Virus record (IMG/VR): IMGVR_UViG_3300049793_000366
Coordinates: 248,001-312,000 of that record
Length of the DNA stretch: 64,000 nucleotides
Direction: 5' to 3' (one strand)
How positions within the stretch are numbered: the stretch's first letter is position 1; the number at the start of each line of letters is the position of its first letter. The notes beneath the pieces were generated by a model, which was not told where the DNA came from, did not search any database, and saw only the letters and a list, made by a program, of their open reading frames with translations. Position numbers and translations under genes: made by a program. This document shows positions 1 through 64,000 of the stretch, piece after piece.

Positions 1-812
1 GATTGATGTGCCTCATCACAAGCTACTGTATGAAACTGTTTAAAGAATTCTTTTGGCCATTTCTCTAATGATTGATAGCATCCAATATAAATATTAGGAT
101 CACTAACGCCAGAATATTTACGTGGCTTATCAGACATTATCTCTTCTATCCTAAGGTCACATACTGGATATTTACTATCGTTTATTATAGCGTCTATTTT
201 AGAGTCTCTAACGGCTTGCATATTATTCTCACCATAATTGTATTCCATAATATTATCATAGAATTGTGTAACAAGTGATATAGACGGAACAATAATTAAT
301 ATTTTAGCATTTGGGTCAATCTTATGAAGTGTGTATAGAATAACAATTGATATTACTAATGATTTACCACCTGATGTAGCAACCTCAGCCATACAGTACC
401 TATTCTTCATTATCTTATAGGCAGTTTCTATCTGGTAGTCATATGGTGTGAATGACTTCCACTCATTTGTTTTCTTATCTAAAACTTTGTGATTTTTGAA
501 AAATTCAGTACAAAATTCTTGCACTGATTCGAGTGTGATATCTCTATTAAGCGGGAAGTCTTTTTTATTTTCAATGTCGAATTTAACACCTATTTCCTTA
601 GCAGCTAATAAGCATTCCTTCCATAATCCGAGATTAACCTTACCGGCATCGAAGTATGTTATATTACCATCCCACACGCCCATCTTAACAGCGGGCATGA
701 ATTTCCAACCTTTGGGTTTTCTCGTCAACCAAATATCCAACTGGTGGTACTCGATTCTTGTTGCTGACGATAAGATTAATTTTTCTTTTTCTGCATCATA
801 TCTGAATATCAT
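1..812 (-). CDS. uvsW: UvsW-like SF2 DNA helicase, N-terminal part (runs off the window start)
   Basis: Not in the ORF track; translated by hand from ATG at 812: MIFRYDAEKEK...GVWDG...PYDYQ (Q motif)...ATSGGKS (Walker A)...IIVPSISLVTQ (Ia)...CDEAHQ (Walker B). Confidence 0.9.
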   Translation of the reverse strand, partial: MIFRYDAEKEKLILSSATRIEYHQLDIWLTRKPKGWKFMPAVKMGVWDGNITYFDAGKVNLGLWKECLLAAKEIGVKFDIENKKDFPLNRDITLESVQEFCTEFFKNHKVLDKKTNEWKSFTPYDYQIETAYKIMKNRYCMAEVATSGGKSLVISIVILYTLHKIDPNAKILIIVPSISLVTQFYDNIMEYNYGENNMQAVRDSKIDAIINDSKYPVCDLRIEEIMSDKPRKYSGVSDPNIYIGCYQSLEKWPKEFFKQFHTVACDEAHQ

Positions 813-820
813 TAAGTTAC

Positions 821-847
821 TTATATCATTTTAAGTATATATTGTTT
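821..847 (-). promoter_or_regulatory. Putative phage middle promoter (AAAC-N16-GATATAA) for uvsW
   Basis: Matches the RAAC-N15/16-nnTAnAA motif recurring upstream of replication genes. Confidence 0.6.
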
Positions 848-909
848 TTGTTCAGTTTTATACGAGGGAGAAGACTATTACGGATATATAAAAGAAAAAT
901 CTAAAAATC

Positions 910-1305
910 ATGGAATTTTTAAAGAAAATAGCGAAATGGTGGAACGAAGACGTTAGAGGAAAAAAATGCACGGATGCTACGAAGTGTACCGAAAGTACAA
1001 CTTGTTGTGCTGAAGTTAAGTTAGAAGCTCCTGTTGCTGAAACTCAAGTTGTTGAAGAAATCAAAACTGGGTTACCTATCGAGAATTATATTCCACAGGT
1101 AGAAGATGAGGCTAAGGAAGTTATCACGATGTCTCCTGTTTCTGTAACTGAAACACCGGCTGCTGAGAATGAATTATCTCCTGCTGAGAAAGTAGAAAAG
1201 AAGAAATCAGCTTCTCCTGCTAAAGCACCAGCTAAAAAGAAGAAGCCTTCTAATAAGAATAAGGCTAAGAAATCCCCTACACCTAAGAAGCCAAAAGCAG
1301 AATAA
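910..1305 (+). CDS. Hypothetical protein with acidic middle and Lys/Pro-rich histone-like tail
   Basis: ORF; low-complexity KKKK/PAK tail; GATATATA at 883-890. Confidence 0.65.
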   Translation: MEFLKKIAKWWNEDVRGKKCTDATKCTESTTCCAEVKLEAPVAETQVVEEIKTGLPIENYIPQVEDEAKEVITMSPVSVTETPAAENELSPAEKVEKKKSASPAKAPAKKKKPSNKNKAKKSPTPKKPKAE

Positions 1306-2793
1306 TTACTCTGCTTCTGCTTCGGCGGTAGGTTCTGGTACAGGAACTTCCTCAACGGAAGTTTCCATGTCCGGGCTCAATGCTGTTTCTAACGTTGTTA
1401 GTGCGGTATCTAACCAAGTAGATGCTCTACTTCTCCTTCGAGTAGTTCTTGCTGGTCGAGCTTGTTCTTGAGACCTTTCATATTCTATCTCATTAGTTCT
1501 TTGCTCAAGGTAGCTTGTCATTATTGATATGATATCACTACGCTCGTGTATGGTTCTATAATGATTATTTAAGATGTCAATAATCTCACCTTCAGTGATG
1601 ATTTTATTTTCAATCTTTTCCAATTCTTCTTTAACAACCTTATCACGATTTTTGATAGCATCAAGTCTTTGATTTATCAATTCTCGGTCATTGAATTCTT
1701 CGAAGTTTTCATTGAAAATGTAATCATCAAATTCTCTGATGAATTCAGAATCATCACGCAATAAATAACAATCATTTATAGAAGACCAGTATAAATTGCA
1801 CTCTGCTGTATTAAACGGTTCTTCTTTGGATTTATAGTGAAGATTTTTCAGCAAATCTTTATGCTCATAGGCATCTGTTAGACTATCTACACCCAATGAT
1901 CCTGCGTATCGATTAACAGAACCATCACCAGAGATAAGAACTTTAATGTTGTTCTCGTTATCTGGTTTGTAGTTGAATAACTCACCAGTCTCAGTATTTA
2001 TCCATTTGAACGTATCAACATATGGATAGTATTCAAATGAGAAATTCTTAAGCTTAAGTGAAAGTTTTTGACGAACTTGTTTACCATTTGATTCTAAATG
2101 ATAAGTCCAGTTCCAATTCTGTTTGGCTTTGTATAGAAACCCATTCTTATTAGCCCATTGTTTGAAGTAATAAGACCACTGTTCATCATTGATAGTGTAA
2201 ATTCTATCCATGACCTTATGTGATTCTAATTCCCACAATAACGCTCTACCAATTAACTTATCATCAGAGTCGAGAGCTATTAGCATTTTAACTGACTCTG
2301 GATTCTGTGTGTATAGTTCTAAGAATTTACCACAACCATCGTGCTTCATACAAGACTGTCCTAATGTACCAGCCTGGTCAGCATATGATGTATAGTGATA
2401 GAATTCCGGGATTTCATCGCCAGAAACAACCTTGAATTGTAAGTCTCTTTGTCCTACTACTGAACGTAATAGGTTTGAAAACTTTTCAACTTCTCTGTTA
2501 TCGAAGCAGTTGAAAATTTTATTTACGAACGAACCATATTTTGTATGGTATCGCGATGGTGATGTCCAAACATCTTCATCATTCTTCTGAATCTTCTCAA
2601 CACGTTCTGGTGTTAAGTATGATATTTTATACGGGTCGTCATTAGAGATAGATAAAAAATCAATATGATTTTCTACTAATCTACTCGCATCTATATTCTG
2701 AGAAGCGAGTAGGGCGGCAATCGGTGAATCTTCTTTTATTTGCTCTAAGTAGCGGTGAAAAGAATCAGAAATGTAAATGTGCTTAGACTTCAT
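1306..2793 (-). CDS. Conserved jumbo-phage hypothetical protein (SCM / GRALLW / MDRIY / YPYxDT motifs)
   Basis: Long ORF; start moved to ATG 2793 because the track TTG lies inside the -7 promoter box. Confidence 0.75.
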   Translation of the reverse strand: MKSKHIYISDSFHRYLEQIKEDSPIAALLASQNIDASRLVENHIDFLSISNDDPYKISYLTPERVEKIQKNDEDVWTSPSRYHTKYGSFVNKIFNCFDNREVEKFSNLLRSVVGQRDLQFKVVSGDEIPEFYHYTSYADQAGTLGQSCMKHDGCGKFLELYTQNPESVKMLIALDSDDKLIGRALLWELESHKVMDRIYTINDEQWSYYFKQWANKNGFLYKAKQNWNWTYHLESNGKQVRQKLSLKLKNFSFEYYPYVDTFKWINTETGELFNYKPDNENNIKVLISGDGSVNRYAGSLGVDSLTDAYEHKDLLKNLHYKSKEEPFNTAECNLYWSSINDCYLLRDDSEFIREFDDYIFNENFEEFNDRELINQRLDAIKNRDKVVKEELEKIENKIITEGEIIDILNNHYRTIHERSDIISIMTSYLEQRTNEIEYERSQEQARPARTTRRRSRASTWLDTALTTLETALSPDMETSVEEVPVPEPTAEAEAE

Positions 2794-2799
2794 ATTTGA

Positions 2800-2831
2800 C
2801 AAATGTATATAATTTAATCCTAATTACCAAA
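2800..2831 (-). promoter_or_regulatory. Bacteroidota sigma-A type early promoter TTTG-N20-TACATTTG
   Basis: -33/-7 consensus with 20 nt spacer, 6 nt before the ATG. Confidence 0.8.
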
Positions 2832-2833
2832 TT

Positions 2834-3178
2834 TTACGGACATAAAACTGGTTCAAATTTTCCCTCAATGACTGCTCCCTTCTCTACTGATAGCTGAGAA
2901 GCGGATATTGTTCCTTTTATTTTAGCTGTTGATTTTACCACTAAAAGTCCTGAAACACAGATAGTTCCGTCAAATAGTCCGGAAATCTCTGCTTCGCCAC
3001 TTTTTAGTGATCCTTCGTAACTACCTGATTTACCGATGGTTGACTTTCCGACTATATCGGCTTTCCCGATGAATGACCCGTCCAGTCTTATATTTTCCCC
3101 AGTTAACTCACCACTAATGTGTGTACCTTCACCGAAGATGTTTACTGAGATATTTTTTGATGTTGCTTTTGTGAACAT
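2834..3178 (-). CDS. Bactofilin (CcmA / polymer-forming cytoskeletal family)
   Basis: Beta-helix Gly/hydrophobic pattern IFGEGTHISGEL...IRLDG...IKGTISASQLSVEKGAVIEG. Confidence 0.85.
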   Translation of the reverse strand: MFTKATSKNISVNIFGEGTHISGELTGENIRLDGSFIGKADIVGKSTIGKSGSYEGSLKSGEAEISGLFDGTICVSGLLVVKSTAKIKGTISASQLSVEKGAVIEGKFEPVLCP

Positions 3179-3190
3179 ATTTTTTGGTTT

Positions 3191-3655
3191 TTATTCTGAA
3201 AATGTTAATATTCTAACTTCTTTATTGTGGTGTAGTTTCTTGATTAAGAAATACAATTCTTTACCATTTTTCGTTAAGTCCTTGAAGTCAGCATACCATA
3301 GGGTATAGTCACGCTTCTCAAAGATTGCATCAATCCATCCAACACAAATTGCTGTTTGCATGGGTACTGATTCTTGGTTTTCCTCATGCGGGAAATATAG
3401 TTTGTCATATTGTTGGTATTGTTTTTCTAAATCAAGAATATCATCTACCTCACTTATATTTTTACTAATTGGTCTGGACATAACATCGTCTGATACAAAT
3501 GTACCAACACGATTGACATGAATATTTGCTGTCTCTGTCCATCTGTCTTTTGCGTTGAGTGTATCAAAAGCACATATGTATATCATGGTTCGACCTTGGT
3601 CAACCCTGTTTATAGACGGATTATTCACTGGGAATTTTACAAAGCCGTTATTCAT
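3191..3655 (-). CDS. Hypothetical protein
   Basis: ORF in a tightly packed minus-strand operon. Confidence 0.7.
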   Translation of the reverse strand: MNNGFVKFPVNNPSINRVDQGRTMIYICAFDTLNAKDRWTETANIHVNRVGTFVSDDVMSRPISKNISEVDDILDLEKQYQQYDKLYFPHEENQESVPMQTAICVGWIDAIFEKRDYTLWYADFKDLTKNGKELYFLIKKLHHNKEVRILTFSE

Positions 3656-3902
3656 CTACGACTTTTTTAATTAATTCATCGCGCTTATCACTCTTATAAG
3701 TTTTTTCATCATAAACTTCAATAATGAATCCATCTATTGTGAATTCACTAGCCCAGCAATCCCAGGTTTTATATTGTGGATGCTCGTTGAGTGCCAATTT
3801 CTTGGCTTTGTCTTCACTTTCTGCTACATAAGTAAATGATGGTAATGATTGGTGCCACCCGCCATCATTAAATGTAACTTTCCAAATTTTCAGTGCGCTC
3901 AT
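3648..3902 (-). CDS. Hypothetical protein with C-terminal R-tag (KRDELIKKVV)
   Basis: Overlapping operon ORF; shared motif. Confidence 0.7.
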   Translation of the reverse strand: MSALKIWKVTFNDGGWHQSLPSFTYVAESEDKAKKLALNEHPQYKTWDCWASEFTIDGFIIEVYDEKTYKSDKRDELIKKVVDE

Positions 3903-4303
3903 GTTATTATATTTAGAATCTTGTTATCTCTTAAATCCGTATATCCCTTAAAGCAGAATAGGTCTATTCTAATGATAACCTGTGAAAATCCATAATACAA
4001 GCTATCGACTATTCTCTGTACTGGTACACTCGTTGTTCCGTTCTTTCTCGTAATGGGACCAGATATTATCTCTAAGTAACAATTGAGTTCATCTGTCCAA
4101 TCTCCAACTTCATCTATCTCGTATTTGTGAAAAGGTTTAAGTTTGCTGTATGCGTTCTTAAAGTTTTCTCTATCTTCTTCGTCATTGAATCTATTGATGT
4201 GATACTCTGTGAACCACTTATCTATAAATTCGATATCATTTATCTTTTCATTGAAGATGATGTATTTACCGTCAAATATGTAATCATTCGGATTAATCAC
4301 CAT
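3899..4303 (-). CDS. Hypothetical protein with C-terminal R-tag (LRDNKILNII)
   Basis: Overlapping operon ORF; shared motif. Confidence 0.7.
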   Translation of the reverse strand: MVINPNDYIFDGKYIIFNEKINDIEFIDKWFTEYHINRFNDEEDRENFKNAYSKLKPFHKYEIDEVGDWTDELNCYLEIISGPITRKNGTTSVPVQRIVDSLYYGFSQVIIRIDLFCFKGYTDLRDNKILNIIT

Positions 4304-4685
4304 CTTCTTTATTTAAAATATCACCAAGTCTTTTATCTCTCATGTATTGATTGGCATTGTTAAACCATTCAATACTTCTACTTTCTACCCAAGCTTCGTT
4401 CTTACCTTTACAGTGTATTGTAGAAAGACAATCATTCTCATTTGATGATGTATTTGGATATACCTTAACTATTCTTACTTTAGTGTGTGTACCAGCTATT
4501 TGTAGTTCTTCTACTTCGATGTAACCCTTTGAGCTATATCCACTGACGTTTATGATACCAAATCTACCAGTACCTCTTTCTTCCCATAAAGTCTTAACGA
4601 ATTGAATCTTCTGTTTAGTCATTAGACTCCAGACGATAAATCCGCCAAAGACTGCTCCGCATATGATATAAATAATTTCGGTCAT
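4293..4685 (-). CDS. Membrane-anchored hypothetical protein with C-terminal R-tag (MRDKRLGDIL)
   Basis: N-terminal hydrophobic helix; first gene after an early promoter. Confidence 0.75.
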   Translation of the reverse strand: MTEIIYIICGAVFGGFIVWSLMTKQKIQFVKTLWEERGTGRFGIINVSGYSSKGYIEVEELQIAGTHTKVRIVKVYPNTSSNENDCLSTIHCKGKNEAWVESRSIEWFNNANQYMRDKRLGDILNKEDGD

Positions 4686-4693
4686 ATTTTAAA

Positions 4694-4725
4694 CAAAGAT
4701 AATCTAATTATTGGACTTTTCCAAA
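4694..4725 (-). promoter_or_regulatory. Bacteroidota sigma-A type early promoter TTTG-N20-TATCTTTG
   Basis: Consensus -33/-7 boxes, 20 nt spacer. Confidence 0.8.
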
Positions 4726-5988
4726 TGTTTTTTCTAATCTATTATTAAATATGGACTCAATTTCGGACTTCCACTTCTTAGGAAATACAATAGAATCGTG
4801 AATTGTAAACAACTTAACATCCGGATATTTGGTCATTATTTCTTTAATTACCTCATTGAAAATAAACTGAGACTCAGCACGTTGAAGCTCGTGAGCTAAA
4901 GTACGGTGGTTCTTATTAAGATTCTTATAAGTCTTGATGAAATCGTGGATGGTTGGGAAGACTTTATGGAATAAATTATCTTCTTTTGCTTTTCTGTGGT
5001 TAGTTCCAAAGAAAACCTTGTAAATCAGAGTTTTAACTTCTTTCTTATCTTTAATACCCAAGCAATCCATCAAATGTTGATATAATAATCCTTCGTGTGT
5101 TAAAAATTTAAATAGTTCGTATTCCCTTGAGCTTATTACTAAGTTAAGCTCGTGAGCATCAATAATTTTGGTTAGAAATAACGGTTGTGAGTTTGAAATA
5201 TCTACTTCACAAACTTCTTCACCATCTATCATAAGATGCGTCTTTCTAATATATGATTTGAGTCTGGTAAAGTTTGTATGAAATCTACCATATTCATCAA
5301 AATGATAATGTATGTGTTTTTCGTGAATACAATCTATTGCATATCGGTTACTGTTATAAACATCAATATCCCTTCTTAATTTATCAACATAGTCATCAGC
5401 TTGTTCTTTATCAATTGATATGTAGAATAAATCATTTACTAATTTCTCCTGTATATGTTTCTCAATATTAGACTCAATGGTATCGTTCTCATTAGATACA
5501 TTGATTTTATATTTCTTAAGTAATGTACTATCGTAGTTTTTAAATCGCTTGCTTGTGCCTACAAATAGCTCTGGTGATAATTCAAATGTTTTACAACGTG
5601 AGCGTTGCTTACAATAATTGTGTATTAGTTTCAATACACCACTTTGATTTAGGTATTCGAGATAGTGATTATAGTCAGTGCCATATTTTTCTCTTAGAAT
5701 TTCAGATGAAAGTCTTATGGCTAATTTCTTTTCGTAGTAATATTTGAACATCAAACCACTTGTGATGTCTATTAGATATGAAACTTTTAGTCGAACTTCT
5801 TTGTCAATCTGAGCTTTCTTTTTCCTTGAGTATATACTTCGTTTTAAGAAGACATATTTCTGTGACGAAATAGATTCAAGTTGTGGTGGTAATAATTGTA
5901 ATAAGTACTTTTTGCTTTTTAATTTATTCTTTGTGTCTAAAGCATGAGCGGATGTTTTTACTGTTGGTCTTTCAAGTTCGAGTAGCAT
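4708..5988 (-). CDS. Minimal family-A polymerase-fold protein with no exonuclease domain
   Basis: GRFHT, EVDISNSQP (motif A), KTLIYKVFFG (motif B-like), LQRAES, IHDSI (motif C); start set at ATG 5988, downstream of the promoter. Confidence 0.65.
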   Translation of the reverse strand: MLLELERPTVKTSAHALDTKNKLKSKKYLLQLLPPQLESISSQKYVFLKRSIYSRKKKAQIDKEVRLKVSYLIDITSGLMFKYYYEKKLAIRLSSEILREKYGTDYNHYLEYLNQSGVLKLIHNYCKQRSRCKTFELSPELFVGTSKRFKNYDSTLLKKYKINVSNENDTIESNIEKHIQEKLVNDLFYISIDKEQADDYVDKLRRDIDVYNSNRYAIDCIHEKHIHYHFDEYGRFHTNFTRLKSYIRKTHLMIDGEEVCEVDISNSQPLFLTKIIDAHELNLVISSREYELFKFLTHEGLLYQHLMDCLGIKDKKEVKTLIYKVFFGTNHRKAKEDNLFHKVFPTIHDFIKTYKNLNKNHRTLAHELQRAESQFIFNEVIKEIMTKYPDVKLFTIHDSIVFPKKWKSEIESIFNNRLEKTFGKVQ

Positions 5989-6011
5989 TAAAATTGATAA
6001 TTCTTTTTTAG

Positions 6012-6038
6012 TTCTATGTAAAAAAGAAATCAAAGTTC
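6012..6038 (-). promoter_or_regulatory. Putative middle promoter GAAC-N16-CATAGAA
   Basis: Recurring motif. Confidence 0.6.
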
Positions 6039-6058
6039 ATACAACATCATGATATATT

Positions 6059-6250
6059 TTAACCTAATAAATCATCTATTTTAGAGTCACGTTTCATCAT
6101 TTTTTCAATCATTTGGTATTCCTTGATTAGTCTGGTTTCTTCCGCTGCATAGTCTATGTATTTGAAGTTTTTTAAATCTTCAATCATCTCCGGTGTCCAT
6201 ACTGCGTTGACTTTAAAGGTACCAACCATACCATTCTCATCGACACTCAT
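6059..6250 (-). CDS. Small protein: gp23-like major capsid fragment plus C-terminal R-tag
   Basis: KVNAVWTPEMIEDL...ID.AAE resembles the gp23-family KLKA.WT/S.ELAQDL...DAEAEL segment; ends KRDSKIDDLLG. Confidence 0.65.
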   Translation of the reverse strand: MSVDENGMVGTFKVNAVWTPEMIEDLKNFKYIDYAAEETRLIKEYQMIEKMMKRDSKIDDLLG

Positions 6251-7593
6251 TATTGTTGAAATCCTTTTTCTTCACCACCTAATTTATCATCTTCCATATC
6301 CTCCATACCCTCTTTTCCTGGTACGCCTTTTTTCTTCTTATCCTGTGGTGTTTGAAACTCTCTATATACATCTGGGTAAACATTATCCTCAGCATCTACA
6401 TCATATTTTATTTCGAAGAAATCCCCGAAATCAAGTAATCCTGATTTAGCAAGTGTTACTTCGGTGTGCTTTCTTAAAGATAAATCGATAATCTGTGATA
6501 TTTTATCAACGAATGCATTAAATAAACCAATTGTAGAATCGTTAAATACACCGATTGGTTTCTTTCTTTTTTTGTTGAATGAACCCAAAATAACTTTAAA
6601 TAAATATTCAATCTTAGGGTCTTCTATAAGTAAATCTTTTGTAACCTTATTCTTAATTAACTCTACGTTAATCTTGAATTTTTCCTTATCAAAGAAATCT
6701 GGAATAGAGAACTGAAATTCTAAAATATCATCCTTAGCATCTGACATATACATATTGAATAATTTTGAAATCAATGATATATAAGCGGTATCTCTTCTTG
6801 TTTCTTTTATCTTAACATCATCTACGTTTATAGATTGACAGTAATTCATAAAGTTCAATAAGATTAGAGAATATACTTCAACAAACTCAGTAGTGTTTGT
6901 ATCAGATATACGTCTGTATAATGGATTGAATATCTCGAATGATAAATCCTTGTCTTGTAATCTGATGATAATCTTCTCAGTATTTTGCTGAAAGTCATCC
7001 ATCAAGAAAGAATTCTTAGAATATGGGTTAAGTAGCTTATAGAAGAAAAACGCAAAGTTCTTTTCACCAAAAACATATTCTAAATCATCAGGAGATGTAT
7101 TTATGAAGTATTTTATAGCTTGTACTTGGTCTTGCCCTAAATTACCCTGAAATATAACTGGTAAGTGGTCTACATCAAATAAGCGAGAAAACTCAATAAG
7201 CTCATCAAGTGAGTAATCAAATTTGTTACCTTTACACATACCCGTCAACACTAAGCCATTTTTTGGCATACGCTGATATTGAATATTTGCTGGTTGATTA
7301 TCTGGGAAGTATTCGAATATGAACCACCATTTCTTTGGCATTAGTGATTTAACTCTATCATCAAATTTATTGAAATAGTCAAGAGCCGCATTATAGAAGT
7401 TCTGTAATGCTAGATCAATCTGATTAATTGGTTCTGACCCAAGAGATTTTGGTTTTATTCTGAACTGAGAGCCATCCCAGTTGACATATATTTTAGATCC
7501 TTGTACATCTTCATATACAATTATTTCATTCTCGAAAAGCTCATTTAAAAGCTGTTTATCACTATCGTGATTAAGGGTTATAAGTTTACTCAT
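6250..7593 (-). CDS. RNA-ligase (Rnl2)-like fold protein, catalytic Lys apparently absent
   Basis: YEDVQGS in place of EKxDG; FIFEYF, LPVIFQG, EKIIIR; late motif at 7622-7629. Confidence 0.45.
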   Translation of the reverse strand: MSKLITLNHDSDKQLLNELFENEIIVYEDVQGSKIYVNWDGSQFRIKPKSLGSEPINQIDLALQNFYNAALDYFNKFDDRVKSLMPKKWWFIFEYFPDNQPANIQYQRMPKNGLVLTGMCKGNKFDYSLDELIEFSRLFDVDHLPVIFQGNLGQDQVQAIKYFINTSPDDLEYVFGEKNFAFFFYKLLNPYSKNSFLMDDFQQNTEKIIIRLQDKDLSFEIFNPLYRRISDTNTTEFVEVYSLILLNFMNYCQSINVDDVKIKETRRDTAYISLISKLFNMYMSDAKDDILEFQFSIPDFFDKEKFKINVELIKNKVTKDLLIEDPKIEYLFKVILGSFNKKRKKPIGVFNDSTIGLFNAFVDKISQIIDLSLRKHTEVTLAKSGLLDFGDFFEIKYDVDAEDNVYPDVYREFQTPQDKKKKGVPGKEGMEDMEDDKLGGEEKGFQQ

Positions 7594-7621
7594 AAGTATT
7601 TACGTTTTTTATACTATATGG

Positions 7622-7665
7622 TATATATTAAATTTTGGTTTTGTTCAAACAATATTTAATATATA
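7622..7665. promoter_or_regulatory. Divergent pair of putative late promoters (AATATATA)
   Basis: AATATATA on minus at 7622-7629 and on plus at 7658-7665. Confidence 0.6.
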
Positions 7666-7669
7666 CATC

Positions 7670-8032
7670 ATGGGTAAGGAAATTAAGAAGTTTAAGGAAT
7701 ACAGTAACCTGTCATCAGACGCGGAATCTGAGACTTTTGACATGGATGGAAATAAAATTTCGGGTCCACTTGAGATAGAGTCAATAATTGACGTATTTAC
7801 TGACCCTTCTGAAATCCCAGGAGTTAGCGAATCCGCATCTGGTATTAGTTTCAATACGGATCTCTCTGTTAAAGAGGTTAAAAGAGGTGATAATATTTGG
7901 ATAACTGCTCTTTTGAGAAAACCAGGTACAACATCGTTCAATTCCCCAGCCGTACAAGGTGTTATAAAAGTTAGAGTTGTTGATATATACTACGGATTGC
8001 AATACTTAAATAAAGTAATTAATAATGGCTAA
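7670..8032 (+). CDS. Late protein with N-terminal capsid-targeting-like sequence
   Basis: Starts MGKEIKKFKEY; late motif 4 nt upstream. Confidence 0.7.
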   Translation: MGKEIKKFKEYSNLSSDAESETFDMDGNKISGPLEIESIIDVFTDPSEIPGVSESASGISFNTDLSVKEVKRGDNIWITALLRKPGTTSFNSPAVQGVIKVRVVDIYYGLQYLNKVINNG

Positions 8033-8549
8033 GAAAATACACGGTAAACAATTATTAGATAATACTATCGTGAAAACGATAAATGGTGTGACTTATTCAC
8101 ACCAAGGTATTACGTCATCTAATGACAGTAATGTTACTCTTAGTATTGTATCTGGTCAGACACATTCATTTAATCTTGGTTGGACTGGTGTATTACCAGT
8201 TAGTAGGGGTGGTTTGAGTAATTCAACATTCACTGCTTCACAGATTTTGATTATTGATTCAATGACATCATCTGTTATTAGTTCTGGTTATCTTTTTAAT
8301 GATGCTGGAACATCTGCTTTTGATGTGTGGTCAGCAAATAAGATAATTTCTTATACATCAATGATAAGTGGTTCTGGTTTATCAGCATCGTTAGCAGTTG
8401 GTAATAATGCTGGAACATATTCGATTGATATGAACCAAAATAAGATAATGAATGTAGCAACTGGTTCAAATAGATTAGACGCGACTAACTACGGTCAAAT
8501 GTATGATATGAGTGTTGAGATGTTAAAAATAATAAGCCTAAGAGTATGA
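8025..8549 (+). CDS. Virion or tail-fibre-associated protein
   Basis: Ser/Thr/Gly-rich; LPVSRGG, WSANKI and NVATG..DATNYGQ fibre motifs. Confidence 0.65.
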   Translation: MAKKIHGKQLLDNTIVKTINGVTYSHQGITSSNDSNVTLSIVSGQTHSFNLGWTGVLPVSRGGLSNSTFTASQILIIDSMTSSVISSGYLFNDAGTSAFDVWSANKIISYTSMISGSGLSASLAVGNNAGTYSIDMNQNKIMNVATGSNRLDATNYGQMYDMSVEMLKIISLRV

Positions 8550-10627
8550 TAATTTTAAATGCGACAACTAAATTATTGGAAATATCAGTCGATTCTGCAC
8601 CATCAGTAAATATTGATTGGGTATCGAATTGGATTGATATGGGTCAAGCATCTTTCGTACCGATGGCTTATAGTGGTGCTTTAGGTCCTTTGCTAACCTC
8701 TGATGTAGTAGTTCCAGCGCCAATATCCAATCATCAACATCAATTAAAATATCTATCGATATACAATTCTGATAGCACGGCTTTAACTTTTAATGTTTTC
8801 TATAATGATAATGGTACACTTAGAACTATTACTAAGATAACATTAGATTCAGGTGATACCTTAAGATATATTGATAGTGATGGATTTAGTGTTTTATTAT
8901 CAAATGGTGCTATTAAAACTGGTGTTGTTGGTCCTGCTGGTGCTACGGGTGCTGGTGCTGATTTCACAATTAATAGTTTAACATATTCAGCTCAATATTT
9001 AACATCATCTAATGATACGAATGTTAAATTAAATATAGTATCTAGTGTTGATACACATTCGTTTAATGTAACTTGGAATGGACAACTTCCTGTAAATAGA
9101 GGTGGTTCTAATAATGCTACTTTCTCTAACTTGGAATTACTTAGAATGAATTTAGCTGGGACAGCTTTTGAAAGTTCAGGATTAACATCTGGTCAGATAT
9201 CGGTAGTTGGTCATACTCATAACGCAATCGATACAATAGGATTCACATCATCTACAAGGGGTGTGTTAAGTGCTACTTTGCCTATTTTATATAGCTCATC
9301 TACTGGTATAATATCAAGTCAACAATCTACTTCAACACAGTCTGGTTATTTATCGACTACTGATTGGAACACATTTAATAACAAACAGTCATCTTTAACA
9401 TTCACTAATGGAGTGACGAATAATAGTGGAACTGTATCATTAACAACGACTGGTGCTACTGCTGGTGCGTATTCATTCGTAAATGCTACAATAGATGCAT
9501 ATGGTAGAGTAACAAATATATCAAGTAACCCTGCTTCGTCTTCAACACAGTCTGGTTATTTAACAACAACTGATTGGAACACATTTAACAACAAGCAATC
9601 AGTATTGACATTTGTGAATGGTGTGACTAATAACAGTGGAACTGTTTCATTAACAACTACTGGTGTTACACCAGGTACATATACATTTTCAACATTTGTA
9701 GTTGATACTTATGGTAGAATCTCATCAGCTTCTAATGGTTTGCAATCATCTTCAACACAATCAGGTTATTTAACAACAACTGATTGGAACACATTTAACA
9801 ACAAGCAATCAGCATTAGTATTTGTAAACGGTTTAACAAACAATGGTGGTACTGTTTCATTAACAACTACCGGAGCAACTGCTGGTTCTTATACATTCTT
9901 GAGCGCGACTATTGATGCCTATGGTAGAGTAACTGATATATTCAGCAATCCTGCTTCGTCTTCAACACAATCAGGTTATTTGACATCAACTGATTGGAAC
10001 ACATTTAACAATAAACAATCAACACTTGCTTTTCCTGATGGTGTTCAGAATGTGGGTGGTACTGTTTCGCTTACAAATACTGGTGTTACTGCTGGTACAT
10101 ATACAAATACAACTCTTACAGTAGATGCTAATGGTAGAATAACTTCTGCTTCAAATGGTTTAACGCAATCAGCATCTAATGTGATGTTCACTAATAATGA
10201 ATGGTTATCTACGGTAGTTGGTTCTGGTACAACAGCAATTGTAAACTCACTTGCTACTGATGGTAGATTATATACGAGATATACTGCGGCAAGTGGTGGT
10301 GGGCAATCTTGTACATTTATTTTTCAATCTCGTATACCAAGAGACTTTGTTGGATTCCCTTCTAATAACGTATTTATCGATTCGTATAAATCTACTGGTA
10401 CACCAACTTTCACATTTGAATTTTTGAATCCAAGTGGTGTTGTATATCAAACAACAAGTATTTTACCAGGTTCTAATACAACATGGACTAATAATAATTT
10501 TAGTTTAACTGGTACGTGGTCATCTGGTGATATAATAACATTCAGAGTTACTATATCGAGTCCATCGAATACGGCTGAACACCGAATTGATAGATTTGAA
10601 TTACAGTATAATAGTAAGATAGGGTAA
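8546..10627 (+). CDS. Tail fibre protein with 70-aa repeats
   Basis: Four copies of TQSGYLxTTDWNTFNNKQ with TGxTAGxY..T.DAYGR motifs; short collagen-like GPAGATG. Confidence 0.8.
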   Translation: MIILNATTKLLEISVDSAPSVNIDWVSNWIDMGQASFVPMAYSGALGPLLTSDVVVPAPISNHQHQLKYLSIYNSDSTALTFNVFYNDNGTLRTITKITLDSGDTLRYIDSDGFSVLLSNGAIKTGVVGPAGATGAGADFTINSLTYSAQYLTSSNDTNVKLNIVSSVDTHSFNVTWNGQLPVNRGGSNNATFSNLELLRMNLAGTAFESSGLTSGQISVVGHTHNAIDTIGFTSSTRGVLSATLPILYSSSTGIISSQQSTSTQSGYLSTTDWNTFNNKQSSLTFTNGVTNNSGTVSLTTTGATAGAYSFVNATIDAYGRVTNISSNPASSSTQSGYLTTTDWNTFNNKQSVLTFVNGVTNNSGTVSLTTTGVTPGTYTFSTFVVDTYGRISSASNGLQSSSTQSGYLTTTDWNTFNNKQSALVFVNGLTNNGGTVSLTTTGATAGSYTFLSATIDAYGRVTDIFSNPASSSTQSGYLTSTDWNTFNNKQSTLAFPDGVQNVGGTVSLTNTGVTAGTYTNTTLTVDANGRITSASNGLTQSASNVMFTNNEWLSTVVGSGTTAIVNSLATDGRLYTRYTAASGGGQSCTFIFQSRIPRDFVGFPSNNVFIDSYKSTGTPTFTFEFLNPSGVVYQTTSILPGSNTTWTNNNFSLTGTWSSGDIITFRVTISSPSNTAEHRIDRFELQYNSKIG
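9331..10150 (+). repeat. Tandem 210-bp (70-aa) coding repeat, about 4 units
   Basis: TCxGGTTATTT...TGATTGGAACACATTTAA at 9341, 9551, 9761 and 9971. Confidence 0.9.
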
Positions 10628-10648
10628 AAAATAAAAAATATATAGGAC

Positions 10649-13600
10649 ATGGCATTTTTAGGTAAGTATAAGATATATCAACCAGTTGACTTTGGAACTA
10701 CAATTGATCCAAACTATGTAATACAAACATCACTTGATAGTCAAGTATTTGATGATATTACGAGTTTGGAAAATTTTGATAATGTTATTGGTAGAATCAG
10801 TGGTACGGTTGGATATTATTCTAATATACGTAATGAGATGTCTTTGCTTATTGATAACTTTGGTGGATTCTTAGACCTTAGTACTGCTGAACAAGAAATT
10901 GTTTCAAGACATTTCTTAGTTTCTAAAGCTGATAGAGATACAATACATACAAGTGATGAACAAATAGCAAACGCAAAAAGAATACAAGCATTATTAGCAA
11001 AGGAAAATGAGGATGCTGGTTATAACTATAATGCTGTTGTATATGCTGATAGTAATTTAATAGCTGATGTTACCGATTATCAATCAATTGACTATTTATA
11101 TACACCACATTTAACTGTTGGTAGTATTTCATTTGGTGCTAGCGGCCCAACTGGTGGTTCTGATTTATATGCTACAATTTCAACTAAGGTTGATACAACT
11201 GATAATAGACTACACTACCAGAATGTTCTTAAAGTTAAGAAAAATCCTGGTGTTGGTGAATATTCAAGTATTAATGCCGCTTTAGCTGCTATTACTGATA
11301 ATAGTACAACTAATAGATATAGTATTACTGTTTATCCAGGTAAATATACTGAGAGTACAATTTATACTAAGCCTTTCGTTGAGATATCGGGTATAGCTAA
11401 CTTCAACACAATAATTGAAGTTAATGATTATACTAAAGATGTTGTTGTGTTATGTCCTAATACATCATTTAATAATTTCTTATTAACGGGAGCAACAGCA
11501 ACAGGAGCAGCTGCTTTCGCGGTAACTGCTTCTTTTGGACCTGGTGCTTCTTGTGAAATTAATAACATATCATTCCTAACAGTTAATACTATTTTTAGGT
11601 CTGCTCTTAGTGTTGGTCAATTTGCAATAGTTGGATTTTTAAATTCTAATGTTTCAACGTTTTCTAATGTTAAGAAAGGTATTGATATAAGTGGTGCTGG
11701 TTATACAATATTATCGTGGGCTAACTCTAAGAACAGCGTTGTTTCAACTATTAGTGATTTTGCTGAATTGAGAGGTTCTAATAATCGATTAATATTTACT
11801 GATTTTGGTTTGATTACACAACCTGCTTTGGGTGGTACAATGTCCAATTTCGTAAGAATATATGATGGTGCTACTATTGACTTAGTTGGTGTTTCTATTG
11901 ATGGTGCTGGGACAGCACTTAATAACGAAAATACTGGTTCTGGTGTTAACATACGTGCGAATGGATTTAATATTATTAATTCATTAACGAGTGATGTTGT
12001 AATTGGTCATCCATCTACAGTTGGTAACTTACAGGGTATTGTTGATTCATCAAAAGTTACAATAGATTCTACTAATTTTAGATTATCATATTCAGAACCA
12101 ACTGGTGGTTTCGTAATTACAGGTGATTTCACACTTGGTCAATCACAAGGTACGTTGGTTGAAATGGGTGCTATCATCGAAAGAGCATTAACTATGGGTG
12201 TTTATGAAGGTGGTGATATAGCTACTGTTTCAGCAAGTGGTTTTACCGTTTCGGTTGAAGCTGGTTTTGGTTACCTATGTGATGATGGTGAAGCAGACCA
12301 TACTATTAGAAAGATTTTCTGGGATAATGATTCAATTGCGGTATCACCATATACTAGTGAGTTCTTATATTACAACTCAAGCGGTACTTTATTAAAGTCA
12401 GCAACTAGATTAGAGTCTCAACATTATATATTCTTAGGTAGAACTGTTACTGATAGTAGTTCTATTGTTTCAATCATACCATCTAAATTATATGGTATGC
12501 ATTATAGCAATGATGTTGATACATTATTGAGAGATGGTTTTGGTTCTATTTATAAGAGTGGTTCATTGGTAAGTGAAGGAACATCTGATAGAACATTAGA
12601 TGTTACAAGTGGTGTTTATTACAATACCCAATATAAATACACACCTTCTGGTGGACTTCCAATTACATTTGATGCGTTTTATAAAAATGGTAGTGGTGGA
12701 TTTACAATAAGTCGTAATCAACAAGTATTACCTAATAGTACATATGATAATGGTTCGGGTACTTTAGTAAGTGCTACTGCTGGATATTATATGAAGTTCG
12801 CACTATACGTAGTTGGTGATGGTGCCAATGAAAAATATTTCATAGTACACCCACAAGAACAACATCTTACCCAGTTAGCAGCGGAACAAGGTAGTATTCC
12901 AATTGCTCCTTCATATTTTGATGCAAGTATTACATTGATAGCGAGTATCGTTGTTCAACAAGGTAATAGTAGCATAGTTAGTATATTTGATAATAGACCA
13001 ACATTATCATTTAAGGCAGAAAGTGTAACAGCATTATCTACACATGGTAACTTAGCTGGTCTATTAGAAGATGACCATCCTCAATATTTATTAGGTAATG
13101 GTACAAGAGCAATGAGTGGTAACTTAAACTTAGGTAACAATAATATTACCAATGTTGCTAATATAAATGGTATTAGTATTGCTACACACTCAAGTAGACA
13201 TTTACCAAATGGTGCTGACCCTCTTACAACTGGTACACCATCTACGGTTGGTACATCAAATCAAGAAGGTATTGGTAATGCTTTCTCAAGACAAGACCAC
13301 GTACACGCACATGGTTTTCAGACAAATGAATTACATCATGCCTTATCAACAACAGTATCACATGGTTTCATGTCATCTGTTGATAAGTATAAACTGGACT
13401 ATATACCAGGCAGTAGTGCAAGCTATTTCTCAGAACCTTTATATGTTAATGGTTTAACGGTTTCTGTTTTTCAAGCTACATCAACTCAATCTGGATATCT
13501 ATCTACGACTGACTGGAATACATTTAATAATAAGCAATCAACATTAACATTTACGAATGGTTTAACAACATCGTCTGGTACTATATCGTTAACGACTACT

Positions 13601-16231
13601 GGTGTGTCATCTGGTAGCTATACATTCTCTAATGTGACTGTTGACCAATATGGTAGACTTACTTCTGTTTCTAATGGTAGTCAAGCTACATCAACTCAGT
13701 CTGGATATTTATCTACGACTGACTGGAATACATTTAATAATAAATTAGGTACATCACTTACTTCATCTTATATACTTGTTGGTAACGGTTCTAATGTTGC
13801 TGTTGGTGCTACTGTAAGTGGTGATGCTACATTATCAAACACTGGTGTATTGACATTAAATAGTTCTGTTGTGAATGATAGTAAAATAGCATCACATACA
13901 TCTACTAAGATTACAATTACTAATAAGAGTCAATTAAATACAAGTGTTGTATATTCTGACCAAGGAAATACATTTAGTGTTGCTAAACAATCTTTCCAAT
14001 CAGATGGTACTTATGCTCCAATTAAACTTGGTGGTTTAGCATCTGACCCATCTTCATTAGAGGCTGGTGACTTTTGGTATAACTCAGCAGATCCTTCACT
14101 TAAGTTTAGAACTGGTAGTAATACTACACGCATTGTTGTTGATACCAGATTATCACAAACATTGTATAATAAGACTCTTGAATCACCAATGATTGCTACT
14201 ATTAGTAATGGTGGTGGTAGTATATCTGTACCATCTATATCAGTAATTGATACAATGGTTCTTAGAAATACTGCGGAGACATTGACAAATAAAACGTTAA
14301 CTGGTCCAACTATATCTTATATTTATAATACCGGAACAGTAACATTACCGACATCGACTGATACATTAGTTGGTAGAAATACAACAGATACATTGACAAA
14401 CAAAACGTTAACTGGTCCGACTATATCTACTATTTATAATACCGGAACATTGACACTTCCTACCACAACAGATACGTTAGTTGGTAGAGCTACTAGTGAT
14501 GTATTAACAAATAAGACAATTAGTGCTTCTGGTAATACAATCAGTGATGCTTCAATAGCAACTGGTGATTTATTGAAATCAAACGGTTCTAAATTCGTTA
14601 GATTTGGAATGGGTTCACCTTTACAAGTATTACGTGTTAATGCTGGTGGTACTGATTTAGAATATGCTAATCCATCTGCTGGTTCCGGAACTGTTACGAG
14701 TGTTGGTATGACAACATCGGGTGTCTTATACAACGTTAATACAACAATAACAACAAGTGGTACTTTCTCACTGACCTTATTAACACAAAATGCTAATTTA
14801 ATATTTGCTGGTCCATCTACTGGTGGTGCTACTACTCCATCATTTAGGTCATTGGTTACGGCTGATATGCCATCAACTGTTGTATTAAATAATCAATCAA
14901 ATACAATAACAAACACTGCTAATACATCAGTATTATCATTGGTTAGTAGTAACGCTTCATTCACGGGTGACGCATTAACTGTAAATGTTAGTGGTAACTC
15001 TGTATCACCATATAACCTATTTAAATTAACATCTACTTTATCTGGAACAAGTACTGATAAGTTAGTTGTTAGTAAAGAGGGTATGTTGAGAGTTCATGTT
15101 GGTACTGCTTCAATGATAACGGCACCAACATATTCTATTGCTCACTTTGTATCAAACATTGGTGCGAGCGCGAGCGTAATTGTCACTGATACGTATGGTA
15201 CTATTGGTGCTGGATATATGGGTCGTAGAGCAAGAGGTACATCTGATGCTCCAACAGCAGTTCAAACAAATGACATATTGACATCATTTATTGGTAGAGG
15301 TTATGGTGCTACTAATATGAATACATCAGATGGTTATATTAGGATTGTGGCAAGTCAGAACTTTACCGACACAGCACATGGTACTTATATTTCCTTCTAC
15401 ACAACTGGTACATCCAGTATTGTTGCTTCTGAGAAAATGAGAATAGGAGATGATGGTACTATCACATTAACAACTGCTCTACCTATTACGTCTGGTGGTA
15501 CTGGTCAGATAACACCGAATGATGCATTAAATGCTTTATTCCTATCTGCTACTGCCTCTGGTACAGATACATACACAGTTACATTAACTGGTATTACATC
15601 CATAACAACTGGTACAATTATTAGAATTGGCTTTACAAATGCCAATACAAGTACTGCTACACTTAATGTTAACTCATTGGGTGCAATAGCCATTGTAAAA
15701 GAAGGTGGTATAGCATTGAGAGCATCTGACATTGGTCCTGGTTCAATACATCACTTGATGTACGATGGTGTAAGCTGGACTATTGTGGCATCAAGTATGA
15801 CTCTGAAGTCTATTGTATTCTTCTCACCATCACAGGTTACTTCTGGTACAGCATTCACGCTTACTTTAGTTTCTAATGATAGAGTTGTTAGAACTTTATC
15901 TGGGTCTAACGTAACCAACACATCATATACTGAGATTGCTTTACCAGCAGATTTCATATCGTTTCCAACAGGAGCTTATAGAGTTGATTCGAATAGGTCT
16001 GGTAACGGTACTCTTACGGTTACTATTGGTAAAGGTGGAGTAGCAGATGCTACGATGAATGCATTAAGCTTAGTTGCTACTGCTACCAACTCAACTTGGG
16101 AGACCAAAAGTGGTACACCAACTAGTTCATATACTGCTGGTGATAGATTGTTAATTACTATGACTACAACAACTTCTGGTAACACAACAACGGCTGTTGG
16201 TAACGTAATACTTCAATATTATGGTAGATAA
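10649..16231 (+). CDS. Large tail fibre / tail spike protein (1860 aa)
   Basis: YSSINAALAAI..I.VYPGKY.E beta-helix cap, DDHPQY, RQDHVH, TLTNKTL repeats, two 70-aa repeats; AATATATA at 10637-10644. Confidence 0.8.
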   Translation: MAFLGKYKIYQPVDFGTTIDPNYVIQTSLDSQVFDDITSLENFDNVIGRISGTVGYYSNIRNEMSLLIDNFGGFLDLSTAEQEIVSRHFLVSKADRDTIHTSDEQIANAKRIQALLAKENEDAGYNYNAVVYADSNLIADVTDYQSIDYLYTPHLTVGSISFGASGPTGGSDLYATISTKVDTTDNRLHYQNVLKVKKNPGVGEYSSINAALAAITDNSTTNRYSITVYPGKYTESTIYTKPFVEISGIANFNTIIEVNDYTKDVVVLCPNTSFNNFLLTGATATGAAAFAVTASFGPGASCEINNISFLTVNTIFRSALSVGQFAIVGFLNSNVSTFSNVKKGIDISGAGYTILSWANSKNSVVSTISDFAELRGSNNRLIFTDFGLITQPALGGTMSNFVRIYDGATIDLVGVSIDGAGTALNNENTGSGVNIRANGFNIINSLTSDVVIGHPSTVGNLQGIVDSSKVTIDSTNFRLSYSEPTGGFVITGDFTLGQSQGTLVEMGAIIERALTMGVYEGGDIATVSASGFTVSVEAGFGYLCDDGEADHTIRKIFWDNDSIAVSPYTSEFLYYNSSGTLLKSATRLESQHYIFLGRTVTDSSSIVSIIPSKLYGMHYSNDVDTLLRDGFGSIYKSGSLVSEGTSDRTLDVTSGVYYNTQYKYTPSGGLPITFDAFYKNGSGGFTISRNQQVLPNSTYDNGSGTLVSATAGYYMKFALYVVGDGANEKYFIVHPQEQHLTQLAAEQGSIPIAPSYFDASITLIASIVVQQGNSSIVSIFDNRPTLSFKAESVTALSTHGNLAGLLEDDHPQYLLGNGTRAMSGNLNLGNNNITNVANINGISIATHSSRHLPNGADPLTTGTPSTVGTSNQEGIGNAFSRQDHVHAHGFQTNELHHALSTTVSHGFMSSVDKYKLDYIPGSSASYFSEPLYVNGLTVSVFQATSTQSGYLSTTDWNTFNNKQSTLTFTNGLTTSSGTISLTTTGVSSGSYTFSNVTVDQYGRLTSVSNGSQATSTQSGYLSTTDWNTFNNKLGTSLTSSYILVGNGSNVAVGATVSGDATLSNTGVLTLNSSVVNDSKIASHTSTKITITNKSQLNTSVVYSDQGNTFSVAKQSFQSDGTYAPIKLGGLASDPSSLEAGDFWYNSADPSLKFRTGSNTTRIVVDTRLSQTLYNKTLESPMIATISNGGGSISVPSISVIDTMVLRNTAETLTNKTLTGPTISYIYNTGTVTLPTSTDTLVGRNTTDTLTNKTLTGPTISTIYNTGTLTLPTTTDTLVGRATSDVLTNKTISASGNTISDASIATGDLLKSNGSKFVRFGMGSPLQVLRVNAGGTDLEYANPSAGSGTVTSVGMTTSGVLYNVNTTITTSGTFSLTLLTQNANLIFAGPSTGGATTPSFRSLVTADMPSTVVLNNQSNTITNTANTSVLSLVSSNASFTGDALTVNVSGNSVSPYNLFKLTSTLSGTSTDKLVVSKEGMLRVHVGTASMITAPTYSIAHFVSNIGASASVIVTDTYGTIGAGYMGRRARGTSDAPTAVQTNDILTSFIGRGYGATNMNTSDGYIRIVASQNFTDTAHGTYISFYTTGTSSIVASEKMRIGDDGTITLTTALPITSGGTGQITPNDALNALFLSATASGTDTYTVTLTGITSITTGTIIRIGFTNANTSTATLNVNSLGAIAIVKEGGIALRASDIGPGSIHHLMYDGVSWTIVASSMTLKSIVFFSPSQVTSGTAFTLTLVSNDRVVRTLSGSNVTNTSYTEIALPADFISFPTGAYRVDSNRSGNGTLTVTIGKGGVADATMNALSLVATATNSTWETKSGTPTSSYTAGDRLLITMTTTTSGNTTTAVGNVILQYYGR
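13471..13745 (+). repeat. Two further copies of the 210-bp repeat unit
   Basis: TCAAGCTACATCAACTCA..CTGGATAT at 13471 and 13681. Confidence 0.85.
14270..14520 (+). repeat. 111-bp (37-aa) TLTNKTLTGPTI coding repeat
   Basis: ATTGACAAAyAAAACGTTAACTGGTCC at 14281 and 14392, plus a degenerate third copy. Confidence 0.8.
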
Positions 16232-16246
16232 AAATTAGAGATATAA

Positions 16247-16873
16247 ATGAAGATAGCGAAATATAAAACAGAACAAGGCTGGGATTTAAGCAATAACATC
16301 GATAAGAATTATACGCTTGTTAGCTCAGTCAATACGGAGACTCAAGATGATTATACTAATGTTATGACATGGGTTTCAATTGTCTATAATTGTGTTTTTG
16401 ATTACACTAAGATGAGAGATTTTGCTAAGTCTGAATTTCTTCCTAATTGGGATAACTTATCATTAGATGAGAAGCGAGTTTTAGCTATACATTATATCTA
16501 TCCTCTTACTATATCACAACAAGATTTTGATGACTTAATAACACCAGAAACACAATTAAATGTATGGGTTAAATTAGCAAGAGATACTAAAACTTGTCGT
16601 GAAAAAAGGTGGGAAGCCGCTAGAAGAAAGATAAGTTTTTATTTAACCGAGGCTCAAACACTTGATTTGTATTTGGCTACCAAAGATTACTCTGTTGAAT
16701 ATAAAGATGCTAATATACCTAAGTTGAGTTGTTGGATAGCAAGTTCGGCTTATGCTCCGCTTGGTATTGACTTTACGGCTACTGGATTTTCTCAGAAGTC
16801 TTACTACACAACAACATTGAGAGATATACTTCTCGATATCTTGATTAATGGAAATTATGAGAGAACAATTTAA
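16247..16873 (+). CDS. Tail-fibre-associated protein, paralogous to the N-terminus of the 1860-aa fibre
   Basis: IAKYKTEQGWDLSNNIDKNY vs LGKYKIYQPVDFGTTIDPNY. Confidence 0.7.
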   Translation: MKIAKYKTEQGWDLSNNIDKNYTLVSSVNTETQDDYTNVMTWVSIVYNCVFDYTKMRDFAKSEFLPNWDNLSLDEKRVLAIHYIYPLTISQQDFDDLITPETQLNVWVKLARDTKTCREKRWEAARRKISFYLTEAQTLDLYLATKDYSVEYKDANIPKLSCWIASSAYAPLGIDFTATGFSQKSYYTTTLRDILLDILINGNYERTI

Positions 16874-16888
16874 AAATTAACAATTTAT

Positions 16889-17509
16889 ATGAATTCATTC
16901 GTGTCAAAAAAATATAACGATAGTAGAGATACTATACAAAATGGAGATATTATTCTTTACAGGGGTAGTAGCTTGATGGCACATTCAATTCAATATCTTG
17001 ATAAAGCTTATTATAATCATGTTGGTGTTGTATGGAAGGTTGAAGATCCAGACACTAAAGAATACAGACTATTAACGATGGATATGTGGACTAAAGGTTT
17101 ATGTCTTGTTCCACTTTCTGAAAGAATGTCTGAATATGATGACTTCTGTATCATCAGACCAGTTGTTAAAGATGCTGTTACTGATTCTGCTATATTTTCT
17201 TCACTAAAACAATGGGAGGGTAAAATCGGTTATGACTATATGTTATTATTGAGAATCGCGCTTATTAAGAAAATGGGTGTTGATATAAGCAATCTTGGTA
17301 AGTCTGATAAATATATTTGTTCAGAGTTCGCTCAATATTATTGTTCATTGTTAAATATAACAACATATGATAACATTAAGCTAATCACACCAGAAGATTT
17401 CCGAAGATTCATTGATTCTAACTTTAATATAATGCTGGATGATGCTCCATCGGTTAAATATCACAATACTAAGAAAGTTTGGAGCTTAAAGGGTACCTAT
17501 AATATTTAA
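16889..17509 (+). CDS. Permuted papain-like NlpC/P60 (YiiX/YebB-type) amidase
   Basis: GDIILYRG, YNHVG, GYDY, YICSEF, ITPED. Confidence 0.8.
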   Translation: MNSFVSKKYNDSRDTIQNGDIILYRGSSLMAHSIQYLDKAYYNHVGVVWKVEDPDTKEYRLLTMDMWTKGLCLVPLSERMSEYDDFCIIRPVVKDAVTDSAIFSSLKQWEGKIGYDYMLLLRIALIKKMGVDISNLGKSDKYICSEFAQYYCSLLNITTYDNIKLITPEDFRRFIDSNFNIMLDDAPSVKYHNTKKVWSLKGTYNI

Positions 17510-17527
17510 AATTTTATATATAGTACT

Positions 17528-18292
17528 ATGGGAATTAAGTCTTATAACAACTATATTGTGGAGGAATTCGAAGAACAAGACTTCGAGCCTATTAAATCGT
17601 TCAAGATACACAATACATTGAATGATTCTGTATGGGATGGTGATAAAATTAAACCGGAAATAAAGAAGTCTCTTATCAATGTAGCACAAGATTATTTCGA
17701 TTATATCGAAGTTAAAGCTGATATAAAAGATATCTACTTTACTGGTTCTCTTGCTAATTACAATTACTCCGAATATTCTGATTTTGATATACATTTAGTG
17801 ATTGACTTTACTGATGTTAATGATGACGTTGAACTTGTTCAGAGATATTTAGACTTTGCTGAGAAGTTATGGAAAGAACAACACGATATTAAAATAGAGG
17901 GATATGAAGCTGAATTATACTGTCAGGATATTAATCACAAAATGATTGCTACTGGTATATACTCGTTGATGAGCGATGAGTGGATAAGAAAGCCATCTAA
18001 AATTGACTGGGAACCAGACGATGAATTAATTAAGAAGAAAGCTTCTAAGTTAATGAGTGCAATCGATGAGCTAATAGAAACATCGGAAGATGAGCATATT
18101 GATTATCACGAATTGAAAGATAAGATGAAGAAGACCTGGAAAAAGGTTAAAGGTATGAGACAAGCTGGGCTTGACTCTAAAGAGGGTGAATACTCTACTG
18201 AGAATTTAGTTTTTAAATTACTCAGAAGAAATGGTTATATTGGAAAATATATGGCACTCAAAAGAAAAATGTTCGATAAGAAATATGCTTAA
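17528..18292 (+). CDS. Pol-beta superfamily nucleotidyltransferase with N-terminal capsid-targeting-like sequence
   Basis: FTGSLANYNYSEYSDFDIH (GS..DxD); MGIKSYNNYIVEE; TTATATATA at 17514-17522. Confidence 0.8.
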   Translation: MGIKSYNNYIVEEFEEQDFEPIKSFKIHNTLNDSVWDGDKIKPEIKKSLINVAQDYFDYIEVKADIKDIYFTGSLANYNYSEYSDFDIHLVIDFTDVNDDVELVQRYLDFAEKLWKEQHDIKIEGYEAELYCQDINHKMIATGIYSLMSDEWIRKPSKIDWEPDDELIKKKASKLMSAIDELIETSEDEHIDYHELKDKMKKTWKKVKGMRQAGLDSKEGEYSTENLVFKLLRRNGYIGKYMALKRKMFDKKYA

Positions 18293-18950
18293 AATATCAG
18301 AGGTTGACCAATTATTTAAAAGTATATTCGAAGAAGCGAAGGTTCTATCGGTTGAATCTGTATTTGAGACCGAAGCTGAATTTGATAAACTTGTTATTTC
18401 AATACATGAGATAACAATGGATGACATTGGTATTATTCATACTAAGTTTATTTTTATGGTTAATAAAGAAAGAACTGAATTGGTTGAAGACTCGTTCATT
18501 TACTTATTTGATATAAACTGTGTATATCACAAGGTTAGCATTGGTGATTTAGAAGAACTAAGAACTAAGATTAAAGATATTTTTGAATCAGTATCATTTG
18601 GTGATGATATTACTGCACTGTCTGACTTCCTTGAAGCACCAGCTATGTTTTTAAACTACTATATGATGAAAGCTGATGTAACTGGGTATTCTGTGTTTAA
18701 TGTTAAATACACACCGAAGTTTAAATTGGCTCCTTGCTCAGAAACGACATTTGATTTCGAAATTTCAGTTAATAACTCATATAATATTCATTTGAGTATT
18801 AAGAAGGTGAGTACACAAGATTCTCCTTCTATGTATAAATTACAATTCAGATTCTTAGACCATTCGGAAAATATAGAACTTGATTCGTTGAAAAATATTC
18901 ACATGAAGATAGGTTCTGGTATTGCTGAAATACTTGATAAATATTTATAA
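18285..18950 (+). CDS. Hypothetical protein
   Basis: ORF; start adjusted to ATG 18285, which overlaps the upstream stop. Confidence 0.7.
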   Translation: MLKISEVDQLFKSIFEEAKVLSVESVFETEAEFDKLVISIHEITMDDIGIIHTKFIFMVNKERTELVEDSFIYLFDINCVYHKVSIGDLEELRTKIKDIFESVSFGDDITALSDFLEAPAMFLNYYMMKADVTGYSVFNVKYTPKFKLAPCSETTFDFEISVNNSYNIHLSIKKVSTQDSPSMYKLQFRFLDHSENIELDSLKNIHMKIGSGIAEILDKYL

Positions 18951-19339
18951 TGAAATACCTAGAGAAATATAACGACACTTATTTAGCTAATGCTCCAAAA
19001 GAGGATATAGTTAAAGATTGGTTTATGGCTGAATTTGAAGGTAATAAATACTGTGATGTAGAGAATATCACGGTTACCAGAGGTGCCTATAATATGAGAA
19101 AGGGTATAAGATTTTACCAATATAAAGTAATACTGTTACAAGACTTTAGTAAATCCTCAGATATTCTTGCGAATAAAAGTACTAAGAGTGTAGAAAATTT
19201 TAATGATATCACTCTTAATAAGATGGAAAGAAAGTATAGTATAATAATCAATGAACATATGGTTAAGTTTAAATCATATAGTGAAGTAGAAACTACAATT
19301 AGCTTCTACTTCAGTGATCCTATATCATTTCATAACTAA
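18950..19339 (+). CDS. Hypothetical protein with capsid-targeting-like N-terminus
   Basis: MKYLEKYND; TAATG coupling. Confidence 0.65.
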   Translation: MKYLEKYNDTYLANAPKEDIVKDWFMAEFEGNKYCDVENITVTRGAYNMRKGIRFYQYKVILLQDFSKSSDILANKSTKSVENFNDITLNKMERKYSIIINEHMVKFKSYSEVETTISFYFSDPISFHN

Positions 19340-19340
19340 A

Positions 19341-21032
19341 TTATTGAACTTCTTCTATATTAGAGAAGATATCTTTATTAATTCTTATAATCCTATCAAA
19401 ATACTCCTGACTCAAAATAGAGTGATGTACTAAGAAGATATTGATGTTATAATCATTAGCAAACGCACGTAATAGCTCCAATATTGAATAAATACCCTCA
19501 ACATCAATTGAAGCGAAAACCTCATCTAAGAATAGAATATTAATGTGTCGCTTAGTTCTTATTAACTTTAAATAGGCAATCATAATTGCAATATTTACTT
19601 TCTTAGTTTCACCAGTTGATAGACTTTCATGTTCTACTTCACTTGACAATACTTTAATAGTAGCCGTGAATGTATCATCCAATATTACTTCAAATGGTAG
19701 ACCCATTTGCTTAATGTTCTCAGCAATGAAGTGGTTAATCGGTTTAATGATTGACGATATAATAGACTTCTTAACACCATCTTCTGAGAAGATTTTAGAA
19801 AGTTCTTTGTAGTATAATTCCTTATCCTTACAGTTATAAGAGTTATCCTGTGATATAGTCTTCTTCTCAGTTAATTCTACAATAGTGTTTTTAAATTCTG
19901 CTGTATTATCACTTGAATTGTCTTCATTGATTGACTCTTGTTGTTTCTGTAATTGCTCTAATTTAGTTTTAAGGTTGCGTAAGTAATAAGTCATATCATT
20001 ATAGACTTTATTGGTCTCATTAGATATACCAGTCAATTTATTCTGACGTTCTCTTATTGCTTTAATATTATTCTCAAGCTCAATTCTCATAGCATCCAAT
20101 GATGCTTTCTTCTCAACCAAACTATCTTTAAATTCGCTATGAATAGCATCAGTTAAATCGGATTGACAGGTAGGACACTTACCCAACTCATATAAGTCAA
20201 GTTGCTTCTGAACGTTCTTAATTTCATTCTGGATAGTGATGAATTCTTTCTTCTCTTTATCAATCTCATCGGTCAATTCTTTTTCCTTAACCTTTATTCT
20301 TTCAATCTTATCCTTTAAAGTTTGATACTCATCTTTCTTAGATGATATGTCTTCCTTAATTTGTTCTATCTCTACTTGCTTTGATTCTTTCTCTTTCTGA
20401 ATCGCTGTTTCGATTGAACGCTTGATAGAGTTTATTGAATCTTCGAGAGTTCTTATCTCAGAGTCTAATCTTACTATCTGTGCTTTATTCTCTTTATTGA
20501 TATCTTTTAATATTGAATTTAATATATTGATAACTTCTAAATTGAATAACTTATCCAATAACAATTGCTTTTCTTCTGTTGATAATGATATGAAGTTTTT
20601 GAAGTCGTTTATACTCATTGATATGAAAGACTTGAAAGTTTCTATATCTACCCCAACATACTTTTGTATCTTATCTTCAAGATTTGATTTACCAGCTTTG
20701 TCATTAGGTATACCATTTTCGATTAGGGTTAAAACATTCGGGTTTAGACCACGTTGTATTTCAACTTCTGTTCCGTTTGAAACAAATTCAATTTTAGTGA
20801 ATAATTCGTTGTTGATTCTGTTTGGTAGAGTTGCTTGTGTAACCCATTTTTTCCTTTTTCCTCTAACTTTACCGTAGAGTGAATAATCGATTGATTCTAT
20901 CAGAGAAGATTTCCCGTTACCGTTCTGCCCGACTAATAATATTAGTTCGCCTTTTTCTGTATTTAATACTAAGTGTTGTTCGTTGTTTCCAAATGATTTG
21001 AAGTTACGTAGACTGATGCCTTTTATAATCAT
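19341..21032 (-). CDS. gp46: gp46/SbcC/Rad50-like recombination ATPase
   Basis: GQNGNGKSS, CPTC hook, coiled coil, LSTGE, FLDEVF, VHH. Confidence 0.95.
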   Translation of the reverse strand: MIIKGISLRNFKSFGNNEQHLVLNTEKGELILLVGQNGNGKSSLIESIDYSLYGKVRGKRKKWVTQATLPNRINNELFTKIEFVSNGTEVEIQRGLNPNVLTLIENGIPNDKAGKSNLEDKIQKYVGVDIETFKSFISMSINDFKNFISLSTEEKQLLLDKLFNLEVINILNSILKDINKENKAQIVRLDSEIRTLEDSINSIKRSIETAIQKEKESKQVEIEQIKEDISSKKDEYQTLKDKIERIKVKEKELTDEIDKEKKEFITIQNEIKNVQKQLDLYELGKCPTCQSDLTDAIHSEFKDSLVEKKASLDAMRIELENNIKAIRERQNKLTGISNETNKVYNDMTYYLRNLKTKLEQLQKQQESINEDNSSDNTAEFKNTIVELTEKKTISQDNSYNCKDKELYYKELSKIFSEDGVKKSIISSIIKPINHFIAENIKQMGLPFEVILDDTFTATIKVLSSEVEHESLSTGETKKVNIAIMIAYLKLIRTKRHINILFLDEVFASIDVEGIYSILELLRAFANDYNINIFLVHHSILSQEYFDRIIRINKDIFSNIEEVQ

Positions 21033-21058
21033 GCATATTCGTTAATTTTTCTCTTGTA

Positions 21059-21093
21059 TTCTATGCTTTTATTGTTGAATTGTTTAATATATA
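21059..21093. promoter_or_regulatory. Back-to-back middle (minus, AAAC-N16-CATAGAA) and late (plus, AATATATA) promoters
   Basis: Motifs at 21059-21085 and 21086-21093. Confidence 0.6.
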
Positions 21094-21097
21094 GTAG

Positions 21098-21883
21098 ATG
21101 CGTTTGAAAAAATTCGATACTTTTAATGAGAGCTGGTATTCAGTAGCCGCTAGAATGGTTAACTCTACACCAAGTAAAGATAGAATTATGGATTTCAGTA
21201 AGCCAAGTAATAACGACTTTAGAGTACCAAGTGCTAAAATTATATATCCAGACAACGCAATTATTGAATTTGTCATACAGGAAAATATATACTCAGACAT
21301 CGAAACTTACAAATTATTAGAGCCAAAAATGGCAATGAATGGTGATAGAAGATGTTATAGTACGGCGCTTATGTATTATACATTATTTGGTAGTGGTCTT
21401 CAATTTGATAACTTTGAAGAATATACATTGGTTAGGGGATATTTAAATAAAGCTGACGTAAATGAACACACATTTGATGGTTATATCGTGGGTGATAATG
21501 GATTTTATGAAACTGGTATAAGATTATCTACGAAAGAAGCGGGAAATTACGTATATTCACCTCTTGATGATGGTCTTATACAAATATTAACTAGTAATAA
21601 AGATACTTTTCACTATTTACGAAAGAATGTATCTGTTGGTAAGAAGTTACTTTATAAGGTAAAGGATCACATTTTAGATGATAATGAAATAGATTTAAGA
21701 ACAGAAATTGGTGGCGTACCAGCGGTTTTAATATTATATAGCAATATAGCATTTAACTGGGATTATAAACAAGCAGAAGCTTGTAAAGCCATTCTAAACT
21801 ATGCTGGATTAGCATCATTTAGAGGTATAAACATTGCTTCGATAAAAGGATTTAGTGATTTAGGAGAACTATTCTATGTATAA
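21098..21883 (+). CDS. Late protein with capsid-targeting-like N-terminus
   Basis: MRLKKFDTFNES. Confidence 0.7.
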   Translation: MRLKKFDTFNESWYSVAARMVNSTPSKDRIMDFSKPSNNDFRVPSAKIIYPDNAIIEFVIQENIYSDIETYKLLEPKMAMNGDRRCYSTALMYYTLFGSGLQFDNFEEYTLVRGYLNKADVNEHTFDGYIVGDNGFYETGIRLSTKEAGNYVYSPLDDGLIQILTSNKDTFHYLRKNVSVGKKLLYKVKDHILDDNEIDLRTEIGGVPAVLILYSNIAFNWDYKQAEACKAILNYAGLASFRGINIASIKGFSDLGELFYV

Positions 21884-22619
21884 TAAAATATATGAATTCT
21901 GCGCGGTTAGAAACCTTGGTGGTGTTTTTAAAAACAGTGCTGATGAACCAACACCAAGAGTTAAATTTATAATGAATCTTCTGAATTCAGAGGGTATCGA
22001 ATTCACACTTGATAAGTTTGTCTCTAATGAAACTACGTGTTATAATATCATAATGAAAGGTACATCAAATAGAATGGTTGTAGCTCATCATGATGTTGCT
22101 AACCCTGCTGTTGATAACGCTAATGATAATAGCTGTTCTGTTATAAATGCTATAATGGTTAAGAAGTTATTACCGGCTATGAATGTAGTTCTAACGGATG
22201 GTGAAGAATACGGTGGTATAGGCGCAAATTATTTGTCTGCTCAGATAAACAACGGTGATTTCGGAGCTATTGAATGGGTTCTTAACTTGGAATTAACTGG
22301 TATTGGTGGTAAGAATTTCTTCATAGGAAATTACACTGGTAAATTATACGACCACATCAAATCACTATTTGAATGTCCAGTTTTAAATACACCATTTAAT
22401 GATTCTGTTATTTTCAGAAAAAACAATATAGATTCGGTTGTTATAAATCCGTTACCAATATTATTAGACGGAGAATCACCACTTAAATACAATGGTGTTT
22501 TCTTAGACCATAAAATACTATACAGATGTCACACACCACAGGACACTGTTGATAAAATAAGTACGGGCGAAATGAAAGAGTTCGTAGAAGAAGTGGTTAT
22601 AAAAATACTAACATCGTAA
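21876..22619 (+). CDS. M28 family metallopeptidase
   Basis: VAHHD, ANDN.S, DGEE.G, NLE, C-terminal H(TPQD). Confidence 0.85.
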   Translation: MYNKIYEFCAVRNLGGVFKNSADEPTPRVKFIMNLLNSEGIEFTLDKFVSNETTCYNIIMKGTSNRMVVAHHDVANPAVDNANDNSCSVINAIMVKKLLPAMNVVLTDGEEYGGIGANYLSAQINNGDFGAIEWVLNLELTGIGGKNFFIGNYTGKLYDHIKSLFECPVLNTPFNDSVIFRKNNIDSVVINPLPILLDGESPLKYNGVFLDHKILYRCHTPQDTVDKISTGEMKEFVEEVVIKILTS

Positions 22620-22766
22620 ATGAAGTATATTAGGTTATATGAAGAATTTGTACTTAGTGGAGTAGAAACAGAAGAAGATGAATTACAGGATGTAAAAATC
22701 CTGAATAACGAAGTTACCCAGGATTCAAATGGTGTAATAAACATTAAAGGTTGGTCTAAGTATTAG
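22620..22766 (+). CDS. 48-aa acidic protein with capsid-targeting-like N-terminus (missing from the ORF track)
   Basis: MKYIRLYEEFVLSGVETEEDELQD...GWSKY*; ATG abuts the upstream stop. Confidence 0.6.
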   Translation: MKYIRLYEEFVLSGVETEEDELQDVKILNNEVTQDSNGVINIKGWSKY

Positions 22767-23112
22767 ACTGAGTACCAACTGTAATCTCAGATTCATCAAT
22801 ATGTTCACCGAAAATTAAATCTTGTGGTACATATTTACTCAAATCTAAATCATCGATAGAATTAATCATCTGTGCGTGTGGTACTGTTAGTTTCTTAAGC
22901 TGAACCAGTAATCCCTCGTAGTGAGAATGTTCTTCAATATCTGATACATTTAGTTTATCTTTTAATGCATCTGTTATAGTAACAACACACTTTTCGTTGT
23001 TATACCAGTAAGTGATATCATAAGCAGTGCTATCTATCACTAAAGTCACTAATGTTAATATACCATCACCGACTCTACCCATGTAGTCTTTTATAGAAAT
23101 GTTCCAATTCAT
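22756..23112 (-). CDS. Hypothetical protein
   Basis: ORF in operon. Confidence 0.7.
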   Translation of the reverse strand: MNWNISIKDYMGRVGDGILTLVTLVIDSTAYDITYWYNNEKCVVTITDALKDKLNVSDIEEHSHYEGLLVQLKKLTVPHAQMINSIDDLDLSKYVPQDLIFGEHIDESEITVGTQSNT

Positions 23113-23116
23113 AATT

Positions 23117-23314
23117 TTATTCTTCTTTTAATAATTCGTCTATTTTAGTTTCTCTGTTTGACATTTTAATTCTGCTTATCAATTCATCAGATGTACTATT
23201 TAGATATTCTGTATATGAGATGCTTTTATCCAACTCTTTTGCTATATACTCAGAATAGTCAATTTGTGCATTTAATGCTTCCATAACATATTCTTGGTAG
23301 CTAATTGTGTTCAT
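23117..23314 (-). CDS. Small protein with 14-aa YxEY repeats and C-terminal R-tag (NRETKIDELL)
   Basis: ISYQEYV / IDYSEYI / ISYTEYL. Confidence 0.7.
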   Translation of the reverse strand: MNTISYQEYVMEALNAQIDYSEYIAKELDKSISYTEYLNSTSDELISRIKMSNRETKIDELLKEE

Positions 23315-23516
23315 CTATGACAATTTTTATTTTTTCATCTCGTTTTCTACTACCGAAAGTAGATACTATTTCATTTAACTCAGATAAATCATCTGGTATT
23401 GAACCAGCGTTATACCAATTGCCATCCAAAAACACACATATTATACTTTCATCTGCGTTAAAAAAACAATCTCCATGTTGTGGGTTCTTAATAGGACCTG
23501 ATAACCAATTTAGCAC
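23301..23516 (-). CDS. Small protein with fibre-like P..GD.FFN...W motif and C-terminal R-tag (KRDEKIKIVI)
   Basis: ORF after a middle promoter. Confidence 0.65.
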   Translation of the reverse strand: MLNWLSGPIKNPQHGDCFFNADESIICVFLDGNWYNAGSIPDDLSELNEIVSTFGSRKRDEKIKIVIDEHN

Positions 23517-23521
23517 TTTGG

Positions 23522-23548
23522 TTATAGTAAATTCATCTATGTTTGTTT
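23522..23548 (-). promoter_or_regulatory. Putative middle promoter AAAC-N16-ACTATAA
   Basis: Recurring motif. Confidence 0.55.
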
Positions 23549-23552
23549 AAAT

Positions 23553-23581
23553 AAAAAAAGCGACCATTTAAGTCGCTTTTT
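23553..23581. terminator. Intrinsic terminator
   Basis: AAAAAGCGAC-loop-GTCGCTTTTT. Confidence 0.85.
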
Positions 23582-23582
23582 A

Positions 23583-23948
23583 TTATTGTCCTCCGCCATC
23601 TGGTGGCAATGGTGGTTGTGGTTCCTCAATCGGTGGAGTTGGTGGTGTAGGTGGTGTATTAGTTAATACATCCTTCTCACCAGACTTCTTCAAACCTAAT
23701 AATACAAGGTGATGTGATAGAATCATACCGAAGATAACAATGTGTGGAGTTGGTACTTCATACGTTTCTCCACCACCTTTATTCCAAGTAACAATAGCGT
23801 TTCCTATTTCAATACCAGCGAATACTATTCCAGCGAATAGAATACTAGCTAATATATAATATGAAGAAACTCTGATGTGTGAAACCTTCCCAGCAGCGTT
23901 AAGCACAGATTTAGCAATGATGCTAAAATTTTTCTTTAAAAAATCCAT
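23583..23948 (-). CDS. Two-TM membrane protein with Pro-rich tail (holin-like candidate)
   Basis: Two hydrophobic segments; late motif at 23970-23977; own terminator. Confidence 0.55.
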   Translation of the reverse strand: MDFLKKNFSIIAKSVLNAAGKVSHIRVSSYYILASILFAGIVFAGIEIGNAIVTWNKGGGETYEVPTPHIVIFGMILSHHLVLLGLKKSGEKDVLTNTPPTPPTPPIEEPQPPLPPDGGGQ

Positions 23949-23985
23949 AGTTTTCCAGTTATTTTATAGTATATATTATTCTATA

Positions 23986-24015
23986 AAACAAAGAAGCCCT
24001 CAACTGAGGGCTTCT
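23986..24015 (-). terminator. Intrinsic terminator
   Basis: AGAAGCCCTCA-AC-TGAGGGCTTCT followed by a T-rich tract on minus. Confidence 0.8.
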
Positions 24016-24016
24016 A

Positions 24017-24541
24017 CTATTTCTTTTTCTTAGTCTTACCTAAGTTTTTAACCTTTTTGTCGTCTATCTTTTCGTCTTTATCTTTAGACTTTTTAGTATC
24101 GATGACTTTCTTCTCAGATAATACAGCACTTCCTACTAAGTCCATTACTCTATTTACTGCGTCTTCGATATCACCAGCAACTACTGGGATTTTCTTAGTA
24201 CCAGTATTCGCGCCTTTGACTAAGAATCCGTCAAATTCTGCTACATACTCAATTCTGGTACCATCTTGTTCAATTGTATTACCCATTGGTTCAACACCCA
24301 ATGCTTCTGCTAACTGTTTCATAGCTCTGTCACCAATATAACCAGTTTCTCCTTCATATTCATCTACAACATCAGTAGAAGCTTCTGGTGCTATTTCTGG
24401 TGAATTACCTTCGTGTGGTACTTCTTGTGTATCATCTGGCGTAGAAGCCTCTAAATTAGCATCCTCGTCATTTATAATTGAATCTTGGAATTCCTCGTTT
24501 TTCTTGATAAATTCGCCATATCCTTTAATAATTCTGTTCAT
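24017..24541 (-). CDS. Acidic late protein with capsid-targeting-like N-terminus and Lys-rich tail
   Basis: MNRIIKGYGEFIKKNEE. Confidence 0.7.
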   Translation of the reverse strand: MNRIIKGYGEFIKKNEEFQDSIINDEDANLEASTPDDTQEVPHEGNSPEIAPEASTDVVDEYEGETGYIGDRAMKQLAEALGVEPMGNTIEQDGTRIEYVAEFDGFLVKGANTGTKKIPVVAGDIEDAVNRVMDLVGSAVLSEKKVIDTKKSKDKDEKIDDKKVKNLGKTKKKK

Positions 24542-24565
24542 AGTAAAAATATTTTTTAGTAAGTC

Positions 24566-24587
24566 TATATATTATAAATTATATATA
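24566..24587. promoter_or_regulatory. Divergent late promoters
   Basis: AATATATA on minus at 24566-24573; TTATATATA on plus at 24579-24587. Confidence 0.55.
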
Positions 24588-24591
24588 CATT

Positions 24592-25053
24592 ATGAAACAC
24601 TTGAAGTCATTTAAGATATTTAATGAGTCTTATTCAACAAGGGCTAACTTTAATCCACTTGAACCTGTTCATATGCCACACTCTGATAATGTTTATGGTT
24701 ATAGAATGCCTGGTGAGGGTGGTGATGATAGCGTTGTTGGTGATGAGTTTAGCAAACTAATGGTTTCTAAGTTAGTTTCTGAGGATGACATTCGTTGGTC
24801 TACTTATAATGCTGTTAAAATAGCACTTGATTATTGGGATGCGATAAGTGATGAAGAATGGATAGAAGTTGACGAAGAATTTAAGCAACGTGTAATAGAA
24901 AATCCTGAGAACCCAGCACCAGCTATAATTAAATTTCTGAAAAGATATGATAACTTAGATGAAGAGTTACTAAGACTCAAAGCTAAGATTGAAGGATTTA
25001 TCGAGAAGGATAAAGGATTCTTCGGTAGATTGAAAGACCGTTTTAAAAAGTAA
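24592..25053 (+). CDS. Late protein with capsid-targeting-like N-terminus
   Basis: MKHLKSFKIFNES. Confidence 0.7.
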   Translation: MKHLKSFKIFNESYSTRANFNPLEPVHMPHSDNVYGYRMPGEGGDDSVVGDEFSKLMVSKLVSEDDIRWSTYNAVKIALDYWDAISDEEWIEVDEEFKQRVIENPENPAPAIIKFLKRYDNLDEELLRLKAKIEGFIEKDKGFFGRLKDRFKK

Positions 25054-26290
25054 AATACTCATCTTGCTTTGCATACTTTCTCTGTTCGTGTATTATCTTA
25101 CGAGCTTTCAAAGACATGAGTAAAACATCATCATCTGATATATCAGCATTTGATATCTTACACACTCTCAATATACCGTTTGTTGTTTCAGTATCAGTGA
25201 GTTCTTCTAATTTTTTAATAACCAATATTTGCTCATTGAAGTTTAATCCTTCTAACGTTATTTCAATCTGTTGTATGTTTGTATAATATTTGTTTAACAG
25301 TTCAATATCTGAGTCAGATGTAGTTGATGTTAAATATTCCTTATCTCTTGACCACATATGACCGAACTTATCCCACATACGTTCTCTTACAGGGCTATCG
25401 AATACATTTCTAATATAGAAATCCAAATCATTCAGAGAATGTAGATGTCTAACACCAGTATAACCAGATGTAAGTAAAATCTCTGATAATAGATCCTGAT
25501 TCCTGGTTCTATCAACCGTGTTGAATGTCCATAGCTTACCATTTGTCTCACCCTTCCAACCAGCGTCTTTCCATTCATCCGTATCAACAGATTGTAGTAT
25601 GATATTATATTCGGCTAATTCTTCAATCCACTCGAACTTAATCATATTCATATATTTCTCACCAAAGTAATGTCTGATGTAATTTTCAAAGCCTTGTTTA
25701 CGAGCTATTGTTAAATATTTAAATTCGATTTTCTTATTTAACTTAGCACCTAACTCATCTCTCTTCTTAAGAATTCTAACAAGTGTATGAGATGGTGTAT
25801 TGGCACAAACTACTTTCAATTCACTCGTTTTTATGAATTCATCGAAATGTTTTGAGTAAAACAATTCACCAGTTTCTAAATCATAACCAACTTGTGTACA
25901 GTTTATATCAAATGATTCGATTATCAGATTAGGGTCACATATGTTTGATGTATATGTAACCGTATTCAAAAGACCATCTCTGGAATGTTCTTCTATGCGA
26001 TAGAATTTATTATGACTTGACTCGTATTTAATACCAGAATATGTATCAATCTTCCTGGCCTTTTCTTTTTCAATCCAAGTATATTTTTTGTATCTATCCT
26101 TATCTAAAGATGAAGACTCAATGAATCCACCATAAACAAAAATATCAATGTCGTTGACCGGTATTGATTTTCCTGTAACCTTTTCCCAGATTTTATTTGC
26201 GATGGCACCACCGGCTAATAATCCTTGCTTTGGTAATTGTTGTAATTGGTTTAGTTCGTTGATTATCTCTGGAACATATTTAGTCCACAT
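25043..26290 (-). CDS. Nucleotidyltransferase (CCA-adding / poly(A) polymerase head-like)
   Basis: LLAGGAI...NDIDIF...SFDINCTQ. Confidence 0.7.
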   Translation of the reverse strand: MWTKYVPEIINELNQLQQLPKQGLLAGGAIANKIWEKVTGKSIPVNDIDIFVYGGFIESSSLDKDRYKKYTWIEKEKARKIDTYSGIKYESSHNKFYRIEEHSRDGLLNTVTYTSNICDPNLIIESFDINCTQVGYDLETGELFYSKHFDEFIKTSELKVVCANTPSHTLVRILKKRDELGAKLNKKIEFKYLTIARKQGFENYIRHYFGEKYMNMIKFEWIEELAEYNIILQSVDTDEWKDAGWKGETNGKLWTFNTVDRTRNQDLLSEILLTSGYTGVRHLHSLNDLDFYIRNVFDSPVRERMWDKFGHMWSRDKEYLTSTTSDSDIELLNKYYTNIQQIEITLEGLNFNEQILVIKKLEELTDTETTNGILRVCKISNADISDDDVLLMSLKARKIIHEQRKYAKQDEYFTF

Positions 26291-26292
26291 AA

Positions 26293-26841
26293 TTAAATTT
26301 TATTAAGGTTGATAGTTCGTGTTATATGTTTGCATATCTCATCTGCTGCTAAATGGATATCGTCTTTTTCAATATTATATTCTATGTAAGGAATTTTATT
26401 ATCAGTCAATAGTTTTTTGTATTCACTATCTACTTGTAATGCACCTTCTAATGTTTGTGTTCTACCGTTTGGATTGTATTCAGTAGAACGACATAAATGA
26501 TAGTTTACTGTGTTTAATTTAAAAAACTCATATAGAACTAAGTCTTTTAAATATGTGTTATTTGTTTCATCATATATGATTGAATTAATCAAAGGTGAAT
26601 CAGTAATAACAACATCTACTTTACCATTTAATCTATATAATCGACTGTGTTGTTTTCCGAAAATATAAATTTGATTTTTAAGCTTATGAAAACTCTCTTC
26701 CCAAACAACATCCTTTGCATATTCTAATGCCATTTCGCAATCGATATTTCTCTTCTTTAATATTGCGAATATTTCAGCACAGAAGGTACTTTTGCCAGTA
26801 CCAGGTCCTCCAAATAAATTTACAAATAATGTTTGTTTCAT
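26293..26841 (-). CDS. NadR/Ttd14-type AAA kinase-like protein
   Basis: NLFGGPGTGKST, EYAK, ITDSPL, GRTQ. Confidence 0.8.
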   Translation of the reverse strand: MKQTLFVNLFGGPGTGKSTFCAEIFAILKKRNIDCEMALEYAKDVVWEESFHKLKNQIYIFGKQHSRLYRLNGKVDVVITDSPLINSIIYDETNNTYLKDLVLYEFFKLNTVNYHLCRSTEYNPNGRTQTLEGALQVDSEYKKLLTDNKIPYIEYNIEKDDIHLAADEICKHITRTINLNKI

Positions 26842-26855
26842 GTTTCTCTCTTGTA

Positions 26856-28301
26856 TTATAGTCCACCGAATATATCCATAATCACGGTCAATCTTGATGT
26901 TATCTCAGGCATACCTAATGGATCAATAATTGAATTGATAGGTGATAAGATACATTTAAAAAATTGTGTGTCGTAATCAATTTCTGGAGCATACTCTACT
27001 GGATGCGATCCTCTTATGTATGCGAATACGTTATTGTCACCCTTACAATAGTAATATTTAATCTTAGTACCAGATTTGATAAATGTGTATTTATCTTGAT
27101 ACTTTTGATTCTTATATAGTAAGTGATTATATAACGCCGCTGCTTTTACTGCAAAGTGCGCTCCACTCACGAATTCTAGTTTCTCTTTATCATCAAGAAC
27201 TTTCTCGTTGTAGTTAGAACATGATGACTGCATTGCTATCTCATCGATATCTGCTAATTCAAATTCTTTACGTAAGCCTTTTACTAACTTTAATAATTCT
27301 TTGATGTTGAATGATTCTGGATTTGTAAATAAATATTTTACAATATCTACAATCTTCTCCCTTGCGAAAGCTGGTGTTGATGAACGTACAAGCTCTACAC
27401 CTTTTGGATATAAGTACTTGAAACGTTCGTGTGGAATACCATCCTCCCAAGATACGTGTTGTATGTATTTCTTCTTAGCGATGTTTATAATAGACTCTGA
27501 TACACGCTCTAACTCGAAATCTTCCTTATTGTCTACACCGAATGAACCAGCGTATTCTTCTAATGAATCTCTAAAGAATTGTGCTATTCTGAATTTATCA
27601 ACAGCGTGTACAAAATCTAACTCTCTGAAAAAGTTAGGGATAATCTTAGTAGTAACATCTTTTAAATCCTTACTACCAACAAAGTAGCCATCAATAACTA
27701 ATGTTTCTATATTATTATCAGCTATAACATTTTTAATGTTTTTTAAGCCACCTATACCAAAGTTATCATACTCTGCTATGTAACCAATGAAACTTGGATT
27801 ATCAATTTCAATATCAATTTCATTTCTAAGTAATATTGCAAATGGTTTATCGATAGTTGATAAGAACTCATCATTGATTACTTGATTTTTCCAATCACAT
27901 CTTTTTATAGCTGGACCAAATCCAACAAACACTGAGTCGGTATCAGCGTAGATACTAACTTCTAAATCGCCTGGTTTTTCTGGGTCTATTGGTGTTAATG
28001 GTTTTACATTTTTAATATAAAGCATATTATGTAAATCAGTATCAAGATGCCATTGATTCCACCAATAATCTTGAGTTTTCTTAGACATGGTTTTAGTTAA
28101 ATCACGTCCTTGTGCTGTTATCGTACCAGCTACTTGGTTATTGAATAATATGAAGTGTTGATTAGCGAAGGCTCCATATGAACCATTTAGTACGAGTTTA
28201 AGAGCTAATTGCAAGGCATTATAATAATCCACTTCTTTTTTAAGTGTATTAGCCTTGTTTTTAAGTTCTTCTATTTTATTTATCTTTTCCGTCCTTGTCA
28301 T
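26856..28301 (-). CDS. Family B DNA polymerase, C-terminal subunit (split gp43B-like)
   Basis: KLVLNGSYG (motif B), YADTDS (motif C), AKKKY, KGVE..RSSTP; no exonuclease or motif A. Confidence 0.9.
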   Translation of the reverse strand: MTRTEKINKIEELKNKANTLKKEVDYYNALQLALKLVLNGSYGAFANQHFILFNNQVAGTITAQGRDLTKTMSKKTQDYWWNQWHLDTDLHNMLYIKNVKPLTPIDPEKPGDLEVSIYADTDSVFVGFGPAIKRCDWKNQVINDEFLSTIDKPFAILLRNEIDIEIDNPSFIGYIAEYDNFGIGGLKNIKNVIADNNIETLVIDGYFVGSKDLKDVTTKIIPNFFRELDFVHAVDKFRIAQFFRDSLEEYAGSFGVDNKEDFELERVSESIINIAKKKYIQHVSWEDGIPHERFKYLYPKGVELVRSSTPAFAREKIVDIVKYLFTNPESFNIKELLKLVKGLRKEFELADIDEIAMQSSCSNYNEKVLDDKEKLEFVSGAHFAVKAAALYNHLLYKNQKYQDKYTFIKSGTKIKYYYCKGDNNVFAYIRGSHPVEYAPEIDYDTQFFKCILSPINSIIDPLGMPEITSRLTVIMDIFGGL

Positions 28302-28309
28302 ACAATTAA

Positions 28310-28335
28310 TTATACTCAGAAGAGTGTGATTGTTT
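28310..28335 (-). promoter_or_regulatory. Putative middle promoter AAAC-N15-AGTATAA
   Basis: Recurring motif directly upstream of the polymerase subunit. Confidence 0.6.
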
Positions 28336-28341
28336 AATTTT

Positions 28342-29292
28342 TTATGATACTAATTTTTCCAAATTATTTATCCGCTTCCATTCTTTAGTTCCCATAAATA
28401 TTAGCTCATATTCTTGTAGAAAAGCTGCATAACTACCCATAACTTTTATGGCATCTTCTGCCCATTTGGAATCTCTGTTTGGTACTAAGTGATATGGAAT
28501 CCATTGTTTGACGTATATGTTTTTATCATCATAAACAAGGTCTTTGAAATGATTCTCACCATTAGGAGTACCGAGTATTGTTATCTTAGTGTTTTTTCGC
28601 GCTATTGCTGTTAGTTGATATACTTGACTGAATCTTCTTACAGCAGTAGGTGATAAGTGACCATAACCATCTACAATAGTAAAATCATAAGTCATACCCA
28701 AAGTTGAACCAGCACTGCCGTAGAATGTTCCTATTTTAATACATGAGCCATTATCGAATACTATTCTACTATTTGACATACTGAGTATACCAAGTTTAGC
28801 ATAGTAAGGTAAATTCTCATATAGAATTTTAATTTTTTCTAAAATTCTTTTAGCACCATCTATTTTATTATCCGTTATAAGTATTTTCTTATCATCCTGA
28901 TATGCATAGTGTAAAGCTTGTAATGCCAATATCAATGTCATTCCACTTTGTCTGGAATTGATTATAGTGTTAAACCTATTTGATTTGTAATTTTGTAAGG
29001 CTTGTGCTTGATATGGACGAAGTGAGACTGATGCGTAGCCTAAGTTACCAGTTAATGTTTTTGTAAGAGATAATAAATACTCAGGATCATCTTGTATTTT
29101 AAGTTTAGATGCTATTTCTTCTTCTGTGTAGTCGAATATAATACCAGATGCGCGATGTGCCTCATTTCTCCTATAATATGGTTGTGTGCGTGGGTATTCT
29201 GGTTCAATACCTAATAAACCTCCTAATTTCTTATCTCGGTTCTTTTGTTTCTCACTTCTACATTCTAATAATTCTGTTGACCAATTACTCAT
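28342..29292 (-). CDS. Degenerate terminase large-subunit ATPase domain (gp17-like) with R-tags at both ends
   Basis: LRPYQ, SRQSGMT (K>M), IVDGY (DE>DG), GTPNGENHF, FLQEYEL; no nuclease domain. Confidence 0.8.
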   Translation of the reverse strand: MSNWSTELLECRSEKQKNRDKKLGGLLGIEPEYPRTQPYYRRNEAHRASGIIFDYTEEEIASKLKIQDDPEYLLSLTKTLTGNLGYASVSLRPYQAQALQNYKSNRFNTIINSRQSGMTLILALQALHYAYQDDKKILITDNKIDGAKRILEKIKILYENLPYYAKLGILSMSNSRIVFDNGSCIKIGTFYGSAGSTLGMTYDFTIVDGYGHLSPTAVRRFSQVYQLTAIARKNTKITILGTPNGENHFKDLVYDDKNIYVKQWIPYHLVPNRDSKWAEDAIKVMGSYAAFLQEYELIFMGTKEWKRINNLEKLVS

Positions 29293-29854
29293 TTATAAAA
29301 TCGCGTACTATTTTCTCTGCTTCAAGCAGTGCAATATCTAAATCACGATTTAGTATTTGATAGTCGAACTTATCTGCTGTTTTTAGTTCAGTTTCCGCTT
29401 TATCTAAGCGTCTTTCTATACTCTCAGGTGTTTCGGTTCGTCTTAACTTCAATCGTTCTTCTAAGTCTTTAATAGAGGGTGGTAATACTATTATTGATAT
29501 GGCTTTATCACCAAATTGCTTTTTAAGATTTAAAGCACCAATAACATCCATATCAAATATCACATCTTTACCATTTTCCCATATTCTATTCACTTCTGAC
29601 TTTAATGTACCATAGAAATTATTGGTATATACCTCTTCCCATTCAACAAATTCTTCTTTTTCAATTTTATTTTTGAACTCATCAATTGATAGAAAATGGT
29701 AGTCTTTACCATCGATTTCGCCCCTTCTTATTGGGCGACTCGTTGCTGATATAGAAAATGATATTTCATTACTTAAAATACTCAGCAAATGCTTTACTAT
29801 CGTGGTTTTACCAGCTCCAGATGGTGCCGCAAATATTATTAATTTACCCTTCAT
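29285..29854 (-). CDS. gmk: Guanylate kinase
   Basis: APSGAGKTT, SATSRPIR.GE.DG.DYHF, YGT, DMDVIGA. Confidence 0.95.
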   Translation of the reverse strand: MKGKLIIFAAPSGAGKTTIVKHLLSILSNEISFSISATSRPIRRGEIDGKDYHFLSIDEFKNKIEKEEFVEWEEVYTNNFYGTLKSEVNRIWENGKDVIFDMDVIGALNLKKQFGDKAISIIVLPPSIKDLEERLKLRRTETPESIERRLDKAETELKTADKFDYQILNRDLDIALLEAEKIVRDFINE

Positions 29855-29874
29855 AGACTTAATTACTTTAGAAC

Positions 29875-29909
29875 TTATATTCATAAAGAGATGATTGTTT
29901 CAATATATA
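29875..29909. promoter_or_regulatory. Back-to-back middle (minus, AAAC-N15-AATATAA) and late (plus, AATATATA) promoters
   Basis: Motifs at 29875-29900 and 29902-29909. Confidence 0.6.
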
Positions 29910-29913
29910 CTAC

Positions 29914-30390
29914 ATGATTAATTTTTTAAAAATGTTGAAGTTGATTCTCAGGTCTAAAATAAATCATTTCATATCTATTGATTCTGCTACTTACTTTAAG
30001 TGGCGTTATTTGATACAGATATTAATAAGACTAAATAAGAACTACGTAGCGTGTGAGGTATTCAGAACGCGATACAAGGGACTAAGGAATATTGTGATTA
30101 TTGGTTTAAAGTGGAATGGTAAGAATGTAAAGAGAAGAACAAATGGGTACGCAAAGCAGTGGATATTAAGACATAAGAAGTATAACTGCCCTTATTGTGA
30201 ACAAAAGCTAACACCAGTTAATGCTACTAGTGACCATATTGTACCAATATCAGTTGGTGGTAATAATTGTCAAGTAAATATAATAGTTTGTTGTAAAGAT
30301 TGTAATGGTGAGAGAGGTGATAGAGAATTCTATTCCTACTTAAGATATAAGAATAAAAAATATGCGAATATTAAATTCCCATTTTTATAA
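29914..30390 (+). CDS. HNH endonuclease
   Basis: CPYC...DHIVP.S.GG.N...N...CKDCN. Confidence 0.9.
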   Translation: MINFLKMLKLILRSKINHFISIDSATYFKWRYLIQILIRLNKNYVACEVFRTRYKGLRNIVIIGLKWNGKNVKRRTNGYAKQWILRHKKYNCPYCEQKLTPVNATSDHIVPISVGGNNCQVNIIVCCKDCNGERGDREFYSYLRYKNKKYANIKFPFL

Positions 30391-31087
30391 GTGCTAACTC
30401 TCTTGATACGCTTTTCATCTCATTATATTGCTCTTCGTTTACGATGACACTAAGCTCTTTCAATTTACCAACTTCGTGTAGATTGTAACCACCTCTTATT
30501 TCAACCTTGTCATCCGTTACTGATGCGTCAACAACTGATAATTCAAGTATTGATGATTTTTTACCGAATAAAATTCGAGTATCGAAATAATTTATATATG
30601 GGTCAACATAGAGTGGTATATTATTCCATCTACCGACTACATCTATTATACCAGCACTACCATTTCTAATTCTTGCATCTGGTGTGTAATACATTGAATC
30701 TTGTAGATATGAACCAATTTGTGCATTTGTTATAATAAAATCAGCTTCTCTGGTTTCATACGCTAACCTTATATCTAAATCTCTAAGTATATCTTTATAT
30801 TCAAATGATATAACGCCATTTATATGACTAAATACAAATCCTGCTTTTTCAGCACTGTCATAAATTGTTTGACATAGTTTCCTTTGAATTTGTGTGATGT
30901 ATTGTTCTATTATAGCAGTAGTAAATCGTCCTTCACCAACTGAATCGAATGCTGGGTCGTTTCTATTTATAGCTATGCTAATACCAATCTCTTCTGATAG
31001 TGTATTTACTTTTGGTGTAGACCAATTAAATATTTCTATTATCTTTAACTTGTTTATTAAATTTGCTGTTATATTTTCTTTTAGCAT
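30371..31087 (-). CDS. Truncated gp23-like major capsid paralog with degenerate R-tag (start uncertain)
   Basis: ADFIITNAQIGSYL...VGRWNNIPLYVDPY...ILFGKK resembles the gp23 C-terminal half; ends SRELALIKMGI. Confidence 0.6.
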   Translation of the reverse strand: MLKENITANLINKLKIIEIFNWSTPKVNTLSEEIGISIAINRNDPAFDSVGEGRFTTAIIEQYITQIQRKLCQTIYDSAEKAGFVFSHINGVISFEYKDILRDLDIRLAYETREADFIITNAQIGSYLQDSMYYTPDARIRNGSAGIIDVVGRWNNIPLYVDPYINYFDTRILFGKKSSILELSVVDASVTDDKVEIRGGYNLHEVGKLKELSVIVNEEQYNEMKSVSRELALIKMGI

Positions 31088-32234
31088 CCGGATTGTACTC
31101 TTTTTTTTGCTTAGGGATCCACACCGCATCGTATTGGTCTCTAGAGAAAAACTTTGGTAAGTCTAACTTCTTATATGGGTCACCACCTGTAAGCTGTGCT
31201 AACTTATTTAAATCTTTTATAGCTGATATCCTTTGTAAGTAAGTAAATGGGTCTGATGGCTTTTTCTTCTCTATTAAATTATCAAACAATTTCTTCCAAA
31301 GAAATACAGAGAAGCCTTCTTTTAATTTCATTGCTGAGTTCTTATGTCCTGTACCATCATTATCAAAGAAATATTGCATATCGAGATTGGCTTCTATGAA
31401 TCTCATGTCAGTATTAACACCAACAACACCAATAGAATTAGGATAGAACAATGAGTCGAGATATCCTTCGAATACTGTTACTTTTTCCATAACATCGATA
31501 TTTAAAATACCAAAATAATAAGATAGCTTATTATATAGTACCAATTCGTTTAAGTCAAAGTCTGCTAATTTTTCCTCACCATATAACCATTTGTATAAAC
31601 TCTCATAATTATAGATTTTGAAAAATCTGGCTCTACCATCTTTCATATTTCTAATCTGCATCCCTAATACTTTACCACCTCTTCTATTCAGAAGACATAT
31701 AATACCTTCTTTTGATTCAGCATTTCTCCAATAGTTACCTTCATAAATATTACTAATTACATCTTCTGGTATACCTCGTTTTGTAACCAGGTAGTGATAT
31801 GTTGGTGAACCTTTTTCTACTGGTTTAAAATCTGTTATTGGTGTTTCGTATGTATTGAATAGCTTAGTCAATTCTTCCAAAGAAAGAAGTTTACTCATCT
31901 GTGTCTCAACCGCATTGTCCTCGAAGTCTGAATAAGTTACATTACTTGCTATGTGTTCTATGATTTCCAATTTAACACCAGGGTCCAATTGTTGATTGAA
32001 ATCTCGACACATCTTATCAAACGATGTTCTGTGGTCACAGTTAAAGCAAACGAATATTAATTTATTCCACCATATATTTCCTCTCTTGGCATTTCGGTCA
32101 GTAGAAGAGTCACCACAATATGGACAAGCAAAATTCATCCTATCGTGGTAGTCATATATACGTCTCTTCTCAACCAATTTAAATTGGGTGTTAAGTATGT
32201 CTTGAAGACTATTTTTTATATATGATTTGTCCAT
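31026..32234 (-). CDS. gp61: DNA primase (gp61-like)
   Basis: CPYCGDS...CFNC zinc domain; Toprim FEGYLDS, FFDND. Confidence 0.9.
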   Translation of the reverse strand: MDKSYIKNSLQDILNTQFKLVEKRRIYDYHDRMNFACPYCGDSSTDRNAKRGNIWWNKLIFVCFNCDHRTSFDKMCRDFNQQLDPGVKLEIIEHIASNVTYSDFEDNAVETQMSKLLSLEELTKLFNTYETPITDFKPVEKGSPTYHYLVTKRGIPEDVISNIYEGNYWRNAESKEGIICLLNRRGGKVLGMQIRNMKDGRARFFKIYNYESLYKWLYGEEKLADFDLNELVLYNKLSYYFGILNIDVMEKVTVFEGYLDSLFYPNSIGVVGVNTDMRFIEANLDMQYFFDNDGTGHKNSAMKLKEGFSVFLWKKLFDNLIEKKKPSDPFTYLQRISAIKDLNKLAQLTGGDPYKKLDLPKFFSRDQYDAVWIPKQKKEYNPDAKRKYNSKFNKQVKDNRNI

Positions 32235-32236
32235 AA

Positions 32237-32298
32237 TTTGGATTTTAAGCCTAAATTTATTATCTTTACATATTGTATTATTTTTTTAGAAATGGTTT
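32237..32298. promoter_or_regulatory. Face-to-face early (plus, TTTG-N20-TATCTTTA) and middle (minus, AAAC-N15-AATACAA) promoters
   Basis: Motifs at 32237-32268 and 32273-32298. Confidence 0.65.
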
Positions 32299-32300
32299 AA

Positions 32301-32612
32301 ATGAAGTATGGAACATTCTTAATAATTGAAGCTTGTGAGAAGCTTGGGTTTCCTGTTGTAATAAACAAGACTGATAAAATAGTGACTATAACTGATGTGT
32401 ATAATGATATCACTTATACATTTAGCGTGATTAATGTTGATAATTTCACCAAAGAGTTTTACGAGAACTCTGGTAGAATTAAATATCGCAATCAATCTAT
32501 ATCCGCGTATGTACACAAAGAGATTAAAGAGCTTAGAAAAGATCCACATTTCGATAAAAGATGGAATACCATAAGACTGAGAAACAGCAACTTAGCTCAG
32601 TTATTAGGATAA
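32301..32612 (+). CDS. Early hypothetical protein with C-terminal R-tag (LRNSNLAQLL)
   Basis: ORF; motif. Confidence 0.7.
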   Translation: MKYGTFLIIEACEKLGFPVVINKTDKIVTITDVYNDITYTFSVINVDNFTKEFYENSGRIKYRNQSISAYVHKEIKELRKDPHFDKRWNTIRLRNSNLAQLLG

Positions 32613-32625
32613 AAATGATCCAAAA

Positions 32626-32657
32626 TTTGGTAGTCCGGTATTTATTTACTATATTTG
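32626..32657 (+). promoter_or_regulatory. Early promoter TTTG-N20-TATATTTG
   Basis: Perfect Bacteroidota consensus. Confidence 0.85.
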
Positions 32658-32685
32658 TATCAAATAAATCTAAAAACTGAAAAAC

Positions 32686-33849
32686 ATGGCTATTAGAACA
32701 CGCAGAAATTTCAACGAAAGAAAACCTTTCAATAAGCAAGAACTGTTTAAGTTCATTGATAAATTTGAAATCGAAATGGATGGTGATTTGCTTATCACTA
32801 AGTTTGACGGACGTATTGTTAAGTCTGTTAGTGTTTCAAATAGATATGAAATATTTGATTTCCGTAGTTACTTAAAAGATAAGATTGCTCTTATCTCTGA
32901 GAATTTCGAAATCACTGAGTACAGTCACTACTTCACTGGTGGTATTCAAGAAATTCGTTTGTTCTCTGATAAAGTTACAATCGGTGAAGACGTTTATGAG
33001 AAGTGTTTCTACTTCCTTAACTCAACCGATAAGACAAGAGTTCTTAACATGAACCTTGGTTTTTACAACCGCACGAAAGATGTGTATTTCGCATTCTCTA
33101 AGTCAGAGTTCTCTCTTCGTAAGAAACACTTAACGGGTGTTACTGAAGCTGCTAACAGTTTGACTATCAAGTTTTCTGAGCAACCATTTGATGAAGAGAT
33201 TAAAGCGATGAAATCTCTTTTGAATCACTCAGTTAAGCTTTCTAAAATTCAAGAAATTCTTGTACAAACAGAACGCGAGTCTGACACAAATTCATCAGGG
33301 CATTTACGTTTCGATGCTTTCAAAACAGCACTTGAAAGACGTATGCGTACAAACAAAAATGAGCAAAACATTTTACGCACAAGTTCTGAGAGTTTAGAAA
33401 AGAAATACAGTGGTAAAGACGGTGATAGATATGACTTCTACGTAGATGCTTATGATACATTCGTTATCTATACAAGCTTATTCGCTTACCGTGACTCATA
33501 TACCATCGCAAAAGAAACTGAACGCATTTTGAACATCACACAACAGATGATTCGTAATACAAAGCTTGATGCTTTATTCTCTTTACTTGATGAAAAGCTT
33601 GACCCATCTGAAATCGTTAAGACTAAGAGAGAAAACAGAAGTGTAGAAGAATTCGATGGATTCAAAGTGGGTGATAAAGTAACTTGGATGTTGCGTTCAG
33701 CTAAAACCAAGATGCGCGGTAAGATTACAAACCTACGAGCATATAAAGGTGATACAAGCAAGATGATTGCTAAAATCAAAACAAAGGATGCTACTTATGA
33801 AGCATACGTATCTAAATTAGTAAAAGAAGAATCGAAAGTAGTAGCATAA
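32686..33849 (+). CDS. DUF932-like protein with internal R-tag and C-terminal KOW/SH3-like domain
   Basis: FLNSTDKT...LGFY..RKKH; IRNTKLDALF; FKVGDKVTW. Confidence 0.5.
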   Translation: MAIRTRRNFNERKPFNKQELFKFIDKFEIEMDGDLLITKFDGRIVKSVSVSNRYEIFDFRSYLKDKIALISENFEITEYSHYFTGGIQEIRLFSDKVTIGEDVYEKCFYFLNSTDKTRVLNMNLGFYNRTKDVYFAFSKSEFSLRKKHLTGVTEAANSLTIKFSEQPFDEEIKAMKSLLNHSVKLSKIQEILVQTERESDTNSSGHLRFDAFKTALERRMRTNKNEQNILRTSSESLEKKYSGKDGDRYDFYVDAYDTFVIYTSLFAYRDSYTIAKETERILNITQQMIRNTKLDALFSLLDEKLDPSEIVKTKRENRSVEEFDGFKVGDKVTWMLRSAKTKMRGKITNLRAYKGDTSKMIAKIKTKDATYEAYVSKLVKEESKVVA

Positions 33850-34076
33850 TGGTAGAACGTCCTTGGAAGAAAAGTAAAAACACAAATAATAACGATAAGA
33901 TTTACTCACCAGAAGATTATTCTGGTGAGTTTAATCATTTAATAATGGAGAAGGAAGTTATAACACAGCTACTCTCTTTAACTAAGGATTATAATCAAAC
34001 AGCATACGGGCTTAAAATCTCAAAGAGAACTCTGCTGAGAAGAATCAAAGCACATCAAATACAAGTAGATGTATAA
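33849..34076 (+). CDS. Fis-type HTH protein
   Basis: NQTAYGLKISKRTLLRRIKAHQI. Confidence 0.7.
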   Translation: MVERPWKKSKNTNNNDKIYSPEDYSGEFNHLIMEKEVITQLLSLTKDYNQTAYGLKISKRTLLRRIKAHQIQVDV

Positions 34077-34461
34077 GAAAATGACCACCGATTTACTCAC
34101 AGCTTATGATTTAATCTGGGAGTCAAAGTACACGACAGTTATACTTGGTGTTGGTACGCAGATAGATGAAGGAGTGACTGAGCTTGTTATCGATTATGTA
34201 GAAATATCAAAGTCTAAAATACCTCTTAGAGATAAAGAGGTATTTGGCGTTTCAGATGATTGTATAACGCTATCTGACTTTATATCAGATGTTTACTATC
34301 CGCAAAGACAGGCACCGGATGATTCCTGTGTAAAGGATGTTAATAAAACTTTAGGTAAATGGTGGGTTAATAATCAACTATTTAAGATTGTGAGTATAGA
34401 AGAATATCTAAACTGGAAATCAGAACAACGTAATAACACCATTGATACAATAATAGAATGA
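34069..34461 (+). CDS. Hypothetical protein with C-terminal R-tag (QRNNTIDTII)
   Basis: ORF; motif. Confidence 0.7.
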   Translation: MYKKMTTDLLTAYDLIWESKYTTVILGVGTQIDEGVTELVIDYVEISKSKIPLRDKEVFGVSDDCITLSDFISDVYYPQRQAPDDSCVKDVNKTLGKWWVNNQLFKIVSIEEYLNWKSEQRNNTIDTIIE

Positions 34462-35054
34462 TGAAAGTAGCTATAACTGGTGAAATGGGAGCAGGTAAAT
34501 CCTTCTGTGCGGAATTATTCGCAAAGCTTGGTGTACCTGTTTTTAACTTTGACAAAGCGGTTAAGGAGCAACAGAATATAAATAAAAAACTAAGAGCGGA
34601 GATTATCGAAGCATTTGGAAATGTTTATATTGATGATAGGCTTAATATTCCAGTTGTTAGAAAATTAGTATTTGAAGACTCTGATGAATCAAGAAGTAAT
34701 CTGAAAAGACTAACAAAAATATGCTCTCCTTATGCACAAAACGCTTTTGATGAATTCTCTGAACAAAATTCAAAACACCCTTACACACTCGCTGAATCTG
34801 CTATCTTATTTGAGTCCGGACTTAATCGCTCTTTCGATAGGATTATTTATGTCACCGCAGATGCGGAATTAAGGCTAAAGAAAGCCATTGAACGCGATGG
34901 TATAACAGAGTTTGAATATAAACAGAGAATGAAAGACCAAATGGATTCTGAAATGAAGAAGAAGGGTTCTCAATTTATTATTACAAACGACTACACTGAT
35001 AATCTATTAACTCAGGTTGAGTCTTTACATAAAAGATTAGTATCGCTATGTTAG
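34458..35054 (+). CDS. coaE: Dephospho-CoA kinase
   Basis: AITGEMGAGKS, ESAILFESG, RDG, RMKDQM, IITND. Confidence 0.9.
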   Translation: MMKVAITGEMGAGKSFCAELFAKLGVPVFNFDKAVKEQQNINKKLRAEIIEAFGNVYIDDRLNIPVVRKLVFEDSDESRSNLKRLTKICSPYAQNAFDEFSEQNSKHPYTLAESAILFESGLNRSFDRIIYVTADAELRLKKAIERDGITEFEYKQRMKDQMDSEMKKKGSQFIITNDYTDNLLTQVESLHKRLVSLC

Positions 35055-35425
35055 AAGCCAAAATGCTCTCATATAAAAAGTTTGCACTGGTATTAGACCT
35101 ACCAGTTATGTCTACTGAGAAAGCCGCTAAGTATGGTGATATAACAGAGCATAGATGGACTACGATTGAATATATGATTCGATACCGTATTCCTGTTTCT
35201 GTTGTTTCTAATAACTATATCAATCCTTGCGATGATAAGAAATCGATAAAGCAATTTTTCGATAGCAAATTCAAAGGTCGTTATAGAATTGTATCTGAGA
35301 ATAAATCTGTTAGACTACCAGATGGTAGAATAATGAATGTATATTTACCAACAAACATAAAAGTATTTAAAAGTTTACAAGAGTTGAGAGATATCTCAAT
35401 TGAATCACTATTAGAGGAAGATTAA
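35048..35425 (+). CDS. Hypothetical protein with C-terminal R-tag (LRDISIESLL)
   Basis: ORF; motif. Confidence 0.7.
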   Translation: MLEAKMLSYKKFALVLDLPVMSTEKAAKYGDITEHRWTTIEYMIRYRIPVSVVSNNYINPCDDKKSIKQFFDSKFKGRYRIVSENKSVRLPDGRIMNVYLPTNIKVFKSLQELRDISIESLLEED

Positions 35426-35426
35426 T

Positions 35427-35888
35427 ATGACAACACGACCATTTATTTTATATTTTAGCTTCATGCTTACATTTTTAGCACTCGCTATATTTGTACACCC
35501 GTTATACACGATAGGCTGTGCTGTACCGGCAGTTGTACTCACTATTATGGAGTTTATAATATGCTCTGATTCTGATGATAGTAAAATTTTTGCGTTTGTC
35601 TATATTGGTAAACTAAAAAGGGTGAAAACAGAATTTAGTAGATTCTATGTAACCGTCAATAATAAAAAACGTTCTGTTTTATATCAAGATAAGTTTTTTT
35701 ATATGAAAAGTATATCATATACAGGTTTTGAAAATATGGATAAGCTAAAGGAGTGGGTGAAGCATAATGTTGAATATACTTGTTCAAACATTAAAGCTAA
35801 ATCAGATTTAAAGAAGGAATTGATGTTATGGAATGGCCACATTGATAAACAGGTCGAAAGAAATGAAAAATTAAACGAAGTATTATGA
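35427..35888 (+). CDS. Membrane protein with C-terminal R-tag (ERNEKLNEVL)
   Basis: Two N-terminal TM segments; motif. Confidence 0.7.
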   Translation: MTTRPFILYFSFMLTFLALAIFVHPLYTIGCAVPAVVLTIMEFIICSDSDDSKIFAFVYIGKLKRVKTEFSRFYVTVNNKKRSVLYQDKFFYMKSISYTGFENMDKLKEWVKHNVEYTCSNIKAKSDLKKELMLWNGHIDKQVERNEKLNEVL

Positions 35889-37159
35889 AGGTAGATGTAC
35901 TATTAGGATTGCAATGGGGTGACGAGGGAAAAGGAAAACTTGTTGATTTTATAACTCCGAATTACGATATAATCGCGAGATTTCAAGGTGGTGCTAATGC
36001 TGGTCATACACTTATATTCAATGGTGAGAAACACGTATTACATTTGATACCATCTGGTATTTTCAGAGATAATTGTGTGAATGTTATTGGTAGTGGTGTA
36101 GTTATCGATCCTATATCATTAAAAGAAGAAATACAAACATTAGAATCATTTGGTATAGATGTTAAATCTAAACTTCTGATTTCAAGAAGAGCGCATTTGA
36201 TATTACCGACACATAGACTTTTAGATAAAGCTTCTGAGCAATCAAAAGGTAAAAGTAAAATTGGTTCAACACTTAAGGGAATTGGACCAGCTTATATGGA
36301 CAAGACTGGTAGAAATGGAATTCGCGTTGGTGATATAAAGAATGATAGTAAATTAAATTATCAGAAGTTAGTTCAAAAACATTTGGATTTATTATCTATC
36401 TATGAAGATTTTGAAATTGATGCAAATCAATATGAAGCAGAAGAATTAAAATGGTTTGATGCTATTGAGTTCATTAAATCATATAATATTGTTGATGCTG
36501 AACATTATATTAATAAAGCACTGAGTAATAGAAAGACTGTACTTGCTGAGGGCGCACAGGGTTCTATGTTAGATGTTGACCATGGTACATATCCATTTGT
36601 TACATCTTCCAACACAACAATCTCTGGTGTTTGCTCTGGTCTTGGTGTATCACCACACGCAATTGGTAACATAACTGGTATATTCAAAGCGTATGCTACT
36701 CGCGTTGGTTCTGGTCCATTTCCTACTGAGCTTGATAATGAAGTAGGTGAAAAGATGAGAAGTATCGGTGGTGAATTTGGTGCTACGACAGGTAGACCAA
36801 GACGCTGTGGTTGGTTAGACCTACCAGCATTGAAATATGCTATAATGATTAACGGTGTTACTGAGTTAAATATGATGAAACTTGATGTACTCAGTGGATT
36901 TGAAACTATACAAGTTTGCACTGGGTATCAAATTGGTGATGAAATATTTACAGAAACAATTCCATTTGATTTAAGCACTGAGATAAAACCAATATTGAAA
37001 GAATTCAAAGGTTGGAATGTGGATATCACGGCTATTAGAAATTTCGAAGACTTACCTCAACTTGCTAAGGATTATATTTCATTTATACAATTGGAAACCA
37101 ATAAACCAATCACTCGTATATCTGTTGGTCCCGACAGAACACAGACTATTATGAGATAG
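35885..37159 (+). CDS. purA: Adenylosuccinate synthetase
   Basis: QWGDEGKGK, RFQGGANAGHT, EGAQG..LD.DHGTYPFVTSS, GATTGRPRRCGW. Confidence 0.97.
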   Translation: MKVDVLLGLQWGDEGKGKLVDFITPNYDIIARFQGGANAGHTLIFNGEKHVLHLIPSGIFRDNCVNVIGSGVVIDPISLKEEIQTLESFGIDVKSKLLISRRAHLILPTHRLLDKASEQSKGKSKIGSTLKGIGPAYMDKTGRNGIRVGDIKNDSKLNYQKLVQKHLDLLSIYEDFEIDANQYEAEELKWFDAIEFIKSYNIVDAEHYINKALSNRKTVLAEGAQGSMLDVDHGTYPFVTSSNTTISGVCSGLGVSPHAIGNITGIFKAYATRVGSGPFPTELDNEVGEKMRSIGGEFGATTGRPRRCGWLDLPALKYAIMINGVTELNMMKLDVLSGFETIQVCTGYQIGDEIFTETIPFDLSTEIKPILKEFKGWNVDITAIRNFEDLPQLAKDYISFIQLETNKPITRISVGPDRTQTIMR

Positions 37160-37163
37160 TATT

Positions 37164-37189
37164 AAACTTTTTGATTTTACATCATAGAA
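37164..37189 (+). promoter_or_regulatory. Putative middle promoter AAAC-N15-CATAGAA
   Basis: Recurring motif. Confidence 0.6.
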
Positions 37190-37213
37190 GTAAAATAACT
37201 TAAATTTTACTAT

Positions 37214-38374
37214 ATGATTATTAACTTAAAATCAAAAACAGATTTATCTGGTATCTACGTTGTTTACACTGGGTCTACAAACTTAGAAAAAGCAGGATGG
37301 TACGGACTATCACATTTAATGGAGCATTTAATGTGTAAAACTTTCGACCATTTACAAGAAGAATTTGACCAAGACGGTATCGACTGGAATGCTTGGACAT
37401 CTGACAACGAGATTGTATTTTATCTAACTGGTTTAGATAAGAAAATCGAGAAGTGGAAATATAAATTTGTAGAGTTACTTGGTAACTTCACAATTACTGA
37501 TGAACAGCTTCAAAACGAAAAGCGAATTGTACTTGAAGAGTATATGGATTCGTTTAACGGTCAAGCTGAAGCACACTTTCAGAATCTATCAAGAAAAAAG
37601 TTCGGTCACTACTCACCAATTGGTTTGAGAAAAGACATCGAGAACACAACTCTTAAAGACTGTAAAGACTTCTTCGACTTACAGTATGCTAAGCCAACTA
37701 AAATTATCAATGTATCAGCTAAATCTAAATTTGATGCTGATGTAGAGTTTTCAACAACTGAAATAGCACCAGATTATAAATTCGGTGATTATGATGTAGA
37801 ACTTGAGTTAAATAACGACTTCAAAGACAAAACATCAATTATCATGTTAACACCATTAATCGAAGAAGACTTCGCTTATGTTAACATCATCACTGCTATG
37901 TTGGGTTATGGTTTGAACTCACCTTTATATCAAGAAGTTCGTGAGAACAGAGGATTGTGTTATTACATATCAACTTATCAATCAAGAATGTTTGATAAAG
38001 GTATCGTTAGTATCTCAACAGTAACATCTAATGCAAATGCTCAAGCTGTTATTGACACGGTTAAAATGGTATTAGCAGATCCGGATAAATATTTGACAAA
38101 AGAAAGGTTGAATACGATTATCGAGAACATGAAAGTTCGTAAGAAGAAATCAAAAATCAATCGTTATAACAATGTTTATAAATGGATTGGACCGAGTGAG
38201 TGGTCAAATGATGATATAATTGATACCATCAAATTAAAAGACATCAAGAAAGTATATAAAAAATACTTCAACCCTGATATGTTATACATATCAAATGATA
38301 AAACCGAATTCACTACACCAAAAGAATCAAAAGCTAAAAAGGCACCAGCTAAAAAAGTTAAAAGTGCCCAATAG
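37214..38374 (+). CDS. M16 (insulinase) zinc peptidase
   Basis: HLMEH, NAWT, EKRIVLEE, SPLYQEVRENRGLCY. Confidence 0.9.
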   Translation: MIINLKSKTDLSGIYVVYTGSTNLEKAGWYGLSHLMEHLMCKTFDHLQEEFDQDGIDWNAWTSDNEIVFYLTGLDKKIEKWKYKFVELLGNFTITDEQLQNEKRIVLEEYMDSFNGQAEAHFQNLSRKKFGHYSPIGLRKDIENTTLKDCKDFFDLQYAKPTKIINVSAKSKFDADVEFSTTEIAPDYKFGDYDVELELNNDFKDKTSIIMLTPLIEEDFAYVNIITAMLGYGLNSPLYQEVRENRGLCYYISTYQSRMFDKGIVSISTVTSNANAQAVIDTVKMVLADPDKYLTKERLNTIIENMKVRKKKSKINRYNNVYKWIGPSEWSNDDIIDTIKLKDIKKVYKKYFNPDMLYISNDKTEFTTPKESKAKKAPAKKVKSAQ

Positions 38375-38594
38375 TTTTAACTACTCATACACCGCGTGTA
38401 AATGTGGTACAGTACCAGTAAAGGGCGATATATTTAGGTATATATCGCCCTATGGTTCTGAGTATGAAGCAACAGTAAAATCAATAGAGGGTTCTAGTAT
38501 TGTATCTGAAAAGGGTATTAAATATGCTTGTAGTGAGGTAATAATTATTACCAAAATAAAAGAAAGGCAAAAAAAGTTGGACAAATTGTTATAA
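38364..38594 (+). CDS. Small SH3/KOW-like protein with C-terminal R-tag (ERQKKLDKLL)
   Basis: Probable GTG start at 38364; motif. Confidence 0.6.
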   Translation: MPNSFNYSYTACKCGTVPVKGDIFRYISPYGSEYEATVKSIEGSSIVSEKGIKYACSEVIIITKIKERQKKLDKLL

Positions 38595-38607
38595 TGTCCT
38601 ATATTTG
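38576..38607 (+). promoter_or_regulatory. Early promoter GTTG-N20-TATATTTG
   Basis: Consensus boxes, 20 nt spacer. Confidence 0.75.
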
Positions 38608-38610
38608 CAT

Positions 38611-38889
38611 ATGAATCCGAGTGAACTTTGGTTATTAAAACAAACCATTAAAAACGGCACATATAAATTTAAGGTTGGTGACGTAGTTGTTGTTTCACAT
38701 AGAAACAATAAAGGTTATCCTAAAAAACTGCACGATGATGTTGACTATAAAATAGTAGCAATTGAAGGTGAGTCAGTGAGCCTTGTGAGTGACGGCTTGG
38801 ATAAGTATAATGCTATTAAAGTAAATAGATACTACGTTATGCCAAAAGGTATAATACGTGATATAAAACTTGATTTAATATTTAAATAA
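38611..38889 (+). CDS. Small SH3/KOW-like protein with C-terminal R-tag (IRDIKLDLIF)
   Basis: FKVGDVVVV; motif. Confidence 0.7.
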   Translation: MNPSELWLLKQTIKNGTYKFKVGDVVVVSHRNNKGYPKKLHDDVDYKIVAIEGESVSLVSDGLDKYNAIKVNRYYVMPKGIIRDIKLDLIFK

Positions 38890-38891
38890 TT

Positions 38892-39323
38892 ATGAATACA
38901 ATTGACTCCTTTGACGGAGAATATAGATTTTTATCAAACTTCTGGCCATGTGTGGTTGTTTATGATGGTATTACATATCCATCTACTGAACATTATTATG
39001 TAGCAATGAAAACCACTGACCCTTCATTAAGAAAGCAAGCTTCTCTTGTGTCAACTTCTGGTCAAGTTAAAAAGTTCGGAAGAACTCTTGAGTTACGTCC
39101 TGATTGGGATGATGTTAAACTTCAAGTAATGGAATATGCCTTAAAACAAAAATTTGCTGACCCTGAATTACGTGCTAAACTAATAGCAACTGGTGACGCT
39201 GAATTAATTGAAGGCAATTGGTGGGGTGATGTATTCTGGGGCGTTTGTAAAGGTAAAGGTGAGAATCACCTTGGTCGTTTATTAATGAAACTTAGAAAAG
39301 AAATTACTTCAAATTCTCAATAG
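38892..39323 (+). CDS. NADAR (YbiA-like) family protein
   Basis: FLSNF, STEHYY.A.K, KKFGR, L.QKF, LIEGN.WGD.FWG, GENHLG.LLM. Confidence 0.92.
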   Translation: MNTIDSFDGEYRFLSNFWPCVVVYDGITYPSTEHYYVAMKTTDPSLRKQASLVSTSGQVKKFGRTLELRPDWDDVKLQVMEYALKQKFADPELRAKLIATGDAELIEGNWWGDVFWGVCKGKGENHLGRLLMKLRKEITSNSQ

Positions 39324-40047
39324 CAAAGTTATAGTGTTCTTCTTTTAGTTCACTACCTATATAATCTCTACCCATCTTAATACAACCTTTAGCTGTTGTT
39401 CCAGAACCCATAAATGGGTCATATATTAATGAACCTACTGGGAAGTAAACATCAATTAACTGACAAACTAAATCTGTTGAATATAGAGCTTTCAATGGTG
39501 CCTTATTTTGGTCATTGTTTGGTGCTTCAATATAATTAAGATAGTTTTTATAGAACTTCTGTTTAGTCTTTTCGTTTATTTTAGAGATAGTCTTATTAGC
39601 AGTGAAATTAGTAAGATGTTTCTTCTGAACAAAAACATACACTGGTTCAACTATTCTGGATAGCTTAGTTGGGCTTGTTTGAAATGGAATTGCATTCGAT
39701 TTCTTCCAGTAAATAATATCTGCTAATGTAAGATCCGTTTCTTGGTGAACCTTTGCTACTAATAGATTAGGTAGTACCGGATTTTCGTGTGTATATGAAA
39801 GATTATATAATACAACTCCGGTATCTTTCACTACTCTCTGAAACTCTTTAAACTCACTTAATCTAACAGATAGATATTCCTCTTCGGTTAGATTATCGAA
39901 CTCAGCATATCCCGTATTATAATACATATCACTACGAGTGGTTGATATATTATAAGGCGGTGAACAAATGACACCATCGATGAAATTATCGGGCATTTTG
40001 TTCATAGTATTTAAACAATTCTCGTGGAATATGTTGTTTCTAAGCAT
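39304..40047 (-). CDS. DNA amino-methyltransferase (beta class, SPPY, probably N4-cytosine)
   Basis: CSPPY before DPFMGSGTT. Confidence 0.9.
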   Translation of the reverse strand: MLRNNIFHENCLNTMNKMPDNFIDGVICSPPYNISTTRSDMYYNTGYAEFDNLTEEEYLSVRLSEFKEFQRVVKDTGVVLYNLSYTHENPVLPNLLVAKVHQETDLTLADIIYWKKSNAIPFQTSPTKLSRIVEPVYVFVQKKHLTNFTANKTISKINEKTKQKFYKNYLNYIEAPNNDQNKAPLKALYSTDLVCQLIDVYFPVGSLIYDPFMGSGTTAKGCIKMGRDYIGSELKEEHYNFAIENLK

Positions 40048-40053
40048 ATTAAC

Positions 40054-40118
40054 TTATATGTTAAAAACGAAGTTGGTTGATAACTTTGCTTAAACTTTTT
40101 CAGTGATATCAGATACAA
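40054..40118. promoter_or_regulatory. Divergent middle promoters
   Basis: CAAC-N15-CATATAA on minus (40054-40079); AAAC-N16-GATACAA on plus (40092-40118). Confidence 0.55.
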
Positions 40119-40123
40119 CTTCA

Positions 40124-40387
40124 ATGAAAGTTATGTGTATTCAAAACAATTTGGATAATAAACCAGTGAAAAATATCACTGTTGGTAAAGTTTATGTAGC
40201 TCAGGATGTGACAGATATGAAAAAACAATTTGCACATCAATCAGAAAGTCCGTATATTTTCAATATTCCTGATAAGGACGTATATCAGATACCAGATGAT
40301 GCTGGTGGTAGATATAGTCTTTATGATATTAGGTTATTTAAACCGATATCAGAAATAAGGTATGAAAAACTAAATTTGTTGTTATGA
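40124..40387 (+). CDS. Small SH3-like protein with C-terminal R-tag (IRYEKLNLLL)
   Basis: MKVMCI...ITVGKVY; motif. Confidence 0.7.
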   Translation: MKVMCIQNNLDNKPVKNITVGKVYVAQDVTDMKKQFAHQSESPYIFNIPDKDVYQIPDDAGGRYSLYDIRLFKPISEIRYEKLNLLL

Positions 40388-40950
40388 GTAATGAAGAAAT
40401 ACAAGCAATTTTAAATAAGTGGTCTATTAAAATGACCATCGAAGATATTATTAAATGTTGGTCTGAATCACATAGACACTTTCATACAACCAAGCATTTA
40501 TATGATTTAATTGACAAAATAAATCAACGAAAAAACTCTATATCAGTAAACGATTATGAGAAGCTTATTATAGTTGCTTTATTCCACGACATAGTTTATG
40601 ACCCTAAATCACCAACAAATGAAGAAGACTCAGCCAGAGTGTTTATCAATTCTTTAACTAAAGAAGATGCTGGTACTAAAGAAATATATCAAGCTATTCT
40701 TGATACAAAGACACACGAAGCAAATACATTCATATCAAAAATATTCTGTTCACTTGATATGTCAGTAATCGAGGGTAATTTCAATGATTTACTTGAGTGG
40801 GAAAAAGGAATATGGGGTGAGTATCAAATATTTGGTAAAGAAGCCTATAAAATGGGTAGATTGAAATTTCTAAATACTTTACCAGCCGAATATCCGCAAA
40901 ATGCTGATAATTTAAATAAGCTCATTAAATGGGTTGAAGAGAATTATTAA
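40384..40950 (+). CDS. HD-superfamily metal-dependent phosphohydrolase
   Basis: RHFHT..H, ALFHDIVYDP, NEEDSA. Confidence 0.85.
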   Translation: MSNEEIQAILNKWSIKMTIEDIIKCWSESHRHFHTTKHLYDLIDKINQRKNSISVNDYEKLIIVALFHDIVYDPKSPTNEEDSARVFINSLTKEDAGTKEIYQAILDTKTHEANTFISKIFCSLDMSVIEGNFNDLLEWEKGIWGEYQIFGKEAYKMGRLKFLNTLPAEYPQNADNLNKLIKWVEENY

Positions 40951-41552
40951 TTCTGATTCGCTTGGTCTAATTCCTTAGATAATGGTGTGTTAAGAAAGCT
41001 ACCTAAACCTAAATCAGTTAATACATCTTTAAGTGTGATATCAATTACACCGTTTATCAATTCTTCGAACGGTAAATCTTCATACACTTCAATTACTGCC
41101 TTAGTTTCATCATATTCATTTGGATTAGAACCTTTGATTATGACTAAATTTTCTTCGGTCATTTCTAAGTCGTATCTTCTGTATAATATCGTAGATAAGA
41201 AAGAGCCTTTTGCTTCTTTCTCAATCGAAAGAACAACAAGCCAAATACCATCAGAGAAATAGTATTTAAATATACCATTTTCATCTTTACCAGCACCACA
41301 AGCTTTTGGGTTATTAGATATCAAGCATTGTTCTAAGAATGTATGGAAGTGTGCTAATTTATCGTGAAATATAACAAATTGAGAATCGGTATCGATGCCA
41401 GTTGGAGTTGATGCTAATTGTTTGAAGTCTATCAATCCCTGTAAGATTGGAATTTCCATTCTGGATTTTATATCATCAGTGTCAAACAATTCGTTAAACT
41501 TCTTTAATCTACTATTCAATCCAAAGGATTGTCTACTATTTAATCTTGACAT
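40947..41552 (-). CDS. Late hypothetical protein (RLKKFNELF near N-terminus)
   Basis: Late motif at 41573-41580. Confidence 0.65.
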   Translation of the reverse strand: MSRLNSRQSFGLNSRLKKFNELFDTDDIKSRMEIPILQGLIDFKQLASTPTGIDTDSQFVIFHDKLAHFHTFLEQCLISNNPKACGAGKDENGIFKYYFSDGIWLVVLSIEKEAKGSFLSTILYRRYDLEMTEENLVIIKGSNPNEYDETKAVIEVYEDLPFEELINGVIDITLKDVLTDLGLGSFLNTPLSKELDQANQN

Positions 41553-41578
41553 CGAATATACCTATTTTTAAGTATATA

Positions 41579-42316
41579 TTAATAGTTCATTATAAGAATT
41601 TCGTCACGAGTACCCTTTCTGGTATGCCATTCCCATCTATAAGAATCAGTAGGATATAGTTCTTCTAACATTCTGTTATAATAATAGCTTAAACAGAATT
41701 TACCATCAATATTTGATAGAATGTTGCTCAATTCGCGATGTCTCTGTCTATCGAAGTTATGAAAGTGATAATAATTTTCAGTATTGAAATATGGTGGGTC
41801 AACATAGAACAATGTATTCTCCGAATCATATTTATTGATACAATCAATGAAGTCTAATCCTTCTATATCAGAAATGTTTGCTATTTTATCACTAAATCTT
41901 TTCTGATTGATGTGTATCTTATATGCTTGCCAACCGCCAGCTCTGAATGAGCCGCTTAATATAGTTTGTTGTGATAAGCTATTAGCTAAAACATATGCCC
42001 ACCTCATAGCCATTTCGAAATTAGGTGCAGTGAAGATATCTGTTATTTCAGATTGATATTGATAATATAATTTCTCGGATGTTGGTATTTCACTTATGAA
42101 GTCAGCAAATGCTGGGTCTTTCATACACAGAAATAAATTGTAGTTTAGTGGATTGATATCATTATAGACTGCTTTGATATCATTTCTGAATAATGAAAAA
42201 TAAGTGGAGTACATTCCACCAAAAGGTTCAATGAATGTATTCCACGATTCATCAGGGGGTAAGTTTCTAAGTATAAATGGACTTAGTTTAACTTTATTTC
42301 CAATATATGGTAGCAT
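41579..42316 (-). CDS. Dam-like DNA adenine methyltransferase (D12 family)
   Basis: PYIGNK, EPFGG, YND, YVDPPY. Confidence 0.9.
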   Translation of the reverse strand: MLPYIGNKVKLSPFILRNLPPDESWNTFIEPFGGMYSTYFSLFRNDIKAVYNDINPLNYNLFLCMKDPAFADFISEIPTSEKLYYQYQSEITDIFTAPNFEMAMRWAYVLANSLSQQTILSGSFRAGGWQAYKIHINQKRFSDKIANISDIEGLDFIDCINKYDSENTLFYVDPPYFNTENYYHFHNFDRQRHRELSNILSNIDGKFCLSYYYNRMLEELYPTDSYRWEWHTRKGTRDEILIMNY

Positions 42317-43110
42317 TAAATATTAAGTATTAAGTCCGTTTTAACGTATTCGTATTCTTCAAATATCTCACCAAAGTAAGTGATGCACTCTTGTACAAAG
42401 TCTTCGTATTCTACTTCACCTTCAAATATGTTTTCATGTTGAAGCTCGTGAAACACACCTTTTAAATCAATTTTAAATTGTAAAGTTGCCTCATCCTTTT
42501 GTACAAATTGTGATAGTTGCGATATTGCATCATCATCTAAATCTTCTAACATCGGTATATGTTTCCAATAGAACATATCATCAATTCCCTGAAATACTAA
42601 TTTTTTGTATTCTTCAACGCTTGGGAAAACCACTGAGTTTGCTAATTTACCATATTTAGTTTTATGATAACCATACGCATATCTCATAGTTGCTTCTGCT
42701 ACTAAATCATCAGGATTATGACCACCGCCACCACCAAATTCAAATTTGTATTTCTTCTGACCAGTCAGTGACTCACAATACATAAGATATAAATCTACTA
42801 ACCCATTCATTTGACTAATAGGGTGAAGGTCTTCTTCAAACTCTTCATCTATGTCAACATATCTTGTTACATCTTCTTCTGATTCGAATAGTTGAACTAC
42901 GGTTGACTTATCCCAACCCTTAGCTAACATACGTTGTTTGAATAAATTCAAATCTGAGTTTGGATCTCTATTTGTCTTAGCAAGTTCATTACCATATAAT
43001 GATATTTGTGACCCAAACTTCGCACAAACGCTGTATAAATCAATTACAAACTTTTCCAACGTTGGATTAGAGCTTGATTCTTTGTATAGATTGTATTTCT
43101 TTATAATCAT
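42316..43110 (-). CDS. Late acidic protein with capsid-targeting-like N-terminus
   Basis: MIIKKYNLYKES; AATATATA at 43115-43122. Confidence 0.7.
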   Translation of the reverse strand: MIIKKYNLYKESSSNPTLEKFVIDLYSVCAKFGSQISLYGNELAKTNRDPNSDLNLFKQRMLAKGWDKSTVVQLFESEEDVTRYVDIDEEFEEDLHPISQMNGLVDLYLMYCESLTGQKKYKFEFGGGGGHNPDDLVAEATMRYAYGYHKTKYGKLANSVVFPSVEEYKKLVFQGIDDMFYWKHIPMLEDLDDDAISQLSQFVQKDEATLQFKIDLKGVFHELQHENIFEGEVEYEDFVQECITYFGEIFEEYEYVKTDLILNI

Positions 43111-43132
43111 AGTTTATATATTAAAAATTGTC

Positions 43133-44098
43133 TTAAAATTTACGCTCATTTAAATATTTTAAGAAGTTAAAAGACATATCTTCTTTACCGGCAATCATTT
43201 CCCTTGTAATCTTTATCTCTTCTACATTATCCCATGTTAGTCCTTTTTCTATGAAATGTTCAGCCGCATCTTTAGCTACTTTTGATTTAACGGTTTTACA
43301 GGCAATTCCATACATAGCAAAGAATCTTTGTAGAACCTTAGCACATCTTAAACCAGCCTGGTCATCATCCGCCCATATTGTTATGCTTTTTGGGTAATAT
43401 TCTATCACTTTTAGTAACTGTGGACCTGACCACATCGCTGATGATACTGATATTGCTTCTTTACCTTGTTTAATGAGTGCCATCATATCAAATAGACCTT
43501 CACAGATGAAGATTTCATGTGATTTGAGGTTATTTATATTCCAAACCGACAAATCCGGACAAGCTAAACCATATTTTAGCTTACCAATGTCTGATAATTT
43601 ACGAATAGCGCAATTTACAAGCTTATTATTCTCAAATAGTGGAATAAGTATGCCACCACCTTCTAAGCCATCGGATAATATTGGTGCTAAAAGCGGATGA
43701 ACAGTGCAATTAAGTATCTCTAATGCTCTGTGGTCGGTTATATAGCTCATTCCACCAAGTTTGTATGTATCAATCATACTATTATCTATACCACGAGCAT
43801 TTAACCAATTTCTTTCTAAATCTGATATATTTTTATGGGCATCCAATACTAAATCAGTCAAATTGCTTAAATCCAGTGGTTTAACTAAGACATCAGGTGC
43901 GTTCATATCTATTTGACTCTTCTCCACCTCAACCATTCTATCTTCTTGATAGATGTTCTGAACCCATTCTATTTTACTCTCGATATCGTCCAGTAAATCC
44001 CAATTTAAATCACTTGGTACGAAATTCTGTACAACACCTTCTACTGAGCGATTATTGTATAAAATGAAAGCTAATTCATCCGTTTTCCACTTCTTCAT
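43133..44098 (-). CDS. Second Toprim primase-like protein lacking the zinc-binding domain
   Basis: WLNARGI, ILIPL, ICEGLFD, WADDDQAG, KDAAE. Confidence 0.8.
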   Translation of the reverse strand: MKKWKTDELAFILYNNRSVEGVVQNFVPSDLNWDLLDDIESKIEWVQNIYQEDRMVEVEKSQIDMNAPDVLVKPLDLSNLTDLVLDAHKNISDLERNWLNARGIDNSMIDTYKLGGMSYITDHRALEILNCTVHPLLAPILSDGLEGGGILIPLFENNKLVNCAIRKLSDIGKLKYGLACPDLSVWNINNLKSHEIFICEGLFDMMALIKQGKEAISVSSAMWSGPQLLKVIEYYPKSITIWADDDQAGLRCAKVLQRFFAMYGIACKTVKSKVAKDAAEHFIEKGLTWDNVEEIKITREMIAGKEDMSFNFLKYLNERKF

Positions 44099-44116
44099 AG
44101 GTCATGTTATTTTGTA

Positions 44117-44157
44117 TTGTATTTATTTGGATATTCAATGTTCATTTTGTATATTTG
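44117..44157. promoter_or_regulatory. Overlapping divergent middle (minus, GAAC-N16-AATACAA) and early (plus, TTTG-N20-TATATTTG) promoters
   Basis: Motifs at 44117-44143 and 44126-44157. Confidence 0.7.
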
Positions 44158-44179
44158 TGGACTAATCCATAAAATATCT

Positions 44180-44626
44180 ATGAACTACGGGAAAATTGAT
44201 AAGCTTATTGGTAAACACATGAGATCCAACTTCGGAAAAAGTTCCGAAAGACGAGATTATTTTAAAATGGAGCGAGAAGATAAGCGCGGTGGTTTCAAAG
44301 GGTATGGTGAGAAGAATGGCATTATGTATTTAGCCGATGTAATGAATTCTTACTACATCGATGTGAACATAATGCCTAAGGTTGAAGAAAAAGATGCAAC
44401 AGAGGGTACTGTTAAGATGGTATTTCGTGCTGACGATGATGATTTGATAAGAATATACTTTAACTTCAAAGACACGAATGAAATAAATGTAAAATATTTT
44501 ATGGAGCTTGTGTGGGAATATTTACAGATGGAGAAAAGATGGCACAGCAAAGTTCACGAGTTCTCGAATGGAATCTTATCACCGGAATTCTTGAGAAATA
44601 ATCAAATAGAAAATATTTTAAAATGA
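44180..44626 (+). CDS. Early hypothetical protein with C-terminal R-tag (LRNNQIENIL)
   Basis: Start at ATG 44180 after the promoter. Confidence 0.7.
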   Translation: MNYGKIDKLIGKHMRSNFGKSSERRDYFKMEREDKRGGFKGYGEKNGIMYLADVMNSYYIDVNIMPKVEEKDATEGTVKMVFRADDDDLIRIYFNFKDTNEINVKYFMELVWEYLQMEKRWHSKVHEFSNGILSPEFLRNNQIENILK

Positions 44627-45363
44627 GAGCATTATTAGAAAAAAACGAACTTAAAGAATGGATTGATGATTTCGTTTATATGTCGAAGTCTAAATTTATG
44701 GATTTGGGTGTAGAAGTTATTGCTTTCAATGGTGATAACTTAAAAACACTCGAAGCTTTAAACCCATCAAAGAATGATATTCTAATTGGTTCTGTTGAAG
44801 CAACCGAAAGGTTTTTCAATCTGATTGGTGTACCTGTTCCGAATTATATCGGTTATCCTGAGTCTTTAAAGAAATATCTACACCGCAATATTGAAACTAT
44901 GAAGTTCAGTGAACTTGATGGTAAAACATTTCCTTATTTCGTTAAACCGAAGAACGGTGTTAAAGCATTTACTGGCTCACTTGTTCAGAATGAAACACAG
45001 AAGAGTTTTCTTGTTAGTTTCGATAATGTTATTAGTGATACTGAGTTATACGTTAGTGATCCTATCAATTTCATTACTGAATACAGATGCTTTGTGCATA
45101 AGAAAGAACTGAAGGGTATTCAGTATTATTTGGGTGACTTTAAAAAGTTTCCAAGCATAGAAACAATTGAATCTATGATACGCGACTATGATAACTGTAA
45201 TGTATCATATACGCTTGATGTTGGTGTGCTTGAGAACGGTGAAACTGCTTTGGTTGAAGTCAATGATATGTGGGCTATTGGTTCATATGGGTTTGATGCT
45301 AAAACATATGTGAGAATGAGCATTGATAGGTTTGTGGAGATTTATGCTAAAGCCAAAGTATAA
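44623..45363 (+). CDS. ATP-grasp domain protein (DUF4343/R2K-like)
   Basis: FVKP...K.FTG, EYRCFV, YTLDVG, LVEVND. Confidence 0.8.
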   Translation: MRALLEKNELKEWIDDFVYMSKSKFMDLGVEVIAFNGDNLKTLEALNPSKNDILIGSVEATERFFNLIGVPVPNYIGYPESLKKYLHRNIETMKFSELDGKTFPYFVKPKNGVKAFTGSLVQNETQKSFLVSFDNVISDTELYVSDPINFITEYRCFVHKKELKGIQYYLGDFKKFPSIETIESMIRDYDNCNVSYTLDVGVLENGETALVEVNDMWAIGSYGFDAKTYVRMSIDRFVEIYAKAKV

Positions 45364-45661
45364 TATAGGCGACTTCATTGTTAATGACTCTGATGATTGG
45401 GCATCATTCTATCCACACTGTCAGAGATTCAGACAAATAGGACATATCGGTGTTATAATAGATAGAAAAGTAGAAACTAATCCTTTATGTCCACTATATG
45501 GTACTTGGGGTTATTTAATTGCTTTTAATGTTGGTGTGTATTGTAGCAAAGCAGAAAATCAAATTAGAAGAGATAATAGGATTTTAGAATCAAGTAAAAT
45601 AAAACTCGAAGCTATTAAATTAATAGAATTGAGAGAGATAAAATTGAATGAATTATTATGA
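45344..45661 (+). CDS. Small SH3/KOW-like protein with C-terminal R-tag (LREIKLNELL)
   Basis: KYNIGDFI; motif. Confidence 0.65.
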   Translation: MLKPKYNIGDFIVNDSDDWASFYPHCQRFRQIGHIGVIIDRKVETNPLCPLYGTWGYLIAFNVGVYCSKAENQIRRDNRILESSKIKLEAIKLIELREIKLNELL

Positions 45662-46434
45662 AAGATGTTTATGTACTCGGTGACATACATTGTAACTTTG
45701 CAGTTATAGCAAACTGGATTATACAAAATCAAATAACAAACACCATACTTATACAGGTTGGTGATTTTGGTATTGGGTTTTCAAATCTACAAGCAGATGT
45801 TATGAAGAAGCTTGATGATTTGCTTGCTAGTACGAATAATATATTATATGTTATCAGAGGCAACCACGACAATCCATCGTGCTTTGTTTATTCTACTAAC
45901 GTGGTAATATCATTATATGATAGAAATGGTGAAGTAGATTGTAGTGACTTAGAACAAGTCATACGTAATCTTAAACAGATACATTTATTACCAGATTACA
46001 CAGTTCTTGATATCAATGATGAGAAGTGGTTGTTTATTGGTGGTGCTATTTCAATTGATAGAAAGGTAAGAGTGCTTGGTACATCTTATTGGATTGATGA
46101 AAAGTTTATATACGATGAAGAGAAAGTATCTACGTTTGAAAATATAGATAGAGTAATAACACATTCATCACCGGACTTTTGTCCACCAGTTAAACTTACA
46201 CCAATTGTTTATTCTTTCGCGAAGCACGATGGTTCATTGATATCAGAGCTATTATATGAGAGAAAACAATTCACAGCAATGTTTTCTAAGCTACAAGAGA
46301 AAAACAAAATAAAGAGTTGGTACTTCGGTCACTTTCATCAGCATTCACATATCTATCACGGTGTAACTGAGTTTATTGGTTTAGATATAGATGAATTCAA
46401 ACAAGTATTATCTAAGGACGACTATGTACATTAA
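45658..46434 (+). CDS. Calcineurin-like metallophosphoesterase
   Basis: GDIH, GDFG, RGNHD, THS, GHFH. Confidence 0.9.
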   Translation: MKDVYVLGDIHCNFAVIANWIIQNQITNTILIQVGDFGIGFSNLQADVMKKLDDLLASTNNILYVIRGNHDNPSCFVYSTNVVISLYDRNGEVDCSDLEQVIRNLKQIHLLPDYTVLDINDEKWLFIGGAISIDRKVRVLGTSYWIDEKFIYDEEKVSTFENIDRVITHSSPDFCPPVKLTPIVYSFAKHDGSLISELLYERKQFTAMFSKLQEKNKIKSWYFGHFHQHSHIYHGVTEFIGLDIDEFKQVLSKDDYVH

Positions 46435-46744
46435 AGGCAACGCTACATGGAAGTGTAAAATTACAATGTCTTCATCACCAAGAATGGAGAATGCAATATG
46501 GAAACAAGATTTTATAAAAGATAAATGGTACGATGTAGAATATGAGATTCATTCAAATCCTGAAACAGCGAGAATAAATGGTGGTTACAGAAAGATATGG
46601 GTGGTTAATGAGTCTGGTAAAAGAGTTGAGTTTGGTTCTACGCACATTAGGATTATGTTCCATAACGAATACAACAAAACTGATATGAGGGAAAGTCAAA
46701 TTGATAATATTTTAAACGACGATGGACACAGCGAGAATACTTAA
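46424..46744 (+). CDS. Hypothetical protein with C-terminal R-tag (MRESQIDNIL)
   Basis: ORF; motif. Confidence 0.65.
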   Translation: MYIKGNATWKCKITMSSSPRMENAIWKQDFIKDKWYDVEYEIHSNPETARINGGYRKIWVVNESGKRVEFGSTHIRIMFHNEYNKTDMRESQIDNILNDDGHSENT

Positions 46745-47792
46745 ACAATTAAAGCTTGAAATACCTGATGATAGCATAAGACAAACATATCTTATGATGT
46801 TACTATCAAAATCATCCGGTAGTGATTCATTTAAAGGTGTTACTGATTCAGTATTGTTATCAATGGAAGATATGTTCAAAGATAAAGATGGTATATTCAA
46901 TGATATGTATAATGATATACTAAGAGAAAAGCAATCACGTAGAAATAATAAGTTAGAAAGTCTAAATTTAAAGAGTATGAAAAGATTTGAATTCAACGCA
47001 AACAATATGGTTGATGCTTCTCATTATATTTATAACCGAGCTATTCAGTTATTGAAATATGGTGTTAAACTAAAGTCTATGGACGAAGTTGGCTTCGGTG
47101 TTGATGCTACATTCATCTATAATGGTGAAGAATATCATGGTATATACATACTCGAAGAATTCAGAGGTAAAAAGCTCTATGATTCTTATGTCAAAACAAA
47201 TGACTATAAAGTAATCACACATATCGATTGTCAGATAGAAGATTATTTGAAGAAACATAATATTGAATATGTTTGTTTAGGTGAATTTGAACAAACACCG
47301 GAGTATAAATGGATGCAAAGTATTTATGGTGATGATAGAGCTAAACGTTCTGATGTTTACTTTATGAATCATGTAGATGAAGGTCTTGCTGTATTAGAAT
47401 GGATTGGTGCCTCTGATGTTGCGAAAAGAGCATATACTCTTCATCCTATTTTTCAATCTGATGAAGACTTGAAGAATAATTACAATGCTGATTATAAGGA
47501 TATAGATGCTAAAGTAATTGTTGCTTCAATGGAATATCGTTCTGTTGCTAATGAATATTTATCAACCAGAAGCATCAATGATATATCAGAGATTAGACTA
47601 TCACCATTGAAAGATGTGAATGATATGTTAATTGCTGATAAGGTTCAGAATTACAAAGACTTCGAACAATATCACATGGGTAAACACATTCGTTCTATTG
47701 AATTGAATGAATATTTTATCAATTGGTTAATGAAATTAGGCGTAAGAATGAATTACGAAAAATGGAAAAGAGACTTACAAATAAAATTCTAA
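46722..47792 (+). CDS. Fusion of an R-tagged 85-aa module, a GNAT-like segment and a SpoT/Mesh1-like HD-fold domain
   Basis: RRNNKLESL; IYILEEFRGKKL; RAKRS..YFMNH, AYTLHP, LIADKVQN. Confidence 0.55.
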   Translation: MDTARILKQLKLEIPDDSIRQTYLMMLLSKSSGSDSFKGVTDSVLLSMEDMFKDKDGIFNDMYNDILREKQSRRNNKLESLNLKSMKRFEFNANNMVDASHYIYNRAIQLLKYGVKLKSMDEVGFGVDATFIYNGEEYHGIYILEEFRGKKLYDSYVKTNDYKVITHIDCQIEDYLKKHNIEYVCLGEFEQTPEYKWMQSIYGDDRAKRSDVYFMNHVDEGLAVLEWIGASDVAKRAYTLHPIFQSDEDLKNNYNADYKDIDAKVIVASMEYRSVANEYLSTRSINDISEIRLSPLKDVNDMLIADKVQNYKDFEQYHMGKHIRSIELNEYFINWLMKLGVRMNYEKWKRDLQIKF

Positions 47793-48127
47793 AAAAGAAT
47801 TTAGAAATACATATTTTAGAATCAGAGATTGCCTTTTCATATATGCTACGTAAGAGAGAAGCATATGAAAGAGGTTCTGATGTTGATCCATTTCAAGTAT
47901 TTACTTATAATGAAATTATAACTAAGTTAGATAGACCATTGTGTGTAATGAAGAATGCAATGCAATTGGACTTAGAAGATGATAAAAATTATAGTAATAC
48001 TTTTTCATATATCTGTATGTCAATGTCTGAGAGGGGTAATAATGAATTTAAAGCAAATGATTTTAAGAGTTATAGAGATAGTTATATAAGAGAAAATAAA
48101 ATAGAAAGCATATTAAATGATATCTGA
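47762..48127 (+). CDS. Hypothetical protein with C-terminal R-tag (IRENKIESIL)
   Basis: ORF; start uncertain. Confidence 0.65.
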   Translation: MEKRLTNKILKKNLEIHILESEIAFSYMLRKREAYERGSDVDPFQVFTYNEIITKLDRPLCVMKNAMQLDLEDDKNYSNTFSYICMSMSERGNNEFKANDFKSYRDSYIRENKIESILNDI

Positions 48128-48545
48128 AATTAAAGACATACTTAAAGAGGGTAAGATAGAAACGTTGGAACAATTTAAGCCCATATTTATGGGATTTGCT
48201 GATGTCACTTATTCATATTGTGGTTATATAAGAACATCTGTTTATGTAAAGGCAAAAGAAGCTGGTGAGTTAGAATATTATAAAGAGAAATCAAATCAAT
48301 GGGAAGTGTTTATGCGAGGTCATGTTGATTTGTTTATTGATATGTATGAGCAAGACCGTTATATGTCAGTTTATAACAATAGTAATCTAGAAATGTTATT
48401 TAATCAAGTGGGTACAGTATGGCAAAATGTATCACAACTATCAGAAGAAGCTAACTACCGATTGGATCTTAATTTACTCACTTTTATGAATTATTACAGA
48501 GATTTAATCAGAGTGGATAAGCTTAATAATTTATTAAAAGAATAG
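48117..48545 (+). CDS. Hypothetical protein with C-terminal R-tag (IRVDKLNNLL)
   Basis: ORF; motif. Confidence 0.7.
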   Translation: MISEIKDILKEGKIETLEQFKPIFMGFADVTYSYCGYIRTSVYVKAKEAGELEYYKEKSNQWEVFMRGHVDLFIDMYEQDRYMSVYNNSNLEMLFNQVGTVWQNVSQLSEEANYRLDLNLLTFMNYYRDLIRVDKLNNLLKE

Positions 48546-48547
48546 TA

Positions 48548-48573
48548 GAACTTTCATCCCAATAGCTATATAA
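48548..48573 (+). promoter_or_regulatory. Putative middle promoter GAAC-N15-TATATAA
   Basis: Recurring motif. Confidence 0.6.
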
Positions 48574-48596
48574 ATGGATAAATCAAATGTATCCAT

Positions 48597-49160
48597 ATGA
48601 ATATAGTTTTAATTGGGAAACCAGGTTCCGGTAAGGGAACAGCTTGTAAGCAGATAGCAGATGAATTCGGTCATACAGTTGTAGTAGCTGGTGATTTATT
48701 AAGAACTGAGAGAGCATCTGGTTCTAAACTGGGAAAGAGAATACAATCTATAATTGATAGAGGTAACTTAGTTCCGAACGACATGATTAATGAAATCATG
48801 GAACAAGAATTCAAAAAAGAATCTAACAATCCAAACTTTTTAATTGATGGTTACCCAAGAACTGTTATGCAAGCAATTTCGCTTGACCAAATGGTTAAGG
48901 TTGACTTAGTACTTTACTTCGATGTTGCGGATGATATAATTCTTAAACGAATTGAAGAGCGTGGTAAAGTATCTGGTAGAGCAGACGACCAGGACATCGA
49001 AATAACCAAACAACGTTTATCAAATTATTATACTGAGACTTACCCAGCAGTTGAATATTACAAAAAGCAAAATAAGCTTAAAACTCTTGATGCTTCGAAA
49101 TCGGCAGAAGATGTTTATGTTGATATACTTGATATATTAGGTCAAGTTGAAAAAAATTAG
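48597..49160 (+). CDS. adk: Adenylate kinase (short LID)
   Basis: GKPGSGKGT, GDLLR, G.LVP, IDGYPRT..QA, GRADD. Confidence 0.95.
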   Translation: MNIVLIGKPGSGKGTACKQIADEFGHTVVVAGDLLRTERASGSKLGKRIQSIIDRGNLVPNDMINEIMEQEFKKESNNPNFLIDGYPRTVMQAISLDQMVKVDLVLYFDVADDIILKRIEERGKVSGRADDQDIEITKQRLSNYYTETYPAVEYYKKQNKLKTLDASKSAEDVYVDILDILGQVEKN

Positions 49161-49169
49161 TATATTAGT

Positions 49170-49619
49170 GTGGGATTTAACAAACGGTTCGTGAATAAAG
49201 AAACAATATTAATAGCATTAAAAGAAGAAGGAGTAAAGGGACTTATACAAGTACTTAATGCTGATGCTTTGATAACCGATGAGTGGGCAAGTCTATTCAT
49301 TGATGATTACTCAAAAAACACGAAGGGGTTTTTAAAAGCAAGAACATTAATAGAATCTGAAACTAAATTCTCATCAACGCATAGTGTTATCTATGGTCAC
49401 AAGTGTTGGAATGATATTGAATCACCAGCTTGTTTATTGGTTATGATGTACACTGACCCAAGCTGGACAGAAGTACTTAAATCTATCGAAATGTTTAACC
49501 CAATTATAGATAAAGATGATGTTGGTAAATTCGACAGATTAAAAGTCAAAGCAATCAAATCTGCAACTCAGTACTTCGATTTAAAAGTAAGAACTGAGAA
49601 TTTAGAAAAACTTATTTAA
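49170..49619 (+). CDS. Hypothetical protein with C-terminal R-tag (VRTENLEKLI)
   Basis: GTG start; motif. Confidence 0.7.
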   Translation: MGFNKRFVNKETILIALKEEGVKGLIQVLNADALITDEWASLFIDDYSKNTKGFLKARTLIESETKFSSTHSVIYGHKCWNDIESPACLLVMMYTDPSWTEVLKSIEMFNPIIDKDDVGKFDRLKVKAIKSATQYFDLKVRTENLEKLI

Positions 49620-49651
49620 AAATAGAGGCTGGTATATTGAATATATAATTA

Positions 49652-50374
49652 ATGGATTTTTCTGTTAATTATTACCTAGTGTTGGGTGTCTCCAATAAAT
49701 CTACGGATAAAGAAATAAAGCTTGCTTATTACGATAAGTCAAAGACGCTTCACCCAGATAAAGGTGGGGATCCGGAAGAGTTTAAAAAAGTAGCTGAAGC
49801 CTACAAAGTATTATCTTCAAAAGAAGGTCGATTAGAATATAATAAGAAATCAAAATTCGGAAGTGATTACGAAGAATTGTGGGACTTATTAAACTTCGAG
49901 TTCTCAAACATCAACAAAGTTTACGATAAGGATGGATTAGATAAATTCAAGAAGAACGAAATTCTTGATATTGTCTATACAATCGATGATACCTTCAATG
50001 GTAACATAGAATATGAGCGTTGGATTACTTGTAAAACGTGCAATGGTTCTGGTGGTGTCGAAGGTAAGTTCGCGATTAAAGATGCGTCAGGTAAAGTTAT
50101 AACCAATTTACAGACAGGTGATGAATGTGACTTCTGTGAAGGTTCTGGTAAACAAATGTGGGATGGTCAAGAGTGTTCATATTGTAATGGTAAGGGTAAA
50201 TTCAGCTCTGTCGCTTGTAGTTCGTGTAATGGCCAGAAAAGAATTCTATTTAAAGAGCGATTTAAAATATCACCCAATAAGATAAGTTCGGACAAATTTA
50301 GGGTGGATTTCCGAGGAAATCAGTCTAAAGATGGTAAAATAGGTCACCTTTGGTTGGTTAAGAAGAAACTTTAA
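49652..50374 (+). CDS. DnaJ-like co-chaperone (J domain and zinc fingers)
   Basis: LHPDKGG; four CxxCxGx repeats; AATATATA at 49640-49647. Confidence 0.9.
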   Translation: MDFSVNYYLVLGVSNKSTDKEIKLAYYDKSKTLHPDKGGDPEEFKKVAEAYKVLSSKEGRLEYNKKSKFGSDYEELWDLLNFEFSNINKVYDKDGLDKFKKNEILDIVYTIDDTFNGNIEYERWITCKTCNGSGGVEGKFAIKDASGKVITNLQTGDECDFCEGSGKQMWDGQECSYCNGKGKFSSVACSSCNGQKRILFKERFKISPNKISSDKFRVDFRGNQSKDGKIGHLWLVKKKL

Positions 50375-50426
50375 TTGACTGATAATCAGCATTTTAGCAA
50401 TTATTTTTAATTTTAGGACGAAAAAA

Positions 50427-50458
50427 TTTGGTAATCCGAGTATTTCATCCTATATTTG
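50427..50458 (+). promoter_or_regulatory. Early promoter TTTG-N20-TATATTTG
   Basis: Perfect consensus. Confidence 0.85.
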
Positions 50459-50492
50459 TATTATAAATTAATAATAACTTAAATCAACTACT

Positions 50493-51065
50493 ATGAAAAT
50501 GCTAAAAAGTCTACTTATCGTTTTAATGACAGTTTTAACTGTTAATTCATTCTCTCAGACTGTTCATACTTTTAACTATACCGACAATGGTATGACTTTC
50601 ACTTGTAATTCCGGTGATACCGTATTATTCTATAATAATAGTGGTGTTAATGTGTATGCAATATCTGTTGATGGTGGTTCTCCTATAACTGGTGTGACCT
50701 CGAATGGTTCATTTGCTACTTATAAGTATGTAGTTCCAGTAACAGCATCAATGACTCACACGTTAGTAATGGCTACCGCTGGTGGTAATAGCACATCATA
50801 TTGGAATGTCACTTCTATTACAACGGGTATTAGTTCACATAGTTCTCTTGAAACTAATATTAGAGTGTTCCCTAATCCTGTTATTGACTTCTTAAATATA
50901 ACAACTCCTATTGACGCTACTCTTAAATTATACAATATCAATGGTCAATTAGTTATGACTGAGAAAGTAACAGAGGGTGATAATAAAATTTTTGTTGAAA
51001 ATTTAGCATCTGGTATCTATATCGCTACGGTGAATAGTAAAGTTGTTAAGTTAGTCAAGCCGTAA
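50493..51065 (+). CDS. Secreted protein with T9SS type-A C-terminal sorting domain
   Basis: Signal peptide ending SFS-Q; VFPNPV..FLNI...LYNINGQLV...LASGIYI...KLVK. Confidence 0.9.
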   Translation: MKMLKSLLIVLMTVLTVNSFSQTVHTFNYTDNGMTFTCNSGDTVLFYNNSGVNVYAISVDGGSPITGVTSNGSFATYKYVVPVTASMTHTLVMATAGGNSTSYWNVTSITTGISSHSSLETNIRVFPNPVIDFLNITTPIDATLKLYNINGQLVMTEKVTEGDNKIFVENLASGIYIATVNSKVVKLVKP

Positions 51066-51093
51066 TGAGTGTGTGTATCGTGTATGTCAAAGA

Positions 51094-51124
51094 CAAAAAA
51101 GGGAGATAATATCTCCCTTTTTTG
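51094..51124. terminator. Bidirectional intrinsic terminator
   Basis: CAAAAAAGGGAGAT-AAT-ATCTCCCTTTTTTG between convergent genes. Confidence 0.9.
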
Positions 51125-51130
51125 TTTCTG

Positions 51131-54100
51131 TTATTCTGGTATTATGAAAACTGCTATCTCTATTTCTACATCTATTGGATTGAAACCACCACCACTTCCT
51201 GGTGCTGATACTATCGAGTCAGTACTTAATACGACATTATCAATGAATGAGAAGTTCTGGTTAGTATAATCAATATATGGAGCTACCGCAGTGTATGGTA
51301 TCTGTAAACCATAGTTAATATTAGATGCTGTCGCATTCGTATATTTATAGAACGGTATCATGTCTACCTCATAGAACTTTAGATTATCTAATACAGCAGA
51401 GAAAGATCCACCGATGTACATATCCATATCAACTCTATTATAGAAATATTCCATTTTTTTCATTGTTGGATCTGGATTACTTCTCACTGGATTATGCTGA
51501 TACATATACGCACCATCTATATCAGCATTGAAGTATAAATTTTCCAATGGACCTATTGGTATTACAACTTCAAATCCTAATATTATAATGGTTATAAATT
51601 CAACTCTATTACCATACATATCACCACCATATATTCCAGCAGTACCAGACCAAGTATAACTATCAAACTCAACCATTGTGTATCTACCAATTTCTAAACT
51701 ATCCAATATAGAATCATGTGTTAGTATTGCTAAGTTACTCTCATCAGTTGAGAAAGATACTCCTTTTGGTTTTGTATTATTTGGATATCCATCCATTATG
51801 AATAATGCTGGTTCGCTAATACCATCCACTAACGATGGATTAGTTACATCTTGATATAATGCCTTACTAAGAGTACCATAAACATTAGATACTGTCCAAC
51901 CATACGTGTAGATGTTTGGTCTGTTGAATTTGGAAGCTCTATCAATAAAATCGACATATGTATTATACTTATAACCTAAATTATAATCTCTAAATGTGAG
52001 TGAATTACTATCACGCATATTAGATACTGATTCTAAAATATCACTTGTAATTAAACCTTGATAGTTTGTTCTAGTATATTCATTACCACTATCATCTAAT
52101 ATAATTTGGTCAAAGAAAATATTAGATACATACTTAGTATCATAATTGATATCCATCCAAGAATTATATAAATGTGTTGTTGATGTTGTAGCAACGTCCA
52201 TATCTTTGAACTTCATCTTCTGAATAACAGATGTAGAAACAGTTCCAGTTTGAGTAGCTATAAATCTACCACCTTCGAAGCTACCATCTATCCAGTGTGT
52301 CTTATCCATCACTGTTAAGAAAGGGAATCCAGCAAATAACCCTGAATTCCAAATACCAGTAAACTTACCATTTAAGAAAGCACCTGATAACCAAATATTC
52401 TTACTGACATGAATTTTATGACTCTCTGAATCTTTAACAATTTCATGTATAGGGAAATTAACCATTGCTTCAACAGTTAAACTTCTCGATGTTGGATTAG
52501 AAACAATTGTATAGTAACCTCTTATTAGTTTTCTTCTCTCATTAATATCATGTGATGTGACGTTACTAATAGAAACAACATCACCAGCAGTTAAACCACC
52601 GAATGTTGCACCAGTAACAGTAAATTGCCATCTACTGCGTGTTATTTGAATACAGCGAGTAACATCATCTAATTCAATATATGATGATGCAGTAGCGTAT
52701 TGTACACCGCCTATTATGCTTGTAGTATCAACTCTCCATCCATTATTCCAAACACCATTTTCCCAAACACCACCTAAGAATCGGCCATTACCAGCTTTTG
52801 TTCTGATACCTTTACCACTAACTGTTGCTGAGTATGTCCAGCTACCATAGCTTGGTAATGGACCAACTGTACCTACAATTGAACCAGAACCATAAACGAT
52901 TGGTGTGTTCAATATGGTATTATTCAGTGTACTATATGTGCCTGTTGTGTTGAACGCATTCCATAAGTGTAAATTGGTATTTGTTGCCGAAGTATCAATT
53001 TTTACGTAGTTTAATATTTGATGCGCTCTTAATAATAACTCAGTTGTTTCTTTTGAGTATGTTCCAATATTTCCACTGCCGTTTGATACGCTACCAACTA
53101 TATAGTCAGAGCCATACCAGTTACCATTTTTCCATGTACCATCTTTCCACACTATATTCCTTGCGAAACCATACCACCAAACACCATCTTTCCAGAAAGC
53201 ACCAGACATTGTACCATTTTTCCATAAACCATTCTCCCAACATGAATATGCGAATTCACCATCATTCCATATACCGTTATTCCAGTAACAAGATTGTGTA
53301 CCATATTCAAATGTACTCATTGTAGCATTGTTAGCTTTATATGAGTAACCATCAGAACCTAAGTATGTATCTACACGATAGTCAGTTCTTGACAACGGTG
53401 TTGGTAGTAAACCACCCGCTGTACCGTAAATATAATTTAAACTCAATGGGCGAAGAACAAACGGATTGAAATAACCATTTGTCCATGTACCATTCTTCCA
53501 AACACCATTCATCCACATAGAGTTAGTGAACTCAGCATTAGAGTGGTCTACTGTACCATTTATCCATTTGACATTTTCGAATAAAACTTTGTTGTTATTC
53601 TTAACTTCATCCTTACGTCTAATTAATGTTGTGAATAATTTCTTATCCTTATTTAATTTTCTTGTATCATCGATTACAGTTCCATTTACCCAAAGACCTC
53701 TGAAAGAAGCAGTAGGATTCAAGAAGAAGTTATTGAATTGTGTCTTACCAGCAACAGCAGAAAAAGTAGCTGCGTTACTTGTAAATGTACCTTTCATAAA
53801 TACACCATTCTTCCAAACTTTACCTTGAAATCTACCATCGTTAAATGAACCATCAGCCCAAGATGAATCAAATACACCATTGTTGAAATTACCATTATGC
53901 CAGTTAGTAATAAAGTTATGTCGAACTTCATCAAATGGTGCATATGTTAATTCACCTTGTGTAATAATCTGTGCGTGGTCGAAGCTATAGCCATCGGCTC
54001 CGAAGTAACCATTATTGAAGTTACCATTCATCCAGAACGCGGCATTTCCTTGAAAATAACCACCATTAAAGTTACCGTTTTTCCAAACAGCGAAATTCTT

Positions 54101-57100
54101 AAATATGGCCCCACTTTCCATAACAGATGAATTACCAAATGGTAAATCAGTTATTACTACTGAATATGTTCCTGTCTTCTGAACACCTGTAATTACAGCC
54201 GCATCATTATATGATGTGTTTAATGAATCAGAGAATTTATTAATGAATATTTTAGATCCGGTTCCGTAAACACCATTATCAACATTTGTAGAATCATTAA
54301 TAAATAATCCTAAATTACCAGACACATAACTTGTGTCAATCCAATAGACTGGTGCTGGTGAATTTCCTTGAAATATACCATCATTAAATTCTCCATTCTC
54401 CCAAATAAATGTATCTAACCACGTAGAACCCAGTGTAGCATTTCTAGCAACACCATTATACCAATGACCAGATAACATAGAATTCTTCTCTATGCTAAAT
54501 CGAGTATCACCGAATTCACCATTATAGTGATTACCAAAATACCAATATGTATTATAAATTTTACCATTTAGCTTATCACCATTATACCAAATACTGTTGT
54601 ACATTTCTCCATTTTCGAATGTACCGTTATGCCATGTATAACCATAAGGAGACTGCATCCAGCTTCTATATAAGACAGGATTTACCGGATTAGTAGTCCA
54701 AGTCCATACGATTGGTTCAAAGTCACCAGTAGCGTTCTGATTCGTTGAGTCAGCGAAAATACCGTTCTTAAATATACCACTATTCCACATAGATTGCTTT
54801 ATCAATCCATTTGTAAATGTACCCTTAACCCAATATGAGTCATAAACTATACCACTTGTAAATGTTGGATAGTCGAATACACAATTGTAGAAAATACCTG
54901 ATTTGATATTGGTATTATTACCAAGTCTTGTTTGCTTGAAGTATGTGCCATTAACTGCATCATAATATTGAGAGTCAACATCAGTTACATCAGATGTGAA
55001 TAAGAAATTAATTACTTTAAGTGTATCAACATTAGTTCTAACAAGTGATGTATCAAAATTATTAAAGTTTCTATTCGCTATCGTAGAGTTTTTGAAGAAT
55101 GTTCTTGCAAATACACCAGACTGTACAGTTGACTTGTTTATTTTTACTTTACTAATACTTAAGAAGTTTGGCATATTCATACCGAAGTAACTACTTATGT
55201 TACTAGGGTTTGTAGTAGCATCATATGTATAGAAGAAGCCTGAGTTAAATCCATAATTAGTTTGGATTAACAATCTTGTGTTATACATAGTATTTAAGTT
55301 AGTAATTGCCTCAGAATCTAAAGCATCTAAATATAAAACTCTCGTTGAGCCAGAGAATGCCATTGTTGTAACAGTATAAGCACCATTCAATGAATATGCT
55401 TGTGTCGTTTCAGACATAGTAGCAGACATAGGATCAGGACTTGAAACTGGAATCCAAACAATATTATCTAAATAAATAACATCACCTGGTGTGAAGTTAT
55501 TATCTAACCAACTCGTATTAAGAGCTGAATATTTTAAATTTATCTGTAATGATTGTGTTGAACCAACTGAAATATCCAATTGATTATTAGCATTCTGACT
55601 AACTTGATAGTTGTAGTTATTAATTAAGTTACCATACTCCCATGTTGAGTTATCCATGTAGCCAGATTCATACTCAGCATCAATAATATATGGTGTTTCA
55701 ATTACATCAAGTCTATTGAATTTCAATACCCAATCATACCACTGTTTAGCAGTAGTAATTGATGCTATGAATCCTGGGAAATTATATTCCATAGTGATAT
55801 CCAATGACGGCTTCTCTATGTCAGCAACCTGTGTTGTAATTGGTAATACAAGTCCTATTCCAAAGAATGTGAAGTACGCAAATGTAGTTTCATCTCTCAC
55901 TGTGTTTTCAGCCGCAGTTTTAACAACGCAGTTAATTTCACCAGCCATTGAAGCACCACTGAACATTTTTATTTCTTCGTTGTACTTATTTAAGTAAAAT
56001 ACATTTTCGAACTTATCGAATGTTGCATCCTTGTCAAATTTAATACCCTTTAAATAGAAAGATTCAAGGTTTGATAATTTATGAATATCTGTTTCATTGA
56101 TGTATAGCTTATATCGAACTGTTTGCTTACCGTCTATCGTTGTGTAAAAGAATTTACTAATATCAGTTATAACAATAGATGAATCGGCTTTGAATTTTGA
56201 ATTAGATAAAACTGATTTAGAAATATGTGAATTCAAAACACTTGAATTTGAAAACTTACCTTCTAATACATTAGTTGATTGAACCTTTACGTTTGAATAG
56301 TTACCATTGTAAATAAATGAATCAGCTATTTTACCACTTTTGATAGTAACATCAGTTGAGAATGTAGTTCCTGTTATATAATTTGGTACAGCAGAAGCAG
56401 TGTATGATAATTTACCCAACTGTGCGTTAATGAAGTTACCATTAGTAACTACACTTGATTGTATAGAACAGTCAAGGAAATAATTATAACCATTCCCTCT
56501 ATTATTTGATTTATCTGTTGTTTGTTTTGCTAATCCATTATCAATAGTTGAATAGTAGGAGTCCTGTACAATAGAATCTGATAATGATTGAATATCACCT
56601 GATATCCAGTTAGTATTAACAGCAACACCAGATTGCCAAAGACTCTTTTCGTTTTTCTTCCAATTAATTCTATTATCATATGAACCATATACACCATCTG
56701 ACCAAGAACCATTAAATTCACCTCTTCTGAAATTTGATTTGGATATTATTGCTTCTCTGTATGTATGATTAACCTTCCATGTCGCAGTAGGTGAATCAAA
56801 TTCATATACAAACGATGTTTTATAATCAGTAGCATTACCACTACCATTGATATGCGTAAAATCATTACCCATAACAACTACGTTACCAGATTGACTTGCT
56901 GAAACATATGTATTGATATTATTAATATCGTATATGTTAGTCATATTAAACCAAGAGTATGTTCCTGGTGTAGGCTCATTCAATACATAAAATCCAACAC
57001 CTACGTTTCCGAATATTGTTGAGTATGTACCATTTGAGTATAAGATGTTATCTAATCCAATTTCAAATCTGTATTGTTCAGTTGATGTTGAATTTACTCT

Positions 57101-57526
57101 CACTTGAGATAAATATAAAGCTTCACTATCAGAAAAACAGCTCCAAACTTTAATGTGTTCATCAAATTTAGTTTCATTCCAAGGTAGTGCGTCATTATAA
57201 TCCAAGTCAATAGTGATTGCACACTTATCAATTTTTAAGATTCTATAACCATCGTTACCTGCTCTATATCTGTCTTTCTTGACCTTATCATTAGAATCGT
57301 AGTTACCATTTATAATGAATACTCTGTCACCAACTACTAAGTTGGTATTTACTTCAGTATAAATCTTAGTTTTAGCAAATCCACCAATTTCATCCGGTTC
57401 TATAAAGTTTATTAATCTTGATGAAAACTTTCTCGATTTTCCTGATATAGAAGTTAGTGATGCAATTGAGGCGGATGCGCTTAATATTAGATTTCTAAGA
57501 GAACTTGAATTAAGTGTAAGAGCCAT
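51131..57526 (-). CDS. 2131-aa putative virion protein with G-x-[WF]-x-[NDG] pentapeptide repeats
   Basis: Many W.NG.F.NG / W.NG.W.NG runs; TTATATATA upstream at 57547-57555. Confidence 0.7.
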   Translation of the reverse strand: MALTLNSSSLRNLILSASASIASLTSISGKSRKFSSRLINFIEPDEIGGFAKTKIYTEVNTNLVVGDRVFIINGNYDSNDKVKKDRYRAGNDGYRILKIDKCAITIDLDYNDALPWNETKFDEHIKVWSCFSDSEALYLSQVRVNSTSTEQYRFEIGLDNILYSNGTYSTIFGNVGVGFYVLNEPTPGTYSWFNMTNIYDINNINTYVSASQSGNVVVMGNDFTHINGSGNATDYKTSFVYEFDSPTATWKVNHTYREAIISKSNFRRGEFNGSWSDGVYGSYDNRINWKKNEKSLWQSGVAVNTNWISGDIQSLSDSIVQDSYYSTIDNGLAKQTTDKSNNRGNGYNYFLDCSIQSSVVTNGNFINAQLGKLSYTASAVPNYITGTTFSTDVTIKSGKIADSFIYNGNYSNVKVQSTNVLEGKFSNSSVLNSHISKSVLSNSKFKADSSIVITDISKFFYTTIDGKQTVRYKLYINETDIHKLSNLESFYLKGIKFDKDATFDKFENVFYLNKYNEEIKMFSGASMAGEINCVVKTAAENTVRDETTFAYFTFFGIGLVLPITTQVADIEKPSLDITMEYNFPGFIASITTAKQWYDWVLKFNRLDVIETPYIIDAEYESGYMDNSTWEYGNLINNYNYQVSQNANNQLDISVGSTQSLQINLKYSALNTSWLDNNFTPGDVIYLDNIVWIPVSSPDPMSATMSETTQAYSLNGAYTVTTMAFSGSTRVLYLDALDSEAITNLNTMYNTRLLIQTNYGFNSGFFYTYDATTNPSNISSYFGMNMPNFLSISKVKINKSTVQSGVFARTFFKNSTIANRNFNNFDTSLVRTNVDTLKVINFLFTSDVTDVDSQYYDAVNGTYFKQTRLGNNTNIKSGIFYNCVFDYPTFTSGIVYDSYWVKGTFTNGLIKQSMWNSGIFKNGIFADSTNQNATGDFEPIVWTWTTNPVNPVLYRSWMQSPYGYTWHNGTFENGEMYNSIWYNGDKLNGKIYNTYWYFGNHYNGEFGDTRFSIEKNSMLSGHWYNGVARNATLGSTWLDTFIWENGEFNDGIFQGNSPAPVYWIDTSYVSGNLGLFINDSTNVDNGVYGTGSKIFINKFSDSLNTSYNDAAVITGVQKTGTYSVVITDLPFGNSSVMESGAIFKNFAVWKNGNFNGGYFQGNAAFWMNGNFNNGYFGADGYSFDHAQIITQGELTYAPFDEVRHNFITNWHNGNFNNGVFDSSWADGSFNDGRFQGKVWKNGVFMKGTFTSNAATFSAVAGKTQFNNFFLNPTASFRGLWVNGTVIDDTRKLNKDKKLFTTLIRRKDEVKNNNKVLFENVKWINGTVDHSNAEFTNSMWMNGVWKNGTWTNGYFNPFVLRPLSLNYIYGTAGGLLPTPLSRTDYRVDTYLGSDGYSYKANNATMSTFEYGTQSCYWNNGIWNDGEFAYSCWENGLWKNGTMSGAFWKDGVWWYGFARNIVWKDGTWKNGNWYGSDYIVGSVSNGSGNIGTYSKETTELLLRAHQILNYVKIDTSATNTNLHLWNAFNTTGTYSTLNNTILNTPIVYGSGSIVGTVGPLPSYGSWTYSATVSGKGIRTKAGNGRFLGGVWENGVWNNGWRVDTTSIIGGVQYATASSYIELDDVTRCIQITRSRWQFTVTGATFGGLTAGDVVSISNVTSHDINERRKLIRGYYTIVSNPTSRSLTVEAMVNFPIHEIVKDSESHKIHVSKNIWLSGAFLNGKFTGIWNSGLFAGFPFLTVMDKTHWIDGSFEGGRFIATQTGTVSTSVIQKMKFKDMDVATTSTTHLYNSWMDINYDTKYVSNIFFDQIILDDSGNEYTRTNYQGLITSDILESVSNMRDSNSLTFRDYNLGYKYNTYVDFIDRASKFNRPNIYTYGWTVSNVYGTLSKALYQDVTNPSLVDGISEPALFIMDGYPNNTKPKGVSFSTDESNLAILTHDSILDSLEIGRYTMVEFDSYTWSGTAGIYGGDMYGNRVEFITIIILGFEVVIPIGPLENLYFNADIDGAYMYQHNPVRSNPDPTMKKMEYFYNRVDMDMYIGGSFSAVLDNLKFYEVDMIPFYKYTNATASNINYGLQIPYTAVAPYIDYTNQNFSFIDNVVLSTDSIVSAPGSGGGFNPIDVEIEIAVFIIPE

Positions 57527-57575
57527 TAAATTAAACTACTTTTTCTTATATATAAATAAAGTTATTCTATCAATT

Positions 57576-58337
57576 ATGTTTATAGCTACCAACCTAAAAA
57601 TATTTCTAATGGCACTGTTACCGGCTATAACATACGGTATGGTTATCTTTATATCATCTCGATATAAGTCAATTTCAATCAAAAAAGGCTTAGGTTACTT
57701 TGCACTCGGTGCTATTTCGGTCACTTTCGTTAATGCCTTTCAATTTACTTTCCCGTACTATCAGGATTGGGTTTTAAGCGAATCCATGCCTATTACAACA
57801 CTATTATTCAAAGCTATATTACAAGTAGCGTTATTAGAAGAGCTGTGTAAATTAGCATCATATAGATTCATTGACTCAGTAAGGCATCGAATTGAACTCA
57901 GACGAGATAAACCAGTAGCTACTATGTTCTATGCGTGTATGGTGTCTGCTGGGTTCGCGGTTATAGAGAATCTTCATTATGTGATGGCTTTCTTTGATAA
58001 AGTAGCACCAAGTGAGTTATTATTAACAAGAGCTTTGAGTGCTGTAATTGTACATATGGTTTGTGGGTTATTTATGGGCTATTTTATAGCACTTGGTAAT
58101 TTAAAGGGTGATATTGATATTTCCGCTATTTCAATCATTCTAAGAAAGAATCCTAGGTGGAGAAAAACACTATACACGACAATTGGTGTCAGTGTTGCTA
58201 TTCTATATCACGGTATATACGATTTTATGGCTTTCTTGGGTGCCAATTTGTTTAATATCATAATTGTCGGACTCTTGATTGCTTATATAATGCATAAACA
58301 ATTGAATTCCATATCAGGTGTCAGAAAACTTCGATAA
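57576..58337 (+). CDS. PrsW family intramembrane glutamic protease
   Basis: Multi-TM; LEELCK, GFAVIEN, VH...G, HGIYD. Confidence 0.85.
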   Translation: MFIATNLKIFLMALLPAITYGMVIFISSRYKSISIKKGLGYFALGAISVTFVNAFQFTFPYYQDWVLSESMPITTLLFKAILQVALLEELCKLASYRFIDSVRHRIELRRDKPVATMFYACMVSAGFAVIENLHYVMAFFDKVAPSELLLTRALSAVIVHMVCGLFMGYFIALGNLKGDIDISAISIILRKNPRWRKTLYTTIGVSVAILYHGIYDFMAFLGANLFNIIIVGLLIAYIMHKQLNSISGVRKLR

Positions 58338-58343
58338 TTTTTA

Positions 58344-58374
58344 TTTGGTTTGATTTAAATTTTTAATATATTTG
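58344..58374 (+). promoter_or_regulatory. Early promoter TTTG-N19-TATATTTG
   Basis: Consensus boxes. Confidence 0.8.
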
Positions 58375-58378
58375 TATT

Positions 58379-58954
58379 ATGATAATATGGACAATTATAT
58401 CAGTTAACGTCTTAGTAAGTACGTTTTTATTGATAAAGGTTTTGAGAATGAAGGAAATTACAATAAAGGAAACTATTATTAAAGAAGTTCCAGTTGAAAG
58501 AGTAGTTTATAAAGCACCTGACTATTTACTAAATAATCCACAGGTATTATTCAGAATGCCAGAGTTTACTATGTCAGAAAAAGACATATTCAATATAGTT
58601 AGGTCTTTGGAAGAAGATATTGACAAATGGGCATTCTCACTGAGTACACTTGGTGGTGATTCTTTCTTTGTAGAACGTACAACCGCAAGTAATAAAAGAA
58701 TTCAGTTATATATCGATGGTTTAAGTAAAAAGGACGATAAGGATTTAAGAGTCAGAATGCTTCAACCTATAAACATGGATATTGACAAGAAATGGAATGA
58801 TACTTTCAAACATCTTTTGTTTCCAGAGTTTAGAACACTTTATAATAAAAAAGTAAAAGCTGAAATGGACAAAAGCTCAGAATTGAGTGAGGATATCAGT
58901 GGTTTATTAAGTAAAACTCAGAAAAGAGACGACACTCTAAATAAGTTATTATAA
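58379..58954 (+). CDS. Membrane-anchored early protein with C-terminal R-tag (KRDDTLNKLL)
   Basis: N-terminal TM segment; motif. Confidence 0.75.
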   Translation: MIIWTIISVNVLVSTFLLIKVLRMKEITIKETIIKEVPVERVVYKAPDYLLNNPQVLFRMPEFTMSEKDIFNIVRSLEEDIDKWAFSLSTLGGDSFFVERTTASNKRIQLYIDGLSKKDDKDLRVRMLQPINMDIDKKWNDTFKHLLFPEFRTLYNKKVKAEMDKSSELSEDISGLLSKTQKRDDTLNKLL

Positions 58955-59334
58955 TGCGATATTCATTTGATTTCGACTGTACTTTAGGAGAGCCAATTAT
59001 ACAAAAGTTGGCTTCTTTTCTTATTGCAGGTGGTGCAGAACTTTGGATAATAACGACCAGATGTAGCGATTCTGATGGTAGAAAACCAGAATTCGGTAGA
59101 AATAGTTCTGTTTATAGCGTTGCTAAAAGACTTGGTATACCAGAAGACAGAATAATTCTTACAGAGGGTGATTTCAAGTGGAAAAAGGTCAAAGAACTTA
59201 ATATAGACATACACTTCGATGATGTTCCAGAAGAAGTAGAATTTATCATCCAAAATGGCGGAAACGCCATGTTAATCTGGGATGATACGTGTAAATTATC
59301 AATAAAATCAGAGCATTTCGGTACACTTGCATAA
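58954..59334 (+). CDS. HAD-superfamily hydrolase
   Basis: SFDFDCTL, ITTR, K, HFDD. Confidence 0.75.
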   Translation: MRYSFDFDCTLGEPIIQKLASFLIAGGAELWIITTRCSDSDGRKPEFGRNSSVYSVAKRLGIPEDRIILTEGDFKWKKVKELNIDIHFDDVPEEVEFIIQNGGNAMLIWDDTCKLSIKSEHFGTLA

Positions 59335-59357
59335 TTGGAATTTTATCCGTACATTTA
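59326..59357 (+). promoter_or_regulatory. Early promoter variant CTTG-N20-TACATTTA
   Basis: Near-consensus, 20 nt spacer. Confidence 0.55.
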
Positions 59358-59375
59358 CGGTAAATTAAATCAAAA

Positions 59376-59891
59376 ATGGTAATAAAATTATCCCCTGCTA
59401 AATTAGAGTTTGTTTTGAATAAAGCAATTGCTCACTTTGAGGCTGGTAGTTCGATTAAGATAGATACCCCAATTTATAGTGATACTGAGTACAAATTCAG
59501 TGGTGAAGAAACGATTGATATGCCACTAAAACCAAATGAAACAGGTTATGTAGCCGGTACTTCTAAAACAAAGAGGAAGCAATTTCATTTCAGTTATTGT
59601 ATATCCATAAAGGATAATAAGTTAACCAGAATCAGAGTGAATAGTGATGGTGACATAACATATGTATTCGATGGTACTGAGAGTAAGAAGTTAACATCTG
59701 ATTTTATTAAGCGTTTCTTTCTCAAGATATATGAAATTGAGAATGCTGAATTTAAAAAGGTTTACGCATCCTATGACGATACAGAAGAGCGAAATGAAAA
59801 ATTATCGGAATTACTTGGTAGCACAGAAGGAGAAGAAAAGAAAGAAATTATAAACAATAAAGAAGTCGCCAAGAAGAAATGGTGGCAATAA
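59376..59891 (+). CDS. Hypothetical protein with near-C-terminal R-tag (ERNEKLSELL)
   Basis: ORF; motif. Confidence 0.7.
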   Translation: MVIKLSPAKLEFVLNKAIAHFEAGSSIKIDTPIYSDTEYKFSGEETIDMPLKPNETGYVAGTSKTKRKQFHFSYCISIKDNKLTRIRVNSDGDITYVFDGTESKKLTSDFIKRFFLKIYEIENAEFKKVYASYDDTEERNEKLSELLGSTEGEEKKEIINNKEVAKKKWWQ

Positions 59892-59898
59892 AAAGAAA

Positions 59899-60441
59899 AT
59901 GAAATATATTATATTAGACCTTGAAGCAACCTGTTGGGAGCAAAAAGGACACGGAAACAAAAACGAAATCATCGAAATTGGTGCATTATGTATCAACGAT
60001 GATGGTAAGATTGAGAGTGAGTTCTCTGAATTCATTAAACCAACATTAAACCCTATTTTATCAGACTTCTGTAAGAGTTTGACCAGCATCAAGCAAGAAG
60101 ATGTTGATTATGCTGATAAATTCGATAAAGTGATTGAACGCTTTAAGAGTTGGATTGGTGATAATGACTATGTGTTATGTAGTTGGGGATTTTATGATAA
60201 GACTCAGTTCGAATCAGACTGTAACATACATAAATTAGATACTAAGTGGTTGAGGAATCATATTAGTCTGAAACATCAATACACGGGCATTAAGGGTCTT
60301 AAAAAGCATATTGGGATGTCTGGTGCGTTAGCCTTAGAAAAGCTTATGCTTGAAGGTACACATCACAGAGGTATTGATGATGCCAGAAATATTGCTAAGA
60401 TATTCGTTAAACAATTTAATAATTGGAAATTCAATGTGTGA
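59899..60441 (+). CDS. DEDDh 3'-5' exonuclease (ERI1/KapD-like)
   Basis: LDLEATC, EIIEIG, SWG.YD, HHRGIDDA. Confidence 0.9.
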   Translation: MKYIILDLEATCWEQKGHGNKNEIIEIGALCINDDGKIESEFSEFIKPTLNPILSDFCKSLTSIKQEDVDYADKFDKVIERFKSWIGDNDYVLCSWGFYDKTQFESDCNIHKLDTKWLRNHISLKHQYTGIKGLKKHIGMSGALALEKLMLEGTHHRGIDDARNIAKIFVKQFNNWKFNV

Positions 60442-60856
60442 TTATAGAGTTTTATTAGTTAATGACAAAGAAGAATGCTTTGTTATTGATAAGGGTTTAA
60501 AATTCTTCTCCAAAGAAGAACCTAAAGATAAAAACTCATTTGTTTGGTATTCACCAACCACTAAGGTTTTTAACCTTACAATCAGAGTTAGAATGAATGC
60601 TGATTGTCAAAATTGGTTGAGTATAAACAATACTGAATTAAGTGTTTATGTTTATAATAAAGAAAGTAAGAAATGGTTAGGTTATGCTGAGACCACTCTT
60701 AAAAGAAGGGGTTTATCTAAGACAACTGAATGGACAATAGAAGATGTGATGCTGAAGTATAAAAGTGAAGTTAGTATGACATCCGATTTAATTGAAAGCT
60801 TGGATTCATTCACTAAACAAGTATTGCGAGATTCGACTTTAAATGAACTATTATAG
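60434..60856 (+). CDS. Hypothetical protein with C-terminal R-tag (LRDSTLNELL)
   Basis: Start adjusted to ATG 60434. Confidence 0.7.
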   Translation: MCDYRVLLVNDKEECFVIDKGLKFFSKEEPKDKNSFVWYSPTTKVFNLTIRVRMNADCQNWLSINNTELSVYVYNKESKKWLGYAETTLKRRGLSKTTEWTIEDVMLKYKSEVSMTSDLIESLDSFTKQVLRDSTLNELL

Positions 60857-61265
60857 GTTATTCGAAAGAATTGGCTTTAAGAGAAAGAAGGAAGCTATGC
60901 TACCTGGTTCTGAGTATGACTATACTAACAGAAAGGGAACATATGTTCTTAAAAATCACATTCTAAGCGAAGTGAAAGGCTATGAATCTACACATAGATA
61001 TTACACAAGCTGGGAATATAAAATTAATGATGAATTGTCAATTTGGATTAATACATTCAAAATGTCTTCATTCACTGCTTACATCATCGACACAAGACCA
61101 AACGATAAATATAACATCGTTAATCAAATAATACTTGACAAGTACGATAGGTCACAGTCTTTGTCACCAAATATATGGGAAGCAATACTATTATCTCTAC
61201 CAGAGAGATATTCCTATGTGTCCAATCAATTATTAAGAAAAATACAGTTAGATAGACTTTTCTAA
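60843..61265 (+). CDS. Hypothetical protein with C-terminal R-tag (LRKIQLDRLF)
   Basis: ORF; motif. Confidence 0.7.
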   Translation: MNYYRLFERIGFKRKKEAMLPGSEYDYTNRKGTYVLKNHILSEVKGYESTHRYYTSWEYKINDELSIWINTFKMSSFTAYIIDTRPNDKYNIVNQIILDKYDRSQSLSPNIWEAILLSLPERYSYVSNQLLRKIQLDRLF

Positions 61266-61474
61266 GCTTCCGCAAGCTTTATGAATAGCTGTGAGTAGTG
61301 TAAAACACTCACTGGTACAACCATAAAAGTACCATCATCCAAATAAGCCTGAAATGGCTCATTGAAGTAGGTCACTGTGTAATCCTTCAATTTTTCGTAT
61401 TCTTCCTCGGTCACATCAAGTGTCTCGCACTTGTATTGTCCAAACTGTGTATGTAGTTCTAAAAACACTTTCAT
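61262..61474 (-). CDS. Hypothetical protein
   Basis: ORF filling the gap. Confidence 0.6.
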   Translation of the reverse strand: MKVFLELHTQFGQYKCETLDVTEEEYEKLKDYTVTYFNEPFQAYLDDGTFMVVPVSVLHYSQLFIKLAEA

Positions 61475-61551
61475 AAGCTATTTATTAATTTATTTTCTAA
61501 AGTTTACAAAACAAAGTGAAAATAAAGACATATAGAAATGATATATAATTT

Positions 61552-62193
61552 ATGAAAAACCTTAGCTCAAGATTTAAGAAGTTCAATGGCGAGTTCATTC
61601 CAGATATTGTAGAATATCTACGGACTTACATCGAAAGAGACCCAACTGTAACAATTTCAGTTGGTTGTGACTCAATTCAGAAACGTAGAAGAACAATTTA
61701 CGCTGTGACGATTATGTTGTATAACACGGATATTCGTAATGGCGCCCATGTAGTCTTCTTCCGTGAATCTTGTATTAAGATCCGCGATACCAACGAAAGG
61801 TTGGATAGAGAAGCTATGCTTGCTTATGAAGTAGCAGAAGAGTTAAATGCATTATTAGAACCATTTTATTCAAGAAGTGACCTAAACGTTTCTAGTAGAA
61901 GAGCATATAAGTATCACTTAGCCAAATGTATGGGTGAATATGCTAATGTTGCACTAATTGATGAACAAAAAGTTGTTGAAAATATTTCTTTATCTGAGGA
62001 TGAAAAAACAAGGGAATATCGATTAATTGACTTACATTTGGACTTTAATCCAAGTGCCGGACTTAGCGGACGCAATCGTTCAAATGCGGCTTATAAAAAA
62101 CACACACCTTGGTTAAGAGGATGTCTGTATCGTGTATGGTGTAAACCACTAGCATACGCTGCTACATCTGCTGCTGATTTATTGTTACAATAA
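61552..62193 (+). CDS. RNase H-like YkuK family protein
   Basis: VGCDS, RLDREA, HLDFN, AATSAAD. Confidence 0.75.
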   Translation: MKNLSSRFKKFNGEFIPDIVEYLRTYIERDPTVTISVGCDSIQKRRRTIYAVTIMLYNTDIRNGAHVVFFRESCIKIRDTNERLDREAMLAYEVAEELNALLEPFYSRSDLNVSSRRAYKYHLAKCMGEYANVALIDEQKVVENISLSEDEKTREYRLIDLHLDFNPSAGLSGRNRSNAAYKKHTPWLRGCLYRVWCKPLAYAATSAADLLLQ

Positions 62194-62203
62194 TAATTAA
62201 AAA

Positions 62204-62797
62204 ATGAAAAAAGTATTAGTAAATGTATTGGGACTATCTTATAGTCAAACGCAAAGCGGAGCTTATGCTGTTGTATTGTCTGAACCCAAAGGTAACAGGA
62301 AGTTACCAATTATCGTTAACTCAACCGATGCACAAACAATTGCACTTAGGTTAGAAGGTATTAAAACACAACGTCCACTGACACATGATTTGTTTAAGTC
62401 ATTCACAGAGGTCTTTAATGCGGATCTTGTTGAGGTTAGTATTTATAGCTTAGTAGAAGGTATCTTTATGACTAAGTTAGTATTTAATGATGGTGTTCAA
62501 GATATTGAACTCGATTGTACAATTGGTGATGGTATAGCACTTGCTATGATTTACCAAAGTCCAATCTATGTCGCTGAGTTTGTAATCAGCTCTGCTGGTA
62601 TTGTTGTTGATGAAGACGATGTTGCTCGATATGAAGATGGTGAGGACGTTGACGATGCCGAAATTATTGAAGAAAAACCAAGAAGAAGCACTGTCGAAGA
62701 GTTGGAAATTATGTTACAAAAAGCACTTGATGATGAACAGTATGAAGTCGCTGCTCAAGTGCGTGATAAAATAAATTCGTTAAAAGAAAATCGCTAA
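62204..62797 (+). CDS. Bifunctional nuclease (DUF151) with C-terminal UVR domain
   Basis: LPII...AQTIA...RPLTHDL; ALDDEQYEVAAQVRDKI. Confidence 0.9.
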   Translation: MKKVLVNVLGLSYSQTQSGAYAVVLSEPKGNRKLPIIVNSTDAQTIALRLEGIKTQRPLTHDLFKSFTEVFNADLVEVSIYSLVEGIFMTKLVFNDGVQDIELDCTIGDGIALAMIYQSPIYVAEFVISSAGIVVDEDDVARYEDGEDVDDAEIIEEKPRRSTVEELEIMLQKALDDEQYEVAAQVRDKINSLKENR

Positions 62798-62838
62798 AAC
62801 GTAATATCCATAAGGAAAATTATTATATATAGGATATT

Positions 62839-63054
62839 ATGACCTCTATTATTAAGATATACTGCTTACGTATTCGATTACGAAAACTCAAAAAAAGAAG
62901 AGACGAGGCGATGGCCAAACTCATTTCAGCTCACCCAAGTAGGGCCGCTAAAATGGATAGACCTGAGGACTTAGACTCGAAATTATTTGAGGAAATAGAC
63001 AGACAGATAGTAAAGTATAAAAGACTTATAGAAAAAGCAAAAAAAGAGAGTTAA
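62839..63054 (+). CDS. Small basic late hypothetical protein
   Basis: TTATATATA at 62823-62831. Confidence 0.55.
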   Translation: MTSIIKIYCLRIRLRKLKKRRDEAMAKLISAHPSRAAKMDRPEDLDSKLFEEIDRQIVKYKRLIEKAKKES

Positions 63055-63070
63055 TTAACTCTCTTTTTTT
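63039..63070. terminator. Bidirectional terminator (32-bp perfect palindrome)
   Basis: AAAAAAAGAGAGTTAATTAACTCTCTTTTTTT between convergent genes. Confidence 0.8.
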
Positions 63071-63641
63071 ATAGTAGCATATTTAAGCTTATAATTCTTT
63101 CCAGTGATGCTATCTCATTTCGAATATCTTCTCTATCTATAACAGGAACACGACTAGTATTTTGATGGAAAATATTACCACCTGGATAAGCATATCTTGT
63201 ACTCTTCACTAAATCCTTTTCTATTTTAGGATATAACTCTCTGAATAAATCGAGAGCATTATGTATTTTAATGTAGTCAGTTAGTATTTGAAAAAAATCA
63301 ACATCGTGTTTACTAAATGTATCGTGTATCTTTGGATTCATAGCGTATGTTTTAACCGCATTTAATATATCCTCTTTGACTATCTCTTCACCTCTCTTAT
63401 TGAGTAAGAGAAGTCTTCTATCTGGCTTAGAGAAGTTTTTTACAAAATAAAATGGCTTATCTAATTTATGTAGATGTGTTATTATTTTCTTAATCTCGGT
63501 ATAGTACCCAATGTCAAAATTTATAAGATAGCTATCGGAATTTGATTCGTATCTAAGTATTGGTCTTGTGTGTATATTGAAACAATACAAACAATCATCC
63601 TTTATACTCCAGCTATTATTTAATATTAATTTATCAAGCAT
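63069..63641 (-). CDS. Hypothetical protein with C-terminal R-tag (ERIISLNMLL)
   Basis: ORF; motif. Confidence 0.7.
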   Translation of the reverse strand: MLDKLILNNSWSIKDDCLYCFNIHTRPILRYESNSDSYLINFDIGYYTEIKKIITHLHKLDKPFYFVKNFSKPDRRLLLLNKRGEEIVKEDILNAVKTYAMNPKIHDTFSKHDVDFFQILTDYIKIHNALDLFRELYPKIEKDLVKSTRYAYPGGNIFHQNTSRVPVIDREDIRNEIASLERIISLNMLL

Positions 63642-63723
63642 CTATATTTTACTACTAAAAGTAAGAATGTTTAAATATAATAATAATATATAGTAATAAG
63701 AAATAAAAATACTAAAATACTAG

Positions 63724-64000
63724 ATGTCAGGAATAATTCAGGGTAAAAATGATATAAACGCTGTTGAGGTGCCTACTGATAAGTATCACATTGTTGTGGA
63801 TTTAGATGGTAAGCTTAAGAAGAAGTCATTCGATGGATCAATTGTTGATTTAGAGACTGGTGCCGCATATACAAGTGTTGAGAAGGTTTTCGAGTGTAAT
63901 ATAAACTATGATTTTGATGCAGGATTCACCGCAACAAATCTAACGAGTTTAATGGAACATAAGAATAGTCACATAGGTGCAAGTTTTTCTCATTATCAGA
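63724..64000 (+). CDS. Late, probably virion, protein (partial; runs off the window end)
   Basis: MSGIIQGKNDIN... open to the window end; AATATATA at 63685-63692. Confidence 0.6.
   Translation, partial: MSGIIQGKNDINAVEVPTDKYHIVVDLDGKLKKKSFDGSIVDLETGAAYTSVEKVFECNINYDFDAGFTATNLTSLMEHKNSHIGASFSHYQ

What the first reader, a model, noticed from the sequence alone, without database searches (positions are those of the whole stretch)
30371..31087. Truncated major-capsid paralog behind the primase gene
SEEN: ADFIITNAQIGSYLQ...VVGRWNNIPLYVDPY...RILFGKK matches the pattern of gp23 GNFII.S...G.L.G...VYID.Y....VGYKG. The protein is only about 240 aa, has no delta domain, ends in a degenerate tag (RELALIKMGI) and lies in a replication operon.
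Basis: partly seen in the sequence, partly recalled or inferred. Interest (0 to 1): 0.6.

Follow-up and report, generated by a model that had tools for sequence, protein, structure and literature searches.

The report
Compact capsid-protein paralog in a megaphage
A soil megaphage carries, just behind its primase gene, a small fast-evolving copy of its major capsid protein that still has the whole HK97 capsid fold; it is most likely a minor shell subunit like the T4 gp24 vertex protein, and not a broken fragment.

Summary
Window 30371..31087 (-) encodes a 238-aa protein. Its residues 108-211 match residues 423-542 of the phage's own 558-aa gp23-type major capsid protein (MCP): 30% identity, E 3e-11, profile-profile probability 97%. 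The MCP gene lies 183 kb away.

"Truncated" is misleading. A confident AlphaFold model (pLDDT 90, pTM 0.83) shows a complete, compact HK97 fold over residues 1-218. It has N-arm, short E-loop, spine helix, and A and P domains. It lacks only the MCP's N-terminal delta region and insertion domain, and it adds a C-terminal helix. The best structural matches are T4 gp24 (Z 14.1, 13.3, 12.7), then HK97 gp5 (about 12) and T4 gp23 (11.6).

The C-terminal "tag" is a conserved helix, not a degenerate one.

The gene belongs to a clade of about 45 proteins of 200-280 aa from megaphage metagenomes, separate from true MCPs and from a second, roughly 300-aa paralog clade. This genome has one member of each. 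The order primase, paralog, convergent HNH recurs in four genomes, but in other megaphages the counterpart lies 5-7 kb downstream of the MCP.

It evolves far faster than its neighbours (41% identity against 75-89%).

Function is inferred: most likely a gp24-like vertex or minor shell subunit (about 0.4). Non-virion roles are not excluded.

The parts
30371..31087 (-). CDS of the compact HK97-fold MCP paralog (P0001, 238 aa plus stop). An in-frame alternative ATG at 31129 would add 14 residues.
   Evidence: ORF list and translation. A public gene call gives the identical 238-aa product. The N-terminus MLKENI is shared with homologs P0002 and P0003.
30968..31087 (-). Residues 1-40: N-arm helix (2-14) and a short E-loop hairpin (strands 21-23 and 32-39). 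This is the least confident part of the model (pLDDT 73-83).
   Evidence: AlphaFold model. VIA-align aligns model residues 1-216 to HK97 gp5 residues 120-383.
30854..30934 (-). Residues 52-78: the long spine helix of the P domain.
   Evidence: Helix 52-78 at pLDDT 87-93. The whole-fold alignments to T4 gp24 and HK97 gp5 span it.
30455..30766 (-). Residues 108-211: the block with detectable sequence similarity to the MCP C-terminus (MCP 423-542). It includes the FII.N...LQDS and YVDPY motifs (A-domain core and C-terminal P-domain hairpin).
   Evidence: BLASTP E 3e-11. hhalign 97%. PHROG 28442 E 1.3e-5. tblastn hits fall in the MCPs of three huge uncultured phages.
30374..30436 (-). Residues 218-238: an extra C-terminal amphipathic helix that lies outside the structural alignments to solved capsid proteins. 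It is conserved in the subfamily.
   Evidence: Helix 218-235 at pLDDT 90-97. Invariant R229 and L231-I238. Motif found in P0001-P0004, P0018, P0035, P0067, P0087 and the LR756502 counterpart. Structural alignments to capsid proteins end near residue 218.
31026..31087 (-). 62-nt overlap between the 3' end of the primase gene and the 5' end of the paralog. This suggests a two-gene transcription unit with possible translational coupling.
   Evidence: ORF coordinates. The same overlap of about 53 nt is seen in L007 and L010.
31026..32234 (-). Upstream DNA primase gene (402 aa). Context, not part of the paralog.
   Evidence: PHROG 47 DNA primase, E 1.2e-15. 80%, 79% and 69% identical in L007, L010 and L008.
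29914..30390 (+). Convergent HNH endonuclease gene. Its 3' end overlaps the paralog's stop region (30371-30390). Context.
   Evidence: Pfam HNH_5 E 6.7e-10. Same convergent position in L007, L008 and L010. 89%, 72% and 68% identity.

Best explanation
The gene encodes a complete but minimal HK97-fold protein that arose by duplication of the phage's gp23-type major capsid protein. It lost the N-terminal delta (scaffold/propeptide) region and the insertion domain, and it gained a C-terminal helix. It is one of three HK97-fold proteins in this megaphage: the 558-aa MCP, this 238-aa protein, and a 263-aa second paralog. Shown here: homology to the MCP, the complete fold, conservation as an intact gene, fast divergence, and two alternative genomic positions in different megaphages. 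Inferred: it is a low-copy subunit of the capsid shell that co-assembles with the MCP at special lattice positions. The most likely position is as pentamers at the eleven non-portal vertices, as T4 gp24 does for gp23. A subunit without an insertion domain or propeptide would fit a penton that does not need the scaffold-directed hexamer pathway. In this clade the gene has moved from near the MCP gene to a position behind the primase.
For: Homology to the genome's own MCP. A confident full-length model, pLDDT 90.2 and pTM 0.83. All top Foldseek hits in PDB and BFVD are HK97-fold capsid proteins, and the alignments span almost the whole protein. The best VIA-align matches are the T4 vertex protein gp24 in three entries: Z 14.1 (rmsd 3.3, 204 aa), 13.3 and 12.7. 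HK97 gp5 scores about 12 and T4 gp23 scores 11.6 and 11.4. The BFVD hits include a 297-aa 'head vertex protein' of Vibrio phage nt-1 (TMq 0.60). The ESM Atlas structure match is to a Gp23 cluster (TM 0.73). The profile search found 134 relatives. The tree places P0001 in a 200-280 aa clade (SH-aLRT 98) separate from true MCPs (99) and from the roughly 300-aa clade. In LR756502, LR745206 and contig Ga0502760_0004128 the counterpart lies 5-7 kb downstream of the MCP gene, as expected for a gp23/gp24-type duplication. The lack of a long propeptide matches gp24, of which the N-terminal propeptide is removed during head maturation (PMC5694885); that this propeptide is only about 10 residues long is from my own knowledge of T4, not from a tool.
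Against: There is no direct evidence that the protein is in virions. No cultured relative carries it: PTm1, pT24, PAU and SCTP-2 have the same MCP type but no short paralog. Here it is co-oriented with, and overlaps, the primase gene in a replication/nucleotide cluster, and that arrangement is conserved in four genomes. This suggests expression with replication genes rather than late genes. It diverges much faster than the MCP: 25-42% identity, while MCPs across the clade stay at 65-69%. Lak phages and LR756504 have this MCP type without any short paralog, so it is not essential for such capsids. T4 gp24 keeps the insertion domain and this protein does not. A second paralog (PAR2) is an equally possible vertex candidate. 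The Z-score advantage of gp24 over gp23 and gp5 is only 1.5-2.5 units.
Confidence: 0.4

Rival explanations
1. Non-virion decoy or antagonist. The protein is made with the replication genes and mimics the capsid protein, so that it engages or blunts host immune sensors that recognise the phage capsid fold. The neighbouring catalytically dead terminase-ATPase paralog could do the same for terminase sensors.
For: Conserved linkage to the primase in four genomes. It has the lowest identity of 25 shared genes in the region: 41%, against 75-89% for primase, PolB, HNH and Gmk. The gene cluster also holds a TerL ATPase-only paralog that has lost the Walker A lysine and the Walker B glutamate in all three genomes examined. 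That capsid and terminase proteins trigger bacterial defences such as CapRel and Avs is general knowledge, not something tested here.
Against: Entirely inferential; no sensor, partner or expression data exist. In other megaphages the counterpart is near the MCP gene rather than the primase. Fast evolution is equally expected for a low-copy structural paralog.
Confidence: 0.12
2. It forms a separate small HK97 shell (an encapsulin-like compartment), or acts as a transient assembly factor that nucleates or shapes the very large capsid without remaining in it.
For: Its size and fold equal those of encapsulin shell proteins, and several encapsulins match at Z 11-11.8. It has no propeptide. The extra conserved C-terminal helix could be a docking element.
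Against: No cargo-type gene (ferritin-like, peroxidase or similar) with a targeting peptide lies beside it; the neighbours are primase, HNH and guanylate kinase. By sequence it is nearest to gp23-type MCPs, not to encapsulins. The self-association prediction gave no answer.
Confidence: 0.1
3. It is a decaying remnant of a duplicated or split capsid gene, with no function.
For: It is much shorter than the MCP, and only its C-terminal half shows sequence similarity to the MCP. Other genes nearby are split, for example PolB.
Against: The ORF is intact and has full-length homologs at 42%, 40%, about 28% and about 33% identity in separate genomes, with conserved ends and synteny. The fold prediction is confident and complete. 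The real MCP is intact elsewhere. The genome uses the standard genetic code.
Confidence: 0.03

Closest known systems
Bacteriophage T4 gp24, the head vertex protein and paralog of gp23 (PDB 1YUE; chains in 7VRT and 5VF3)
   Same: Both are HK97-fold paralogs of a gp23-type MCP encoded in the same genome. This is the best structural match (Z 12.7-14.1, about 204 aligned residues). Neither has a long delta domain. In several megaphages the counterpart lies downstream of the MCP gene.
   Different: gp24 is 427 aa, keeps the insertion domain and lies immediately next to gene 23. This protein is 238 aa, has no insertion domain and carries an extra C-terminal helix. It lies 183 kb from the MCP gene, behind the primase. 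It does not reach the Pfam Gp23 threshold. A vertex location is untested.
HK97 gp5, mature or prohead II major capsid protein
   Same: Same minimal domain set (N-arm, E-loop, P domain, A domain) and a similar size. Model residues 1-216 align to gp5 residues 120-383 at Z about 12, rmsd 3.2.
   Different: Only 8-9% identity. gp5 is the sole shell protein of its phage and has a 103-residue delta domain. Here a separate 558-aa MCP exists.
Encapsulin shell proteins (for example M. xanthus EncA, SrpI, family 2 encapsulins)
   Same: Compact HK97 fold of about 260-300 aa with no propeptide; Z 10.5-11.8.
   Different: Encapsulins are cellular, are encoded beside cargo genes, and show no sequence relationship to this protein. 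This protein is phage-encoded and is demonstrably derived from a gp23-type MCP.
Short 'head vertex protein' of Vibrio phage nt-1 (UniProt R9TJ44, 297 aa)
   Same: A short gp23/gp24-family protein annotated as a vertex protein. Foldseek TMq 0.60 and TMt 0.50 over the whole length.
   Different: The annotation is by homology only. Its length is closer to the roughly 300-aa paralog clade (PAR2 type) than to the 200-280 aa clade of this protein.

Membership tests
HK97-fold capsid protein superfamily | Fold with N-arm, E-loop, P domain with a long spine helix, and A domain | tested here: met
   Model at pLDDT 90.2. 193 PDB Foldseek hits at E<=1e-3, with the top-ranked (listed) hits all capsid or encapsulin proteins. 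477 chains at Z>=8, aligned over model residues 1-218.
HK97-fold capsid protein superfamily | Self-assembles into capsomers and closed shells | tested here: inconclusive
   Complex prediction with 4 copies returned 'no answer'.
Pfam Gp23 (PF07068), T4-type major capsid/vertex proteins | Sequence score above the family's gathering threshold | tested here: not met
   No Pfam hit at E<=0.1. The genome's MCP scores 92 bits. Several proteins of about 300 aa found by the profile search do pass. The relationship of this protein is seen only through its own MCP and through profiles.
T4 gp24-type vertex protein | Paralog of the MCP encoded in the same genome | tested here: met
   E 3e-11 against the own MCP; a separate clade from MCPs in the tree.
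T4 gp24-type vertex protein | Gene adjacent to or just downstream of the MCP gene | tested here: not met
   Here it is 183 kb from the MCP gene, behind the primase. Counterparts in LR756502, LR745206 and Ga0502760_0004128 lie 5-7 kb downstream of the MCP gene.
T4 gp24-type vertex protein | Retains the gp23-type insertion domain | tested here: not met
   In 238 aa, the secondary-structure elements of the model account only for the HK97 core plus one C-terminal helix. Alignment to gp24 covers 204 residues within gp24 residues 21-422.
T4 gp24-type vertex protein | Forms pentamers at the 5-fold vertices of the virion | not testable with these tools
   The phage is uncultured. The only run holding the sequence is one soil-metagenome DNA run.
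Encapsulin systems | Shell gene next to cargo gene(s) that carry a targeting peptide | tested here: not met
   The neighbours are primase, HNH, guanylate kinase and a TerL-like pseudo-ATPase.

The most novel reading that the evidence does not exclude
The compact capsid paralog and the neighbouring catalytically dead terminase-ATPase paralog are not virion parts. They are mimics, co-expressed with the replication genes, of the two phage proteins that bacterial immune sensors most often recognise. Megaphages would use them as decoys or antagonists of capsid- and terminase-sensing defence systems.
Probability: 0.1. Interest if true: 0.85.

Novelty: new variant of a known kind. Interest (0 to 1): 0.5.

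Why it matters
Megaphages with genomes of 0.5-0.7 Mb must build very large capsids, and none of this clade is cultured, so their head architecture is unknown. This genome encodes three HK97-fold proteins: a full-size MCP and two compact paralogs. The 238-aa type forms a broad, fast-evolving family. That gives concrete candidates for specialised shell positions such as pentons. It also extends the gp23/gp24 duplication theme of T4 to a minimal subunit with no insertion domain. If the protein turns out not to be in virions, it would be a rare case of a capsid fold recruited to another job inside a phage genome. For annotation, these proteins currently match nothing in Pfam or NCBIfam and are labelled hypothetical.

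Tried and rejected
- Pfam and NCBIfam scans of the protein gave no hit. A profile search of PDB sequences gave only chance matches at E 0.47.
- Complex prediction with four copies returned 'no answer'. This is not evidence either way.
- The sigma-70 promoter scan of 29000-33000 was at chance level (19 found, 20.7 expected). Three terminator-like hairpins were found, none informative for the paralog.
- Rfam found nothing in 20000-42000.
- The search of sequencing runs found only one soil-metagenome DNA run, probably the source, and no RNA. Expression could not be examined and read laying was not used.
- An alternative genetic code as the cause of short genes is rejected. Stop-codon use among ORFs of 150 codons or longer (stop included) is TAA 304, TAG 39, TGA 37, and the ORFs are intact.
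- The idea that this is an exon or half of a split MCP is rejected, because the MCP is intact at 95.7 kb.
- Literature searches on jumbo-phage and megaphage capsid paralogs found no description of such compact MCP paralogs. Chimalliviruses build their pentons from the MCP itself.
- A prohead-protease-type [L/I]xE motif near the N-terminus (LKE at residues 2-4) occurs in 30 of 45 family members, at 2.2 times the density seen in the rest of the proteins. This is too weak to use.

Full report
**Setting.** The window is G000:C1:248001-312000 of a 507,910-bp virus record. That record was cut from a 711,805-bp contig. GC content is about 32%. The only public run holding the region is a soil metagenome. 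Stop-codon use is standard. This is an uncultured megaphage with a T4-type head module: a 558-aa gp23-type MCP at C1:95750-97426 preceded by a scaffold gene, and a 723-aa TerL at C1:74253-76424.

**The observation.**
- An intact ORF occupies window 30371..31129 (-). The conserved start is the ATG at 31087, giving 238 aa (P0001).
- Residues 108-211 align to MCP residues 423-542 at 30% identity, E 3e-11. Profile-profile probability is 97%.
- In a phmmer search of all ORFs of the genome, the MCP is the only other significant hit.
- tblastn against about 50,000 phage records finds only the C-termini of the MCPs of three huge uncultured phages.
So are the small size, the lack of a delta region and the position directly behind the primase, with a 62-nt overlap.

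**What it is structurally.**
- A profile of P0001 and its one close homolog was searched against 1.84 billion representative proteins. It found 134 relatives.
- With 88 of these as the alignment, AlphaFold gives a confident model: pLDDT 90.2, pTM 0.83.
- The top Foldseek matches in PDB and BFVD are HK97-fold capsid proteins or encapsulins (one annotated as a prohead protease), and the alignments span nearly the whole protein.
- VIA-align places model residues 1-218 on the whole HK97 core. The scores are:
  - T4 gp24: Z 14.1 (rmsd 3.3, 204 residues), 13.3 and 12.7
  - HK97 gp5 residues 120-383: Z about 12
  - encapsulins: Z about 11.5
  - T4 gp23: Z 11.6 and 11.4
- The protein is therefore not a C-terminal fragment. 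It is a complete, minimal HK97 fold with N-arm helix 2-14, short E-loop, spine helix 52-78, and A and P domains.
- Compared with the MCP it lacks the N-terminal delta region and the insertion domain. It adds a helix at 218-235.
- That helix carries the supposedly "degenerate tag". P0001-P0004 all end in ALIKMGI, and a related K-S-L-Q-R-D-I-K-I motif occurs in more distant members.

**The family.**
- A maximum-likelihood tree of 109 rows resolves three groups:
  - a 200-280 aa clade that holds P0001, P0005, P0006, P0035 and the LR756502 counterpart (SH-aLRT 98)
  - the true MCPs (SH-aLRT 99)
  - a 280-340 aa clade (SH-aLRT 92)
- The 280-340 aa clade attracts a second paralog of this genome, PAR2 (263 aa, C1:199835-200626). 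PAR2 sits on a long branch.
- PAR2 also folds as a complete HK97 protein (pLDDT 76.8). Its best matches are T4 gp23 (Z 13.6-16.1) and gp24 (13.4).
- A family profile finds exactly three HK97 genes in this genome.
- LR756502 (642 kb) has the same trio. LR745206, LR756500 and LR756501 each have a strong P0001-type gene.
- Lak-A1, LR756504 and the cultured 220-440 kb phages PTm1, pT24, PAU and SCTP-2 have only the MCP.

**Genomic context.**
- Four genomes share the order primase, paralog (overlapping the primase), convergent HNH, then a TerL-like 306-318 aa protein and the PolB polymerase half. These are the window, L007 (709 kb, 42% identity), L010 (about 33%) and L008 (soil, about 28%).
- In LR756502, LR745206 and a 24-kb JGI contig the counterpart lies 5-7 kb downstream of the MCP gene. 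In LR756500 it lies about 22 kb away.
- The replication-cluster position is therefore clade-specific and probably secondary.

**Evolutionary rate.**
- Between the window and L007 the paralog is 41% identical, the lowest of 25 shared genes. The figures for other genes are primase 80%, PolB 80%, HNH 89%, Gmk 75% and the TerL-like protein 57%.
- MCPs across the clade stay at 65-69% identity to this one.

**Interpretation.**
- Shown: homology, complete fold, conservation as an intact gene, and rapid divergence.
- Inferred: function.
- The closest precedent is T4, where the gp23 paralog gp24 forms the eleven pentameric vertices (summarised in PMC5694885).
- Several features fit a low-copy shell subunit, most likely the penton: the gp24-leaning structural matches, the missing propeptide, the MCP-proximal position of counterparts, and faster evolution than the MCP. 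I put this at about 0.4.
- Points against:
  - the conserved coupling to the primase gene
  - absence of the paralog from some phages with the same MCP type
  - the missing insertion domain
  - PAR2 as a competing vertex candidate
- Rival readings are a non-virion decoy (0.12), an encapsulin-like shell or transient assembly factor (0.10), and a dead remnant (0.03).
- The decoy idea draws on a side observation. The neighbouring TerL-like protein has lost the Walker A lysine and the Walker B glutamate in all three genomes compared, whereas the real TerL keeps both.

**Comparison with what is known.** The protein works like, and probably descends from the same kind of duplication as, gp24. It fails two gp24 membership features (insertion domain and adjacency to the MCP gene) and the Pfam Gp23 threshold. 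Its defining property, a vertex location, cannot be tested here. I found no description of such compact MCP paralogs in the jumbo-phage and megaphage papers searched. I rate it a new variant of a known kind, of moderate interest.

Noticed in passing
window 28342..29292 (-): A 316-aa paralog of only the ATPase domain of the large terminase. The Walker A lysine is lost (SRQSGMT, against SRQVGKT in the real TerL at C1:74253-76424). The Walker B glutamate is also lost (VDG, against MDE). The homologs in L007 and L010 have lost the same residues. This looks like a conserved pseudo-ATPase inside the primase/PolB cluster.
   Followed up: partly
window 26856..28301 (-) and G000:C1:~102 kb (+): The family B DNA polymerase is split. 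The polymerase (C-terminal) half, 481 aa, is in the window. The exonuclease (N-terminal) half lies in a 510-aa open frame (stop to stop) about 170 kb away. The same C-terminal-only gene is seen in L007 and L010.
   Followed up: partly
window 29914..30390 (+): The HNH endonuclease gene convergent with the paralog is one of the most conserved genes of the region: 89%, 72% and 68% identity in L007, L010 and L008, always in the same position. It therefore does not behave like a mobile homing endonuclease. Its HNH domain resembles those of Cas9 and IscB.
   Followed up: partly
G000:C1:199835-200626 (+), outside the window (L005:1075-1866): A second compact HK97-fold MCP paralog (263 aa), downstream of a 255-aa ORF that by eye looks like a glycosyltransferase (not scanned). 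Model pLDDT is 76.8. Its best matches are T4 gp23 and gp24. A homolog lies in LR756502 at 241156-241848, 12 kb from that phage's MCP gene.
   Followed up: yes
window 25043..26841 (-): Downstream of the PolB half lie an AAA_28-type P-loop protein (182 aa) and a 415-aa protein whose homologs carry weak or faint Gad2 Pfam hits. Both are conserved in L007 and L010, and L010 also has a ClpP gene there.
   Followed up: no
window 10649..16231 (+) and 51131..57526 (-): Two giant ORFs of 1860 and 2131 aa. Neither was examined.
   Followed up: no
whole record: IMG/VR classes the 507,910-bp record as a provirus cut from a 711,805-bp contig, and a relative sits on a 709,085-bp contig of assembly GCA_040384045.1. 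Whether the remaining 200 kb or so is also phage was not checked.
   Followed up: no
tree: P0032 (659 aa) and P0120 (619 aa): Two MCP-length proteins fall inside the short-paralog clade rather than with the MCPs. They may be MCPs of another lineage or fusions.
   Followed up: no

What the first reader, a model, noticed from the sequence alone, without database searches (positions are those of the whole stretch)
50427..51124. Phage cassette encoding a type IX secretion substrate
SEEN: a self-contained unit of early promoter, signal peptide, about 90-aa beta-rich domain, T9SS type-A CTD and terminator. KNOWN: such CTDs route cargo through the Bacteroidota T9SS to the cell surface. INFERENCE: the phage decorates or jams the host surface early in infection, for superinfection exclusion or to interfere with gliding or secretion.
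Basis: partly seen in the sequence, partly recalled or inferred. Interest (0 to 1): 0.6.

Follow-up and report, generated by a model that had tools for sequence, protein, structure and literature searches.

The report
Megaphage gene for a T9SS-exported protein
A roughly 0.5-0.7 Mb soil phage of Bacteroidota carries a small gene, conserved and fast-evolving across its clade, whose product has every sequence mark of export through the host's type IX secretion system; its role outside the cell is unknown.

Summary
Window 50427-51130 is one transcription unit: a Bacteroidota-type promoter, a 190-aa ORF (50493-51065) and a strong bidirectional terminator.

The ORF encodes a Sec signal peptide, a beta-sandwich of about 90 aa and a type-A T9SS C-terminal domain. 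The CTD scores 43 bits on TIGR04183 (cut-off 23). Its predicted fold matches solved Flavobacterium substrate CTDs at Z 10.1.

The element is a megaphage: a 508-kb record from a 712-kb soil contig, related to the 635-642 kb 'Mahaphage' genomes.

It is not a mobile cassette. Orthologues sit in the same place (DnaJ-like gene, then this gene, then a convergent giant repeat protein) in all eight phage contexts examined. Promoter and terminator were each conserved in the four lineages aligned, and GC matches the genome.

The N-domain defines a tiny family. It was not found in 401 sampled Bacteroidota genomes, resembles cupredoxins but lacks copper ligands, and has 5-12 times the dN of the adjacent gene. 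N-domain and CTD have been shuffled independently.

Phage-encoded T9SS cargo has been published (Cryophage, 2020), so this is a new variant of a known kind. Export is well supported. Superinfection exclusion, early timing and 'jamming' are untested.

The parts
50427..50458 (+). Bacteroidota-type promoter: -33 TTTG (50427-50430), 20-nt spacer containing CCGA...ATCC, -7 TATATTTG (50451-50458)
   Evidence: Sequence read. Member of a genome-wide extended motif aTTTGgtaatCCGGAttattatCCGTATATTTGt. Conserved upstream of the orthologues in L004, LR745206 and LR756502. Consensus from PMC6847099.
50459..50492 (+). A/T-rich leader without a Shine-Dalgarno sequence. The transcript start is inferred a few nt after 50458.
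   Evidence: Lack of SD is normal for Bacteroidota (PMC6847099, abstract). The start site is inferred, not measured.
50493..51065 (+). ORF of 190 aa (P0001), stop TAA at 51063-51065
   Evidence: About 24 homologous clusters share the same architecture.
50493..50555 (+). Sec (SPase I) signal peptide, aa 1-21, predicted cleavage NSFS|QTVH
   Evidence: Helix 2-18 in the model. No lipobox.
50556..50822 (+). N-terminal cargo domain, aa 22 to about 110. Eight-strand Greek-key beta-sandwich with the family motif T-C-N-x-G-D-T-[LV]-x-F-Y and a closing strand that reads G-T-I-T-V in most members but W-N-V-T-S-I-T in this divergent one. Cupredoxin-like but without copper ligands.
50823..50852 (+). Low-confidence Ser/Thr-rich linker, aa 111-120 (TGISSHSSLE). 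This is where PorU-type CTD cleavage would be expected.
   Evidence: pLDDT below 50 at residues 110-117. The cleavage site is inference from general T9SS knowledge.
50853..51062 (+). T9SS type-A C-terminal sorting domain, aa 121-190 (motifs FPNP, NGQLV, GIY, K-x-V-K at the end)
51088..51130 (.). Bidirectional intrinsic terminator (A6-stem-loop-stem-T6) shared with the convergent gene
   Evidence: Equivalent hairpins with different stem sequences occur in L004, L022 and L024.
51131..57526 (-). Convergent 2131-aa N/S/T/G-rich protein with 5-residue W-x-N-G-x-F repeats. It is a conserved neighbour of the cargo gene and its function is unknown (possibly a fibre).
49652..50374 (+). Upstream conserved neighbour: DnaJ-like protein (J domain plus CxxCxGxG zinc-finger region)
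   Evidence: The adjacency holds in all eight phage contexts.

Best explanation
This is a genuine, clade-conserved gene of a Bacteroidota megaphage.

Proposed mechanism:
1. Host RNA polymerase, with the Bacteroidota housekeeping sigma, transcribes the gene from its own TTTG/TATATTTG promoter.
2. The 190-aa precursor crosses the inner membrane through Sec, and the signal peptide is cut after residue 21.
3. The C-terminal 70-residue type-A CTD takes the protein through the host type IX secretion translocon.
4. The CTD is then expected to be removed. This leaves a cupredoxin-like, metal-free beta-sandwich of about 10 kDa, either on the outer face of the infected cell or in the medium.

The cargo domain is confined almost entirely to this phage clade. 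It evolves several times faster than its neighbours and is recombined independently of the CTD. It is therefore most likely a binding module engaged with a variable host surface component. The most probable job is masking a T9SS-dependent surface receptor. That would exclude superinfection and keep progeny from sticking to infected or lysed cells, as T5 Llp does by another export route.

Shown: gene, architecture, synteny, evolutionary rate, promoter class.
Inferred: actual export, CTD cleavage, timing, target.

Sub-probabilities: exported by Sec plus T9SS about 0.8. Acts on the host surface as an exclusion or receptor-masking factor about 0.3. The overall confidence of 0.55 is for export plus an extracellular, host-surface-directed role.
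For: CTD:
- Above the curated cut-offs of TIGR04183 and PF18962, and located at the extreme C-terminus.
- Confidently folded, with pLDDT about 93.
- Superposes on solved F. johnsoniae and P. gingivalis substrate CTDs: 8glj_D at Z 10.1, rmsd 1.8 A over 70 aa, 26% identity, and also 8glk_D, 8qb1_A, 5m11_A and 4ief_B.

Family and synteny:
- The signal peptide and the PNP, G-x-Y and terminal K motifs are invariant in 23 homologues.
- It is the only T9SS CTD in the 508-kb record. There is a single strong one, the orthologue, in each of LR756502 and LR745206.
- All eight phage contexts show DnaJ-like gene, then this gene, then the convergent giant protein.
- Promoter and terminator were each conserved in the four lineages aligned, and the terminator stems covary.

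Cargo domain:
- The N-domain matched only 5 clusters among 1.84 billion representatives, and one of those is a repeat artefact.
- It matched 0 of 401 sampled Bacteroidota genomes.
- N-domain dN is 0.23-0.26 against 0.02-0.05 for the adjacent DnaJ-like gene in a close trio, and 0.80 against 0.09 for window versus L004.
- It is the least conserved of the syntenic proteins compared with L004.
- Domain shuffling: P0016 versus P0020 share 87% of the N-domain but 33% of the CTD. P0009 versus P0012 share 58% and 99%.

Context:
- Host phylum: the relatives are predicted Bacteroidetes phages (PMC7162821).
- T9SS and gliding mutations give phage resistance in Flavobacterium, so T9SS-dependent surface molecules serve as phage receptors (10.1101/2020.10.02.323337 and PMC9804748, titles and abstracts).
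Against: - No experiment or RNA data exists for this gene. The only public run that holds it is the DNA of its own soil sample.
- The host is unknown, so the presence of a T9SS in it is assumed.
- The N-domain model is of low confidence (pLDDT about 60). Its fold matches are generic, at Z 8.7 or below.
- Omega for the N-domain is 0.28-0.35, not above 1. Relaxed constraint cannot be separated from diversifying selection.
- Nothing identifies the target.
- The neighbouring giant protein could not be shown to be a receptor-binding protein.
- Many Flavobacterium type-A substrates are released rather than anchored (general knowledge), which would weaken a surface-masking role.
Confidence: 0.55

Rival explanations
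1. Released soluble factor. The CTD only gets the beta-sandwich out of the cell. Once free in the medium it binds something else, such as a polysaccharide or matrix component, a host or competitor protease (chagasin-like inhibitor fold), or a small ligand. This would condition the surroundings of the infected cell or protect virions.
For: The top N-domain structural match is a chagasin-family cysteine-protease inhibitor (3m86_A, Z 8.7; also 2h7w_A at 7.1 and 3pnr_B at 6.8). Cupredoxin and copper-chaperone folds score Z 6.8-7.9. The Atlas structure search puts plastocyanin-like proteins first (TM 0.64). From general knowledge, many type-A CTD cargos in Flavobacterium are released.
Against: The chagasin NPTTG, GxGG and RPW motifs were not seen when I read the alignment by eye; no pattern search was run. 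There is no conserved His, so no type-1 copper site. All the Z values lie in the range that the tool describes as common-arrangement matches.
Confidence: 0.2
2. Secretion or gliding interference. Abundant phage cargo competes for PorV/SprA or the attachment complex. This would lower export of host adhesins, enzymes or receptors.
For: A bona fide CTD sits behind a consensus promoter. CTD swapping between lineages could reflect tuning to the host's recognition machinery.
Against: A small, normally folded cargo should simply pass through the translocon. Nothing in the sequence suggests stalling. If only the CTD mattered, the N-domain would not be conserved as a family across the clade with near-invariant C-x-x-G-D-T and G-T-I-T-V motifs.
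Confidence: 0.1
3. Not a T9SS substrate in practice. The C-terminal domain is only an Ig-like sandwich, and the protein works in the periplasm or outer membrane, for example in lysis or envelope remodelling.
For: CTD-like folds also match non-T9SS sandwiches (DUF3244, GH accessory domains) at Z 8-9. No secretion data exist.
Against: The sequence scores clear both curated thresholds by about 20 bits. The domain is exactly C-terminal and keeps the diagnostic motifs in all homologues. No lysis genes were seen among the neighbours scanned.
Confidence: 0.08
4. Passenger gene. A degenerate host plastocyanin-CTD gene was captured once and drifts without any role for the phage.
For: There is a collinear 26% alignment to a Bacteroidota plastocyanin+CTD protein (P0027, pairwise E 2e-5). 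The copper ligands are lost. dN is high. One distant homologue (P0005) lies among bacterial housekeeping genes.
Against: The gene is intact, single-copy and syntenic, with promoter and terminator, across lineages whose DnaJ-like neighbours are only 45-50% identical. Omega is well below 1. The N-domain alone shows no significant similarity to the plastocyanin proteins.
Confidence: 0.05

Closest known systems
Phage-encoded T9SS cargo proteins of 'Cryophage' (Bellas et al. 2020, Nat Commun 11:4403, PMC7468147)
   Same: A phage genome encodes proteins with type-A T9SS sorting domains. The cargo genes are hypervariable between phage variants. The authors propose hijacking of host secretion, with superinfection or competition roles.
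   Different: The Cryophage cargos are an endoglucanase, a GH39 and a PA14 protein, three per genome and located in flexible islands. Here there is one small non-enzymatic beta-sandwich of a family confined almost entirely to this phage clade. It sits at a fixed position in a clade of 0.5-0.7 Mb phages, and its CTD and cargo domain are exchanged independently.
Small Bacteroidota plastocyanin/cupredoxin proteins with a T9SS CTD (for example P0027 and P0030; Atlas cluster 'Copper-bind + Por_Secre_tail')
   Same: Same size (about 190-196 aa) and the same order of signal peptide, Greek-key sandwich and type-A CTD. Both have a G-D-T-[IV]-x-[FW] strand. There is a collinear 26% alignment.
   Different: No PF00127 hit. 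The His/Cys/His/Met copper ligands are absent. N-domain similarity is not significant on its own.
Solved T9SS substrate CTDs (F. johnsoniae FspA and NucA in the SprA translocon complexes 8glj/8glk; mirolase 8qb1; PorZ 5m11; RgpB 4ief/5ag9)
   Same: The C-terminal 70 residues superpose at Z 8-10 and rmsd 1.5-2.4 A, with 17-31% identity.
   Different: Those are cellular proteins. The comparison is with a predicted model only.
Phage T5 Llp and phi80/N15 Cor (exported receptor-blocking exclusion proteins; from general knowledge)
   Same: A small phage-encoded protein that carries an export signal. In T5 the gene lies beside the receptor-binding protein gene. This is the proposed functional analogue.
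   Different: Llp and Cor are lipoproteins exported by Sec/Lol. This protein has no lipobox and uses a T9SS tag. There is no homology, no evidence of receptor binding, and the neighbouring giant gene is not shown to be a receptor-binding protein.

Membership tests
T9SS type-A CTD cargo (TIGR04183 / PF18962) | HMM score above the curated cut-off | tested here: met
   TIGR04183 scores 43 bits against 23. PF18962 scores 45.7 against 27. A genome-level search gave 45.8 bits.
T9SS type-A CTD cargo (TIGR04183 / PF18962) | Domain at the extreme C-terminus with the conserved PNP, G-x-Y and terminal K motifs | tested here: met
   The match covers aa 125-189 of 190. P127, N128, P129, G151, G174, Y176 and K186 are invariant in 23 homologues.
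T9SS type-A CTD cargo (TIGR04183 / PF18962) | N-terminal Sec signal peptide | tested here: met
   n/h/c regions with small residues at -3 and -1. The feature is conserved across the family. SignalP was not available.
T9SS type-A CTD cargo (TIGR04183 / PF18962) | Seven-strand beta-sandwich fold of solved CTDs | tested here: met
   pLDDT about 93. 8glj_D at Z 10.1, rmsd 1.8 A over 70 aa; also 8qb1_A, 8glk_D, 5m11_A and 4ief_B.
T9SS type-A CTD cargo (TIGR04183 / PF18962) | The host possesses a T9SS; the protein is secreted and its CTD is cleaved by PorU | not testable with these tools
   The host is unidentified. Only the phylum is inferred.
Phage-encoded T9SS cargo (Cryophage type, PMC7468147) | Encoded in a phage genome, with the cargo variable between related phages | tested here: met
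   The record is a virus with huge-phage relatives. The protein is 45% identical where most of its neighbours are 60-88% identical. dN is 5-12 times that of the neighbour.
Phage-encoded T9SS cargo (Cryophage type, PMC7468147) | Cargo is a glycoside hydrolase or PA14-type domain in a flexible island | tested here: not met
   No enzyme or PA14 domain. The position is fixed in all eight phage contexts.
Cupredoxin / plastocyanin (PF00127, PF13473) | Family HMM match | tested here: not met
   No hit for P0001 or for 5 family members, even at E up to 10. hhalign probability against plastocyanin-CTD proteins is 1.3% or less.
Cupredoxin / plastocyanin (PF00127, PF13473) | Type-1 copper ligands (His, Cys, His, Met) | tested here: not met
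   There is no conserved His, and P0011 has none at all. The single near-invariant Cys precedes the G-D-T strand rather than lying in the C-terminal ligand loop.
Cupredoxin / plastocyanin (PF00127, PF13473) | Greek-key cupredoxin fold | tested here: inconclusive
   Atlas TM 0.64 to plastocyanin-like clusters, but similar values for Ig and AA9. Z 6.8-7.9 to ephrin, CupA, umecyanin and plastocyanin, on a model with pLDDT about 60.
Chagasin-type (I42) protease inhibitors | NPTTG, GxGG and RPW loop motifs | tested here: not met
   I did not see the motifs when reading the 23-sequence alignment by eye; no pattern search was run. Only the fold resembles them: 3m86_A at Z 8.7, rmsd 2.8 A over 86 aa, 9% identity.
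Llp/Cor-type exclusion lipoproteins | Lipobox with Cys at +1 | tested here: not met
   The cleavage region is NSFS|Q and no Cys occurs before residue 38.
Llp/Cor-type exclusion lipoproteins | Blocks the phage's own receptor | not testable with these tools
   Needs adsorption and plating assays.

The most novel reading that the evidence does not exclude
A whole clade of Bacteroidota megaphages keeps a dedicated, rapidly diversifying surface-masking protein that it posts to the outside of the infected cell through the host's own T9SS. The address tag (CTD) would be swapped by recombination to fit each host's secretion machinery, and the cargo domain would track variable receptors. This would be the first superinfection-exclusion or receptor-shielding system that uses type IX secretion.
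Probability: 0.25. Interest if true: 0.7.

Novelty: new variant of a known kind. Interest (0 to 1): 0.45.

Why it matters
- Huge phages are known almost only from metagenomes, so their host interactions are guesses. A conserved, single-copy exported protein is a concrete handle.
- The CTD ties the clade to T9SS-bearing Bacteroidota.
- The protein can be tested in tractable Flavobacterium strains.
- The independent exchange of CTD and cargo offers a natural experiment on what T9SS recognition tolerates.
- If the protein does mask receptors, it would extend phage exclusion strategies to a secretion system that also drives gliding and virulence in fish pathogens. There, phage resistance already maps to T9SS genes.
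- If it is only a drifting captured gene, the finding is a modest addition to the 2020 Cryophage report.

Tried and rejected
- E. coli-type promoter scan: no enrichment (20 found against 14.2 +/- 3.9 expected). I replaced it with the Bacteroidota consensus.
- PHROGs: no family for the protein or for the giant neighbour.
- IMG/VR scans with the protein and with the 23-sequence alignment: no confirmed relative.
The scan with P0005 found only CTD-level matches.
I did not resend them. LR756502's protein later came back legitimately as P0013.
- The first AlphaFold run with 5 sequences gave pLDDT of about 50 for the N-domain.
- Cupredoxin homology: hhalign, a PDB profile search and N-domain-only BLASTP were all non-significant. 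I therefore call the domain 'cupredoxin-like' by predicted fold only.
- Type-B CTD (TIGR04131): none in the genome, though the control genomes did not ring either.
- RNA evidence: no RNA run holds the locus. Read laying was not used because the only holder is the source sample's DNA contigs.
- The 711.8-kb parent contig is not held, so its first 204 kb could not be searched.
- The giant neighbour gave nothing in Pfam, NCBIfam, PDB sequence search or Atlas features.

Full report
**What is there**

Window 50427-51130 holds one compact transcription unit on the + strand.
- The ORF 50493-51065 encodes 190 aa.
- NCBIfam TIGR04183 (T9SS type-A sorting domain) matches aa 125-189 at 43 bits against a cut-off of 23. 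Pfam PF18962 gives 45.7 bits against 27.
- The N-terminus is a textbook SPase I signal. It has the MKMLK n-region, a 12-residue hydrophobic core with a Kyte-Doolittle peak of 2.98, and NSFS with small residues at -3 and -1. There is no lipobox.
- Between the signal and the CTD lies a domain of about 90 residues with eight predicted strands.

**Promoter**

The E. coli-type promoter scan was uninformative. The sequence upstream reads TTTG-N20-TATATTTG (50427-50458). This is the -33/-7 consensus of the Bacteroidota housekeeping sigma factor (PMC6847099).
- It is one copy of an extended motif, aTTTGgtaatCCGGAttattatCCGTATATTTGt.
- There are 80 hits of TTTG-N17-23-TAnnTTTG in the 508-kb genome against about 33 expected. 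Of these, 48 have a spacer of exactly 20.
- Of the 62 copies with N19-21, 63% are followed by an ORF start within 51 nt, against 23% for random positions. Several starts are so close that the mRNAs must be nearly leaderless.

**Terminator**

Downstream, a 17-bp hairpin flanked by A6 and T6 (51088-51130) folds at -22.4 kcal/mol (z -5.6). It also ends the convergent gene, so it is a shared bidirectional terminator.

**What genome this is**

- The window is bases 248001-312000 of a 507,910-bp IMG/VR record, labelled 'provirus' and estimated 97% complete, with 33% GC.
- The same protein lies at about 502.4 kb on a 711,805-bp JGI soil-metagenome contig. By arithmetic, the virus record is that contig from about 203.9 kb to its end.
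- Megablast of the 6 kb around the gene (48000-54000) finds no phage record.
- The protein and its 2131-aa neighbour find LR756502 (642 kb) and LR745206 (635 kb). The neighbour also weakly finds the 735-kb LR756501/3.
- These sizes match the four largest complete genomes (634, 636, 642 and 735 kb) of Al-Shayeb et al. 2020. That paper places all of its genomes over 634 kb in the 'Mahaphage' clade and predicts that they replicate in Bacteroidetes (PMC7162821).
- The window also carries replication and nucleotide-metabolism genes. These are a family-B DNA polymerase piece, an SbcC-like ATPase, adenylosuccinate synthetase, adenylate kinase and a metallophosphatase. A related 17-kb contig (L004), whose genes match the window's at 46-88% identity, adds a Toprim primase and a D12 methylase at the corresponding positions.
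- The T9SS tag, the promoter consensus and the SD-less leader all point to a Bacteroidota host. No genus can be named.

**Not a cassette but a clade gene**

Orthologues occur in LR756502, LR745206 and six metagenome contigs representing five protein variants (P0002, P0009, P0020, P0021, P0022). The arrangement is always the same. A DnaJ-like gene comes first, sometimes followed by a 67-aa ORF. Then comes the CTD protein, then the convergent giant protein, which is often split into ORFs of about 1100 and 1400 aa. In the P0009 and P0020-P0022 contigs, ribosomal protein S21 lies a few genes upstream.
- The promoter is retained in the four lineages aligned.
- Each lineage aligned has its own A-tract, GC-stem, T-tract hairpin with a different stem sequence.
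- GC and GC3 of the gene equal those of its neighbours.
- It is the only T9SS CTD in the record. The orthologue is the single strong CTD in each LR genome.
- No type-B CTD was found.

**The cargo domain**

Pfam, PHROGs and PDB sequence searches find nothing.
- An exhaustive HMMER search of the N-domain against 1.84 billion representatives returned five clusters, one of them a repeat artefact.
- A word-indexed profile search found about 24 clusters at 90% identity. All are 140-199 aa with the same three-part architecture.
- None was found in 401 sampled Bacteroidota genomes or in IMG/VR.
- Two distant members sit in other contexts. P0005 lies next to panC, a LutB-like gene, a cold-shock gene and a DEAD-box helicase, which is probably a bacterial chromosome. 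P0003 lies next to a DUF6660 gene.
- The family motif is T-C-N-V-G-D-T-L-K-F-Y ... I-G-Y-Y-V-V ... G-T-I-T-V-N, with one near-invariant Cys. That Cys is not conserved in LR745206.
- The ESM Atlas's own model is closest to plastocyanin/azurin-like clusters (TM 0.64), including a Bacteroidota 'Copper-bind + Por_Secre_tail' cluster. Ig and AA9 sandwiches score much the same.
- My AlphaFold model from 23 sequences has pLDDT of about 60 in this domain. Its best matches there are a chagasin-type inhibitor (Z 8.7), ephrin (7.9) and several cupredoxins (6.8-7.1). The tool itself calls this range ambiguous.
- A plastocyanin-CTD protein (P0027) aligns collinearly over the whole length at 26% identity. 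The N-domain alone is not significantly similar to it.
- The copper ligands are absent.
- I therefore describe the domain as a metal-free, cupredoxin-like Greek-key sandwich, possibly descended from the host plastocyanin-CTD proteins.

**The CTD**

This part of the model is confident (pLDDT about 93). It superposes best on substrate CTDs caught in the F. johnsoniae translocon: 8glj_D at Z 10.1 and rmsd 1.8 A over 70 aa, and 8glk_D at 31% identity. It also superposes on the mirolase, PorZ and RgpB CTDs.

**Evolution**

- Against the closest relative (L004), most flanking proteins are 60-88% identical and two small ORFs are 47-50%. This protein is the lowest at 45%.
- In three close phages (L024-L026) the DnaJ-like neighbour has dN 0.02-0.05, the CTD 0.07-0.11 and the N-domain 0.23-0.26. 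Omega is 0.28-0.35 for the N-domain.
- The two domains have separate histories. P0016 and P0020 share 87% of the N-domain but 33% of the CTD. P0009 and P0012 share 99% of the CTD but 58% of the N-domain.
- So a working CTD is always kept while its sequence is replaceable. That is what one expects of a functional address tag.

**Expression**

No RNA run holds the locus. This is indirect evidence that family members are transcribed.

**Interpretation**

Export through Sec and then T9SS is well supported by sequence and predicted structure. I put it at about 0.8.

What the protein does outside the cell is inference. It is small, confined almost entirely to the phage clade, fast-evolving, conserved in position and lies beside a giant repeat protein. 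This fits a binding module in conflict with a variable host surface component.

In Flavobacterium, phage resistance maps to gliding and T9SS genes. Masking a T9SS-dependent receptor is therefore the most attractive reading, at about 0.3.

The rivals cannot be excluded:
- a released soluble binder or inhibitor;
- competition for the translocon;
- a periplasmic role;
- a drifting captured gene.

**Novelty**

Bellas et al. 2020 (PMC7468147) already reported phage-encoded, hypervariable T9SS cargo. They proposed hijacked secretion and a superinfection role. Searches of papers on huge phages found no mention of T9SS.

What is new here:
- a cargo family confined almost entirely to this phage clade;
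- its fixed place in a megaphage clade;
- the modular exchange of tag and cargo.

**Limits**

- The host is unknown.
- There are no expression data for this gene.
- The N-domain model is weak.
- Proteins from the LR loci could not be used in folds.

Noticed in passing
whole genome G000; in the window at 2831(-), 4725(-), 32626(+), 44126(+), 50427(+), 58344(+): About 50-60 copies of a long conserved promoter motif (aTTTGgtaatCCGGAttattatCCGTATATTTGt). It contains the Bacteroidota -33/-7 consensus plus conserved CCGGA and ATCCG spacer boxes. Many copies sit 1-8 nt before an ATG, which implies leaderless mRNAs. The four in-window genes behind them that I scanned have no Pfam family.
   Followed up: partly
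G000 as a whole; L017 (JGI 3300049793 Ga0497410_0000003, 711,805 bp): The 'provirus' record is the last 508 kb of a 712-kb contig. Its relatives are circular phage genomes of 635-735 kb. The first 8 kb of the record already contain genes shared with those phages: a DNA methylase and an IMPDH/GMP-reductase-like gene. The 'host' trimming may therefore be an artefact, and the phage may be about 0.7 Mb.
   Followed up: partly
window 51131-57526 (-): A 2131-aa N/S/T/G-rich protein with at least 34 W-x-N-G-x-F motifs in 5-residue register, resembling a pentapeptide-repeat beta-helix. Homologues occur only in the Mahaphage-type genomes. In relatives it is split into ORFs of about 1100 and 1400 aa. 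No family matched in Pfam, PHROGs, NCBIfam or PDB.
   Followed up: partly
window 49652-50374 (+): A phage DnaJ-like co-chaperone (J domain plus CxxCxGxG zinc finger, without the C-terminal substrate domains). It is always the gene just upstream of the T9SS cargo gene or of its small leader ORF. A functional link to export is conceivable but untested.
   Followed up: no
family alignment A7 (P0016/P0020, P0009/P0012, P0006/P0007): N-domain and CTD have been recombined independently among phage lineages: 87% versus 33% identity in one pair and 58% versus 99% in another.
   Followed up: yes
P0025 (EukProt EP01012, Entosiphon sulcatum transcriptome): A family member turns up in a protist transcriptome assembly. 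It presumably comes from phage-infected prey bacteria.
   Followed up: partly
window 57576-58337 (+): A PrsW-family intramembrane metalloprotease gene on the far side of the giant gene (PF13367, 72 bits).
   Followed up: no
window 35885-37159 (+), 37214-38374 (+), 48597-49160 (+), 26856-28301 (-): Auxiliary and replication genes: a full-length adenylosuccinate synthetase (563 bits), an M16 peptidase pair, an adenylate kinase, and a 481-aa ORF that matches only part of family-B DNA polymerase, which may be a split polymerase.
   Followed up: no
L022-L026, about 1.7-2.4 kb upstream of the cargo gene: The relatives carry a ribosomal protein S21 gene a few genes upstream of the locus. In the window's genome the S21 match lies about 92 kb upstream of the gene, at window-relative coordinate of about -42,400 and so outside the window.
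   Followed up: no
LR745206 (W02) 397551-397733 (+), locus L020: A second, weaker T9SS CTD (24.5 bits, in a 147-aa frame) in one relative. There is no counterpart in the window's genome.
   Followed up: no
P0004 (1076 aa): A hit in the exhaustive search that is merely the translation of a tandem DNA repeat. It is not a relative.
   Followed up: yes
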